NCBI GenBank assembly: GCA_951406725.2
Contig: OX597823.1
Coordinates: 69,068,001 to 69,132,000 of the forward strand
Reading direction: 5' to 3'
DNA length: 64,000 bases
Source of the DNA: Octopus vulgaris
Taxonomy: Eukaryota
Translations under genes and position numbers: made by a program
Part shown: positions 1 to 64,000 of the stretch, in pieces
Numbering within the stretch: the stretch's first letter is position 1
Layout: each line of letters starts with the position of its first letter
The notes under the pieces: model-generated
Databases searched by the model: none
What the model was told of the DNA's origin: nothing
The model's input: the letters and a program-made list of their open reading frames with translations, nothing else

Positions 1-129
1 CTTGCTGGGACAGTCATGTATCTCCTCTTCAATTAGTTGCCTTTTCCTGTCCTTTCATCATATTTCAATATTTCACCACTTGATATTTAACCACCTCTCT
101 CAATACTACACTCTGACTCAGTTGAAGGG

Positions 130-325
130 TTATTTGGTGACCTTGCTAATACTGCTACTTTGAAAAAAAGTTATTCATTACCCTCTGTGAAATATTTGGC
201 TTTAGTAAGGATATCCAGCCATAGTAACCATGCCAAGCAGACATCTGAGTTCAGTGCAGTCCTCTGCAGTTCCTGTCAAATGTCCAACCCATATCAGCAT
301 GGAAAATGAATGTTAAACGATGATC
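130..325 (+). mobile_element. Degenerate RTE-LINE 3' end (family B)
   Basis: Decayed match to the family-B terminus (aaggatatccagcc...tccaacccatatcagcatggaaaatgaatgttaaacgatgat). Confidence 0.65.
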
Positions 326-1318
326 ACACTTCTTATCATAATGATGATTTTAAATATATAATCATATATATTCATACATAAATATATGTCCAGATATATA
401 CACAAACATTATACATATATAAGTATAATTGCATACATGTTTCCATACATACATACATACATACATACATACACACATACATACATGCATATACATATGT
501 GCATACACACATGCAAATATGTATATGCGCATATATATATATTTAGATGAGTATGTATATACATATATTATATGCATACAGACCATGCACACATACATAC
601 ACATATGTGTATGCGTCTACATATGAAGCATATAATTTTGTTTGTAATCCTGTTCATTTCCTCAGGGAACATGAACTTCTACGAATGTATTTACTTTGTG
701 TCAAGTGCTCAGCTATTTTTTGCCTTTTCAATGTTTTTCTATTATATTTATATTTTATACGCTATATTTACTCTGTTTTATTTTTTTATTTTTGTTTTAC
801 ATGTGATCTTTTATTTACAATGTAGATTACTAGTTCAATAGCAAACGACAATACAACTGTTTGTTCTAAGCTGATAAAGTGCAGATTAGTTGGTTACAAG
901 AACACTTAATTGGTAATCAGATGATGGCTTTCTTAAATGGTTATCATTTCAAGTAGCAACCTAACATGACCTGACGGCACCAGGTTGTTACTTTCACTTT
1001 CGTTTTTCCCATCTCATTGATATGCTTGCATACTTGTATAAATACATATATGTGCTGTACTCTTACTGGTTTCAGGTAATAAATGCAGTCATGCTGAAGC
1101 AACATCTTGAAAGGTTTTTTTGATTGATCGTATCAAAACTAGTAATTATATCAGTTGAGTAATCATTTTATCAATTTTTATTCATTGAAAGGATCAATTT
1201 ACTATTTAGTGTACTGCGATACAGATCAACGCACTATCTACACCAGTATGCAGGCAAGCAGCACACACATACATAGTTACATGAAAACAACGATGCATGT
1301 ATGTGTACATTGAGTGTA

Positions 1319-1353
<35 letters not shown>

Positions 1354-1468
1354 CATCATCATCATCATCATCATCATCATTATCCTGATAAGTTAGCATT
1401 TTGACCCAAAATACTGGCAGAATAAGTTCCATGCATGTGTATATATGCAATTATGTATATATATATGC

Positions 1469-1532
<64 letters not shown>

Positions 1533-1544
1533 ATGTATGTATGT

Positions 1545-1594
<50 letters not shown>

Positions 1595-1769
1595 ATACAA
1601 TCAATTTGAGGAAGTTATATCATCATTAGGGATTATATAATCCAAAATATTCCACTGGTTGATCTCTATCATAGAATGCAAAAGTCACAGGTATATGTAA
1701 GGGATTGTTGTAATTATATATATTTTCCTTCAATATTAATATATATATATATATACATATATATATACA

Positions 1770-1940
1770 CCAGCATCCTTCAATGTTCACATGGATTAGA
1801 GGGTTGACAGAATCTGACAGAGGACTACATCATGTTTCAATATCTGCTTTGGCATAATTTCTACAATTGGGTGCTGTTCCTAACATTAGCCACTTTAGCA
1901 AGTGAACAGAATGCTTTTTACACGGCATCAGCACCCCATA
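1770..1940 (-). mobile_element. Degenerate RTE-LINE 3' end (family B)
   Basis: Reverse-complement similarity to the family-B terminus (ttggcataatttctacaattgggtgctgttcctaac). Confidence 0.55.
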
Positions 1941-3182
1941 TAGTGCACGAGACTAAGATCCTCTACAACTGAGTGGAACTACAGTGGAGAGGGTGGCAAT
2001 TTTATATAAGATGATAAAAGATTACACTATGAAGGAAAGTGTGTGTGTGATGGGGTGTAACAGGCTTCTTGTGGTAGAGAGATATATGGCTGTTCAAATT
2101 ATACAAGAACTGGTGGTATATGGGATTATGGAATTCCACACAATTTCATTGACTGAATTCAGCTCACAATTTATTGGTCTTTTCAAGGCTAGTCTACAAA
2201 ATACTCAATCAAAGTACCACTTATTGGTGTCAAAACAAGGACTACATCTGTGCAAAGTGAACTTGTCAATAACATGGCTATACCTGCATCTATAAACATA
2301 CTTACACATATATGCATACACAAATGTATACATCACACATGCATATATTCATAATGGCATACAATTGTACCAATGCACATATTTTCATTCTTCTATTCAT
2401 AGAAATTCCAGTTCTTAAATTTAAGCATGTTTAAACATACATACAAAAGTACAGTTGTAATTATACCTGTATTTTTAATTGGTTTAAAAATATTAGCTTT
2501 GTAGGAGGGACAGTGTCTATGGCCATTGTGGTGATGGGTAGAGCAATCCAGTTTATAATAATAGTGATGTTCTCTAAGCTTTGTAAACTGTATTCTTTCT
2601 CAGAATTGCTGCTCCCCATCTATGATTGAACCATTTGGTTCACACAGACACACAGACATACAACAGCTCCTTTATAAGAACCAGTTAGCTTAAGACATCA
2701 TCAGGAAGAACCATGTCCAGTTTTGACGTGCCTCCCCACCCCTTTTGGAGGTGTCTTCAGCTCTGGTATTGAGTGCATGTCTTCTTTCTCCTTTCCTCTG
2801 TTATTCTTGAGTTCTTATTATTTCCCATGTTATGTATTAGTGGTTCAGCAAATTTTGCTCAATACATTTCGATCACTAATTCTGTTTTCTTCTACAGTTT
2901 ATGAAGTAGGAAAGTCTCTTTTTGGGAGATATTTCTTTGTTTTATAGATTCTACTTTATAATTTCTATGCTCTGTAACTATAGGCTTAATATGATTCTGT
3001 TTTATTTTTGAGGTTGGTATTTATAATGATAGGCAGGTGCAGATGTAATAGATGTATTACTCAAACGTGTTACTCCTGCTACTATCTATTGGTACCCAGG
3101 CCACATATATGTTTTTAAAGTTGTTGACACCACTGGATTGAATAGTATTGCCCTGGTGTCAAAACCTTAATGATATCTGTTA

Positions 3183-3441
3183 AATATAATAAACGTACCC
3201 TTTTAAAGTCTAGCCAGGCTCATGGGTCCAGTTTCCCAGTTTCTATGGCGTATATGTTTCCCAGCTGGATGGGACGCCAGTCCATCACAGCATTACTCAT
3301 TTTTGCCAGCTGAGTGGACTGGGGCAATGTGAAATGAAGTGTTCTGCTCAAGAACACAATGCGTCGCCTGATCCAGGAATCGAAACCACAATCTTACGAT
3401 CATAGTGCTGACACCCTAACCCCTAAGCCACGTGCCTTTAC
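3183..3441 (-). mobile_element. tRNA-derived SINE (family E) with 14-bp target site duplication
   Basis: Minus strand has an A box (TGGCTTAGGGG), a B box (GGTTTCGATTCC), a CORE-like gtgttcttgagcagaacactt and gatggactggcgtcccatccag. AATGATATCTGTTA is duplicated at 3169-3182 and 3442-3455. A second copy lies at about 60160-60345. Confidence 0.85.
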
Positions 3442-3716
3442 AATGATATCTGTTAGGCAGCTGATAATGGCCGTATATGTTTGATATGTTTGTTGTCTGT
3501 TAATCTTTTATATCTTGGGTTTCATTATTCTGAATTGTTCTTCATTCTAATTAGGATGAACATGTTTTAGGGTTCATGGTTTATGGTTACTACATATATG
3601 ATACTGCATGATTGTCTTCATTAGTAATCTTAGTATACTAGGTTGATACTTAATTAATGGCTTTTAGTTTCCAGAAGTTCTGTTGCATATATATATTTGT
3701 ATGATTGATTGATTAT

Positions 3717-3807
<91 letters not shown>

Positions 3808-3812
3808 TTATG

Positions 3813-4032
3813 TATGAGGTGGTGCTAAATGTTCCTAGCTTTGGATAAAAGAAAATACAGGAGGATCAGTTAATTAGGATTTTACTCAACATATTCCCCT
3901 CTTAGATTTACACACTTATTGCAGCAGTTCCTCCAGTTTTTCCAAGCCCTGTAAAAGAACTTGGGTGGTTGGATCTCCAACCAGGCTCTTTATGATGCTT
4001 TAAAGCCAGCAACTTCTCAGCAGCCTCCCATA
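3813..4032. mobile_element. Mariner-derived MITE
   Basis: Imperfect terminal inverted repeats (gaggtggtgctaaatgttcctagcttt / aaagccagcaacttctcagcagcctc). The internal minus strand encodes the mariner C-terminus CNKCVNLRGEYVE*. Confidence 0.7.
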
Positions 4033-4073
4033 TATTTGTGTGTATATATATCCTTGTATGTGAGTATATTGGC

Positions 4074-4129
<56 letters not shown>

Positions 4130-4284
4130 AAATAATATTTTATAAGCTTAAAGCTTATAAGCGATCACTGTACATTGACTTAGGTAAATGGTCTAATATT
4201 GAGGCATATAACCCGTCGATGGAAAAAAGTAGGGTTTACTGTATGCATGGGACTTGAACCCACATCTCTATGTATATGTATATG

Positions 4285-4360
<76 letters not shown>

Positions 4361-5252
4361 TTCCTGTTTTAACAGCTCACATATAGCTGATGTACAAAAT
4401 CAATTTAAAAATTAAAAGCAACAGAGATGTTAAAATTTAAGTTAGTAATTCTGCTGAATTTCACATTCTTAAAATAACTTTTTTTTCTTCTTTGTAAAGC
4501 AACAAGTTTTCATGTAGATTTGTTGAATTGTTTTCCTAATTAATTAACATGAAATATTTTAATAAATGAAATTTTAGGGAAAAAAACAACAACAACAACA
4601 AAAGCAAAAGCATTTAAACAACTGCTGAGAATAACCTACTTCAAATAGATTTTTCAATTAAGACTTCACGTTGGGATATGGCTGTAAAGTTTTCTAAGTG
4701 AATGAACAATAATGTAATAAATGGATACAGTAAAGAAAGAAATAGAAGGAAAAGAAAATAGATAGAGCAGAAAAATCTTTCAAACTATCAGTGGCATTTT
4801 GAAATGAAGTCTTATCAACAATCATTCGGATGTCAGCACTTCACAGTAGTTGGCACGGTATTATAGTTTGAAGATAATGTAATTTTTACTATTATTATTA
4901 TTATTATTATTATTACTTCTATGTTTTTTATTTTGTTTTGTTTTCTGTAAAGGTTTCTCTGCTCATCTATCAAATGCATCTTTGGAAATGTAAATTGAAT
5001 AAAAACAAAAGAGAAAAGATAAGTAAAAAAAGACCATACAAACATCTTGGAAATCAATTATTTAAAATCTTAAATCCCTCACATCAAGCTGGCAACACAA
5101 GTTCTGCAAGTGCTTAATAGCATCCCTTGCATTTTTGATTGTTCAGATATATTTTCTAATAGGAAGTTCAGATAATCGGTATATAACTCTAGGAAGAATT
5201 TTATTAATAAAAAATATCTCATCTACACAAACACACACGTACATATATATAT

Positions 5253-5520
5253 ACAAGTGTTGGCTGAAAAGTTTAGAGACTGACTATGAAGAAGTATGCT
5301 AGAGCTGCAAAATTTTGTATTGCATTAATTCCAACTGCATTTTCTTTTTCCTAAGTAAACTGACATCTCACAGGTCAAAGAAGACTTCAAAAGTATGTAG
5401 TTGCAACTTCTCTTGAAAATGAACAAAATTTGACATTGTAGTGTTATAAAGTACCTTTTGTAAAAGGGTTCAGCCATCAAGGACATTCAAGCTGACATGG
5501 TTGCAACATGAGAAGAGAAT
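5253..5520 (+). mobile_element. Mariner 5' end relic (TIR-like start plus transposase N-terminus)
   Basis: From ATG about 5419: MNKI*HCSVIKYL...KG...KDIQADMVAT, resembling the mariner N-terminal HTH. It is truncated by the hammerhead element at 5521. Confidence 0.55.
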
Positions 5521-5570
5521 GCATGCTACTCGAAAAAAGGTCAACAGAAATTTCTAAAAAATTCCATTAT

Positions 5571-5628
5571 TACCATATCGGTCCGATTTCAGAGTTAGCT
5601 ACTAAGAGCCCTCTCTTCATCAGTGATA
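5571..5628 (-). ncRNA. Type I hammerhead ribozyme, copy 1
   Basis: Minus strand reads UAUCA-CUGAUGA-AGAG(agggcucuuaguagcuaa)CUCU-GAAA-UCGGACCGA-U-A-UGGUA. The core is intact, with stem I 5 bp, stem II 4 bp, stem III 4 bp and cleavage triplet AUA. Confidence 0.85.
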
Positions 5629-6059
5629 CATGTGGCAAAAGAAATAAATGAGATATTTACTTATACCCATGGAAGAAGCAAATACTAAGTCATGGGCACA
5701 ACTAAGTACCTCAAATAGATCCAAAATAGAAATACTCCAGCCCATTCGAGGCACGTGCGATTTGAACTGAGGCTCTCACAGAGTGAGTTAGTTAGTTCAG
5801 AAGTGAAGGCTTAAATTTATATTTATATCAAATGTGAGGATAAAATTCTTTTCGAAAAAATTTTATCAATGGCCAGCATATTAAAAAATACCTTTAACGG
5901 TTAAATTTATAAACAATTCATAAATGAGGGCAAAGGAAAAAATTTCTAATGCCAAATATGCCAAAAAATTGGACCTATTGTCCATTAACCATATAATTTT
6001 TTCACAATACGCACGCTACTCGAAAAAGGTCGACAGAAATTTCTAAAAAATTCCATTAT

Positions 6060-6117
6060 TACCATATCGGTCCGATTTCAGAGTTAGCTACTAAGAGCCC
6101 TCTCTTCATCAGTGATA
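6060..6117 (-). ncRNA. Type I hammerhead ribozyme, copy 2
   Basis: Identical 58-nt sequence to copy 1, offset by 489 nt. Confidence 0.85.
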
Positions 6118-6779
6118 CATGTGGCAAAAGAAATAAATTTTTCGGCATATTTGGCATTAGAAATTTTTTCCTTTGCCCTCATTTATGAATTGTTTATAAA
6201 TTTAACTGTTAAAGGTATTTTTTAATATGCTGGCCATTGATAAAATTTTTTTCGAGAAAATATTTTTTCGAAAAGAATTTTATCCTCACATTTGATATAT
6301 ATGTATATATGTATATATACACATATCTATTTATCTATCTGTATGTATATGTATATGTATATGTATATATATACATGTACATGTATATGTATATATAAAG
6401 GGTGGAAAGAGTTAATGTCAGTGTCACTCGTAATGTGACCTAACTTGTGATGTTTTGGTGGGACAGAAGACTAAATGTGGCTATGTACTATTGATAACCC
6501 CTCAAAACAGCATCCGTTGATTAGAAAAGAATACTATGGAGAGCATCAAGAAATTTCATCATCAAAGTTTCAAAGTGATAATTCACCATCAGTCCAAACA
6601 TCCTAATAGGTAACTAACCATTCCAGTTACTAAACTCTGGGTGGAATAAAACTTAGAAATTAAGGTAGGAAAAAATAGGCTGATTGATTAGAATATTATC
6701 AACAGGATATACCTGTTCACATTTAAGAAAATCTCCTGCAATAATAACAACTTCAAGGTCTGAAGACAAACATGCAAAT

Positions 6780-7095
6780 GAAAAGCCAGAGATGTGATGT
6801 GCCATATGAGATATATGGAAGGATATTGCCCTAACTGTAATGTAATGTAAAGATAATACCATAACTTATGTTAGAAGAAACAATCAATAGTATATGGCAA
6901 AGATTAGAGAACATTGGCAGGACTACAATGAAAAGAAGAAACCATTAATATTCTACCTGTTAAAGATAAACATGGCAGTTTGATACACAAGATAGAAGCA
7001 TAAGACTTTTATACAAGCCGACATGTAGACTAGTTACAGAAGCGATACATACATTATAGTCAGAAACCTAAGAGTCAACAGAAATTATAAACAAA
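6780..7095 (+). pseudogene. Decayed GIY-YIG endonuclease of a Penelope-like element
   Basis: Frame-broken peptides CKDNTITYV / ETINSIWQR / IREHWQDY ... RLVTEAIHI resemble the C..C...YVGET...R..EH ... R...EA..I pattern of PLE endonucleases. Confidence 0.5.
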
Positions 7096-7468
7096 CAATA
7101 ACTATAGTCTTATCATCACCACATTGCAGATATAAAATCAAAAACACTTCTACCATCAAAACAATCCAACAAATTGACAATAAATACAAAGATGATGGTT
7201 GAAAAAACATCTTGCAATTGATTCCAAACTAATGCGATAAAACAACAAAATTACAATATAAAATAATCCCATGGACTATTATACATACATGTATGTATAT
7301 TTATGCATACAGGCATGCATGTTCACTTACATACATATTTACACTGCTATCCCATGGAAGTATTTATTGCTAGGTATTCACGCATTCATGAGGGTATGTA
7401 TGTTGTAAGATACATACATGGATGTATACATAATGCACACATATACACACACACATACACATATATGC

Positions 7469-7503
<35 letters not shown>

Positions 7504-8036
7504 TCATAAATTACAGCTATTTCAACTTAATTTATAAAAGCAAGTTTTTCCTCAATAATAAAATATCATTAAAATATAATTGTTATTGATATAGGTAAAA
7601 CAACCCCAGTAAATTCTTCAGATATTTAATATCCCTTAGGTGGTTATTTAACGTCTAGCTAAATTGTATATATATATATATATATATACATATACACATA
7701 CACACACACACACAAAATTAGGGATAAAACCACAGATCCATTTGGCATCTGTTTCTAGCATGTTGGTGAGGTGTATCTGCACCATTTGATATAATTATAT
7801 ATACATATATATATATATATGTTGTAGTAGATCGACTCCTTTCTTTGTGCGGATTTCATTGACTTTTATTAGATACTGCGAACAAACAGAAGAAGAAATT
7901 AGACAACTTTAAATGTTCATCTGCTAAAATAACAGTCTTTTTTTAAAAAAAGTCACTACATTACTGACCACCAGTAGATCATATCTTAATATAGTTAATG
8001 TATATTTAAGATTTAAGTTTGCAAATGAGAGACTAA

Positions 8037-8612
8037 CAGAAAGTATGGAAGCTAGCAATGCCAAATCACAGAAAGTATGGAAAACTAGCAATGCCAAAAT
8101 CACAAAGTATGGAAATCTAGCAATGCCAAAATCACAAAGTATGAAAAGCTAGCAATGCCAAAATCACAAAGTATGGAAAGCTAGCAATGCCAAAATCACA
8201 AAGTATGGAAAGCTAGCAGTGCCAAAATCACAAAGTATGGAAAGCTAGCAGTGCCAAAATCACAAAGTATGTAAAGCTAGCAGTGCCAAAATCACAAAGT
8301 ATGTAAAGCTAGCAGTGCCAAAATCACAAAGTATGGAAAGCTAGCAGTGCCAAAATCACAGAAAGTATGGAAAGCTAGCAATGCCAAAATCACAAAGTAT
8401 GGAAAGCTAGCAATGCCAAAATCACAAAGTATGGAAAGCTAGCAATGCCAAAATCACAAAGTATGGAAAGCTAGCAGTGCCAAAATCACAAAGTATGTAA
8501 AGCTAGCAGTGCCAAAATCACAAAGTATGGAAAGCTAGCAGTGCCAAAATCACAAAGTATGGAATGCTAGCAATGCCAAAATCACAAAGTATGGAAAGCT
8601 AGCAATGCCAAA
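8037..8612. repeat. 32-bp minisatellite, about 18 units
   Basis: Head-to-tail unit AAAGTATGGAAAGCTAGCA(A/G)TGCCAAAATCAC with no spacers. Confidence 0.97.
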
Positions 8613-8671
8613 GATTTATGTGGATGCTTATGGTATTTGATATGGATAGAATAGGCCACACAAATACAACT

Positions 8672-8884
8672 TTAACTCTTGAACATTCAGATTTCTTTGT
8701 CAAATGTAAATCTTATTTATTCACATTGTTTTGAATTAATCATACATTTTCTCATAGCTTCACAATTTCTATGATGTGGTTGTTTATTTGTAGGGTAGGT
8801 GTGAGACATTGGATCTGCTCAGTTTTAACATAAAACCAGGAGAATATCTGGATCAGAAATGGCTGGATTAAATGCTAGAGTGAA
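8672..8884 (-). mobile_element. Degenerate TTAA-type MITE (same family as 26481-27141)
   Basis: Internal ttatttattcacattgttttgaattaatca is the reverse complement of part of the 26481-27141 element. Decayed TIRs ttaactcttgaacatt / aatgctagagtgaa. Confidence 0.65.
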
Positions 8885-9681
8885 GCCCACTTTCACTATC
8901 AAAGCAGGGATTAGCCTAGGGGTCCTATGACTAAATGTTTTAGGGGACTATCTATCTTTTATCCTTTTCTTGTTTCAGTCATTGGACTGTGGTCATTCTG
9001 GGGCTCTCTCTTTAAGGGTTTATTACATATACATTAGCAATAAGTAGATATCAGTTATTAGTGGTCAGTTACATAGTGACCTGGTAAACTTGAAATGCCA
9101 GTAGTGATGGTCATTATAATAGAGGACAGCTGATCTGTTGATGTCAGTGTTGGATGGTCAAGAAATATAATGACCAGCTGAATGGTAAAAATACAATTTT
9201 CATTCTGATATTTTGTTCATTATATTGTCTATTTTGCAGTGGTAGTAAAGGTCAGACGAATAAATATTACTAAAGCATTGCTTTACAGTCAGATGCCCGT
9301 CCTGTCATTAGAGATACTTACTTCACATGCTTGTAACTGAAACATTTTTCTTTCTTTTTCCATCTCTTCTGCAATCTGCAACAAAGAAAAAATGGAATTC
9401 TTTTGATTTTCATTTATGCATTACACTTTACCATTTCTCACTCTCTTTCTCCGTGTGCTCAATTACACACACACACACACAAAACATGTATATATGTATG
9501 AATGGATGAATGGATGGATGAATGGATGAATGAGTGAAAGAATGAATAAAATGACAATTGCCTTAGTGTTTAACATGTCTGCATAATTTATGGTGTGTCT
9601 GGATTATGATTCCAGTAGGCACTGAAGAACATTTTTGTCCAACCCATGCAAGCATGGAACATGATTATATACATACATGTG

Positions 9682-9757
<76 letters not shown>

Positions 9758-9789
9758 ATCAAACCAAATACATATATATATATATGTAA

Positions 9790-10350
9790 TCAAACCAAAT
9801 AAAATCAGATATCAGAAAGCAGAACCAAAATTGAGGTCGATCAACATCAGTGGAAATTGCAGCTGTGGTTAAGCGAACCATCCAATCGTGGCCGTTGCCA
9901 GCGCCGCCCCGTCTGGCCTCCGTGCTGGTGGCACGTAAAAGCACCATCCGTTCGTGTCCGTAGCCAGCCTCGCCTGCCCCCCATGCCAGTGGCACGTAAA
10001 AGCACCATCCGTTCGTGTCCATTGCCAGCCTTGCCTGGCCCCCGTGCCGGTGACACGTAAAAGCACCATCCGTTCGTGTTCGTTGCCAGCCTCGCCTGGC
10101 CCCCGTGCCGGTGGCACGTAAAAGCACCATCCGTTCGTGGCCGTTTGCCAGCTCCGTCTGGCACCTGTGCGGGTGGCACGTAAAAAGCACCCACTACACT
10201 CATGGAGTGGTTGGCGTTAGGAAGGGCATCCAGCCATAGAAACACTGCCAGATCAGACTGGGCCTGATGCAGCCTTCCGGCTTCACAGACCCCAGTTGAA
10301 CCGTCCAACACATGCTAGCATGGAAAGTAGACGCTAAATGATGATGATGA
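9790..10350 (+). mobile_element. RTE-LINE 3' UTR (family B) with about five 61-bp tandem units
   Basis: GCACCATCC recurs at 9941, 10002, 10063 and 10124. It ends with ggagtggttggcgttaggaagggcatccagc...catgctagcatggaaag and a (GAT)n tail. Confidence 0.9.
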
Positions 10351-10365
10351 TATATATATATATGC

Positions 10366-10560
10366 AGTTAATTCAAACAAGAAAGCACAAAAAACACAAC
10401 AATGCGAGGATGTGGAACAAATATAGTATTATTGGACGCTCAGGAAAGAAGGAAAGAAGGAGGGTTTAACTTTCGAGCGGAGCTCTTCGTCGGAAACACA
10501 GGAAAAGGAAAGATCCAGAGAAGGGAAGACAGTGGAAAAAAAATCGCCAACAGTACGCGC
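10366..10560 (-). mobile_element. Family C about 190-bp element (putative solo PLE pseudo-LTR) with minimal hammerhead motif
   Basis: Near-identical to 17378-17572 and 61446-61652 and flanked by (TA)n. Minus strand 10464-10497 reads GUUU-CCGACGA-A-GAGC-UCC-GCUC-GAAA-GUU-AAAC. Confidence 0.75.
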
Positions 10561-10657
10561 ATATATATATGCATATATATACTCACACACACACATAAAT
10601 GCATTCATATATATATATGTATATGTGAATGTGCATGTATATATGTGTATATATCAA

Positions 10658-10805
<148 letters not shown>

Positions 10806-11272
10806 TATACACATATATATACATACAGACATACACACACTTATACATATATAGTGACATATATATTTCTGCCTTTAGGTTGTAAAATTGCAAGTTAACC
10901 ACCCACATCATTTATAATTTTCGGTTTTACTGTTTATGAAACCAGCATATGATTTCAACAGAAATCTTATAAGCCGACAAGGCAAGCTGAATTTAACCCT
11001 AGGCACAATAAGAGGCACTGGTGAGCATTAAGATTCATTTAGCATAAAAATGCAAAATCATCAATGATCTGGCTATATCTGCAACCATCAAGAGCTTGCT
11101 TCCCTTGTCAGCTATTAAGATAGTGTTAAGATAGTGCTTCTGTGGCTATGGAGTTGTTTGACCCTTGTTTCTAGCAATTATGGTACTGATTAGTGCACTT
11201 TGTCTCACTTAGTGACATATATATTTCTGCCTTTAGGTTGTAAAACTGAGAATTAGCCGCCCATATTATTTA

Positions 11273-12404
11273 CTAGCTGATAGGGCAGCTTATAAGCTAG
11301 CTCCTGTGGAGTGCTCTTCTTTGGACCTTGGGCCCAAAAACGACACTTCATGCATTGAGTACATATCAAATTTTATTAAACTTGACCAATATTTTTCAAG
11401 CAATGAACAATTTTCATCAAAACAATGATATAATTTGTTGACCTGGAACTTATTGCAAAGCTGCATGATAAACAGCATTTTTAGTCATCCCATTTGCGGA
11501 TCAGTATAATTTTTTTTTTCTATCTAACCTCTTTCTCTCTCTCTCTTTTTCTCTCACTTTTACTCTTTACTCTTTTACTTGTTTAAGTCATTTGACTGTG
11601 GCCATGCTGGAGCACCGCCTTTAGTCAAGCAAAGCAACCCCAGGACTTGTTCTTTGTAAGTCTACTACTTATTCTATCAGTTTCTTTTGCCAAACCGCTA
11701 TGTTACGAGGGATGTAAACACATCAGCATCGGTTGTCAAGTGATGTTGGGAAGACAAACACAGACACACAAACATATACACACACATACATATATATATT
11801 TGTACATATATATGATGGGCTTCTTTCAGTTTTTGTCTACCAAATCCACTTACAAGGCTTTGATCGGCCCAAGGCTATAGTAAAAGACACTTGCCCAAGG
11901 TGCCACACAGTAGGACTGAACCCGAAACCATGTGGTTGTACTTACCTAACAGCCACTCCTGTGCCTATGTTGATTGTTTTCTACCATCACCAGTACACCA
12001 CCATCGCCACCACAACTGCTATATATACACACTATTCAGACTTCTGACATAACCATCATCGATATCTTTGACTTCGCTGCCTTCCCTGCCAACACCATCA
12101 CCACTGTCTTTCCCATACCCGAATGCCTCAGCTACCACCACTACCACCACCAGCACTACCACCACCACCACCACCACCACCATCATCGTTGCCTCTGCTC
12201 TATCACAACTACAGCTCATGGTATTACTATCACCTCATTACCATCACAACCAGCAAGCTACCACTACCTTCACTGTCTCTATGACTACTATTACTCTCAC
12301 CCCAGCAGGTGGAATAGTAGAAGTGTCATTGAATAGTGAAAGTGGAGGGTCAAAGTGTGACACGTTGACACACAGAAATTTGTTTTGGCATTTATTATCA
12401 TAGA
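11273..12404 (-). mobile_element. Non-autonomous Helitron, interrupted by a family A SINE
   Basis: Minus strand starts A|TC (12404) and ends CTAG|T (11273), with the palindrome AGCTTATAAGCT just before the end. A second copy lies at 21331-21983. Confidence 0.8.
11557..11965 (-). mobile_element. tRNA-derived CORE-like SINE (family A)
   Basis: Reverse complement of the 23122-23531 element, absent from the second Helitron copy. Confidence 0.9.
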
Positions 12405-12426
12405 TGTGTTTGGCTGAAACACATAA

Positions 12427-12469
<43 letters not shown>

Positions 12470-13195
12470 TAAACATATATATTTAAATATAAATATATAT
12501 ATACAAATGTGTGTGTGTGTGTGTATGTATATATATATATATATATATATGTATACAATATGTGCATGTATACAGGATACATAAATACCTATGCACATGC
12601 ATCCATACATGCAATATGTGCATATCTGTGATTGAATGTGTAGGAATGTCTAGAAATGCATGAAGATAAATATAGGCAATTATTTTATTAAAAATTGTAC
12701 ATATATTCTTTTAGGCTTAGTTTTACACACATTGAATAGTACAGTAATTTATCCAAGATTCCTGATGCCTGAATTCTTATGAAATATACACCTGTGTGGT
12801 TCAGCATATATATATAAGAAGCTGGGATAATGATGAAATCTCTTGCATGAGATTTCTCTGCATTATACATACAAGTTGTACCTCAGATTTTTGTTATTAA
12901 ATATGTGTGCAAAAAGCAATTTTTATACATGAGCAAATATAATATGCATGTGTGTGTCGGTGCACATGCATGTTCATATGTGGGTGTGTGGGTTTATAAA
13001 GATATATTTTCTGTTGGTACAGTTTCATATCTATATTCTCTGAACATTGTTGATACAACTACATATGCTCATATCTATACATGGTTTCAAATTTTATAGA
13101 TACAGACAACAATAGTTTAAATAGTCATTTTAATTAAATAGTAATCCAGTTTCACCAATATCTAACTAGTGAAACAATAAAGGAATATATCATTT

Positions 13196-13585
13196 ATTTT
13201 TCACTTGTTTCAGCCATTGGGCTGCAGCCATGCTGGGGCACGTCGCGAAGAACTCTTAATTGAATGAATCAACCCTACCACTTAATTTTCAAGCCTGGTA
13301 TTTATTCTATCAGTTGCTTTTGCTAAACCCACAAAGCTACAGGAATGTAATCACATTAACACCAGTTGCCAAGTAGTGGTGGAGGACAAACATAGACCCA
13401 AAGACACATACACACATCTATATGACAAGCTTCTTTCAGTTTCTCTATGCTAAATCCATTCACAAGGCTTTGATCAGCTTGAGGTTATAACAGAAGACAC
13501 TTTCCACTGGTGCCATGCTATAGGATTGAACCTGGTACCATGTGACTGTGAAGTAACCTTTTTACCACACAGTCACACCTGTACC
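13196..13585 (-). mobile_element. Family A SINE, diverged full-length copy
   Basis: Collinear similarity to family A from the tail (cttgtttcagccatt) to the head (ccacacagtcacacctgtacc). Confidence 0.8.
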
Positions 13586-13635
13586 TATTTCTACCACACA
13601 AACATGCCTTCACCTATTCTTACCACACAGCCATG

Positions 13636-13671
<36 letters not shown>

Positions 13672-13769
13672 TAAATTTATTAATAAACATCTAGATATAG
13701 AAATTAGAGGTTTTGATGCAGTTGTCCATAATTATCTTCTTTCTCTATGTTTATAACCAGGTCGGTCTT

Positions 13770-14890
13770 TTTTGGGGGATGGCATTGTATATTGTTTTGT
13801 GACAACATCGTGTCACATAGGGAGGTGGTACCTTGACATTTTTGTGCAGTTGCTAATCATATGTATGATGTCATCCTCAGAAATATGACATAAACTATAT
13901 TTTCAGTTACATCTTGGATCTCTAAGGGCATCATTGCCTCTTTTGTTCATTATGTATTTAGTAGAACTCTCCTGTTCTTAGCCCTTGAAGTGTGATGTAG
14001 GACTAACGAGTCCAAGAGAGTCTTCGCTTCATGTTAATATTAGTATCTTCTTCAAATCTAACGAGTAACATACCCATGCATGGTCTTTTTTTTTTTGGAA
14101 TGCTAAGCATTTCACCTCCAGGTCTTCTTTGATGTATACCACTCCAACTGATTTGGAGTTGTATGAGAGGTCATTGGAAAGAAAGTGCTTCCTGAGGAGT
14201 TCCCTTCCAACACATAGAATATTGTTTTCTTCTCTTTTCAACACTACATTAATGCATTTATTTTTGCTTTTGTTGTTTAGCAAGTGCTGTCTGAGAGAGA
14301 TTATATGACATTCAAAGGCTGTCTACACTGATCTCAAGCCCCATACCTCCTTTATCTCTACTTAGGTAAAGCCTGTTGATATCACTACTTTTGTGGAGTT
14401 TTCCAGTTGATGTTAGAATCTTGTGGCTTTTAATGTCTATGGAATGGATTTCTTCAACAGACCAGTCAAGTATCCCAAATGTTGGAATCAGCACTGGCAC
14501 TGCAAATGCATTGTGGGATATTGTCTTGTTGCAAGAGGAGAGTGCAAGGCGGCAAGCTAGCAGAATTGTTAGCACACTGGGTGAAATTCTTAGCGATATT
14601 TCGTCTGCCAATACGTTCTGAGTTCAAATTTCGCTGAGGTCGATTTTGCTTTTGATCCTTTCAGGGTCAATTGAATAAGTACCAATTACACACTGGGGTC
14701 GATGTAATCGACTTAATCCCTTTGTTTGTCCCCAGTATGTTTAGCCTCTTGTGGGCAATAAAGAAATAAGAGGAGAGTTCAGACTACCATATGTTTCTTA
14801 GTCTGGTGCAATATTCTTGGGTCCATTCTATCTTTATTCCCAGTACTTTTGTATGATGCATTTTCACCAATGCCTGTGCACTTGCAGCAT
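13770..14890 (-). pseudogene. R4/Dong-clade non-LTR retrotransposon relic (RT C-terminal region to CCHC)
   Basis: NKTISHNAFAVPVLIPTFGILDWSVEEIHSIDIKSHKILT...DINRLYLSRDKGGMGL matches the R4-type motif. Downstream HMISNC...HD is a zinc-knuckle remnant. It is split by a family D SINE. Confidence 0.8.
14546..14767 (+). mobile_element. tRNA-derived SINE (family D) with 11-bp TSD
   Basis: Head aaggcggcaagctagcagaa, B-box-like gagttcaaattt and central gtcgattttgcttttgatcctttcagggtc. AAGAGGAGAGT is duplicated at 14533-14543 and 14768-14778. Confidence 0.9.
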
Positions 14891-14914
14891 TCTTTGTGTG
14901 GTACAGTATAAATA

Positions 14915-15287
14915 GTGAGACCATTTGAGCATGATCGTTGCCAACATTTTCTGACTGGCTCCTGTACCGGTGTCACGTAAAAAACACCATTTGAGTGTGG
15001 CTGTTGCCAGTGCTACCAGACAGGCTCCTGTGTGGGTGGCATGTAAAAAGCACCATTTGAGTGTGGCCTATGCCAGTACCGCCTGACAAGCCCTTGTGCC
15101 GGTGGCACATAAAAGCACCCACTACACTCTTGGAGTGGTTGGAATTAGGATGGGCATCCAGCTGTAGAAAATTTGCCAGATCAGATTGGAGCCTGGTGCA
15201 GCCTTCTGGCTCACAACCCCTCAGTCAAACCGTCCAACCCATGCCAGCAGGAAAAGCGGATGTCAAACGACTACAATGATGATGATT
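14915..15287 (+). mobile_element. RTE-LINE 3' UTR (family B)
   Basis: About three tandem units plus the conserved terminus and (GAT)n. Confidence 0.88.
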
Positions 15288-15459
15288 GATGCACAGGTTT
15301 TGAATTTGGATGGACCGATTTTCACACATCAACAGTCAGATATGAACATTTCTTTTGGCCAAATTCCATTACTATGGTAGCTGAAAATGTTATTAACTCA
15401 AGCTGTTTTTTGACATTGTTGTTGTTGTGTGTGTAGATAGATATAGATATATGAGTGTG

Positions 15460-15477
15460 TGTCTGTGTTAACGTGTT

Positions 15478-15508
<31 letters not shown>

Positions 15509-15685
15509 GAATGTATATATTCATGTGCATATATATGTATGTATATACATATATACATATGTATATATATATATATGTCTATATGTATATACATATGTAT
15601 ATATGTATATACATACATATATATGCACATGAATATATACATTCATATATATACACACACACACACAAACACGTTAACACAGACA
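15460..15685. repeat. Fold-back inverted duplication of microsatellite-rich DNA
   Basis: The arm tgtctgtgttaacgtgtttg...gaatgtatatattcatgtgc is mirrored as gcacatgaatatatacattc...caaacacgttaacacagaca. Confidence 0.9.
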
Positions 15686-15757
15686 TATATATATATGTCT
15701 ATATGTATATATATATATATAAAAAATCTTGCACAACAAATATTTAAATATTTAAAC

Positions 15758-15798
<41 letters not shown>

Positions 15799-16589
15799 TA
15801 TATATACATATATAAATAAATACATATATATATATATATTTATATATATATATATACACATACATTTATATATATATACACATTTGTATACATATATACA
15901 TATATATACACACATATATATATATATACACACACACATTTACATATGTAATATATATATATATTCTTTGTCCAGTCAGACTAAATCAGTTTTGATCATA
16001 TATAAATACTTCAGTGTATTTTCTCTCTCAATATTCTAATCTTGTCTCTTGCAGTTAATTTGTCATATTCCGTTGCATCCGATTATTATCTTTTGAATAT
16101 ATTTACATTGTTATTTCGAGACAAAAGCTTATGGCAATGATCAAAACAATCAAATTGACTTAATGATGTTTTCAATTTGAAACCAAAAGAAATTTATTCA
16201 AAAACTTCAACCGCTTATACAAGGGTCAAGCAATTGACAATAAAATGAATAATGAAGTTGAGTAAATTTTGTCATTACTGATTGATTTTTTTTTTTTTTT
16301 TTCATATTTATTAAACCATAGGGAAAATTTATTCTCTTTTAATCATGATACATATATGTCAATGTGTGTATTTATGCCTGGATCAATATAAAAGGATTCC
16401 TACACACAGTCACAATCATACATACATACACACACCGGCAAGCATGTACACACAAATACACATATAAATGGACACAACATATGTGCATATGTGTGAGTGT
16501 GTGTGTGTGTATGTGTACATATATACATGCTCACACACAGATCCACACACACACACAAAAACACTCACACAGACATATTGACTACTTAC

Positions 16590-16795
16590 TTACTTTTACT
16601 TGTTTCAGTTATTTGACTGTGGCCATGCTGGAGCACCGACTTTAGTCGAGCAAATCGACCCCAGAACTTATTCTTTGTAAGCCTAGTGCTTACTCTATCG
16701 GTCTCTTTTGCCGAACTGCTAAAATACGATGACATAAACACACCAGCATCGGTTGTCAAGCGATGTTGTGGGGACAAACACAGATACACAAACAT

Positions 16796-16830
<35 letters not shown>

Positions 16831-16903
16831 CATATATACGACGGGCTTCTTTCAGTTTGCGTCTACCAAATCCACTCACATGGCTTTGGTCGACCTGAGG
16901 TTA
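16590..16903 (-). mobile_element. Family A SINE, head truncated
   Basis: Close match to the 3' two-thirds of family A. Confidence 0.88.
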
Positions 16904-17330
16904 TCTCTATCTATCTATATATATACATATATATATATATTTACAGAGAGAGAGAGAGAGAGAGAGATACATGCATACATACATATATACATACATACAT
17001 ATATGTATGCATATGTATAAACCCCATATTTCATTTATGGTGAGCTACTGATTAGCACTACCGGTCATTGCATGATGATGGGAATATCACAGGAGAGATA
17101 CAGTCTCTCATGTTAGCTCACAGTATCATCTTGTCTTGATTCTGAGGCTGAGGAGGAGCTAGCTTCTCTGAAATGTGTAATGCATCTCCAAATGTGGTTA
17201 GGTGGCACTGCAAGTTGATTTGGTGTATGTACAGCAATTTAGCAACAGCAAAAAATATGCCTCAAACAGATTTGAACTGGTAACAAGTTTGTATTTATAC
17301 ACATCACTGCTTAGCTCAGTTGCATCATAT

Positions 17331-17377
<47 letters not shown>

Positions 17378-17380
<3 letters not shown>

Positions 17381-17569
17381 TGATTCAAACAAGAAAGCAC
17401 AAAAAACACAACAATGCGAGGACATGGAACAAATATAGTATTATTGGACGCTCAGGAAAGATGGAGGGTTTAACGTTTTGAGCGGAGCTCTTCGTTGGAA
17501 ACATAGGAGAAGGAAAGATCCAGAGAAGAGAAGACAGAGGAAAAAAAATCACCAACGGTACACACGTGG

Positions 17570-17572
<3 letters not shown>
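17378..17572 (-). mobile_element. Family C element with mutated hammerhead motif
   Basis: Copy of 10366-10560 inside (TA)n. The core reads CCAACGA...AAAACGUU at 17468-17502. Confidence 0.75.
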
Positions 17573-17611
<39 letters not shown>

Positions 17612-17616
<5 letters not shown>

Positions 17617-17778
17617 TAGGAAGGGCATTAGCGTTAGGAAGGGCATCCAGCTGTAGAAACATTGCCAGATAAGACCGGAGCCTGGTGCAGCCTTCTGGCT
17701 TCCCAGATCCCCGGTCAAACCGTCCAACCCATGCTAGCATGGAGAACGGACGTTAAACGATGATGATGATGATGATGA
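17612..17778 (+). mobile_element. RTE-LINE extreme 3' end (family B)
   Basis: ttaggaagggcatccagctgtagaaac...ggacgttaaac(GAT)n with a small 5' duplication. Confidence 0.88.
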
Positions 17779-17829
17779 TATATATATATATATATAGCGA
17801 CGTACATATACTGTTCTCTTATGTGTATG

Positions 17830-17892
<63 letters not shown>

Positions 17893-17896
17893 GTGT

Positions 17897-18828
17897 GTTA
17901 GTTAGTTAGTTAGTTAATTTGGCTCAAAAGCAAATAGCAAGGCCATGTAGGGGAACATGGAGTTAAGTACAGGGTGGTGTTCATGTAAAGAGTTCAGGCC
18001 ACTTGAGGTCCAGGGAGGCTTTGAACAAAGCGGTCGTCGGCATCTTCACCATCTCGTCTGGCAGCTTGTTCCATGGATCTGCAACCCAGACGGAGAAAGC
18101 TCTTCTCCTTCGATTGAGATGAAATCGTCGCAGGTAGAGCTTTTCGGAATGACCCCGCATCCGACGCTCCGGAGCAGGAGTGAAGAACAGCTCTTTCGAG
18201 AGGTTACACTTCCCGCTTATGATGTTGTGGGTGAGAATGAGATCACCACGGCGGCGGCGTTTTTCAAGAGAATAAAGGTCGAGCGTCCTCAGCCTTTCTT
18301 CGTAGGACAAATTTTTGAGACCATGAACCATGCGGGTAGCCAGCCTCTGGACTCTTTCGAGATGCTGTATGTCTTTGAGGAGATAAGGAGAAGAGGCTTG
18401 AATCCCATACTCCAATATGGGTCTCACCAGCATGACATAGAGTGGCAGGAATATGGCTGCTGTGAGCATTCCGAATGACCGTCGAATCAAAAACAGAATT
18501 CCGCACGCTTTGTTGGCAGCATGGACGCACTGGGCCGAAGGCGAAAAGGAGGAATCCACCAAGATACCCAGGTCCTTTACCTGATCGGTCCTCTCCAGCA
18601 GCAGACGACCCGGCTCGAAATCAAGTTGAGTTGCAGGAGTAGAGCCGACAGGCAGATGACAGCACTTTGACACGTTCAGACATAGGTCCCAATCGTTAGA
18701 CCACTTCCAAATTTGGTGGAGGCATCGACGAAGATCCTCTATACTACCGCGAGGAGCGACCAGTTTGATATCGTCGGCAAATAGAAGGGTGTGTTGCGTG
18801 AGGTCGTCGGGCAAGTCATTTATGACAA
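17897..18828 (-). mobile_element. 5'-truncated CR1-type LINE inserted in (GT)n
   Basis: RT-coding fragment, short 3' UTR and (TAAC)n tail (gttagttag at 17897-17917), with (GT)n on both sides. Confidence 0.92.
17981..18826 (-). CDS. Partial reverse transcriptase ORF2 (CR1 clade), uninterrupted
   Basis: INDLP...LLFADDIKL, LERVQRLATRMV, LSYEERL, RRRRGDLI, RGHSEKL and WNKLP motifs. About 280 codons without a stop; the ORF-track start is microsatellite read-through. Confidence 0.9.
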   Translation of the reverse strand, partial: VINDLPDDLTQHTLLFADDIKLVAPRGSIEDLRRCLHQIWKWSNDWDLCLNVSKCCHLPVGSTPATQLDFEPGRLLLERTDQVKDLGILVDSSFSPSAQCVHAANKACGILFLIRRSFGMLTAAIFLPLYVMLVRPILEYGIQASSPYLLKDIQHLERVQRLATRMVHGLKNLSYEERLRTLDLYSLEKRRRRGDLILTHNIISGKCNLSKELFFTPAPERRMRGHSEKLYLRRFHLNRRRRAFSVWVADPWNKLPDEMVKMPTTALFKASLDLKWPELFT

Positions 18829-19759
18829 GTGTGTGTGTGTGTCTGTGTATATGTATATATGTAATACAAACACACATACACATATATATTTATATGTATG
18901 TATGTTGAACTGAATGTTTGAATCTATATTTACTCTTTTATTTAGAATTATTCATATTTCTTTATTAATGCTTTATATTCAGTTTGCAACAATGGCATTC
19001 CTGACTTCATTAGTCCATTAATAGTTCAAGCCCTCTGTCTCTTCAACTGAACAGAATGAGAATAATATTGAGCTGCTGTTGTTTACACACTTTACAGTTC
19101 ATTACAAAGGATCATGGGCATAGTGTTTTAACTAATAAAGTCAAAAGCACCAGATTTGAAATTATTCAATGTCTATGTTTTAGTAGAATGTCACAGCATA
19201 TTTCATGTTTGCTGTATCTATGTTAATTTGCTAGGAATAAAGCTTTCATAGTTACTCTTCTCATTTTGAGACAGTTTTATATAAAACGGTAGGCTGTCAG
19301 TACATGAAATTTTGCATCGCATTATAATATACATAAAATAAAATTCGATAGATAAGCTTTAGTTTCAAACATAAAATATAGTATAGTAATAAATTCAAAT
19401 TTACAACAAACGATCCAAGCAGTTTTTATTTTCCAGTAGTAAAGTAACAAAATTAGAACTACACAGCTTGTAGTCCTTGTATGCTGAATGGTTATGCTCT
19501 AGAAGAACTTATTTATAAAGTAATTTCTTCATCCGTTAATTACGACTGACTTGAAACTTGTTATATAAAATATGCTGCAGTTATAAAAATTTTATTGCTC
19601 TACTTGTACTAACAGAACAAATTGGAGATACAAGTAATAGTCACTTGTTGATTCTGGATTAGTCAACTGATACTAGTTTTCTTTTTATATATATGTATAT
19701 ATATATTACAAATGGTAATTTCCATTACTATCATCCCAAATGGAAATTGTAGTTAAGAA

Positions 19760-19992
19760 ACCTGTGCCGGTGGCACATAAAATGCACCATTTGAACGTGG
19801 CTGATGCCAGCGCCGCCTGACTGGCTTCCATGTCATTGACACGTAAAAAGCACCAACTGATCGTGGCCGTTTGCCAGCCTCCTCTGGCCCCTGTGCCGGT
19901 GGCATGTCAAAAGCAACCACTACACTCACAGAGTGGTTGGCGTTAGGAAGGGCATCCAGCTGTAGAAACACTGCCAGATCAGACTGGAGCCT
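19760..19992 (+). mobile_element. Family B fragment, 3' truncated
   Basis: Tandem units plus gagtggttggcgttaggaagggcatccagctgtagaaac. Confidence 0.85.
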
Positions 19993-19995
19993 GAA

Positions 19996-20153
19996 AGAGC
20001 TTCTTTTAGTTTCCATCTATCAAATCCATTCTTAAAGTTTTAGTTGGACTGAGATTATAGTAGAAGATACTTGCTCAAGGTGCCATACAATGTGACTGAA
20101 CCCAAGATCATGTGGTTGGGAAGCAAGCTTGTTACCACATTGCCATACCTGCA
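19996..20153 (-). mobile_element. Family A SINE 5' half
   Basis: tatagtagaagatacttgctcaaggtgcca...actgaaccc...ttaccaca. Confidence 0.8.
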
Positions 20154-21330
20154 CTTATATATTGCTTGTGAAAAGGATCTATGTATGTGTTAGATATAAT
20201 GAATGACAAAATAAAATTGCTTTACACATTTTAAGGTGAATTGCTGTTAAAAGAATCTGGTAAAAAATTGTTGCAAGTTAGGAAAAAGTTACTGAATGTG
20301 GTGGGAATTAAGTTTAAAAACTCTTCTGTTACTGCAACAGATGGAGCTTCCAAACTGTGAGGTTAATAATTCATTCTACACATTAATATAATTAAATAAT
20401 TCAAACTTGATTCTCATAAAAATGCATTTGCCACTCTCTGCAGGTAGCATGTTCCCATGCTGCTGAAAAATTACCATCTAATATTGTGTTAAGGGAAACA
20501 TACAATGTGTTCCACAAATTAGCACACTGAGGAGAATCTCACATGGAAATTATAAAATTAATCAACGATGGTGAGAAACCAATGAAAATGATTCTTGCTG
20601 TAGCCACAAGATAATTAGTGAGAAGTAACTATGCAAGAAGAATTCTAAGCCTGTGAAATGTATTAAAGTTGTATTTTTAGATGACATCTATTGCAGCAAA
20701 TGTGCAAGGGTATTACATGCTATGTACTCTGATTCAATTAATAAAGTTTATTTAACATTTATGTGTTCTGTGTTAAGGGAGTGTGATGAAAAAAGAAAAG
20801 AACAACATAATATACCGTTCTGAAATGAAATGGAAGGTTGCTGTAGTATCTTAGACTAACTATGCAATTTTGCTTTATTTATGTTTGCAAGAATTTGTTA
20901 TTTTCAATAAGTAAATCTTGAAAGTAATTTAGATATCCAATTTCAGTAATTTCCATGTAAAAAAATATGACTTTGGGTATGAGTTCAGAAGTATTTTGAT
21001 GAGTAAATTTTCATCAAAGCAAATTTCCTAAGAACATGGAAATACTAGACAGAAGGGTGTTCTAAGCTTTTGAAACAGAAATACAAAGAACTTTTCAACT
21101 ATCTACCTAAAAATACAGAAAGACTTTAAATCATTAAAACCTAATCCCCAAGAGATTATGTTCAGTAAGCAAAAGTGTGTCTGTATGGTTAAATGGTCTT
21201 TTTCTTATCATGGTTTTTGGTTCAGTCCTCTTGTGTGGTGCCTTTGGTAAATATCTTCTGCTATAACCTCAGAACAACTAATACCAAGTGAGTGAATTTG
21301 GTAGACACACACATACACACACATGTAATA

Positions 21331-21534
21331 CTACCTTAAAAGCTGCCCTATCAGGCAGCTTTTAAGCTAGCTCCTGTGGAGCGCTCTTCATTTGACCTCG
21401 GGCCCAAAAATGACACTTCATGCATTGAGTACATATTAAATCTTATTAAAATTGACCAATATTTTTCAAGCAATGAACAATTTTCATCAAAACAATCATA
21501 TAATTTGTCGATTTGTAATTTTTTTTGTCTAACC

Positions 21535-21571
<37 letters not shown>

Positions 21572-21983
21572 GTTGGTTGTTTTCAACCACCACCATCACC
21601 AGTACCAGTCACCATCGCCACCACAACTGCCATACACACACCATTCAGACTTCTGATGCCACCACCATTAACACCTTTGACATCGCCACCTTCCCCACCA
21701 CAATCACCACTGTCTTTTACATCCCTTACTATCACTGTCATGCTTGACCGCCTCAGCTACCACTACCTCCATCATCACCATCGCCTCCACCTCTATCACA
21801 ACTACAGCTCATACTATTACTATCACCCCATTACCATCTCAACTGTCAATCTACTACGGCCTTCCCCTCACTGTCTCTATGCCTGCTTTTACTCTCACCC
21901 CAGCAAGAGTAGAAGTGTCATTGAATAGTGAAAGGGGTCATTAAAACATGACACACAGAAATTTGTTTTTGTATTATTATAGA
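21331..21983 (-). mobile_element. Non-autonomous Helitron, second copy with rearranged 3' end
   Basis: Collinear with 11273-12404 minus the SINE. The 5' TC is retained at 21983 and the terminal segment is locally inverted. Confidence 0.75.
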
Positions 21984-22267
21984 TATATATTTAAGTCACA
22001 GTATATGGAATATGGATTCAAGTAATCTGGTAGTATTCATAAAAAAAGCTCCTTAATGTATCATTACACAAACCATATAGAGTGCATAATAATATACAAG
22101 AAAAAAGGATAAGGTGTGTATTTTGAACGAATCTTTTGCATTTTGCTTTATTGCCGATTTGTAAGTAATTTATTATTAAATATGATAATATAAATTATTT
22201 GTATGTTTATGAAACAATTTCATATTAGGATTTTTCATATTGTTAAATAAAAGTTCATCAAAATGTT

Positions 22268-22299
<32 letters not shown>

Positions 22300-22522
22300 G
22301 GTAAAAAAACGTCAAGATAGAAAAGGCTAAAATAATTTTATAAAAATCATTTTAGTACCGGTTTCAGTCATTGAGACTTTTTCAACTGCTAGTATGAAAA
22401 ACAATTAAATTTTGGAAAAATTAAAAGAATATTTGCATAGTATTCAAATATAAGTAGCATTTTCCTTGATTCTGCCTGTTTCTCTCTCTCTTGTTTACTC
22501 TTGTGGGTTCAAGGTCGTTGTG

Positions 22523-22525
<3 letters not shown>
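22300..22525 (-). mobile_element. (TA)n-embedded element with degenerate hammerhead (putative PLE pseudo-LTR)
   Basis: Minus strand 22353-22388 reads CAG-UUGAAAA-AGUC(ucaau)GACU-GAAA-CCGG-U-A-CUA. Confidence 0.5.
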
Positions 22526-22574
<49 letters not shown>

Positions 22575-22586
22575 ACATCCCTGTTA

Positions 22587-22740
22587 GGAGTGGTTGGCGT
22601 TGGGAAGGGCATCCAGCCGTAGAAACACTGCCAGATCAGACTGGGCCTGATGCAGCCTTCTGGCTTCACAGACCCCAGTTGAACCGTCCAACCCATGCTA
22701 GCATGGAAAGCGGACGCTAAATGATGATGATGATGATGAT
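22587..22740 (+). mobile_element. RTE-LINE extreme 3' end (family B)
   Basis: Conserved terminus plus (GAT)n. Confidence 0.88.
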
Positions 22741-22779
22741 GTATATACATACAAACATAAATATGCATGTGTGTGTGGG

Positions 22780-22960
22780 CATCTGTGTGTTTGTACCCCA
22801 CCACCTCTTGACGACTGATGTTAGTTGGCTTGCATCCCTGTAACTTAGCAAATCACCAAAACAGATCTAAGTACTGGGGTTGATTTGTTTGAATAAACTC
22901 TTCAAGTTGATGCTCCAGCATGGCCACAGTCCAATGGCTGAAACAAGTAAAAAGTAAAAG
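22780..22960 (+). mobile_element. Family A SINE 3' half
   Basis: Ends tgctccagcatggccacagtccaatggctgaaacaagtaaaaag. Confidence 0.75.
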
Positions 22961-23121
22961 AATTTGTTAGTCATAATCATCCTTATTTTGCAGCTGTTTC
23001 TTAAATTTTGGTTAATCAACTGAAATATGGAGAAATAATGAAAACTAGAAGTAAATCTTTACAATTTTTTCTTTTATAGATATAATTATAATATGTATAT
23101 AACATGTATGTTATATATATA

Positions 23122-23531
23122 GGCATAGGAGTGGCTGTGTGGTAAGTAGCATGCTTACGAACCACGTGGTTCTGGGTTCAGTCCCACTGCGTGGCACCAT
23201 GGGCAAGTGTCTTCTACTGTAGCCTCAGGCTGACCAATGCCTTGTGAGTGGATTTGGTGGATAGAAACTGAAAGAAGCCTGTCACATATATGTTTATGTA
23301 TATGTATGTGTGTGTATATGTTTGTGTGTCTGTGTTTGTCTCCCCAACACTGCTTGACAACCGATGCTGGTGTGTTTACGTGCTTGTAACTTAGCGGTTT
23401 TTGGAAAAGAGACCGATAGAATAAGTACTTGGCTTACAAAGAATAAGTCCTGGAGTTGATTTGCTCGACTAAAGGCAGTGCTCCAGCATGGCTACAGTCA
23501 AATGACTGAAACAAGTAAAAGAGTAAAAGAG
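23122..23531 (+). mobile_element. Family A tRNA-derived CORE-like SINE, full length
   Basis: A box TGGCTGTGTGG, B box GGTTCAGTCCC, CORE-like ccatgggcaagtgtctt, internal TA/TG microsatellite and (GTAAAAGA)n tail. More than 10 copies occur in the window. Confidence 0.92.
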
Positions 23532-23649
23532 TATATAATGCAAAAGAAAGACAAAGAAAAAAGAAAAAGAAAGGGAAGAAAGAAAAGAAAGAAAAACCAT
23601 CAATGCAGCTCCAAGTGCGTCAATTGGTCGCAGAAGACAAGATTCTACA

Positions 23650-23800
23650 GAACCTACTGAAGCAAACTAGTATGCTCTCAACATTATCACCAGTGATAGT
23701 GAAACTAAGGCATTGGAAAAACCAAGCACTCTCATAGGCATCACCTAACACCTTGGTGAGGTGAGCTGCTAGGTTGGAATTTTGGTAAACCTGGCATTGA
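23650..23800 (-). pseudogene. CRE-like non-LTR retrotransposon C-terminus (restriction-like endonuclease end)
   Basis: LAAHLTKVLGDAYESAWFFQCLSFTITGDNVESIL resembles the GD..E..W..QRLS.A..RGNA.SIL terminus. Confidence 0.55.
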
Positions 23801-24405
23801 CAATTTACATGAAGCCACTTAGCATTGCCATAGTTAAAGAGTGCTTTCAAAAGATATCTTCATAAAAACTAAAGTAAGAAATAAGATGGGATTGAATCTA
23901 CTTTAAGACTAAAGTGGAAATTTTGGGGGGAAAGATTATAATTTTACATTGGAATTCTTCATATCGTTGAAATTTTAATTTTTAAAGGAATCAATCTTAT
24001 TAATTATCACATTAGTAGATAAGAACCAGTCAGCAAGCAACAATTATACATGCATGTATTCACACACACACAGAATATTTATTTACAACTGTTTTTGAGA
24101 ATTTTATGCAACGTTTTAGGGAAAATAATTATACACTGAATACTGCAAAAATTCTCTCCAGATGATGAAATCAAGGAGATCTTGACATGTTAATGGATTA
24201 ATGGATTTAAGAATATTAGTATTCCAAGCTAAATATAAATAACTAAATATATATGGAAATTTCTTGCTTAAAAAGTTTAAACTCAAACACAGTTATAGCT
24301 TTAATACATACATGTCTAAAAGAAAAGCAGTTTCCTACATGAACATACATGAACATACACACACATACATATGGATATTTGTGTGTGTGTGTGTGTGTGT
24401 GTGTG

Positions 24406-24565
24406 TTAGTCGAGCAAATCGACCCCAGGACTTATTCTTTGTAAGCCTATTACTTCTTGTATCAGTCTCTATTGCCAATCCGCTAAGTTACGGGGATGTA
24501 AACACACCAGCATCAGTTGTCAAGCGATATTGGGGGGGGGACAAACACAGACACACAAACACATG

Positions 24566-24631
<66 letters not shown>

Positions 24632-24790
24632 TACAACTGGCTTCTTTCAGTTTCCATCTATCAAATCCACTCACAAGGCTTTGGCCAGCCTGAGGCTATA
24701 GTAGAAGACACTTGCCCAAGGTGCCATGCAGTGGGACTGAACCTGGAACCATGTGGTTCGTAAGCATGCTACTTACCACACAGCCACTCA
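24406..24790 (-). mobile_element. Family A SINE
   Basis: Inverted relative to 23122-23531 and shares the diagnostic head variant agcatgcttacgaacc. Confidence 0.9.
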
Positions 24791-24829
24791 CATCATGGTG
24801 ATGAAAGAACCCAGAGTTAGATCACTGAA

Positions 24830-25018
24830 CTATCAAGAAAAATTCCAGTGGACTTTTTAACTAAACCAAGACCTATACCAGTTCTGCAGGAAGGCGAGAG
24901 AAGATATCTCGATAGGCTACTTGAAGAGACTTAAGGAATGTTGGGATAAGAAATACCAAACATTCTCAAATTTTTCAGCAAAACAATTATGCCAGCAAGC
25001 TCCATTTGTTGAAAAGAA
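24830..25018 (+). pseudogene. R4/Dong-like retrotransposon N-terminal fragment
   Basis: FQWTF*LNQDLYQFCRKAREDISIGYLKRLKECWDKKY...KQLCQQAPFVEKK fits the W....N..L......GY..R....W...Q.L..Q pattern of R4 ORF N-termini. Confidence 0.6.
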
Positions 25019-26480
25019 ATATATATATGTATATATATGCCTCTGTGTGTGTGAGGTATGTATGTTTGTATGTATGTATGTATGTATGTATGTATGTATG
25101 TATGTATGTATGTATGTATGTATGTATGTATGTATGTGTGTGTGTGAGTGTGTGAGTGTGTGAGTGTGTGAGTGTGTGTGTGTGTGTGTGTGTGAGAGCA
25201 TGTGTGTGTGTGCAGACATACATCCTACCTGAAAATGCCTGAGAAAATAACAGTATTTACTAACATCTATATTTTCTTTTGTTTCAGTAACATTTGTAAT
25301 GATTCAAGATATTGAATGTCTATTTTACATTTAGTCTTCTTAAGAGGTAGCCATTTCCAAATGCATGCTGGGATAATGATACACAGCAAAATTTTCACAT
25401 AGGAGACATAACATAATTAATTTACTTTACATTGGAGCATGAAGATAGTTCTGTAGCACTAGCTACAATTCATATATGATAAGAAATAATCTCTGTATTT
25501 TCTGCCGTGATTTGATTTCTCCTATTGGTGAAATCTATTAATATATGATATATATGAATTTTTTGAATACTCAGATTATATGTGTATATTCTTTATATTG
25601 TTTCATACATACATATATACATTCATACATAAATAGATTCATATGTAATACATACATATATGCACACATACAAACATACATACATACATATATATATATA
25701 TATACATACATGCATACATACATACATACACACATACATACACGCATATGCATAGATGCACACACAGACTTCTACACACATTGATACACCACTACACATA
25801 AATGCTTACACACACACTTATACACACACACACACACTGACATATGCTGGCAGGTACACACGGACAGGCAATTTGACACATGCAGACACAGACATGAACA
25901 GACACATAAAAAGAACAAACACAGACACACACAAATGCACACAGACAAACACACACATACAGACGTACAAACACAAATAGAGTTATTCAAACATAAAAGG
26001 ATACACAAATATGTACACACCCCTCCAACACATCCACCCATGCCTTAGTTGTTTTTGTACTGATGAAGTTTTACATAATTTTCCTTTTATTTTAATTTTT
26101 TTTTTTTTTCTGTCATTTCATATTACAAACAATTTTCTTTAGTGAAATTATGACTTTTTTTTTTACATTTTTCATGTTTATTTTTATTGATTTGAAATGT
26201 AGTTGATTGGGTTTCTGGAACCAGATGGAACATCGATTACATTTTTCTTTTCCTTTGATGACTATTATAATTTACAACAACAACAACAACAATGCAAGAA
26301 ATAAATAAAAGCATTGAAATAAGTTGAAAAATAACAAAGGTTGTTGAAAGAGGATACAAATTTGATGACTTCCATATAGAAAGATGATAAAACATTATAT
26401 CACAAATTGTTAAAAGAAATCAATTTTCCTTCCAAATATGTGTATATCCATTCAGTGCAACCCCTCTTGAGAGTCCTTAA

Positions 26481-27141
26481 CCCTTTAGCATTTAAACTGG
26501 CTATATCCAGCCAAAATATTCTGTTTTATGTTCAAACTAGCCTGATCTGGTATCTCAGTGGAGTGCTAACAGCTCCATCTGAGCGGGATTAGTGCCAGAG
26601 CAGCTGACTGGCTTCCATGCTGGTGGCACGTAAAAAGCACCGTTTGAGTGTGATCGTTACCAGCGTCACCTTACTGGCACTTGTGCCGGTGGCACATGAA
26701 CAAAACATTCGAGCGAGGTCATTGCCAGTGTCTCTAGACTGACTCCTGTGCAGGTGGCACATAAAAAACACCATTTTGAGCGTGGCTGTTGCCAGTACCA
26801 CCAGACTGGCCCTCGTGCTGGTGTTATGTAAAAGCACCCACTACACTCTCGGAGTGTTTGGCGTTAGGAAGGGCATCCAGCTGTAGAAACTCTGCCAGAT
26901 CAGATTGGAACCTGGCACAGCCGTCTGGTTCACCAGTCCTCAGTCAAATCGTCCAACCCATGCTAGCATGGAAAGTGGACGTTAAATAATGATGATGATG
27001 ATGATGATCATACAATATCATTCTAGAAATAATCAATGACATCATTAAAATCTTGAAGCTACAAAATAATGCTTGATTAATTCAGAAACAATGTGAATAA
27101 ATAGGCATTATATTTGAAGGAGCAGTCTGAATGCTAAAGGG
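26481..27141. mobile_element. TTAA-flanked (piggyBac-type) MITE with nested family B copy
   Basis: TTAA-CCCTTTAGCATT ... AATGCTAAAGGG-TTAA. Confidence 0.88.
26575..27008 (+). mobile_element. RTE-LINE 3' UTR (family B) nested in the MITE
   Basis: About four tandem units, conserved terminus and (GAT)n. Confidence 0.88.
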
Positions 27142-27659
27142 TTAAAATGTCATTTTCAAGAAGGAAAAAAATCATAGTCAAACTAAAGCAGGGTTCAAGA
27201 AAATTGGGGAAGAGCAAAAAAGAAAAGAGAAATAAAGAAATAAAGCTATGGAGTCTAGTGACTCATCATGTTGTTTGTGAATTTGTGCTAAATAGCAGGG
27301 CATTATAATGGAGCTGTACTGTATTTTTAGAACAGAGCAAATACTTGCATAGAATTACTAAATACCAGCAGAAATCCAATAAATGCACAAGCAATAACAA
27401 TATGTTTGTAATATATCCTGTAGATAAAAATCTGCTGCTGAATGGTGAAATTCTTCATTCTGTAATGCAAACAGTAGGATATGAGAAAACTCAGTGATTG
27501 TCAGTGTTGTCAATTAGTAAGTAAAAACAGTTTGCTGGAGAGTAAAAAATATAACGGAGCTCTATCAGTTTTAACAATGACTATTCCTTTGTTTGATTTA
27601 CTGGACCTTCTACTTGTTCTCATTAGATTAACTAGTTAATATGCAAGTCTTGTCTTTTA

Positions 27660-27890
27660 TTTATTTAAGTCATTGGACTGTGTCTGTGCTGAGGCACTGT
27701 CTTAAACGGTTCTAGTTGAGTAAATCAATCCAAGTATTTAAATTTTTAAAGTCTGTTATTTATTCTATTGGACCCTAGTACTAATTTTATAAGTCTCTTT
27801 TGCTGAACTGCTAATGTTACGCGGATGCAATCACACCAACACCAGTTGTCAAGCAGTGCTGGGGGACGAACTCAGTCACAAAGACACACA
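27660..27890 (-). mobile_element. Family A SINE 3' half, diverged
   Basis: agtcattggactgtg...tctcttttgctgaactgctaa...ccagttgtcaagc. Confidence 0.7.
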
Positions 27891-28287
27891 TAGATAACTG
27901 TTATTTTCAATACTTTTCTCACTGGATTAAGTGTTTGTCCCTCTTTTTGTCTTCTGCAATTTTATTTGGATCTTCTATATATATGAAAAATTTTCCTCCA
28001 TCTGGCTGTTTTTCTCTCTACAAAACGGAAAGTTGCATTATGGAACAGTCATTTTAACGAGATTTTTTATCTATTTATCATCCGACAAGATACGTCTGCA
28101 CTACCAGAAACTCCTGAACCAGTTTTTGTGTGTCCAACAAGAGGAGTCGATGCTAGATGTGTTGAAACAATTGTGATTAATATATTCTCATATATTCCAT
28201 CTTCTGTCTTTCATTTGTTTTATATATACATACATGCATACAAAGATATACATACATATATATACATATGTATATACATATATATAT

Positions 28288-29210
28288 ATCATCATCATCA
28301 TCATCATCATTTAACGTCCGCTCTCCATGCTAGCATGGGTTGGACGGTTCAACTGGGGTCTGGGGAGCCCGAAAGCTGCACCAGTCCAGTCAGATCTGGC
28401 AGTGTTTCTACAGCTGGATGCCCTTCCTAACGCCAACCACTCCGAGAGTGTAGTGGGTGATTTTATGTGCCACCGACACAGGTGCCAGACGAGGCTGGCA
28501 AACGGCCACGCTCGGATGGTGTTTTTTATGTGCCACCGACACAGGTGCCAGACGAGGCTGGCAGACGGCCACGCTCGGATGGTGTTTTTATGTGCCACCG
28601 ACACAGGTGCCAGATGAGGCTGGCAAACGGCCACGATCGGATGGTGTTTGTTACGTGCCCACAGCACGGAGGCCAGTCGATGCGGTACTGGCTACGGCCA
28701 CGTTCGGATGGTTTTCTTGTGTGCCACGTGCCACCGGCACTGGTACCACAAAAATAAAAATTCCATTGATGTTCATCTATTTTGATTTGTTTTGATTTTC
28801 ACTTGCCTCAACAGGTCTTCACAAGTGTCACAAGAAGGAGGGTATGCACAGGTGGACTGACTACGTCCCAGGTAGGGGCCACAGGTTATGGCCTGACTAG
28901 TCTTGCCGGGTCTTCGGATGGTGTTTTTATGTGCCACCGACACAGGTGCCAGATGAGGCTGGCGAATGGCCACGATCGGATGGTGTTTGTTACGTGCCCA
29001 CAGCATGGAGGCCAGTCAGTGCGGTACTGGCTACGGCCACGTTCGGATGGTTTTCTTGTGTGCCACCGGCACTGGTACCACAAAGATACAATTCCATTAA
29101 TGTTCATCTATTTTGATTTGTTTTGATTTGATTTGATTTGATTTGTTTTGATTTCATTTTGATTTTCACTTGCCTCAACAGGCCTTCACAAGTATCACAA
29201 GGAGGAAAGG
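28288..29210 (-). mobile_element. RTE-LINE 3' UTR (family B) with internal duplication
   Basis: (ATC)n tail, terminus, tandem units and a UTR start homologous to 42238-42370. The segment about 28575-28840 is repeated at 28915-29200. Confidence 0.9.
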
Positions 29211-29329
29211 AGGACATATATGTTTTTTCCTCTAAGTTTCAGTCCAAGGACTACTGTTTACTTTGCAACACTTTCACTAAATCTTCTCTGATATGTGACA
29301 TTTGGTGGATGAAAGAGTTTGACATTGCT

Positions 29330-29650
29330 GCCCTCATCTGTGTTTCTTGCCTAGAAGTAGGTTCATCCCAAACTCTTGACAGAAGGAGATCTAGTTTTGT
29401 TTTGAAAAAAGCCTACATCCACACCATGCAAGTCTCTCAGGCTTGGTGAGAGGACATTGAAGAGCTGTGGGCCTTTGAAGCCCAAACTGTTACAGTATCT
29501 GGTCTTGTATCCTGATGGCAATGTTGGGACCTTTGATACCATGCAGGAGCGCCCCATCCTGCTGTTTGTTTTAGTGACAATGACAAAGTTTGGAATAAGT
29601 TTTTCTAGGTTTTTCCAGATATATATTACTGCATATCTTTCTCACCTTCG
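29330..29650 (-). pseudogene. L2/CR1-group LINE ORF2 C-terminal relic
   Basis: YAVIYIWKNLEKLIPNF...RMGRSC...NSLGFKGPQLFNVLSPSLRDL matches the thumb-end motif of invertebrate CR1-group LINEs. Confidence 0.7.
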
Positions 29651-29654
29651 CTCT

Positions 29655-29805
29655 GGGTTTCTTTCAGTTTCTGTCTTCCAAATCCATTCACAAGTCTTTG
29701 GTTGGCCCAAGGCTATAGTAGAAGACACTTGCTCAAGATGCCATGCGATGGGACTGAAACTGGAACCATGTGAGTGGGAAGCAAGCTTCTTACCACACAG
29801 CCATA
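29655..29805 (-). mobile_element. Family A SINE 5' half
   Basis: ggctatagtagaagacacttgctcaag...gggactgaa...taccacacagcca. Confidence 0.82.
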
Positions 29806-30324
29806 TCAGTGTCCAACTTTTTCTATCATGTTGCCCAGTTACCTGAAATTATTTATTTGTAGCATGCCACTGACATTTTCTAAGTTATCCTATATCATTG
29901 CTTAATGTTGCTTTTACTCTCATCTTACAGGCAGTTTTTAATGGCAAAGATATTGATTCCTGTCTAATTGCCATGGTTTGAGAATTGCTCATCCAGCAAA
30001 CAATTTAGTTACAGGCATGGTAACTGAAGAATCAAAATTTAATATAAATATAAATGCTAAAGAGAACTTAATTTCGTTAAGCTGATCTTTTCCTCATTTT
30101 TGCAGAGTTAAATCTTCCACCTTGTATATCATTAAAGTCTGCTTAATATCATCATCATCAACATCATCTCCTCCTCCTACTCATCATCATCATCACTACC
30201 ACTATTATTGCTACTGTTATGACCACCAACACCACCATCATTATCAACATTCCCAACTGTCATCAACACCACCATTATCATCATCATCATCATCATTCTG
30301 ATTATTATTATTATTATTATTTTC

Positions 30325-30357
<33 letters not shown>

Positions 30358-30943
30358 TAGTGAGACAGCAACACATGCCATCAAAATGACACTGAGGTAC
30401 AAATATATGAAGCCCAGTATACCTATCATAGCTACCCATCTGATAAGGGTACAGCAGGCACATATGTTTGTGACATGGTGACTTCATATCAAGGTAAACA
30501 GCACATGACCTTGCAGGTGGGGGCCCAGTTAGAATTTTCTTCAGATTGGGTAGCCCATCCCACTCAAAAGGTCCCTGAATAAGTGTTGTTTAAGGATGTT
30601 GAAAAAACACCCGTGTTTTCAGAGGTGAATTATTCTGACCCTCCAAAATTCCTCTCCAATATATGGCTATGATGCTCCCTCACTACTCCTACTCATGATG
30701 CACCAAGAGACATGTTCAACTGGTTAAGGTCAAGCAAATGACAAGCAAATCTGTGGTATTGAGCAGAATATTTGCTGTAGCTCAACTTTTATACCATGAG
30801 AAAACATGTATATGATAACACTTCCAATCAGTTACAATCAGAAGGCAGAGAGCCAGTGCCCTGTATTAAATCATATTATTATCATTGTCATTATCATTAT
30901 TATTATCCTTATTATTATTATTATCATTATTATTACTATTATT

Positions 30944-31155
30944 AAGGCAGCAGGCTGGTAGAGTCGTTAGCACTCCAGGTGAAACGCTTAGCACCATTTC
31001 ATCCATCTTCAGGTTCCGAGTTCAAATTCTGTTAAGGTCGACTTTGCCCTTCATCCTTTCAGGGTCGATAAAATAAGTAGCAGTTAAACACTGAGTTGAT
31101 GTAATCAACTTACTCATCCCCTGAAATTGCCGGCCTTGTGCTAAAATTTGAAATC
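30944..31155 (+). mobile_element. Family D SINE in (ATT)n
   Basis: ggtcgactttgcccttcatcctttcagggtcgataaaataagta central block. Confidence 0.85.
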
Positions 31156-31161
31156 ATCATT

Positions 31162-31193
<32 letters not shown>

Positions 31194-33185
31194 AGGGGTG
31201 ATTTAATCCTCTAACACCTTCGCTCAAATTTCTAGCCTTGTGTCTATGCAAATAACATTTATTATTATCATAATCAACATCAACTCTTCTACTATTTCTA
31301 AAAGCACTCAACCTTCAAACAACCTCAAATTTGATTACATACCAGAAAATACTTTTTACAAAACTATATTTGATTTTATGGAAACCTATGCAGTAGTGTT
31401 GATAATGATTATCTTAAATCTACATCCCCTGTTTTCATGTGTAGAAAATGAATGAATTCTAAACTTTTGTCATGTGTATATATAAGCAAAGTACTAAAAT
31501 AGCTGTATTAAAATTTATTTTCTCTTCAATATTCCTTGCAGTCCTTTTAATTTTACATTATTCATAACAGAATTTTTATTTACAACATTTATATTTATTA
31601 TTCACAGACAGATTTGTCACTAATGTGGACTGGAATTTGTTAAAGGAAAAGAATAGAAAAGTTGGAAAGAAACAAGGAGAGAAAGCTTTCATTTGAAAGT
31701 CTTCATTGATATTTCAATGTTTCCTTAAGCAAATATTCTTTGACTCAAGCAGTCAAGGTGAATATTTGTGTCACATATTCACTTCTTTAATGGAATAGTT
31801 GGGGTCTAAAGGTCATACATACTCTAGTAATTCAGCCAAATATTCAGAATTTTAAAACCAGTCACCTCTCTTCAACATAAAATGAAAATGAAATTTCGAA
31901 TATGGAACTAGGAATGAATAAAAATAACTTACAAAAATAAGATTAATTATTTGAAATATTATTAAAAAATGAAAACGAGATTTTATAATAATTATGTTCA
32001 TGAATATAAGACTAGACTTTATTTTATCAACCATCCAATATGAATGAACAGCAAGGGAAAGAAGACACTAGTGGAATTTAAACTGAATTTAACAAAGTCA
32101 TATAAAGCATTTTGTCCACTGCTGTACTGATTCCCCAATTCATATACTTTTAATGAGGTACAAATAAGCACTTATTTTATTATAAGTCAGTATTAACAAT
32201 AATTGTAATAATTATTAACATAGGATCAAAACTGTGCATTTTGAGTGAAAATTGATCTAAAAAAAAAGCTGTGGAATTCAAACTTTAAAAGGCAAAGAGA
32301 AGCAATTAAATACCGTAAGGTATATTTGTCTAACATTCCGCTGATTCGACCAAACAAAGAACAGGGAGCAAAATACCCAGCTGAATAAGAACAAAGTACG
32401 GGACATTACTGCATCAAATATAGCTATTAACATTGTTAAAATAACACTGAAGCAAACCAAAATTAGCTGGAAAAACTTTTAAGGAAATTAATGTTAATGA
32501 TGTATCAATGTATTATTTTAAATGTCATTAGTCTATGCTTAATTTGAAAATTAGGCTTTATTAATGTCTACACTAAATACTAGTTGGAAATCAGGCACCA
32601 TTGCATTAATGGAGCTCAAGTTAAATCAAAACAGACAACTGGGCTGTAAACAAAGAAAGAAAACTGTTTCAAATGAAAGTAATGTAATTCTACTAAAAAT
32701 TAAAAGCAGTATGAATATGTAAAAATTGATACATAATATGTGTGAAATATGGGGTGTGTAAAAATACACATTACTAGAAATGGATAAACTGGTAATCTAT
32801 AAAAATAATTGCAATCTAAATGAAGGGGCGGACTTCATTCCACAAATATCTCAGATGGAATAGAAAGACATAAAAAGAAATGCCTCCAGAATTCATATCT
32901 TACAGTTATACTTTAACTTTAAAAGAGATTTCTGCATTTCTGCAAAATATACTTAAAATAACTGAAGAAGAAACAACCCTGATATAAAAATAACTTTGGA
33001 TCCCAATGTAAGAAGATAGATTATCAAGATTGAACACAACATCAGAAAGAGAACACTTGAAAAAAATATATAGGAACGATACAAACAGCAAACAGACAAA
33101 TATCAGTAAAAATACAAATATTAAATAAAGAATTAAAACTAGAGATATTGATTTCTTAGATAAGTACAAGGACAGACATTTTTAG

Positions 33186-33308
33186 GATAAAAGGCAAAGT
33201 CGACCTTGGCAGAATTTGAAGAAATTTTAAATGAGAACATGAAGAAGGTTGAAATGCCACTTAGCATTTCACCTGGCTTGCTAATGATTCAGCCAGCTCA
33301 CCACCTCA
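33186..33308 (-). mobile_element. Family D SINE 5' half
   Basis: ggataaaaggcaaagtcgaccttggcagaatttgaa...gccagctcaccacct. Confidence 0.78.
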
Positions 33309-33343
33309 CCAAATCATAAACTATTGACAATAAATGGCAATAA

Positions 33344-33765
33344 AAGGTGGCTAGCTGGCAGAAACGTTAGCATGCCAGGCAAAATGCATAGCCGTATTTC
33401 GTCTGTCGTTATGTTCTGAGTTCAAATTCCGCCGAGGTCAACTTTGCCTTTCATCCTTTCGGGGTCGTTAAATGAAGTACCAGTTATGCACTGGGGTCGA
33501 TATAATCGACTTAATATGTTTGTCTGTCCTTGTTTGTCCTCTCTGTGTTTAGCCCCTTGTGGGTAGTAATCAAATAGGTATTTCGTCTGCCATTACATTC
33601 TGCATTCAAATTCTGCCAAGGTCGACTTTGCCTATCATCCATTTAGGATCAATTAAATAAGTACCAGTTATGCACTGGGTCGATGTAATCAACTTAATTC
33701 CTTTGTCTGTCCTAGTTTGTCCCCTCTACATTTAGCCTCCTGTGAGCAATAAATAAATAAATAAA
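33344..33765 (+). mobile_element. Family D SINE with duplicated body
   Basis: One head followed by two consecutive bodies, each starting gtatttcgtctg (about 33395 and 33578). Confidence 0.88.
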
Positions 33766-34749
33766 TGGCAACAAACAAATATTGGAAACACATAAGAATA
33801 TAAATATAACTGAGAAATCAATTAGTCTATACAGAAGTAACAGAAGTAGTCGATACTCCATCATAATATCTTACATAGAAACATTTAAATCAAAACAAAC
33901 AATATGGAAGCAACTAGTCTATTTGGAAGGTCACTCTGCAGTAGCTTAATATATTAAAAACTGTAGCAACATGTCCTTCTAGTCACACTGTAACATCTTG
34001 AAGGAGGATGGTTGCTTTGGATAATGCTGTTTTTGTCACACTAAGTCCAAGAAACACAAAATAGTTATGGTTTGGAGCACCTTTAATCATAAGTTTGCTT
34101 TGATCAGAGTGACTTATGGTTAAGCAATATAAAGATAAATTTTTGGAAAACAAGATGTAGAGAAAGATAGAAAATAAAAAAAAATTTTTAACTTTTAAAC
34201 AAATTAGATGAAAAAAAAAATGAAAATTTAAGAGAGACAAAAAAAACTACAGATATGTAATGTAGAAAATGAAAGTAGCTGAAATGAAAGAAAGCTAAAA
34301 GCAACACACCTTTGCCAAATTACAAAGAATTCCTTGATATGTAAAACAATACTTTTCTGAATAAATGAAGCACTTTGTCACCAAACCTAAAGGATTTTTG
34401 TTAAGAACTAAGTAAAATCCAAATGGAAACTAATGCAGGATTAACTGCAAGAAAATCTAATTCCTGGGCATATATATAAATGGTCACTGTATTATTACAG
34501 GTGAGAATGTTTAAAAACAAGTTGAAAAGCAAAATAATCCTAAGATATCACAACTCAAGGGGTAACCTAGATATTGCAGAACATGCATAATTAGAAAGTC
34601 ATAGTAAATATCAAAAACCCAAACTTTAAGCTTAAATATCTAATGTCGATTTAAAAAATTCTAAAAATCTGTAAAAGTTAAACATAACTGAATTATTGAC
34701 TAAGCTCAACATCTATCTCACTTCCTGAAATTGTTCAGTTGAAGCTTTC

Positions 34750-35463
34750 AGGCAAGATGACAAAGGACTGAGACAGATGGTACCTGCCCATTCTCAAGAA
34801 GATCTGTAACCCACAACAGACGTGTTAAAACCAGTCCTGCTGTTGGTGTAAAGTATTCGTGGCAATGCCATGTAAAAGAGCCATGGTGGTTGGGTGGTGC
34901 CATGTAAAAGCGTCTGTGTGGTGTCACATTAAAGCACCTGTATGGTGCCTTGTAAAAGTGCCCGTGCTGTTCCACATAACAGTGCCTGTGTGGTGACACA
35001 TAAAAGTGCATGTGCAGTGACATGTAAAAGTACCTGTGTGACACATAAAAGCACGTGTGTGGTGCTACATAAAAGCACTTCTGTGGAATCACATAAAAGT
35101 GCCTATGTGGTGTCACATAAAATGCCCAGGTGGTGCCATGTAGAAGTGCCCAAGTGATGCCACATGAAAGTGCACGTGTGGTGCTATGTAAAGGTGCTTG
35201 TTCAATGCCATGTAAGAGCACTCATGCAGCGTCACATAAATGTGCCCATGTGGTGTCACATAAGAGTGCATGTATGGTGTTATGTGAAAGCACCCAACAC
35301 ACTTTATAAAGTGGTTGGCCTTGCTAAGGGCATCCAGCCATAGAAGCCATGTCAAATCAGACTGGAATCTGGTGCATCTCCCCAGCTTGCCAGCTCTGGT
35401 CAAAGCATCTAACCCATGCCAACATGGATAAAGGACATTGAATGATGATGATGAAAATGATGA
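34750..35463 (+). mobile_element. Diverged family B RTE 3' end with 23-24-bp tandem array
   Basis: About 18 units like tgtggtgtcacataaaagcac (34860-35295), then gtggttggc...aagggcatccagcc...aacccatgccaacatgga and (GAT)n. Confidence 0.85.
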
Positions 35464-35467
35464 TTAA

Positions 35468-35681
35468 CCCTTTCATTACCAGCCCGTCTGACACTGGCTC
35501 TGAATACAAATGTCTTGTTTTTGTAAGTTTTGAATTAAAATCTTCCACCAAACCTTAGTCACAATTTATGTTCCTAACACTAGCCGAATGGTAACTAAGT
35601 TATTTTACTAAATTCTTTGTTATATTTAAAGTAATTGAAAGAAACACAGAGCATCTCAAAATAAATACGGTAACGAAAGGG
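35468..35681. mobile_element. TTAA-flanked MITE
   Basis: TTAA-CCCTTTCATTACC ... GGTAACGAAAGGG-TTAA. Confidence 0.88.
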
Positions 35682-36149
35682 TTAAATCCTCAATTTTACT
35701 GCCTATTGTATACCAATTTTTAACAGCATTATTATAGCAAAGGATAAATGCTAAGCAGGAATAAAAATGGAATTCTGCATGAGCTACTGAAGGAACCTCT
35801 TTACAGTTGCTTCACCTAATAGAAATAATGGTCAGATTGCTTTCTGTTATCTTAAAAAAAAAGAAGAATATATTAGACAAAGTAGTTTGAGATATATGAA
35901 AAGACAGTAGCTATTGTTGGCATTCTTTTATTGTAATTCTACTCAATCAGAGATAAAATCTTTAATAGAATATTTCTATTAGAATAAATATGCTATTAAG
36001 AAGTGCTTCAGAGGTTCATAAGAATGACATTGCATTGATATTTAAAGCTAAGTTAAATCTTAAAAATTAAGGAAATAGCTATCTGCATTCTAGTTAATAA
36101 ATAACAAAACCATAACTTGAGATTGAGAATGAGAAAGAAAGTCAGAAAA

Positions 36150-36920
36150 TGGCAAAGAGTGATAACCAGAAAGCTTATGATGATATCCCCTACTCATGGA
36201 TTCTGGAAATATTAGACATCAGTAAAGCAGTACCAACCATTCAAGGGTAAAAAATAAACAATTTTACTAATCTAAACAAAAATAATTGTGAAAACTAATC
36301 TCGTCCCAATCAAAAGAGATTATTCCGAGTATCTCCTTCTGTCAACTTCTATTCAGTTTATTGAAAACGTATTTGACCAATAACTAAATCAGACTGCATC
36401 AGAAACTAGTGTTATAGGATTGCAATCAACTATCTATCTCCTCTATACAGATGATTCTCCATAAAAAGGAGATGGTATGTTTGATATAACAGACAATTAG
36501 AAATCTTGTTACATAAAGTCAGTGAGGAAATTGGCTAGGAGAACAGTTTGGAAAAATACACCAAGGCAACCTTTTACAAAGAAAAATTAATTAAAAAAAA
36601 CATTAATATCATGTTGGATAAAGAAATTATATAAAGACCAAAGACAGACTTCCAAATACTTGGAAATTAATGAAGTAGAGAGAATACAGTATACACAAAT
36701 CAAAGAAAAGGTTAGAATGGGCAATTATAGTCAGACATGGTAGATTAATACTTAAATTTGAGTTAATTACAAAAACAACAATAGTCTAAATATTGTAGAA
36801 AAAAAAGTTGTTACAGTAATAATATTCTCAACTAGAAGTTCAATGATTTAGCAAGACTAGACAGAAAAGCAAGAAAAATAATGAGCAAGTTTGAAATACT
36901 TGATTCAAAAGCCAATAAAT
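36150..36920 (+). pseudogene. Highly decayed R4/Dong-like RT
   Basis: DNQKAYDDIPYSWILEIL, YLLYTDD and LDRKARKIM peptides in order. Confidence 0.6.
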
Positions 36921-37307
36921 AAGAAATTGGGACAGTTAAGAAAATATGAGAACAAAAGGAAAGGGAAGGGAAAGTAGATGAAGTAAAAAAGTAAAAAAAA
37001 AAAGTGAAGAAATGGAAGTATTAAAACTGGGTAAATGAAGTTACACAGTAAATAAATAAATTAGTGTCTCCAAGCTGATAATGAATATACTAGCTTAAAC
37101 TTTAATGTGAAACAGTTTCAATGTATTTAATGTTATCAGGTACAAGTTTTGATTTATTATCTTTAAGCAATTAATATAACCAATCTTATATGTTGTGATC
37201 TTGTTATGTCTGTTCCACAATATATTCCTCTTTTTCAATGGCTATAGGCTTCTACCAATCCTCTAAAATATCAAATATATATATATGTTATGGGAAGAAT
37301 AATAATT

Positions 37308-37640
37308 AAGGTGGCGAGCTGGCAGAATCGTCAGCAAGCCAGGCGAAATGCTTAGTGGTATTTTGTCTCGACTTTGCCTTTCATCGATTAAATAAGTACC
37401 AGTTACACATTGGGTTCGATGTAATCGACTTAATCCGTTTGTCTGTCCTTGTTTGTCCTCTCTGTGTTTAGTCCCTTGAGGGTAGTAAAGAAATAGGTAT
37501 TTCGTGTGTCATTACGTTCTGAGTTCAAATTCCGCCGAAGTCGACTTTGCCTTTCATCCTTTCAGGGTCAATTAAGTACTAGTTACGTACTGGCCTATCC
37601 TTGTTTGTCCTCTCTACGTTCAGCAATATAGAAATAAATA
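37308..37640 (+). mobile_element. Family D SINE with duplicated body, nested in the putative LTR
   Basis: Head aaggtggcgagctggcagaa and two bodies, flanked by (AAT)n. Confidence 0.88.
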
Positions 37641-37790
37641 ATAATAATAATAATGGAACACCCCTTCCCACACGACGAGTAGTATTTGATAGTCGTTACA
37701 AATACTGTGATGTCGAGAAATCTGAAAGTCGGTCATAGATAGTTGTGTCTTACTTGGACGTTATAACAGTCCGACGTTGGATTACAACAG

Positions 37791-37802
37791 TGGCGACGAG
37801 GA
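37791..37802 (+). promoter_or_regulatory. Primer binding site complementary to the tRNA-Ser(GCU) 3' end
   Basis: TGGCGACGAGGA lies one base after ...CAACA and is complementary to ...UCCUCGUCG-CCA. Confidence 0.75.
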
Positions 37803-38288
37803 ATTAACGAACTCACAAGTAGTTACGAAACTCACAAAAGTTTTTTTGTGCAAATTTAACGGTATACAAAAGCGTAAAATTATGGATATTTTGTTGGCCG
37901 GTTTGCTCGAGTTGCAAATACAGCAACATCAACAACTTTGGGAACAGCAGCAGCAGCTGCTGCAGGAACAGCAGCAACAACAATTATTATTACAACACCA
38001 AATGCTGAAATTAATGAATAGTAAGTCATCCAAAAATGCTGAAAAGATGTTCTCACCAGATTGTGCTGCAAACTCAATGACGGAATTTAAATATGAACCA
38101 GACGAAGGAGTTCGAGGATTACTATAGAAGATATGAACATGACTTCAATAAACAGTGCAAAGATTAGGATGACGATAGGAAAACGTGCCTAATCCTAAGA
38201 AAACTGGCAGCAGGAGAACATGAGCATAACAGCAATTATGTACTCCCGTAAAAACCTCCTGACATAATATTTAAAAATACAATAGACA

Positions 38289-38712
38289 TCTTCTTTATAT
38301 ATAAAAGTGAAGTTGTGTGCCTGTCTCCTACGATTTAGATTCCTAACTACTCCCACATTTTGCAGTGCAGTTTAACCAAAACCGGGTATCTTATAGTCGT
38401 GATTCATTTCGAGCCCTTCTGGGTATTAGCGCGCGTCTATGATGAGTCAACGATTTTTAAAAAAATTCCTAACTACTCCCACATTTCGCAGTGCAGTTTA
38501 ACCAAAACCGGGTATCTTATAGTCGTGATTCATTTCGAGCCCTTCTGGGTATTAGCGCGCGTCTATGATGAGTCAACGATTTTAAAAAAATTTACCATCA
38601 TTTTTTTTCATTTTTAATGCATTTTTTGCTATTTTTTGGCTATAACTCTCTAAAAAATGCTTATATAGTTATTTCCCTTACAAACCCGAGCAACGCCGGG
38701 CGATACTGCTAG
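38289..38712 (+). mobile_element. Non-autonomous Helitron inserted in Gypsy gag
   Basis: A|TC start, subterminal hairpin CCCGAGCAACGCCGGG, CTAG|T end and an internal about 126-bp tandem duplication. Removing it restores the gag frame TIDILYKIFSENSSLFN. Confidence 0.92.
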
Positions 38713-40694
38713 TATTGTATAAAATTTTTAGCGAGAACAGCTCATTGTTCAATACATGCTGGAAATGTTTGAACCTAGAAAAGGCAGAGGAGGACTATAT
38801 CACATATGCTGGTAGAGTTAACAGAGAATGTGAATAGTTCAAACTGAGCAAATTAATGCCAGATATGTTCAACTGTCTGATATTTTCTCAGGAACTAACT
38901 GCAGAAAAAGACGCTGAAGTAAGAACAAAAATTTTCGCTAGGATGGAACAAAACCAAATTGTAAACTTAAACAAGTGTCAGAAGAGTGTGAAAGAATAGT
39001 AAATTTATGATGCGACACAGAGAAAATTGAACATAAAGATTGCTCTTAAGTGAAACAAGTGCGAAATAGGCAGAGTAAAAATCAAGTGCGTACTAAAATA
39101 TAGCACAAACAGAACAAAAATCAGGAAACAAACCTTTGTTTTGCATGTGGAGGTCTACACTTGTGAAAAACCGCCCATTTAAGAAAAACTGCCCCTTTTT
39201 CCGTTTTGGAAAAATTGGACACGTAAAAGCCCACTGTAAAACCAAGATGATAAAGCGTTGGAACAAAGATAAAAGAATAAACAAGATATCGTTAAAAAAA
39301 AATGGAAATATAACAAAGAGGAAATTCATAAATGTGAAAACTGATAATATAAGAGTAAAAATGCAATTAGATACTGGAAGTGAATGAAGAAACTTGGAAG
39401 TATATCGCTAAGTCAAAATTAAGTAAATCCACAAATGTAGCACATGGTGTTATGGGTAAAATATTGTATTATGTAAATGAATATGTGTGTAATGTGACAT
39501 TTCATGACCAAATGAAAACGGCAAACGTATATGTGTTAAAAAATACAGTTAATCTGTTCATCGTGGAGTGGATGGAACTATTTGAATTGTGGAATAAGCT
39601 CATAAGTGTTTTGTGTGGGAATATAGTCGGTTCAGTCGAAGGTTCGAATGTGGTTGAGCGATTGAATCGAAAAATAAAACATTCATTTCTCGGATGAACT
39701 GGGCTGCTGCACAAAACGAAGGCAAAAGTTGCAGTAAAACGAAGTGCAATACCTGTATTTAGACCAAAACGGAATGTACCATTTGTGGCATTAGAACAGG
39801 TAAATAAGGAACTTATAAGACTTGAGAGCCTAGGATTAATTGAGAAGTCAGACCACTCAGATTGGGCAGCACCTAGTCTATGTAAAAAGAATAATAATAC
39901 ATTAAGAGTTTGTGCAGATTTTTTAACGAGTTTAAATGATTGCTTAAGCTCACATAACTATCCCTTGCTGTGTCCTGAGGAAGTGTTTGCAAAATTGTAT
40001 GGAGGGAAATTCTTCTCAAAATTAGACCTCTCGGAAGCATATTTACAAATCCAAGTAGAAGAAGAATGTTCACACTTATCAGCCATTAATACACACTGTG
40101 GCTCATTTACATACATATATTTCAATACATATAGGGACAGAGAGCAAAGATACACACTTTTGTAGAGACTGGCTACTTGATGGATGTAAATTTTTTAATA
40201 ATGAAGTATTTTATTTTGTGACATTGTTTTTGAAAACTAAGAAGTTATATTTAACATAAATGACAGGCATCATTTTTCTGCTGAGATAGTCTTTACAAAA
40301 GGTTAAGACCCAAGAGAAATAACAAAGGTTAAGACCCAAAAGGAATAAACAAAAATTAAGTCCCCAGAGGAATAATAATGAGCTCCCATAAGTGCGTAAG
40401 TAAATACCAAAACTGCAAACTTATGGGAAAAAGATGAGATGAAATTTCTAAATAACGAATGTATCAAACTATTTTATGTTTTCATATTTGTTAACATCTG
40501 CAGCTGGAGCAAGCCAACCAAGCACCAAGGAAGACAGATACAGTGCACAAATTGTGGAAGCTCTTCCTAGCAATTTTAAACTCACTGTAAACAATTGGAT
40601 ATATATGCTGATCAGATGGTCATAGTGATCAGCTAAAAGTACCACAGAACAAGGACTTCGCCCAATCACACCCTTGGGCTCTTGTATTGATAGT

Positions 40695-40962
40695 AAGAAT
40701 TTCAAACCTTGTAGGATGTTTCTCTATTTTCCTTGATTAAGTAGGTCCTTCCTCCTGTTATAGAAGCCAACAATGTTGAAGCAACATTTACAAAACTTTC
40801 ATCCACATAAGAATAAAGACAAAAGTTGTTCCAAAAGTCAAGGAAGTGGCCTCAAAAAGATGAAGCTAGATTCAACTGGAGCATCACAAGAATTGAACCA
40901 AAAGATCATTGAAGCTTTTTACACTATAGCATTGGAGTTAGCAAAGCAGAATAAAACACACA
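40695..40962 (+). pseudogene. hAT (Buster/Charlie-like) transposase fragment
   Basis: LKQHLQNFHPHKNKD...LKKMKLDSTG...KIIEAFYTIALELAKQNKTH resembles the HL...HP ... EASY.VA..IAK.KKPH region. Confidence 0.65.
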
Positions 40963-41275
40963 TGAGGGTTGTTCATTAAAGATTTCCCCTGACCCACTTC
41001 CCAAGGACAAGGATAAACAGAACTTGGCATAATTATTAGTCCTTCTCTACATAGCCATCCCCAATGGTGACACACGTCTCCCATTGCTTTATGCAACTGG
41101 GAAGACCTCATCTGTATAAGTTGGTAGGTTGTGTTTGGAGCCAAGACTTTACTTCAGAAATAAGTTCATCATCATCCAAAAAGTGGTTCCTCTTCAAAAA
41201 AGAATTCACGGTTGGAAAGAGGCAGAAGTCAAATGGTGTGAGGTCAGGAGAATAATGGGGATGTGGAAGGATTTC
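40963..41275 (-). mobile_element. Mariner transposase C-terminus and 3' end
   Basis: LPHPHYSPDLTPFDFCLFP...F.DDDELISEVKSWL...WETCVTIGDGYVE (YSPDL motif). Confidence 0.85.
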
Positions 41276-41299
41276 CACAAAGAAATTATAGGTTAAAAT

Positions 41300-43400
41300 A
41301 TAGAGAAACTATCTTCCAGGAATATTCCCTTTGAAATATTTATGGCATTGGAAATTATTGTTTCACTCTGTTTTAAGTGTCAGGATTGTGGTTCAGGTCT
41401 TTGTGAGCCTGTCAGTGACAGCAATTAAAGTAGCAGACACTTTTGCCAAATGGAGACACTTCAGCAGCCATGAGTGGGGAATAGAATCAAATACCTTCCT
41501 ATAATCAAGCCATACTGTTGTAAGGCTTCTACGATGTTTTTTTTTATAGCAGATATTACAGCTTTGTTTATCAAAAGTTGTTTGGCACATCCCTACACTC
41601 CTTCTTTGCACCAGCCTGCTCATCAGTCACTTTATTGTTGGATTTACAATGGTCCTGGAAGAATTGTTTGAAGCAGCTTGAGTACAGTTTGTACATAATG
41701 TTTAGGCAAGCAAGAGCCTGTAGTTTGCAGGCTGTTCAGTGGTTTCATTCTTGGCCAAGGGATTCGTCCACACTATAGCAAGCCAATTTGGTAAGTTAAT
41801 CTGACCTTTCATAGTTCTTTTGAATATACTTATTAAGGATTTTCAGTAAAGTGTTAGCCTCTTATACCAGTATCTATTTATTGGATCCCTTCCAGGCGTC
41901 TTTCCATTATGCAGTTTTTCTACAGCTATGGTGATCATTTCTGGGTCAATTGCATATGTTCTACTGTTCATGCTGCTACAGTATACACTCTTTTCTGCAT
42001 TTAGTCACAATACATTGAGGTTGCGATTCCTCTTTTCAGACGACTGCGTTGGTATGGCCATGTGGCGAGAATGGATGTGGATAGCTGTGTGAAAAAGTGC
42101 CACACCCTTTTAAGGGTTGAGGGAACCTGTGGAAGAGGTAGACCTGGGATGAGGTGGTGAAGCACAACCTTCGAACATTGGGCCTCACTGAAGCAATGAC
42201 TAGTGACCAAGACCTTTGGAAATATGCTGTGCTTGAGAAGACTTGGGAAGCCAAGTGAGACCATAACCTCGTGGCCTATGCCAGGGGTGTAACCAGCCCA
42301 CTTATGCGTACCTTCCCTTCATTGGACACTAAACTCTGCTTGTGAAGACCTGTTGAGGCAAATGAAATTGAAATCGAAATCAAATTCGATGACTGGCTTT
42401 CATACTAGTGGAGCATTATAAGAGTACCATCCAAGTGTGATCGTTGCCAGAGCAACAAATTGGCTTCCATGCCAGTAGCATGTAAAAAGCATTATTCGAC
42501 CGTGATCGTTACCAGCGTTGCCTTACTGGCATGTGAAAAAACATTCAAGCAAGGTCATTGCCAGTGCCACTGGACTGGCTCCTGTATAAGTGGCACATAA
42601 AAAGCACCATTTGATCGTGGATGTTGCCAGTACCGCCTGACTGACCCTTGTGCCGGTGGCACATAAAAGCACCCACTACACTCTTGGAGTGGTTGGCGTT
42701 AGGAAGGGCATCCAGCTGTAGAAACTCTGCCAGATCAGATTGAAGCCTGGTGCAGCCACCTGGTTTGCCAGACCTCGGTTGAATCGTCCAACCCATGCTA
42801 GCATGGAAAACAGATGTTAAACTATGATGATGATGATGATGATGATTCCAGATTTTCAACCAGAATGAATCAAGATTTTCTTGAGAAGGGGCTTTCTTAA
42901 CAGTAATATTTTCTTTCCTCATCTCTCTATATACTGTTTGTGAGTTAGCAGGAAACATCTATGTTTCAGAGTAATTAACCTCCCCTTAAGAGCTTGTTTG
43001 AAGAGTTACCATACAGTTTTGTTCATTTGTCTATAAGATGTAACTGATGAGGTTTAAACTCACTGTTCTTCTTGCATTTTATTATTGTGATTAACCAACC
43101 AATATGGCAGCATAGATTTCATCAAGCTTTGTTTTCCATCTAGGTTGTTTTGGTTTTGTACTTTCATTACCATGTATGCTACAGATTTCTTTAAGATTTA
43201 TAGCAGTTGTGCATATGAGGGTATTAATACTCCAGTAATTAACATTAACCATGTGCTCCCCAGTGACATCATCGATAATTTTCAACATTAGAGCTGTTGG
43301 ATTTTTCTTAATCTTGTTAAGAACAGCCTGATGTATGTATGTATGATTTTTCTTTGAGTTCTTCTTGGGAGATTTCAAGCCGGTTGCTGACAAAGCAACA
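41300..43400 (-). pseudogene. R4/Dong-clade retrotransposon relic split by an RTE insertion
   Basis: FPANSQTVYREM...LDSFWLKIWN lies on one side, and GCAKQLLINK and VWLDYRKVFDSIPHSWLLKCL on the other. Confidence 0.82.
42031..42843 (+). mobile_element. 5'-truncated RTE LINE: ORF end, 3' UTR with tandem units, (GAT)n tail
   Basis: RLRWYGHVARMD...VEGTCGRGRP...DEVVKHNLRTLGLTEAMTSDQDLWKYAV is contiguous with the family-B UTR. A possible TSD GATTCC lies at 42025-42030 and 42844-42849. Confidence 0.92.
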
Positions 43401-45807
43401 AGACTTATTGAGTTAAGAGAGTTCCTGGTGTTTTACACATGTGGTTGAGTTGATGTGTTGGTTGAACTGTCGATGCTTACACCCAAGTGTGAGCATCTAT
43501 TCACATAAGAATCATACATAATGCTATATCTCACATTTTCAAGTAAAGTTCACGTTTATAATTTATAAGCATTGTATCATCTTAACCATGCAAACACACT
43601 TTCAAGCAAGTAATACAAAAGTTGCAGTCTTATAGTAAAATTGGAAACATTAAACATTTTCAACCTATGACACTGCAAATAGCAATACTTTGCTTAATTC
43701 ATCATATTCTCTTGCTTTCCATCATCATAATGCTTTTAATCATCCGAATGTCATGTGATATAAATTCCTTCCAGACAATTACTTATCATCAAAGAATGCA
43801 TTAAGATTTTATATCCTATTTTTAGTTTTAGAAACAAAATGTATTCATCTTGTGTAGAAATGTTATATTCCAGTGCTTCAGTAAATATGATTTACAAATC
43901 ATATTTATCAATAATAAACTATTTCTGGTACTTACAAGTTTGATCTATGTACGCAATTGTGTGTGCTCAGCTTAGAGAATAAAATCCACTATGATATGCA
44001 TAATGACATTTTGACACTGGTTGACTGTTTCTGGTTAACTCTTTCCTTCAACGTGTTTACATGATGAGAGTTTATCAGCAGAAGCTTCTATATACTATAA
44101 AAAATTTCTTTTTAAATGTATGTTCTATGCGATAGTTTTTTTTTCTCTGAGAAATACTTTTATTTAATCAAGAATTATCAAGAGCTCTGATAACCTGTTC
44201 AAAATTCTGACATTTTGTTGTTTCTTTTATATTTTGCTTTTTTTAATATATTCACCTCAGCCCCTCTCCTCTAAAGTAACAAATAGTTTCAAATAATTAA
44301 TTACTAATTAGCTTTCTGACCTTGTGACATTACATAGCCTTGACTGTTGAAACAAACAATACCACTTTTCAATTGCTAATAGTAAAGACAAATTACCCTC
44401 TCACAAATAATGAGTGGTTAACAAGTTGTCTTCATCTAACCAATCTCATGAATATGCTAAAATGTGTTTCACTATCCTTTGATACATATACATATGATTA
44501 ATACATAGTTTCCGCTAAACAACCATTTTGCTCAATTTTCTAACTTTAAGAGTGGGAGGGAACTATTATGAAACAGTTTGATAAAACATGGTTAATTTAA
44601 TATGCATTCATGTTTTTGTATCTCTTTTTGTGTGTGTTTTAATGGCTCAGTAAAGAACAGGAACAGGGGAAGTGCTTATGACTTTGGCATGACCTCTCAA
44701 CTGTGGGAGTTGGACATTTCATTTTAACTTCTATTTCATCAGTAGTACATAATTTCTTTTTAGTAAATGGAAAAAACATTCAAATACATTTAATCTTGAT
44801 TGCACGTTGTTATGTTGTGCAAGACTCTCTTGCACTCACTTTCTCTCTCTCTCTCCTTCTAGTTTTTCTCATCTTCTTTTGGTTAAAGTTCCTGTTATAG
44901 ATTTTTTTAATGGTGTAGTTTTAGTTTAACTCTGTGTCAGTCCTGGTTCAGCAAATATTGTAACCTTGATCCTTATATCTTGTTTATGCATGGTGCATAA
45001 AAAACTATTTTATCTAATGTCCCTTATTTAAAAGATATGGCAAGTGTGATATGAGGGAGATTTAGCTCTAATTTCTATCAGGTTAAGTAATCACTTACAG
45101 GTATTCTTATCTTTGCCTGTACAATTTCTAGAGGTCGAAGTATTTAGATGATGCATTATTAATTCAGCAGTTAAGATCCATTTCTTTCTATCAAACTCAA
45201 TGAGGCAGTTCCCATAAATAAAATCTAATTTGAAAACTAATAAATTAAATATGATATAATTTAAAATATTCATCCAGAAAGGAATATTGTGAATAAATGC
45301 ATGAAACATTTTGATATATTTCTTTATATGATAACAGAAAGATATGATTTATTATTCTTTTTTCTTGAGTAGAAGCAATTTCTTTTATTCTTATATTTTA
45401 TTCTTTCTAGATTTGCAGATATGAGGGAAAATGTACAAGATATAAAAATTTACTAATAAATATTTTCTAATATTGATCACTGTGACACTGACATCTTACA
45501 TATTTACTTCAAGTGGACTATAATGCAGGCCTGTGTTTTTCTTTTTTTATCATTTCCCAGAAAAGAAGTCTTTCTTGTTTTTTTACTAGTTTCAGTGGTT
45601 TAACTGGAAGTCACAGTGCAAGAGTTCTCCTCCCAATTCCTGTTAGGAATTTTTGCCAAACTTTATTTAACATTGCTTTCAATCTATATAATTTTTTCCT
45701 AATCTCAGAAAAAACAATTTCATATTCCCAAGCAAATTATTGTTTGGATGATGTGAGAAATAACGGGAAGATTTAATATAAACGCGAAATAATTGTTTGT
45801 AATTTGG

Positions 45808-45935
45808 GCACAAAGCCAGCAATTTTGAAGGGCAGGCTTTGTATGATCACCAGTATTTGACTGTTACTTTATTTTATCAACCTCAGAAGATTCAAAGGCA
45901 AAGTGAACTTAGGTGGAATTTGCAGTCAGACTCTA
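45808..45935 (-). mobile_element. Family D SINE fragment (another at about 46395-46525)
   Basis: cttattttatcaacc-like block followed by aaaggcaaagtgaac...ggaatttg. Confidence 0.65.
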
Positions 45936-45997
45936 AAGAGTCAGAATAAATATCACAATGTATTTTTCTTTTATGCCAAAAAGTTTTACTAATTGTA

Positions 45998-46361
45998 GGC
46001 GTAGGAATGGTTGTGTGGTTCCAGGTTCAGTCCCACTGCATGGCACCTTGGGCAAGTGTCTTCTACTATAGCCTTGGGCCAACCAAAGCCTTGTGAGTGG
46101 ATTTGGTAGATGGAAACTGAAAGAAGCCTGTCGTACATATGTATACATATATATAGGTATGTGTGTATATATGTTTGTGTGTCTGTGTTTGTACCCCTCC
46201 AACATCACTTGACAACCAATGCTGGTGTGTTTAGCAGTTCGGCAAAAGAGACTGATAGAATAAGTACTAGGCTTACAAAGAATAAGGCCTGGGGTCGAAT
46301 TGCTTGACTAAAGGCGATGCTCCAGCATGGCCAAAGTCAAATGACTGAAAAGGTAAAAGAG
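45998..46361 (+). mobile_element. Family A SINE with short internal deletions
   Basis: Head-to-tail match with TAATTGT on both flanks (possible TSD). Confidence 0.9.
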
Positions 46362-46695
46362 TAATTGTCAACCCAAGATAGTTTATAATTTAGGAACAAG
46401 ACCAACAATTTTGGGTTAACCAATTAAACTGAACCCAGTATTTAACTTGTACTTTATATTACTGACTCTGTATGGATTAAAGGTAAAGTTCACCAAGGTG
46501 GGATTTGGTCTGAGAATGTAAAGAGACTTATCCAAATGTAATACAAAGAATACAATCTATTGTCGATGCTTTATTGATTGTGCTTCCACTTCACACAGGC
46601 AGATATATGCAAATAAGTGAATAAAAAAGTGTACTCATTACAGATGTAGAGTAATACAGACATGCATATACACACACACACACACTCACATATAC

Positions 46696-46948
46696 AGGCA
46701 TAGCTGTGTGGTTAGAAGCTTGCTTCCCAATCACATGGTTGAGTTTAGTCCCACTGCATGGCACCTCAGGCAAGTGTTCTCTACTATAACTTTGGGCTGA
46801 CCAAAGCGTTGCAAGTGGATTTGGTAGACAGAAACTGAAAAAGGCTCATAGTATATACGTGTGTGTGTATGTGTGTTTGTACCCACCCACACACGCACAC
46901 ATACACACTGTTTGACTACTGGTGTTGCTGTGTTTACATCCCTGTAAC
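46696..46948 (+). mobile_element. Family A SINE, 3' truncated
   Basis: ggcatagctgtgtggtt...agtcccactgcatggcacctcaggcaagtgtt. Confidence 0.85.
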
Positions 46949-48893
46949 ACATCTATATATGCATAACGTATAAGAATGATTGGAGTACTTGCTACCAAAA
47001 TCTGGTCAGCTCAGGCATGATGACCTTGTTGGGCGATCAGAGTGCAGTGTATGCATGTTATCATGCAGCAGTGGATGAGTTTGAAATTGCCACTCAAACA
47101 AACGATTTGCAAACCTTGGTGAATTAAGAACTTTTTATGGCAAAAAGTATACAAAGGTTTCTGGCTAGGGAAAAAAATATGAGGATTTTTAAAAAGATAG
47201 TATGAATTTAGAGAAACGTGTGTATATGACCTGAAATATAACATACATGGTGAAAACAAAGATAGATGAAACAACACTACATTGATAATTTTATTGAAAT
47301 TATGAAGCGGGTTCAACAATGGATGATAAAAGTAGATCTGTGAAAAGTAAATATGTAAAATACTTTGATCCAAATATTTTCCCTTCAGATCCAAGTACAC
47401 TGAAATCAACTTTGATCATTTAACTGAAGAAGAGAAAAATTGATGCTGTGACTTTTACAAATCAGTATGAAATAATATTTGTTGAAAGTTAATAGGTGGA
47501 GTGAATTTTCAAAGAGACACATGATGAATTGGTTTTCCAAACCCTCAAGGACTGGCTTAATGCTATGCTTAACAATCCAGTTACAATTTCCAAAGCTACA
47601 CTTATGTCAATATTTGCATAAAATAATGGCAATTCAACCAGTGTTTAACTGAATTATGAAATGGTCTGCCTTATTAAACAGCACCAACTTTACGAGGAAT
47701 AATGCATACTAGCATTCATATTCTGATATCCTGATATTAGCCGCTGTGCTTAATTATACATTGATAATCATTCCCCAAAGCTGTCTACTTCATTCATATT
47801 TTAATTTGTTCATATTTTGTTACAAAGAAGAGAAAATTACAACCTCAAAATTTAATTATCTAGTTTTGAAGACAGAAATCCTTAATTTGGAGATAGTCCA
47901 CTACCCACTTTGCCAAAGCAATCTTGTAAAATTTCTCTCAGAGTGCCTGCCATCCATTGATTAACAGTATTTAGAAATTTGCATATTGACTTTACTTTGT
48001 TTGTATTTCTATAGTTTTCTTTCTTTCTTTTCTCATTCAACAATAGATCTTAAACAATTAACATCTTCCTAAATTAAATAAGAACACATTTCTCACAAGA
48101 ACACAAATATAGGAATTTTTTCATTAACATCCCTTATAGTTGCACTCCGCCAAAATTGAAACAAATTATGTCACATAACCCATACATGTTTATACAGGAC
48201 ATTCATACAGGTGTTTTTAATCCATGCCCACTACATGAATCATGTAGTGGGCATAATTTATGAGAGAATGGCCAAATCCATGGATATGAACCATAATGCA
48301 AACCTAAAACGATAAATTGAATTGACTAAAGGATCCTTCAAATTGTGTGTTTGCATTGCAACTACCAAACTCATATTCCTTTGATCAAAACCTGGAATAT
48401 TACAAAGCTTGCAAGCTTCATCTGGTATTTAAAGAATATGGTACACATTTAACTTAACATTAGCTAGAATATTGCCAAAGGCTAACAGAATGTAATACTA
48501 AAGAACTTGCCAAACCATCTGAATGCCAAAACACAGACTTCAGTTTCTGCATACACAAGACAAAATTTATACTTACACATTGGATACCCCTCTCATTGCC
48601 CTCTACGTTCCTTTTATCAAGAAGCATGGTTTAATATTTTCCTATAATATAATTTTATACTTTTATTATATTTTTTTCTGTTTTTACCAAGGTTTTCCCA
48701 GTCAAATTTTCTCCAAATTATTCTGAAAATTAGACTTTTCTGAATTTTTATTCCCTCATTTCTTTCTTTCTTCCCTCTTCCTTTTCTTGTAATCTTTCAC
48801 TCTCTCTGTCCCCATCATCCATACACATATGTATACACACATTCCTACATGTATACAAATATAGTAGTAGTAGCAGCAGCAGCAGTAGCAGTG

Positions 48894-48924
<31 letters not shown>

Positions 48925-49269
48925 CAGCAGCAGTAGTAGTAGTGTGTGTGTATGTGCTTTGGGTGGATGTACCATAAGCAAACAGCTAATGAGATAACCT
49001 CCTCCCTAAAATACAGGAGCACAATCCATTTCAATATACTTAAAAACTATAATTTTCCAACTACAAATTTCATATGTGTATACTCTAAGCAGTGTATGAA
49101 TTGACTTTTGGACACGTAGCATTTGTTTTTGAAATTTCTAGTCTCATGTGGACATAGACTAATTGTATTACTCATATGACCTGATGAGAGTCTAAAACAT
49201 TTTCTTTTTCTTTAATTTGAAATTAGCTTTTATCCTTCTGAATAAATAATAATAATTCTTTCTTTTATT

Positions 49270-49470
49270 AGCAGAAGGCCTGAAATTTTGTGGTAGGGGA
49301 CTAGTTGGTTGCATCAACTCTAGTGTTCAACTGGTACTGACTTCATCGACCTTGAACAGATGAAAGGTAGAGTCAACCTTCATGGAATTTGAACTCAATG
49401 TAAAACTGGCCGAAATGTCACTAAGCATTGTGCTTTGGCATGTTCATGGTTCTACCTGCTCGCTGCCTTA
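49270..49470 (-). mobile_element. Family D SINE
   Basis: actggtact...atcgacc...gatgaaaggtagagtcaacc...ggaatttgaactca...ctcgctgcctt. Confidence 0.8.
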
Positions 49471-52400
49471 ATGATGATGATGATGATGGTGATGTAGATG
49501 ATGATCCTTTTTACTTCAGGCACAAGACCTGAAAAGTTCACAGTAGTAGTATTGGCTAAGGTTATGCTTCTTTTTTCCTTGCCTCACGTTGCTTCACTTG
49601 AGTTGTTGCTGGTGCTGTTAACTGCTATAGCAGTGATGATGGCCACGTTGATGCTAGCCTTTACATTATGATTATTGTTGTTGTTATTTGTGTTAATTGC
49701 TGCTGTGAGGGTGGTGGTGATATTGTAGGTGATAATGTTTAACAGGTTGCTGTCTTCATTACTTGGTATGTTGTGGACTTTGTTGTTTCTATTGGTGTAT
49801 TATTTTGGTGGGGCGGAGAAAAACTTCAAAACTATTTCCCTTCAAAATTATCTCTCACTTTTCCCTCTAGCAGGTTGATTGTTGAAGAACCCCACCATAT
49901 TTTTACATTTGGGTTGTTTGAAAACAAAAATTTCAGAACTTACCTTTTTGAAGTTTTTGCCCCAGGGGCATGAAACAAAGAAGCTAACAAACCTGTAGGG
50001 CAATTCACTTAATAACGGGTATATATCAGATATTAATAAGCAAATTCTCTGTACATATGCAAACAAAATAAAAATTTATGAAGAGGACATGTCTTAGATA
50101 AAAAAAAAAAAAAAAGTGTGCCTGTACTATGTAACATGTATGCTCACTGATATGTGTATGCAAGACATTGCAACATTGACAATTTGGAGGTGACAATTTG
50201 GTGCATACACACACACAAACACATACATACATACACACACACACACACAAACACACACACATTATATATATATATACACATACATATAGGTTCCCCTACT
50301 CACCATTTTGTTTCCCCATAACTTTCAGAAAAGTGGATACATTTTAATGAAATTTTCAACAAATATGCTTCGTGTAGTGTAGATTCCGATTATATTGTAA
50401 TTTGATTTTTTAAAAATTGTAAAAATATTCCATTTTTCTGGAACTTACAAGGGAACAAATTCAGCGGGATCACTTGTGTAGTCATGCCCGTATATATATA
50501 TATATATATATGTATTGTGATTTGTGGAAATGATCAGTGATGCATTAAATGTTTATAAATTCCATCCAAGGATTATTGTTATTATTATTATTATATTTAT
50601 CCTACATTAGATCGGTACAGCTCGATGCAACGCCCAAAAACTAGTTCACCAGTCAGCATCATTAGACTGTGGCTGGCATAATAGAATAGGACCTTTGGTA
50701 AATATTTTGTAAAGGATCCATTCATATCTCGGTGTGAAATACTTTTTGTCCACATGTTTTTTTGAGTGCATTTAATACAGCTCACCTCCAAACCTGTTGC
50801 AAGCTACTTTTTTCTGGAAAAGAAAGTGGTGGGGTGGGGTGAGACCTTGGAGTTTCCACCGACAGAGTTTTGTTCCATGGTTTTTTCTTTTCGGTTATTT
50901 CACATGCTTCCACCGAATATGACATTGAAATCATGCATAAACGGCTCCTTTTCCTCAGAAAAAGAAAGATTTGGGTGCTATTTCTAGCATGCCCTACTAG
51001 CACACAACAGCTATTTCATATATATATATATATATACACATATATAAAAGATCTTTTTCAACTTTACAAAATAAATCATTATCTTCTGGTAGTTGTTAAA
51101 TTGTTAACTGCAGAAGATAGTGGTTTAATTTGTTAAGTCGAAAAAGCTCTTTCATTCCATTTAACTATCACTTCAATAATCATATTAGGCAACTTTAGAA
51201 TGGTATTTTTTTTTTACTTTATCTATTTCTTTTTACGGTAAACACTTTAGTTTTACAATTTTAGTGCAATCCTTCACAAAGTTAAAAGTAAAAGTAGATG
51301 AATTAGCTTTAAGGAGTGAATTTTATTGCGGAAAAGGCAAAAATCACATTGCAGTGAAGAGATTTTGCTAAAGTTTTGATAGAAGAGTCGAAAATTGAAA
51401 AGAGCGTAGGTGTTGTATGAAAGACAAATGTAACTGGTGCGTCTACAATAATGAAAGTTTATGGGAAAATCTCACTATTTCATTCATTTTTAACTTCGTA
51501 GAGGGCTGTTGCAAAATCGTAGACTAAAAGACTTTAAAAGAAAACAAAACCGTCTATGAGTTAGTTAATTGCCCAAAAGAAATTAGATGAAATTTATTGA
51601 CATCTTTCGTTTAACGAAATACATGCAAACACACACACACACACACGCATGCAATCACACACACACTCACACATGCATGCACTCACATACACACATATGC
51701 ATACATATACATACATATACATATATTTACACCCACACACATACTACATAGGAATGCATAGCATTATGGGAGCAATGCATTCGTGAAAGCTTGCCATAAT
51801 GCAAAATCTCATAACGTGAAATTACTGTGCTTGGAGATGTTAGAATGAAAGTTATTGGGAAGATGAGGAGAATGGTAATGATTTGAACCCTAACTGCTAG
51901 ATACTCAGCTAGACATCATGAGTGAGCTGCCACAGTTTCATGTGATTGATCTATAAATCAACCAATCAGTATAAAGCTGTGGTGTGATATGGCTTACCCA
52001 GATGTTCTAAAATTTAACCCCTTTCCACCTTATGAAAACAGTTTGGCACCTAACTCATTGCAGAAAGCACCTCTTGCCAGGTAGTCAACTTCAGACAGTT
52101 AGGCAGATGACCTCCGGGATTCAAGTAGATGGCTTTTATTTTTTGCATGGACATACCGAATCTGAACATTTACACGATGTTCCATAAGTACTTTCTATGG
52201 ATTCTGAGTGGTTTTTCTCTCCTCCTAGTCATCAGTTATATTATTAATAGTTTTCATTCTAATAAACAACACCAAATATGTCCGGAGAAAAATATTAAAA
52301 TTAAATGTTTGTGAGTTTGCTTCAGACATTATTCACACAGCCAACAATGACATTTCACACAAGTACTACAACAGGGTAATCATGCCATCCATGGTAACTC

Positions 52401-53719
52401 AAACTTCTAAAATATGTCATCATTAACCAGCTTGACCTGAGTGGACATAATCACCATGGCATTTGGAGACATCCAACGTACATCTTCTTGGGATTTGGGG
52501 AATCTGACACAAGAAGAGGCCAGCAAAAAAGAACCTGGAACAACAGAAACCCAATTCATAAATCTCGTGAAAATCAACCCCACCACCAACATCAGTAAGT
52601 TCAAAAGGGCAGATGTCAAAAGCTAGTAACTTTTACCACTACAACCCCAACCCTTTTAAGCTATGACATTGATATGCTGATAGTGTCTGTTTATGGATTG
52701 GGCATATTTTTTTTATCGTGTGACTAACTTTTCAGTACCAAGGAAAGCTGTGACTTCTTTCAAATGCATTATTCCAGAACAAATTTTATCCAGAACCTTC
52801 CCGAGTTTGCAGCAGTAAAGGGTATTTAATCTTTCCATATCCATGTTGTTTGAGCGATTCCTAATAATTTGCGCTTAAATATGGTATCTTCACATAGTAT
52901 TATGGATATCTCCTGTTCCAATACTTTTAACGCGAATATTTATCCTCCTGCCTTTGTTTCTTCCATTTTTTTCCTTAGATGACCAAAGACAAAATTCAGG
53001 CTCTGACATAGATTTGTGCAATTGCAATTGCCTCAATATTCTGTGTACTCAAATTCTTATGGCTGAAGGACTTTGAGAAATTATTCATTCAATCGTTGTG
53101 AATTTTGTTGGTATCACTACCATTTTGGTATTAACGCATGCAAATGCATTCAACCATGTTCTTTCAAGTTAGTTGCTCAAAAGCAGGAAAATGGCAGCTT
53201 ATTTCTCAGTAAAGCACTTATGTCATTTTTTGAAAGGAAGAACTTTCACCATTAACCTACGCATTACAATCCAACATGGATAAATATTTCCCAAGAGATA
53301 TTAAGCACCTTGATTATATTTCATAGTTTACTGTGGATATTCATCATATCAAGGGTAATGAAAATTCTGCTGCAAATGCATCATCCCTTTTTCATATCAA
53401 AGCTTTGTACTTTGGTCATACACTCAAACATTTTTTAACAAAAAAAATTCTTTTACAGTTGTTAAAAAAAAAATCAGAAAAAGAACTGCAGAACGGTTTG
53501 TGTATCTTGTGAACTTATTGTTACATGAATTTTATCTCACCATTTATTCCACATTCGAGCATGTTTTTCTTTCTTTTTCTTCTTTTGTTTTTGGCACTTG
53601 TGTTGGCATACTGTATTTCTATGTAAATTCTCTGTTTTATTATTTCATCCTTTTCACTTTCATCATGAAGAACTGGGAGGAAGGACTACATGTGGTTCAA
53701 CATGTCCTTCCTCTCTTTT

Positions 53720-54185
53720 TTGTTCAAAGAGAATTGGAGAGGAAGTCAAGAAAAGATTATTGAAGTGCTACATCTGGTCGGTGCTAACGTATGGATGTAA
53801 GTCTTGGATGATAAGCAAAGTCATGGAGAAATGACTCAATGCTGCAGAAATGTGGTTTTATAGAAAAATGCTTAGAATCTCGTGGGTACAGAGGATGTTG
53901 AAGAAGATGAAGGTGAAGAGACATTTGATGGATACTATTAGAGAGAGACAACAGAGATTTGTTGGTCATTTTCACAGAGACGATAATGGAATGGAGCATT
54001 ACATGGTAGAGACTGAGCTGGTGGGAAGGAGAGTGAGAGGAAGGCAGAGAATGAAGATATTTGACTGGATGAAGAAGAGAATGAATGTGCAGAGCGAGAA
54101 AGAACTGAGTGATGTTACGAGATACAGAAATAAATGGAGGAGAAACAAGCCATGATTTGTCAATGGTATGAATATGCCATGACAC
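53720..54185 (+). pseudogene. RTE (BovB-like) LINE ORF C-terminal relic
   Basis: KKRLLKCYIWSVLTYGCKSW...AAEMWFYRKMLRISW...RFVGH...GRRVRGRQR. Confidence 0.88.
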
Positions 54186-56039
54186 AAGGGGGGGGGGGAA
54201 ATGTATAGATTTAGAGTGATTTAACTGTTATTTCTTGCAATTGAATTAATTATGTGTTATTAGTGCAAACTAGACACAGAAAAATACTGCTAAGAATTCG
54301 TCATTACAAGGATTTGAAACACTCTTTGTACTAAAGTTATTTTAAAATTTCTTGATTTAAAAACAATGCCTTTTGTCCAGAAAAACTCCTTATTTGAGCC
54401 AGCCTTCATTTAATTTTATCTCTTCTCCTCTCTTAATTTTTAATCACTCTGTTTATTTTATTTTCTCCATATGTCATCATGCATAGATTATAACCATATA
54501 AAATTTTTTCCCTTTAAATCCACCAGTGTTATCACTTTTTTATGGAAACTGAAATGAAATTTATTCCAAGAACTAATCACCTATATTATAAAGTAATATG
54601 GATATCTCAAAATAAATTAAGAAACTGCTCTCACATTGTTCACCAAAAGAGGGATTACTGTAAATAGAATTTTCTGCTAGACTTTTTTTTTCTTTCCTTG
54701 CAATTAAAAATCCTTGGAAACTAAATACTCATTGTTTTGTTCAAATGTTAATTGGAGACATTTTGACAAAGATTTATGTTCAATACTGTGTTCTTTTCGA
54801 CAAACATTATTTTATGAATGTTTTTTGCAGATTAGCTTTAGTTGCAAATATTTCTTCTTCCTTTATTAGAAAACTTGTCTAAAAATTCAAACACAATTGA
54901 GTGATTGGTTTTCTTGCTTGGAGTCTTGTAACCAATTTTTATGTGATCATTGGCAGTATCACATTATAACATTGAGTAAAGGATATTATTTTATTTGCTA
55001 CAAATTTTCTAATAGAAAATTAAAAAATTACAAGTTTATTACAACATAAAGTTAATATATTAAGTAAGGCACCTCACTCTTATCAGACTTAATAATCCTC
55101 CAAAAATGTTGAACTTGGTAGGTTTCATTCAGTAACAGTATAAAAGATAATTAAAGAGATAAAATAAATCCCTGATGTTACTGCTGTTGCTGTTACTATA
55201 ATTGTTGTTGTTGATGTTGCTGCTACTAAAAAGACTTTCATCACAAGATGAAGTCAACCACATTAGGTATACGGAAGAGTAATATAAAGACATCATCACA
55301 AACTTTATAGGAAAAACAGTCTGCAGAACAGGTGAAAGGACTGGAGAATACTCACATGAATACAATGAAAGGAAACAGACTATTAACATGCCATAGAGAA
55401 ATACAATGGATCAATAAACATCCAAGAAAATAAATGCATTACTTGTAGCACCAAGAAACTTCTTCATAAACTACATTTAAACTGCTCCACTGCAGTTTAA
55501 AAATCTTCTCTCTCTTTCTCTCTCCTTTCACCTTGGACAATAACTTTTAGGGTAAAAGGTTTGCAAGCAGGATAAACAAGCTAGACATTATTTCCAAGTG
55601 AGACAATCTAATCTTTCACTAGATTCCATTTGATTATAATATCATTTATAATATAGTCTAGGATGAAGAGAGCAATGAAGTTTGGGGACAAGGCCTTTGT
55701 TTGAGAGAGCAAAGCATTTTTAATGTATAACACTGACGGAAAGCCTGTAGCAGTGATGGTAAGTCCAGCATGTTTAAAATCTAATTCTATTAATAATCTT
55801 GCATACTTGATGAGTTTTAGGCAAATATTTAAAGATAATTGTTTTGTGACATGATATATTAATGGGATTTTTTTCAATGTCTATCATGTGTCACTGAAGT
55901 ACTTGCAGCACATCACTGACCTATAAGATAACCTCTATGACTAAGGGTGTAATTTCCTATAATTAGCTATGGATTAGGACAGCTGCATTAAGAAGTGCTG
56001 ATGCATATAAATAGGGGCAGTTGCATCAAGAAATGTGAT

Positions 56040-56445
56040 CTCTAATAGTGGAGGGAACGTGTGAAAGAGGTAGATCCAGGATGATGCAGGGCAAAAGGGT
56101 AAGAAAGGATCTTCAGATGTTTGGCTTCACAGAGAATATGGCAACTGACCAAGATTTCTGATGGCTTGCTGTTTGAGAAGATATATCAAGCTAAGTAAAA
56201 TTGTCACTGACCATGCATACAGGTATGTCCTCTACATCGCTGTTTCAACTGAAAGAACCTAGGCAGTCTCATGAGAGCTGGCATCATGTAAAAGCACTCA
56301 TGCTGGTTCCAAGTAAAAGTACCCAGCACACTCTGTTAAGTGGTTAGTATTAGAAAGGGTATCCAGCCATAGAAACCATGCCAAAACGAACAAATGGAGA
56401 CAGGACAGGTCTCCAGTTGACCAGTTCTTGTCAAAATGTCCAACT
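56040..56445 (+). mobile_element. Old family B RTE 3' end including ORF terminus
   Basis: VEGTCERGRSR...RKDLQMFGFTENMATDQDF*WLAV followed by UTR and gtggttagtattagaaagggtatccagcc. Confidence 0.78.
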
Positions 56446-56505
56446 TATACGTTTTGAATTTAAATTTTTGTTTATTTCTTAACTGTACATTATTATTCTT
56501 GTTTT

Positions 56506-56645
56506 CTAGCTTTTTCTAATTTCCACGTCTTCCTTTGCCACTAGCCCTTTAATGAATATTAGGCACTTTAACATATCTGGCATTAATTCTTCCAGCTTAC
56601 ACCTTTCGCAAGCCTTATTAACCATACTGGCATATATTACAAAAT
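56506..56645 (-). pseudogene. Gypsy gag fragment paralogous to 38795-38930
   Basis: YASMVNKACERCKLEELMPDMLKCLIFIKGLVAKEDVEIR vs YAGRVNRECE*FKLSKLMPDMFNCLIF...AEKDAEVR. Confidence 0.8.
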
Positions 56646-57094
56646 GTATAATAAACCTTTGAGATGATACAAGAAAGATAGAAGACAAGAGTAATAATGT
56701 ACAAATGTGTAAAGAAAGTACAAAACGGTGCAACAAAATACACGCATTAAACAATAATTATGATAATGATGATGATGATGGCTAAAATCTCTACCCTGTA
56801 ACAAAACTTATAATCATTCATTAGTTTTCATTTACCCATCCTGTTCCCATAAAAATGAAAATTATTCAAGTAAATTTTTGTGTCAGTTAAGATCATTATC
56901 TGGTTGTTCCAATCCTGCCAACTTTTGGCACCTTGAAGAACCTTTAGCTGAATGAATTGACCCTGGTACTTATTCTATTGGTTTGTTTTGCTGAACTGCT
57001 AAGTTATGGGGATATAAACACGTCAAAATCAGTTGTCAAGCAGTGGTGTGGGTGACACACATTCACACACTCACACACTCACACATGCACACAC

Positions 57095-57571
57095 ATCAGG
57101 GGAACTAATAAATTCTCCGCACTTCCACCATAACATATCTTTATTATTGTCGCATTGCCTTCTGTACATAAATACTTATAATTGGTACCATTGTGGTTAT
57201 GTGATCACACCATTTTTCCTTTTGGCTTGACAATATAAGCATGGCCCCTCCACTAGCAATGTGCACTAAAGGAGAACAAGGAGCAGTAGTGGTGAACCAG
57301 TTCACCAATACCATTTCTTGAGCTTGCTGAATCTTCTAATCAGTGGTGGAGGTTGACAGGCATCCGCTCCCTCATCATACATCATGTTTGTCTGGTCACT
57401 TTTAAACTCCTCGATCCACTCATACATACTTCTATACAGTAGTGCACAGTCGTATTGTGCTAAAAGCTTTTGATGAATTTCAGCACCTGACACACTTTTC
57501 GACCAGAGAAGTCTCAAGTACTGTTCTTTGTTCTTCTTTGGCACACATTGCTAGTGGAGTGGCCATGCTTA
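57095..57571. mobile_element. Mariner relic with two convergent transposase 5' ends
   Basis: Plus strand MAPPLAMCTKGEQGAV (57241) and minus strand MATPLAMCAKEEQRTV / LRLLWSKSVSGAEIHQKLLAQY...YEWIEEFK (from 57566). Confidence 0.75.
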
Positions 57572-58912
57572 CACTATAAAGTTAGAAAGGAAAATGACAT
57601 GATCAGACTAAAACTTCGATCATGTAACCACAATAGTACCACAACCAGCATCCTTATCATCACCAACACAAACATCAATACCACCATCATTATCATCATC
57701 TTCTTTATCACCATCACACCATCACCAACATCCACATCACCATCAATACCACCACCACAACCGCAGTCATTGCCATCATCATCATCATTGTTGTCGTCGT
57801 TGTCGTCTTCATCATCATCATCATAACCACCTAATTCAGATTGTGTTCTTTTTATTTGATGATATTTCTCTATGCCATTCATCAGATTGTAATCTTTTCT
57901 TTAGTTTGAATGCTTTTTTCCCTTTCCACAATTTTGTCCAATTATAGTGTCATTACTAAATTTCCTTATCTTATATACACTCCTCTTTATCCTCATGATA
58001 CAAATACATAGGTGTCAATTCAAGACATTATTTCAGGTGTCACACTGCACTCAACTACCTCTACACACACACACAGGCACACACACAGGCACACACACAC
58101 AGCATTACCATCCTTCACTCTTGTTATATGTCACTAGAAACACAGAGACCATTCTTATCATATAAATTGCTATTGAACATAAATTATTGCAGAAATTTCT
58201 TCATTCCCAGGTTTTTATCCCTGTACTTATTCAGTCAATATCTATGCCAATCCAACCTGTTTGACCTCACATCACAAATTTCATTTTCATAAACTTTATA
58301 TTGAATTAGAATTGAAGAATGGCATCAGGTGATAAATAACTTTGGAAGTAATCATCATTAGATATTTCAACTGTCTGTGAGATGTACCACATAAATTCTG
58401 GCAAATTACTGCTGTCATCAAAACCAATGAAATCCGTCTAGCTTTCTACTGCCACCCCGCTATTTCTTCCTCTTCGTAATTTCTAGAGAAGATTTCTGTA
58501 CATGCATCTCTAATTAGTTCACCAATGGCCATGATAAATATTATAACATTAATTTGTCCTTTTCCACCACTACTACCACCATTTTTTGCAACTTGCTGAG
58601 TTAACTTCCATGAAATATTTATCTCTGTATAATATTTCTGTATCATATTAAATTAGTAAGTTATGTGGCACAAGTATCTGTTTGATCATATGATGATTGC
58701 AATTTGATGTATGCATGTATTTATAAATATATGCATGTATGTGTGTGCACACATATGTATGCCTGTATGCAAATGTGTGTGCTATATATATATATATATA
58801 TATATGATGGTTGCTCTTGTCAGTTAGTTTCAACATATGATTGTTTGAAGGAGAGGACATAGAGTTAAAGAGAGTAATAGAAAGTAAAGACATGAAGAAG
58901 CTGCATCTATTT

Positions 58913-59079
58913 TCAATAGATGCGTAAATGTAATTTCAGTCCAGACATGGATTTTGCTATAAAGTTGCAATGGAGACATTGACGATTTTGAGTTTGTCTG
59001 GGATTGAGCAAGTGCGTCTGTTGATTGCGGAATATAGTTCTTCTATTGTTCTTTTCTGTCAGCTCAAATTGTTTGGATG

Positions 59080-59082
<3 letters not shown>
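58913..59082 (-). pseudogene. RTE-type LINE C-terminal zinc-finger fragment
   Basis: QFELTEKNNRR...CLHCNFIAKSMSGLKLHLRIY* fits the terminal C..C....S..GL..H.R motif. Confidence 0.55.
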
Positions 59083-59127
<45 letters not shown>

Positions 59128-59129
<2 letters not shown>

Positions 59130-59610
59130 TCATCATTTAATGTTCGTTGTCCATGCTTGCATGGTTTGGATGGCTTGATCAGGGCTGGGAAGCTGAGAGG
59201 CTGCACCAGACTCCAATCTGATTTGGCATGGTTTCTACAGCTGTATGCAGCTTCCTAATGCCAATCACTGTGAGAGTGTAATGTGTGCTTTTAAGTCTCA
59301 CCTGCACGAGTGCAAGTTACCTGACACCAGTATCTGCCATGACTATGATTTCACTTGGCTTGAAAGGTTTTCAAGCACAGCGTATTGCCAAAGGTCTTGG
59401 TCATTTGCCATTGCCTCCTTGAGACTCAACATTTAAAAGGTGCTTTTTACATGTTACCAGCACAGGTGCTAGTTATGCAACATTGGCACAAATGCTACTT
59501 AGATGACACTGGCATTGGCCACATTGCCTCTGTGAGGCCCAACACTCAAAAGATGCTTTTTATGTGCCACCAACATGGGTGCTAGTTATGTGACACCAGC
59601 ATCATCCACA
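59128..59610 (-). mobile_element. Family B RTE 3' end, rearranged
   Basis: (ATC)n tail and terminus, with minus-strand LSLKEAMANDQDLWQYAVLE. Confidence 0.8.
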
Positions 59611-59681
59611 TTTGATACAAACATTTCAGAGTGTTTGGGTGTCAATCTAGGGACAGTGCAATCTGAGGACATTTACCAAGA

Positions 59682-60090
59682 GTGATAAAAATCAAGCACC
59701 CAGTCAAAATCATGGTGTTTGAAGTGATCACTACTGATGTTGATGTTATACCTCCAGTCATCTTCCCACACGGGCCCAGACTCAACACAGAGGTCTACAT
59801 CAAGTGCCTGGAGGAAGTAGTGCTGCTCTGGGCCAAGAGAGTGGTTGCTAGAAGACCGTGTCTGACAACAGGACTCTGCACCATGCCACACAAGCAGGAG
59901 TACCCAGTCGTGGCTATCAGACAATTTTGGTAACTGCTTCACTCCTAACGTCTGGCCACTCAACTCCCTAGACTGTAACCCCCTTGATTATTATGTGTGG
60001 GGCACAGTTGAATGAGAGATCAACAAAACTCCTTGTAACAGCAAAAATTAACTGAAGGTAAGGATTGTGGGGTAGCATTCACCAACTTAA
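59682..60090 (+). pseudogene. Tc1/mariner superfamily (maT/DD37D-like) transposase catalytic fragment
   Basis: KHPVKIMVF...NTEVYIKCLEEVV...QQDSAPCHTS...WPLNSLDCNPLDYYVWG. Confidence 0.85.
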
Positions 60091-60159
60091 CATACATACA
60101 TACATACATACACATATAATACACTCACACACACACACACACATACATACACACACTTG

Positions 60160-60345
60160 AAGGTCCTTCCTGAGCCACAGGCTCATAAGGCCAGTTTCCT
60201 GCATTCTGTGACATATTCATTCCCCACACTGAATGGAATGCTGATTCATCACTAGATTACTCATTTTTGCCAGCTGTGTGGACTGGAGTAATGAGAAATG
60301 AAGTGTTTTTTACTCAAGGACACAGCATATCGTTCAAACTAGGAA
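60160..60345 (-). mobile_element. Family E SINE, diverged
   Basis: attactcatttttgccagctgtgtggactggag...gaaatgaagtg shared with 3183-3441. Confidence 0.8.
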
Positions 60346-61324
60346 TTCACATACACACACACATGTATATATATATATATATATATATATATTAATATTG
60401 CCCTTATGTTCAGTTATAATAAAACAAATTTACATCAATCGGATTGGTTACTCTATACTTTTGCAGATTACAAATTTATTATTTTAAACAAGAATGTTGT
60501 TGACAGTGATTTAAAGTTTCAGCCAGCTAACCCATTGTTGGGCTGTATATATATGTGTGTGAGTGTGTGTGTGCGTGTGTGTGTATGTGTGTGTGTGGGA
60601 ATACCTACACACACACACACATGTATTAATGATTGGGTCATTAAGAGACAAATGTGAAACATGTACTCATAAAAGAATTCAGAAGCCATGATGAAGTTAT
60701 ATTTATTGTATACAGGAGCTGACTCTCACCTTCAAGTCTCAATTTTCAAGGCTTATTCAAAGGCAAGATTTTGTAGGAAATGGCAGAAAACTTGTGTGGG
60801 AAAAGAGAAATGTAAAAGAATTCAGTTTTCATAGGTAATATACTCTACAGTAAGTATTGAGTACACATTTTCTTCGTTGATAAAGAACAAACTGACATTT
60901 GAAGGGAAACAACACATACACACACATACACATTTATACAAGAAAGGAGCATCAGGTCAGTTTCGTCACTGCTTCAGGATACAAACCGATGATATGTTGG
61001 TATGACAGAAGAGCCATTCAAAGGATAGTTTCCTTTGAACATTTCTTCTTCCTTCAGTGTTACGGAGATGTTGAATGTAAGAAAACATGCAAACTACAAA
61101 TTGATGCTGAAAGAAAAGACTGTGACCTACAGCAGCAACTGAAGGAAGATTACGGAAAAGTGCAAAGCATATATGAATGGCAGATAAAAAGGTGTGGTGT
61201 TTGCTACAGCCAGGAAAATACTAATGCTGATGAACTCACTGACACCATGAATATACTGAAACATCAATATATGTCAAGTACTGCATGTATGTAGACGTAT
61301 CGAATGCATACAGAAAGCAATATA

Positions 61325-61365
<41 letters not shown>

Positions 61366-61445
61366 ATACGCATACATAAATGCACACACACAGATACACA
61401 AATACGTGTACATACATTCATACATACATACATTTATATATATAA

Positions 61446-61652
61446 AGTTAATCCAAATATCAAAGTACAAAGAGAAAACACAACAAGGCGAGGATGTGGA
61501 ACAAGTATAGTGTTATTGGACGCTCAGGAAAGGAAAGAAAGAAGGAGGATTTAACGTTTCGAGCGGAGCTCTTCATCAGAAACATAGAAAAAGGAAAGGT
61601 CCTAGGAAGGGAAGACAGAGGAAAAAGAATCGCCAACGATACACACGCACTC
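61446..61652 (-). mobile_element. Family C element
   Basis: Third copy, next to (TA)n. Confidence 0.78.
61549..61583 (-). ncRNA. Minimal type I hammerhead ribozyme motif (canonical core)
   Basis: GUUU-CUGAUGA-A-GAGC(UCC)GCUC-GAAA-CG-U-U-AAAU. Stem III is reduced to the palindrome ACGU, as in PLE hammerheads. Confidence 0.7.
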
Positions 61653-61693
61653 ACATATTGAATGGACATATATATTAAATGGATACATTGAAT

Positions 61694-61735
<42 letters not shown>

Positions 61736-61795
61736 AATGGACATAGAATGGACATATATATATACATACACATATACATATATATATATATATAT

Positions 61796-62330
61796 GAAGT
61801 TTCGAATGGGAAGAGGTCGCTCTTCCTCAAGGATGTATTTCATCCAAGCGTACACTGGTTTAGCTATACATTGATTAATTTTCCTGAAATTTGTTCATTT
61901 TCATCTTTGTCCCTTCTCTGTCCACTAGTCATCTTGTCTTGCATATTATCTCATTGTTATATTGTATATTGTATATTTATTTCATATATATATTCACTTT
62001 CTGTCATGTTTGTTCCCTTGTCTTTTGGCTTTCTATTTTTCAGCACCTTCTCATCGCTGGCACCACCAAAGAGGAGCAATATTACCATTGAAAGTGTGAA
62101 GTTGCGTAGATCCTTTGGGTGATATCTGATGAGGAATTGGCAACCTTCTGTGTTAGATTTCCACTTGTTTGTGCTTATATACACTTGTGAGGAATTTTTT
62201 GAGGGACTTTGATTGTCTTTTATGTTTGATCATTTTGTGTATTTTAAATGCTTATTTCATTCTTGGGTCTTGTTTTAGTAGTGGGATGTTCTGGTGATAA
62301 TATTATAAACCTCTGTGTTTCTTGGGTTTA
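61796..62330 (-). mobile_element. Penelope-like element fragment (RT-EN linker relic plus hammerhead-like end)
   Basis: NPRNTEVYNII / QNIPLLKQDPRMK*AFKIHKMIKHKRQSKSLKKFLT resembles the PLE linker. The minus-strand end reads UUGAGGA-AGAG...UUC-GAAACUUC. Both ends lie in (TA)n. Confidence 0.6.
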
Positions 62331-62341
62331 TATATATATAT

Positions 62342-62540
62342 AGTTCAAATTTAGAGAAAACAAAAGATGAAGTCAGGTGAGGGAACAACAGCCAGGTATA
62401 TTAATTTGATTGCTTGGGAAGAATGGAAGTCTTTGATGTTTTGAGCTTATGCTCTTTGGCAGAAATTGATGAGAGGGAAAATAATGGAGTTAGGAAAAAA
62501 TGGAAAAAAAAAAAAACAGAGAGAGAAAAATATCTGTAGC
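62342..62540 (-). mobile_element. Diverged family C relative
   Basis: Same layout, with decayed core CUGCCAA-A-GAGC(AUAA)GCUC-AAAACAUC. Confidence 0.55.
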
Positions 62541-63294
62541 AATTAAGGGTTAGAAGAAAGAAGAGGAAAGGAATTATGTAGAATAAATAAAATAAAAATA
62601 GAAGTAGAAAAATTAACAGTTTTTAAGATAGTGATAATTATTGTTACTAGTGTCAACATTGTCATCATTGCCTTCGTCTTCCAGGTGGATATTTTTAGAG
62701 TTCAACTGAGTATAGCTGTATATTTATAATGAAAAATAAGTTACAGTGCACAAGTTCTGAAATATAAAAATGATTCCTGTTAAATGTTTAAACTTGGCAA
62801 AGGTAAGTGAATGGTTGATTAGAAATAGATGAATAACTGAATAAATGTGGTAATAGTTTTAAATTTAGCAATTATTTTTAGCGCTCTCACTTTCATCAAT
62901 CATCCTTATGCTCAAGTGAAAATTATTGGATCATCATATCAGGAATATCTGGAATAATTAAATTAAATGAAACCCACGTTAATGTGCCAACTTAATGCTT
63001 GACATATAACTCATCATCTTGTGAATAACTGCGGTTCCATTATATAAGGAGATAAAGAGAACCACTAATAAATTTTAAAATTGAAGTAAAAAGTGGCTTC
63101 AAAAATGATTATTAAATAAATCAAATCAGAGCTGATTTTCTTCAGTTAATAATACTATATAATGAATTAAAGCATTAACAGCTTAAAATTTTCTAACAGA
63201 AGCAAATTGTAATCTCACTTTAAAATTTTTAAGCTTTCTAGAAAGCATGTAATCCATTGTTAAACAAAGCAAAGAATTGTAACTGAAGTTAAAT

Positions 63295-63690
63295 CTAAAT
63301 GTTGGATAATGACTGAAAGAGTATGATTGCAAAAACAGGCTGTCAAAATACAGTTTCTTCAAACGATCTCTGGAATAATGCTATTCAATATAGAAGATAC
63401 CTCAGAGATCAGGGCATTTATCCAGATCAAGCAGCGACTTCTCTTCATTGAGAAGTTAGAGTAAAGAATTGCAAGACAACAGTTTCTTCAAGCAAAGCCA
63501 ACAAGCAAGAAACCTTGTGTGTAGACCTAGAACGAAATTGCTGGGATAATATCTATTGTCTCAGTTGGTTATATTAGGGAATCCAGCTGGAAAGTGTACT
63601 GATGGCTGCTTCTGATAGGCTGCTATGGTGGAAGGAGGTGACTGCAGACTGTAAATCCCATAATCTGTCCAGGATGGATGAAAAGATGGA
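63295..63690 (+). pseudogene. RTE/Expander-like LINE relic
   Basis: CWIMTERV*LQKQAVKIQFLQTISG...SEIRAFIQIKQRLLFIEK...RPRT and a GGAT-type tail. Confidence 0.65.
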
Positions 63691-63840
63691 AGAAGTTAAA
63701 ACATTTATACCATAAACCTCAAAGCAAATCAATGATTAAGGTATGTATAAACATATTTTCATGAAAACAAAGGCATCTATATATTAGATAGTAGTAAGAT
63801 AAAGGTGATAAAAGTAACAACAATATTCTTTTCTACTCTA

Positions 63841-63978
63841 GCCACAAAGCCCGAAATTTTTGGAGGAGAAGTCCAGTCGATTAGATCGACCCTAGTACAC
63901 AACTGGGACTTAATTAACTGACCCCAGAAGGATGAAAGGTAAAGTCAACCTCAGTGGAATTTGAATTCAGAACATAAA
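63841..63978 (-). mobile_element. Family D SINE fragment
   Basis: agtcgattagatcgaccctag...gaccccagaaggatgaaaggtaaagtcaacctcagtggaatttgaa. Confidence 0.8.
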
Positions 63979-64000
63979 GACAGAAGAAAAGAAATGTAAT

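Follow-up and report, generated by a model that had tools for sequence, protein, structure and literature searches.

A twin-hammerhead locus in the Octopus vulgaris genome: probably a truncated copy of an ORF-less retrozyme inserted into TA microsatellites

Two identical 58-nt sequences, each predicted to fold as a hammerhead ribozyme, lie close together on the minus strand of Octopus vulgaris contig OX597823.1, within a 64,000-nt stretch (hereafter the window). The pair raises the question of what kind of element it belongs to and how that element reached its present site. The pair probably belongs to a truncated copy of an ORF-less hammerhead retrozyme of ~500 nt that is dispersed in the genome and was likely put into TA microsatellites by the reverse transcriptase (RT)-endonuclease of a Penelope-like element (PLE) acting in trans.

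The window copy and its ribozymes

A first-pass annotation of the window had described twin minus-strand hammerheads with an intact core, three stems and an AUA cleavage triplet, and the sequence bears this out, as it does the 489-nt distance between the predicted cuts (Table 1). Both ribozymes read CUGAUGA...GAAA, with AUCG/CGAU as stem III. They are embedded, as also annotated, in direct repeats of about 128 bp (5521-5649 and 6011-6138), which differ from each other by two substitutions and one indel and are identical in their ribozyme parts. The predicted fold of the 489-nt monomer has an energy of -125.8 kcal/mol (z -5.1), and none of 100 shuffled sequences was equally stable. A predicted long-range helix (5745-5763 with 6004-6023) closes the ribozyme domain; by eye it seems to be kept with altered letters in a sister subfamily, and several arm junctions use the homology of this segment.

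Table 1. Features of the window copy and its immediate surroundings (window coordinates)
Feature	Position	Strand	Remarks
Type I hammerhead 1	6060..6117	-	Predicted cut 3' of 6065; covariation backs the stems
Type I hammerhead 2, same sequence as hammerhead 1	5571..5628	-	Predicted cut 3' of 5576
Predicted 489-nt monomer between cut sites	5576..6064	-	Strongly self-paired in predicted fold
Full unit 1, main arm	5650..6138	-	~19-nt deletion and 6-nt duplication relative to the ~503-nt family unit
Partial unit 2, main arm	5521..5649	-	Cut at unit position 129; without site-A end and TA repeat
Second, inverted arm	6136..6294	+	Unit ~170-330, ending at site B; 3-nt overlap with main arm
TA-rich microsatellite target adjoining the site-B end	6295..6398	.	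Pattern recurs in the family
Site A within unit 1	5900..5927	-	Predicted hairpin, then TATAAATTTAA; 3' ends of copies
Site B within unit 1	5810..5839	-	Followed by the same TATAAATTTAA motif; 3' ends of copies
Putative Pol II promoter stretch	5765..5805	-	Family CACTTCCG, altered in the window copy; TCAGTT presumably initiator-like
Old transposon relic, presumably mariner-like, broken off at the element's left end	5243..5522	+	Genome search; transposase-like translation

In all, the window copy amounts to 1.26 units and a 160-nt arm. An inverted copy of an internal segment, formerly taken for the 5' end of the element, is indeed present, but it represents a separate arm of the insertion, whose 3' end abuts the TA repeat. 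This arm matches ~5829-5970 and still has ~17-20 nt that are deleted from unit 1. On the other side, the main arm stops short against the transposon relic, which we take to be mariner-like (2027 genomic candidates, 74-79% identity) and which does not resume to the right of the element in an empty-site check. Partial unit 2 has thus likely lost its site-A end and TA repeat through a later deletion. The stretch that we take to be Pol II promoter-like, and whose promoter function is putative, sits between the two ribozymes and is mutated, so that a monomer from this copy would need read-through from outside. Since there is no promoter upstream of the first ribozyme and the left end is lost, the window copy is probably a dead product.

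Several other observations were made in passing. At 5655-5672 (minus strand), upstream of the ribozyme, the family consensus has an ATG followed by a GTAAGT donor-like site, an arrangement that resembles an autonomous pLTR and is mutated in the window copy. A tRNA-type B box-like motif, GTTCAAATC, was also noticed. No evident gene was seen by eye among the 41 stop-to-stop frames of at least 110 aa in the 64-kb window; fragments resembling a LINE reverse transcriptase (17981-18889) and an LTR-retrotransposon pol gene (39698-40165) were picked out in the same way.

The predicted structure is that of a type I hammerhead, with a CUGANGA/GAAA core, an NUH triplet and three stems, of which stem I is open. 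Stem I has 5 bp and a distal 3 bp, stem II has 4+4 bp around a 2x2 loop (AGAG/CUCU, an AG/AA loop, GGCU/AGCU and a 6-nt loop) and stem III has 4 bp. Covariation was assessed in 57 aligned ribozymes (a random subset of 104 distinct core-filtered ribozymes, plus the window copy), a set limited to intact cores and in part anchored to stem III. Of all cells, 97.1% are paired, compared with 26-39% in slid controls, and both partners have changed in 9 of the 20 pairs. In this alignment the compensatory changes support all of the predicted stems, and they trace to about three subfamilies and hence to few independent events. Core positions are less variable than background (9/770 vs 2.4%), and G8 varies in 2.6%, compared with 9.1% at other CpG sites. 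The CUGAUGA core holds for the window but not for the family, which mostly reads CUGACGA (111/152 ribozymes); both ribozymes of the window locus carry U7 and an A in loop III as private changes. Two earlier proposals concerning stem II did not survive comparison with other copies: the last pair of a bulged UUAG/CUAA extension is broken in 78 of 152 ribozymes, and in the AGAG/CUCU hairpin suggested as a switch, 27 of 152 have G.G at one pair, the other pairs drifting only to G.U.

A search with the Rfam hammerhead models, which the first-pass annotation had proposed, gave no match at E<=5 in window positions 3000-9000; few natural variants are matched by these models. Since stem III is nearly palindromic, with a predicted self-pairing energy of -12.5 kcal/mol, dimers are possible. 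The predicted minimum-energy fold of the ribozyme (-19.6 vs -11.6 kcal/mol for the hammerhead fold, in a secondary-structure model with tertiary contacts outside it) buries the core by pairing it with stem III. Hammerhead pairs on opposite strands, 100-700 bp apart, have been described for PLEs (PMC4209133).

A dispersed family with a Penelope-type insertion footprint

The copy-number check proposed for the element revealed a dispersed family. A ribozyme 24-mer has 812 exact matches in the 2.8-Gb genome (227 contigs), and its reversed control has none; the match is therefore not due to chance. The count is a minimum and does not include a sister subfamily of ~75% identity. A search with the whole element returned 2976 candidates, 40 of which were scored. 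The family unit is ~503 nt long with 34% GC and, as the first-pass annotation had stated for the element, contains no ORF, its longest stop-free run being 54 codons; the RT and GIY-YIG ORF of an autonomous PLE is absent from it. Thirty near-full units differ from the consensus by 0.8-7.0% (mean 3.0%). The sister subfamily (loci L169-L198), the best 40 matches of which are 95-100% identical to the query, has the core CUGAAGA and identical A and B end sites. A dispersed, multi-copy, low-GC repeat without coding capacity and with a self-paired monomer corresponds in sequence to a non-LTR retrozyme, as do tandem units that each carry a type I hammerhead (the window twin, and locus L007 with more than three units). 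The twin same-strand arrangement is a minority form, seen at about 6-7 of 85 loci, namely 3 real cases of two same-strand ribozymes in one arm in the 81-locus sample described below and 3-4 among four loci left out of it. Sixteen sequencing runs, guessed to be RNA, contain 20-33% of the unit's words, and contigs of four of them cover the unit; contigs cannot reveal ends, strand or circles, and this uncontrolled comparison speaks neither for nor against expression.

Insertion sites were studied at the first 100 listed 24-mer matches (contig C1 and part of C2), which gave 81 loci after merging of overlaps; the four loci from the whole-element search (L002, L005, L014 and L019) were left out of these counts. 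Arms end at unit site A (~226) or site B (~330) in 129 of 148 cases, and a microsatellite adjoins 121 of these 129 canonical ends, the copies ending against TA repeats. Head-to-head two-arm insertions make up 55 of the 81 loci. Where both ends are canonical (40 loci), 37 are A+B, 2 are A+A and 1 is B+B, the last (L135) being two A+B pairs merged by the script; the excess of A+B has a binomial p of 2e-8 against independent choice of ends. A+B was likewise found, by eye, in 8 of 10 cases in the sister subfamily. The motif TATAAATTTAA directly follows both sites, and both lie at predicted hairpins, so the TA end of the target may anneal there. The longest arm measures 927 nt, and multimers occur at L007 and L026.

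Partial tandems, an inverted arm, a tail and a microsatellite target together form the footprint of a PLE insertion. The ends of the copies are fixed and paired, which suggests copying of a single RNA, possibly a circle, from the two strands of a cut TA repeat, likely by a Penelope-type enzyme; sites A and B would then be the starts of reverse transcription. For PLEs, a tail at one end only has been noted (PMC8557442), and two internal RT starts have been shown in vitro, with no strand difference in start site as described (PMC11167929).

Candidate enzymes are encoded in the same genome, where a GIY-YIG search gave 6136 candidates, of which 150 were scored. One PLE family has intact 781-codon RT and GIY-YIG frames, an upstream ORF, two TA-abutting ends and a CxxxxCxxC linker, which is Neptune-type according to PMC8557442. 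A second PLE family likewise ends at TA repeats. The pLTRs of these two families have no homology to the ~503-nt unit, and no PLE with a pLTR homologous to the unit was found among 38 GIY-YIG loci (two of ten refetched loci repeat earlier ones). At one of 136 distinct family loci (L146:2922-2924), an arm of the retrozyme and a 5'-truncated arm of the second PLE family are joined 5' to 5' without a spacer, and both end at TA repeats; this is possibly a single insertion from two RNAs.

Hammerhead-like motifs were also seen in the PLEs. At L061:5217-5672 and related loci, an active two-ORF Neptune-type PLE family carries one with the core UUGAUAA, in which U3:A8 replaces C3:G8, and with a palindromic ACAUGU stem III; the UUGAUAA core is common to several related PLE families. 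The second PLE family has a different motif (L146:830-860, minus strand) with the core CUGUNGA and U at position 6, which is conserved across its copies, N7 varying.

The RNA template and rival explanations

The mechanism that we favour would begin with a transcript spanning two ribozymes. The monomer released from it by cleavage would probably be closed into a circle by a ligase of the host. Reverse transcription of this RNA would then be primed by the two nicked strands of the target, from A by one strand and from B by the other. The cDNAs would extend back through the ribozyme, in some cases going round more than once, and short homologies would serve to join them 5' to 5'. The window copy would be such a two-arm product that later lost its left end.

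Shared mutations bear on the template. Non-consensus alleles are shared at 9.8/kb between tandem repeats in one arm and at 11.4/kb between inverted arms, compared with 1.4/kb between different loci; derived alleles are thus shared seven to eight times as often between repeats of one locus as between those of different loci. In a count covering 107 loci, private non-CpG alleles common to tandem overlaps numbered 12 (7/45 loci) and those common to inverted arms 9 (9/65 loci), each against 0.4 expected. This points to the copying of a locus's repeats from one template. A circle accounts for the shared alleles and also for arrays growing again, and a linear master that is young and homogeneous would do the same. 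Circular templates have been proposed (PMC4209133; PMC7229834), and retrozyme circles have been shown for coral, mussel and axolotl (PMC7229834). Loci L003 and L006, which have two ribozyme subfamilies inside one arm, are not explained by a single circle and argue against a pure circle model. Also counting against such a model, no excess of recombination across the cut site was seen, discordance being 6-9% from inside the ribozyme vs 3-24% elsewhere. Four of the 129 arms have 5' ends at unit 66-85, which is uninformative since the sampling anchor spans the cut site. A-to-I editing fixed in the copies was considered and rejected, A>G (11) and T>C (12) showing no bias among 79 shared rare alleles.

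The same family and enzyme might instead use uncut linear multimers from a few young tandem masters, the ribozyme serving another step and no circle being formed. The multimer loci and the mixed-subfamily arms are in keeping with this, and so are 5' ends at the putative initiator, which suggest uncut linear templates (5 of 129 lie within 5 nt of unit 382-387, a weak, post hoc cluster where about 1 was expected). For a PLE in vitro, unprocessed RNA is the main substrate (PMC11167929). The favoured mechanism is also weakened by the findings of that study that insertion in vitro does not need cleavage and that no RNA-seq ends lie at the cut site, by the report that 8 of 9 predicted Xenopus dimers failed to cleave (10.64898/2026.07.22.740005), and by the predicted fold that buries the core. 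Against the linear template, no arm among the 129 of the anchored sample has room for two promoters, and tandem repeats resemble one another as closely as do the arms of a single insertion. Moreover, an array would lose length with every round of linear copying, whereas copies of more than one unit persist in about three subfamilies that are up to 25% apart. We regard a purely linear template as unlikely.

Chances are slimmer that the copies are mere 5'-truncated pLTR ends of an ordinary autonomous PLE outside the sample. Their architecture matches that of PLE insertions (PMC8557442; PMC4209133), and only 150 of the 6136 GIY-YIG candidates were scored; yet every arm that reaches past the promoter (29/129) enters the previous unit and not an ORF. 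The linkage to PLE ORFs raised in the first-pass annotation was not found either, no arm in 136 loci running in sense into PLE coding sequence (in L001-L030 the comparison was at the DNA level, against two PLE families). Least probable of all, and very much so, is a local origin of the twin by DNA-level tandem duplication or gene conversion, with the inverted arm added by a separate rearrangement. Duplication would likewise yield shared private mutations, but the inverted arm ends exactly at site B against the TA repeat, and the two-arm form recurs at dozens of loci. Within the favoured reading, insertion by a PLE enzyme acting in trans, a more specific arrangement may tentatively be proposed, although we doubt it as a whole. 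A dimer of the enzyme would sit on one circular 500-nt RNA at the two duplicated TATAAATTTAA hairpins, one TA strand would prime each active site, and every insertion would be A+B; the PLE encoding the enzyme would share no pLTR with the unit and could join passenger and PLE RNA, as at L146.

Relation to described elements and significance

The initial suggestion that this is a PLE-type repeat with hammerheads, non-autonomous and a retrozyme in kind, is supported. Animal non-LTR retrozymes, as described in PMC7229834, similarly have a type I hammerhead per unit in a low-GC, ORF-less, self-paired repeat, occur as full or partial tandems and co-occur with PLEs. Their units are 150-450 bp, whereas that of the octopus is ~500 nt. 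The octopus family, described here from its genomic sequence, further differs in its mostly dispersed copies of less than one to 1.5 units, its two inverted arms, its fixed ends in TA repeats and its longer stems II and III. The retrozymes described as non-autonomous PLE derivatives by Li, Clavereau and Pollet (2026; 10.64898/2026.07.22.740005) span 51-972 bp, a range that includes the octopus unit, and also form monomers, dimers and multimers in genomes with PLEs; in Xenopus they are tied to PLEs by pLTR homology, whereas the octopus family is tied by its insertion footprint. The 35 genomes of that study, as described, include no mollusc.

PLE insertions share partial tandems, an inverted 5'-truncated arm, a microsatellite bias and an optional 3' tail at one end (Craig, 2021, PMC8557442; Cervera, 2014, PMC4209133), and PLEs have also been described with two internal RT starts and with hammerheads of long helix II, short helix I and palindromic helix III (PMC4209133; PMC11167929). 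In contrast to PLEs, the octopus unit has no ORF, and its tail is ~104 nt compared with 30-40 nt (PMC8557442; PMC4209133; PMC11167929). The coupling of A and B ends is tight in the octopus, whereas none was seen in the in vitro work as reported (Frangieh, 2024, PMC11167929). The plant LTR retrozyme, with its type III hammerhead, LTRs, PBS/PPT and 4-bp TSD, differs from the octopus element in that the latter has type I topology and ends that abut TA repeats.

No account of the family, or of how often A pairs with B, was found in the open literature that was searched; one may exist in Repbase, Dfam, subscription journals or bioRxiv supplements, which lay outside this search. The family is thus new as far as searched, while its kind, the animal non-LTR retrozyme, is already published, so that the window locus itself is ordinary for the genome. 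What the family adds is numbers on two open points of PLE biology, namely whether copies longer than a unit derive from a circular template and what confines the tail to one end. With a 500-nt substrate, two mapped starts and intact candidate enzymes in the genome, both points are testable in the existing in vitro system.

Follow-up and report, generated by a model that had tools for sequence, protein, structure and literature searches.

The 64,000-nucleotide stretch of Octopus vulgaris DNA analyzed here (the window) carries dispersed copies of an element of about 190 bp that is built around a minimal hammerhead motif. The locus raises the question of whether these copies descend from a single master with a noncanonical CCGACGA core, in which position 4 of the hammerhead is C instead of U (U4C), or whether this core arose in one branch of an otherwise canonical family, and by what means the element was copied.

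Copies of the element and their hammerhead motifs

Four copies, here called c1 (10366..10556), c2 (17378..17561), c3 (61446..61647), and c4 (62342..62515), were located, all on the minus strand, an agreement with a chance of 1 in 8. When the four stretches were compared with the window by blastn, c1, c2, and c3 matched one another with E values of 1e-50 to 1e-69, and their ungapped identities were 93.8% (c1/c2), 89.2% (c1/c3), and 85.5% (c2/c3). c4, an older diverged relative with an undefined 5' end, was not recovered by blastn within the window, and its match to the three-copy profile was weak (nhmmer, E 0.24), with no match in the reversed-window control. Its mean local score of 60.3 exceeds those of all 2058 other window tiles (maximum, 41) and was reached by none of 1000 local-block shuffles (maximum, 45), and a spurious match was therefore rejected. 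These comparisons bear out a preliminary description, made from the sequence alone, of three close copies and one diverged copy. In addition, a motif combining stem II with RAAA has just four occurrences in the window, one in each copy. The defined 5' ends vary by a few bases only. All copies are single, with none of the four in a tandem, partial-tandem, or inverted arrangement, and no terminal redundancy was seen in their alignment. On neither side are the flanks of c1 and c2 related to each other (local scores of 16 to 23), and homology ends at the element ends, so that the copies represent separate insertions. Three close copies in 64 kb correspond to about 47 per Mb (Poisson 95% interval of about 10 to 137, calculated by hand from this one window).

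No description of this family was found in the literature searched, although Repbase, Dfam, and the repeat library of PMC13282606, which lie outside that search, may contain it. The four element motifs had no occurrence in a full-text literature search, and a degenerate stem II/III pattern with the core left free matched no locus in metagenomic contigs and none in viral contigs. A 9.9-kb stretch of the window was present, whole or in part, in 20 of the 24 sequencing runs listed, all of which are assembled contigs and none RNA; this stretch is rich in other repeats, and the run listing is therefore not specific to the element.

Read on the minus strand, the element opens with about 55 pyrimidine-rich bases; the hammerhead comes next, followed by a U-rich part of about 100 bases and then (AU)n. 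The c1 hammerhead (10464..10497) has stem I GUUU/AAAC, the core CCGACGA (C4 at 10492, and C7), an extra A, stem II GAGC-UCC-GCUC, and GAAA-GU-U, with a predicted cleavage site at 10468/10467. It lacks C15.2 and reads GAAAGUU, so that no palindrome is present. The c2 hammerhead (17468..17502) retains the ACGU palindrome and has the core CCAACGA (C4, with G5 changed to A) together with a change of G12 to A, and it is predicted to be inactive. The c3 hammerhead (61549..61583) is intact and canonical, reading GUUU-CUGAUGA-A-GAGC-UCC-GCUC-GAAA-CG-U-U-AAAU, with stem I GUUU/AAAU, one extra A, U16.1, U17, and a predicted site at 61553/61552. The c4 hammerhead (62431..62466) is decayed and reads CUGCCAA (U4)-A-GAGC-AUAA-GCUC-AAAA-CA-U-C, with C17 instead of U17; three of its positions may reflect CpG-to-CpA decay from a CUGACGA...GAAACGUC type. 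The cores of c1, c2, and c3 are as first described, whereas a reading in which all copies carry the full motif does not hold, as c1 and c2 have lesions and c4 is decayed. The CUGANGA core is found in c3 only (one of the four copies), c1 and c2 having C4 and c4 having U4 with decay at positions 6 and 8. The box of GAAA, palindromic 15.2/16.2, U16.1, and H17 is complete in c3 and decayed in c4; c1, which lacks C15.2, and c2, with G12A, are each affected at a single position. The whole motif is intact in one copy of four. All four share an unpaired nucleotide separating A9 from 10.1, as well as the G10.1-C11.1 pair that closes stem II.

A strict minimal-hammerhead descriptor applied to the window recovered c3 as a canonical core, and also c1 if position 4 was freed, and it gave no match in 200 dinucleotide shuffles of the window; a chance origin of the motif was thus rejected. 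Rfam covariance models returned 146 matches at an E value of ≤1, none to a hammerhead family, the matches being microsatellite-driven miRNA/snoRNA noise. Stem II is identical in all copies, with a different loop in c4, and no compensatory change was found in 10 pairs (94.9% of cells pair across the four copies); the four copies thus yield no covariation evidence. The stability of single-strand folding is not unusual (z from +0.62 to -1.34), and the active fold was not obtained among minimum-energy folds of the monomer or the dimer (cofold), as expected of a motif without a stable stem III. In c2 and c3, ACGU can pair with itself, the self-duplex reaching only -1.7 kcal/mol. The palindromic stem III first described is present in these copies and would imply use as a dimer.

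The motif, a minimal type I hammerhead, fits the >80% consensus published for minimal PLE hammerheads, namely, a U-rich 5' flank, CUGANGA-H, G10.1-C11.1, GAAAN, a palindrome, and U-H (PMC4209133, text and Fig. S3), and together with the shuffle control this substantiates its earlier identification as a minimal PLE-type hammerhead. Features described there as recurrent are an additional nucleotide separating 9 from 10.1, the G10.1-C11.1 pair, and palindromic 15.2/16.2 (PMC4209133, Cervera and De la Pena 2014). Like those motifs, the present ones have a short stem I, the extra nucleotide between A9 and G10.1, G10.1-C11.1, GAAAC-GU-U with palindromic 15.2/16.2, and a U-rich flank, and they occur as dispersed single motifs in large families. 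They differ in that stem II is just 4 bp long with a 3-nt loop and that no linked ORF is present in the window. The published motifs are reported to be mainly single, are ascribed to truncated PLEs, and show low cleavage even as dimers (PMC4209133). The preliminary description had regarded cleavage after GUU as atypical. Of the 56 metazoan representatives in PMC4209133, counted by hand, 24 carry U at position 17, 25 carry C, 6 carry A, and 1 carries G; exactly GAAACGUU (C-G-U-U) is present in 15 of the 56, and U17 is present in all three molluscs. A GUU site is therefore ordinary. A further difference concerns position 4, which is C in two of the present copies and U in all 56 representatives, the latter count being biased by the authors' descriptor, which is built on the catalytic boxes (PMC4209133).

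Origin of the C4 core

C4 is common to c1 and c2, which are the most similar pair, and c3 and c4 have U4. Given the private divergence of c1 and c2, the chance of independent T-to-C changes in both is ≤3e-4, and their source therefore carried C4. This part of the proposed U4C master stands, the unrelated flanks of the two copies included; its extension to the whole family is not supported. Per 161 columns, private non-CpG changes number 2 in c1, 4 in c2, and 15, partly clustered, in c3, which also has a 4-nt insertion. The CpGs of c3 outside the core are mostly kept (six of seven, with one lost), compared with an expected loss of about 57% for a copy that derives from the c1/c2 source and differs from it by age alone (P 0.029). 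This expectation was calibrated on four other repeat families of the window, which lost 51 to 85% of CpGs at 9 to 12% non-CpG divergence, and it is biased upward because the sites are partly defined by their own decay. The whole window has a CpG observed/expected ratio of 0.36 with an excess of TpG and CpA, indicating a methylated genome. The best likelihoods were 4.1e-4 for one CCGACGA source and, with a separate source for c3, 2.8e-3 for CUGACGA and 2.8e-2 for CUGAUGA, a ratio of about 7 to 70 in favor of a separate canonical c3 source over a CpG-decayed U4C copy; this argument rests on three copies, and the two-source models have more freedom. Since c3 keeps its CpGs outside the core despite 15 private substitutions, a separate canonical source is favored. 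With moderate confidence, c3 thus appears to represent a sister subfamily and not a CpG-decayed U4C copy, and judging from these sequences, U4C most likely arose as a derived state within a single subfamily, with canonical U4 as the probable ancestral state.

The alternative, as first proposed, is that a single CCGACGA master with a putatively active noncanonical hammerhead gave rise to all copies, the CUGAUGA of c3 being produced by two CpG transitions. Such a master would explain the three cores by just three CpG changes, and heavy CpG loss is evident in the four control families (51 to 85%). When the two core sites are included, c3 lost three of nine CpGs, an outcome that one C4 source for all copies could also produce (P 0.14), and the TG of c4 at positions 4 and 5 could also be a product of CpG decay. 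Natural U4C variants of viroid-like RNAs may keep activity (PMC3088659, PMC9608096). However, c3 retains six of seven noncore CpGs at 9% private divergence, both core changes would have to hit the strand that recreates a canonical core, c4 has U4, and U4 is universal among the 56 published representatives, subject to the descriptor bias given above (PMC4209133). With a likelihood ratio of about 7 to 70 against it, the reading of CUGAUGA as a decay product of CCGACGA is not supported, and the single-master model is considered unlikely.

Published data on U4C come from viroid-type RNAs. The same change of CUGA to CCGA is found in the natural hammerheads of PLMVd variants and of a viroid-like RNA associated with citrus (PMC3088659, PMC9608096). 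U4C is reported to reduce in vitro activity considerably while still allowing infectivity (PMC3088659), one report describes cleavage of a PLMVd variant as unaffected (PMC9608096), and in a mutational scan core mutations including those of the CUGA turn led to low activity (PMC9901934). Those viroid-type changes are minority variants of RNA replicons with tertiary-stabilized ribozymes (PMC3088659, PMC9608096), whereas here two genomic insertions, each with a minimal motif, have inherited the change. The core change in c1 and c2 would likely weaken cutting, and the ribozyme of the C4 subfamily may be weakened or dead. There is a small chance that the youngest subfamily (c1/c2) is instead a very high-copy, PLE-dependent retroposon whose master, with a fixed CCGACGA core, still cleaves as a dimer or with the PLE protein. 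If so, it would provide a genome-fixed U4C hammerhead in an animal, and its occurrence beside a canonical sister subfamily would amount to a natural experiment on PLE ribozyme activity versus mobility in vivo.

Element class and mode of copying

The RNA-3' ends of all four copies lie within 5 nt of a run of at least five TA units, compared with 3.4% of sampled positions (chance of about 1e-6, calculated by hand as 0.034^4). The three defined 5' ends are tied to such runs less strictly: the distance is within 5 nt for the first, within 20 nt for another, and more than 20 nt for the remaining one. The proposed (TA)n association is therefore upheld, above all for the 3' ends. The window contains 71 such runs. 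The 3' end of c1 lies against (AT)n, which is itself preceded by another repeat's (GAT)n tail; c2 is flanked on both sides by long (TA)n, with a run at 17336..17377 at its 3' end, and c1, c3, and c4 are flanked by shorter runs. No target-site duplication was readable within the microsatellite.

No ORF, of a PLE or otherwise, adjoins any of the four copies. A Pfam search of 234 window frames of at least 55 amino acids, none of low complexity or more than 15% masked, gave no GIY-YIG domain and no other PLE domain. Three reverse transcriptase (RT) fragments are present in the window, at 17984-18889, 39698-40162 (E 0.0035), and 41396-41626. The first, on the minus strand, is the 3' part of a LINE RT that is open for 300 codons (RVT_1, E 2.6e-5) and lies about 400 bp from c2 without being joined to it. 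Judged by eye, we take these fragments to be LINE, Ty3-like, and R2/R4-like, respectively, the second presumably belonging to broken Ty3-like gag/RT pieces at 37726-40162 (plus strand) and the third being on the minus strand. As no PLE frame was found at the copies and no GIY-YIG domain in the window, the family assignment comes from the motif and its context only.

This context is consistent with a PLE partner, which is suggested by the motif and by analogy with the microsatellite bias of Neptune PLEs and the (TA)n bias of Naiad PLEs (PMC8557442). Naiad PLEs themselves are described as being without canonical hammerheads (PMC8557442), and the four element motifs are absent from the text of its supplement, which covers Naiad, Chlamys, and Hydra. 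PLEs are reported to be abundant and partly recent in cephalopods (PMC13282606, PMC8967140). The element resembles the pLTRs and 5'-truncated copies of Neptune/Poseidon-type EN+ PLEs (PMC8557442; PAc of PMC11167929) in carrying its hammerhead in a short noncoding unit and in its AT-rich or microsatellite insertion sites without a readable target-site duplication. It differs from them in its uniform length, in having no clear 30- to 40-bp tail, and in the absence from the window of an RT-GIY-YIG ORF and of partial-tandem or inverted copies. Most PLE insertions are reported to be 5'-truncated copies that retain one terminal repeat (bioRxiv 10.64898/2026.07.22.740005). The uniform 5' ends seen here are better explained by a small unit of defined extent than by truncation at random.

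The element is probably a solo pLTR or a short nonautonomous PLE derivative, copied in trans into (TA)n, with U4C likely derived in one young subfamily and cleavage presumably not needed for copying. Its spread would be by retrotransposition, with the reverse transcriptase and GIY-YIG nuclease of a partner PLE copying it in trans into (TA)n runs; the PLE protein would nick AT-rich DNA and reverse-transcribe the short RNA, starting at a defined internal site, which would give uniform ends. In canonical copies, cleavage after U17 would depend on the pairing of two motifs via ACGU, and dimer-dependent cleavage by paired motifs has been reviewed (PMC6765202). In one reconstituted system, that of a lizard PLE, a hammerhead-dead RNA inserts normally in vitro, and the ribozyme cut only in the presence of the protein (PMC11167929). 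By analogy, the ribozyme is likely dispensable for copying of the element; a C4 source could therefore keep transposing whether or not it cleaved, and the C4 subfamily would have kept spreading because cleavage would not be required. The role of the hammerhead for PLEs is an open question, and insertion in vitro does not require it. With a canonical lineage and, next to it, a C4 lineage that gave rise to two or more independent insertions, this role becomes testable using natural sequences. Dispersed minimal hammerheads of PLEs are already known in thousands of invertebrate copies, and the element class is therefore not new; the present family would be a further PLE-type minimal-hammerhead repeat, with the C4 subfamily as a small, testable twist.

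We consider it distinctly unlikely that the copies derive, as dispersed monomers, from a non-LTR retrozyme with tandem source arrays elsewhere that self-cleave and circularize and are reverse-transcribed by a PLE. Animal non-LTR retrozymes are likewise noncoding units of a few hundred bases with one type I hammerhead each, for which PLE dependence has been proposed and among which dispersed monomers occur (PMC7229834; bioRxiv 10.64898/2026.07.22.740005). The size of the element fits their reported range of 51 to 972 bp, the share of monomers varies among their families from none to all, and they are related to pLTRs (bioRxiv 10.64898/2026.07.22.740005); the position of the hammerhead in mid-element and the uniform ends would also agree. 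However, classical retrozymes have canonical hammerheads with loop-loop contacts (PMC7229834). The motif here is instead minimal, its stem I measures 4 bp, a loop-1 partner is not visible, none of the four copies is in tandem in the window, and the alignment shows no terminal redundancy.

Dong-R4 elements target microsatellites. It is nevertheless highly improbable that the element is SINE-like and mobilized by a LINE of this kind, with the hammerhead as a captured relic. LINE-type RT fragments are present in the window, and Dong-R4 was recently active in one cephalopod genome (PMC13282606), but the element has no tRNA-like head, with no tRNA genes in the window and no Rfam tRNA match, no Rfam small-RNA match over it except a microsatellite-driven one, and no similarity to the LINE fragments of the window. 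There is scarcely any likelihood that C4 reached both c1 and c2 by local DNA duplication or gene conversion, as a one-off in a dead copy with no C4 source having transposed, since the two copies, though the closest pair, 7 kb apart on the same strand, have unrelated flanks (scores of 16 to 23) and lose homology at the element ends.

Surrounding sequence

A candidate host exon at 61058-61191 (plus strand) has a strong acceptor, an open frame, and an AG|GT donor, and another may lie near 62045-62120. If these exons are real, c3 and c4 are antisense in introns. A search with the candidate exon gave no usable Atlas match.

One neighbor is a very abundant repeat in which 61- to 68-bp tandem subunits accompany a body, about 140 bp long, that ends in (GAT)n. 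It directly adjoins c1 and lies just past the (TA)n beside c2, and it was located at 9840-10350, 14895-15286, 17616-17775, 19760-19994, 22587-22723, 26557-26987, 28308-29110, 35284-35454, 42407-42822, 56301-56435, and 59128-59317. A motif search of the literature found no paper on it. A second abundant family, of about 390 bp, has two conserved halves separated by an internal (CA)/(TA) microsatellite (11580-11968, 13206-13588, 16578-16904, 23116-23513, 24407-24789, and 46015-46371), and the descriptor found no hammerhead in it. A third dispersed family is older, at about 12% from its majority sequence (14546-14768, 30945-31144, 33184-33747, 37301-37593, 49268-49469, and 63843-63989), with nested pieces at about 33.2 to 33.7 kb. 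A frame at 41111-41308 (minus strand) resembles, by eye, what we take to be the C terminus of a mariner transposase. In addition, a 32-bp minisatellite of about 24 units occupies 7935-8708, and a degenerate 24-bp tandem array at 34880-35290 leads into a copy of the (GAT)n-tailed repeat.
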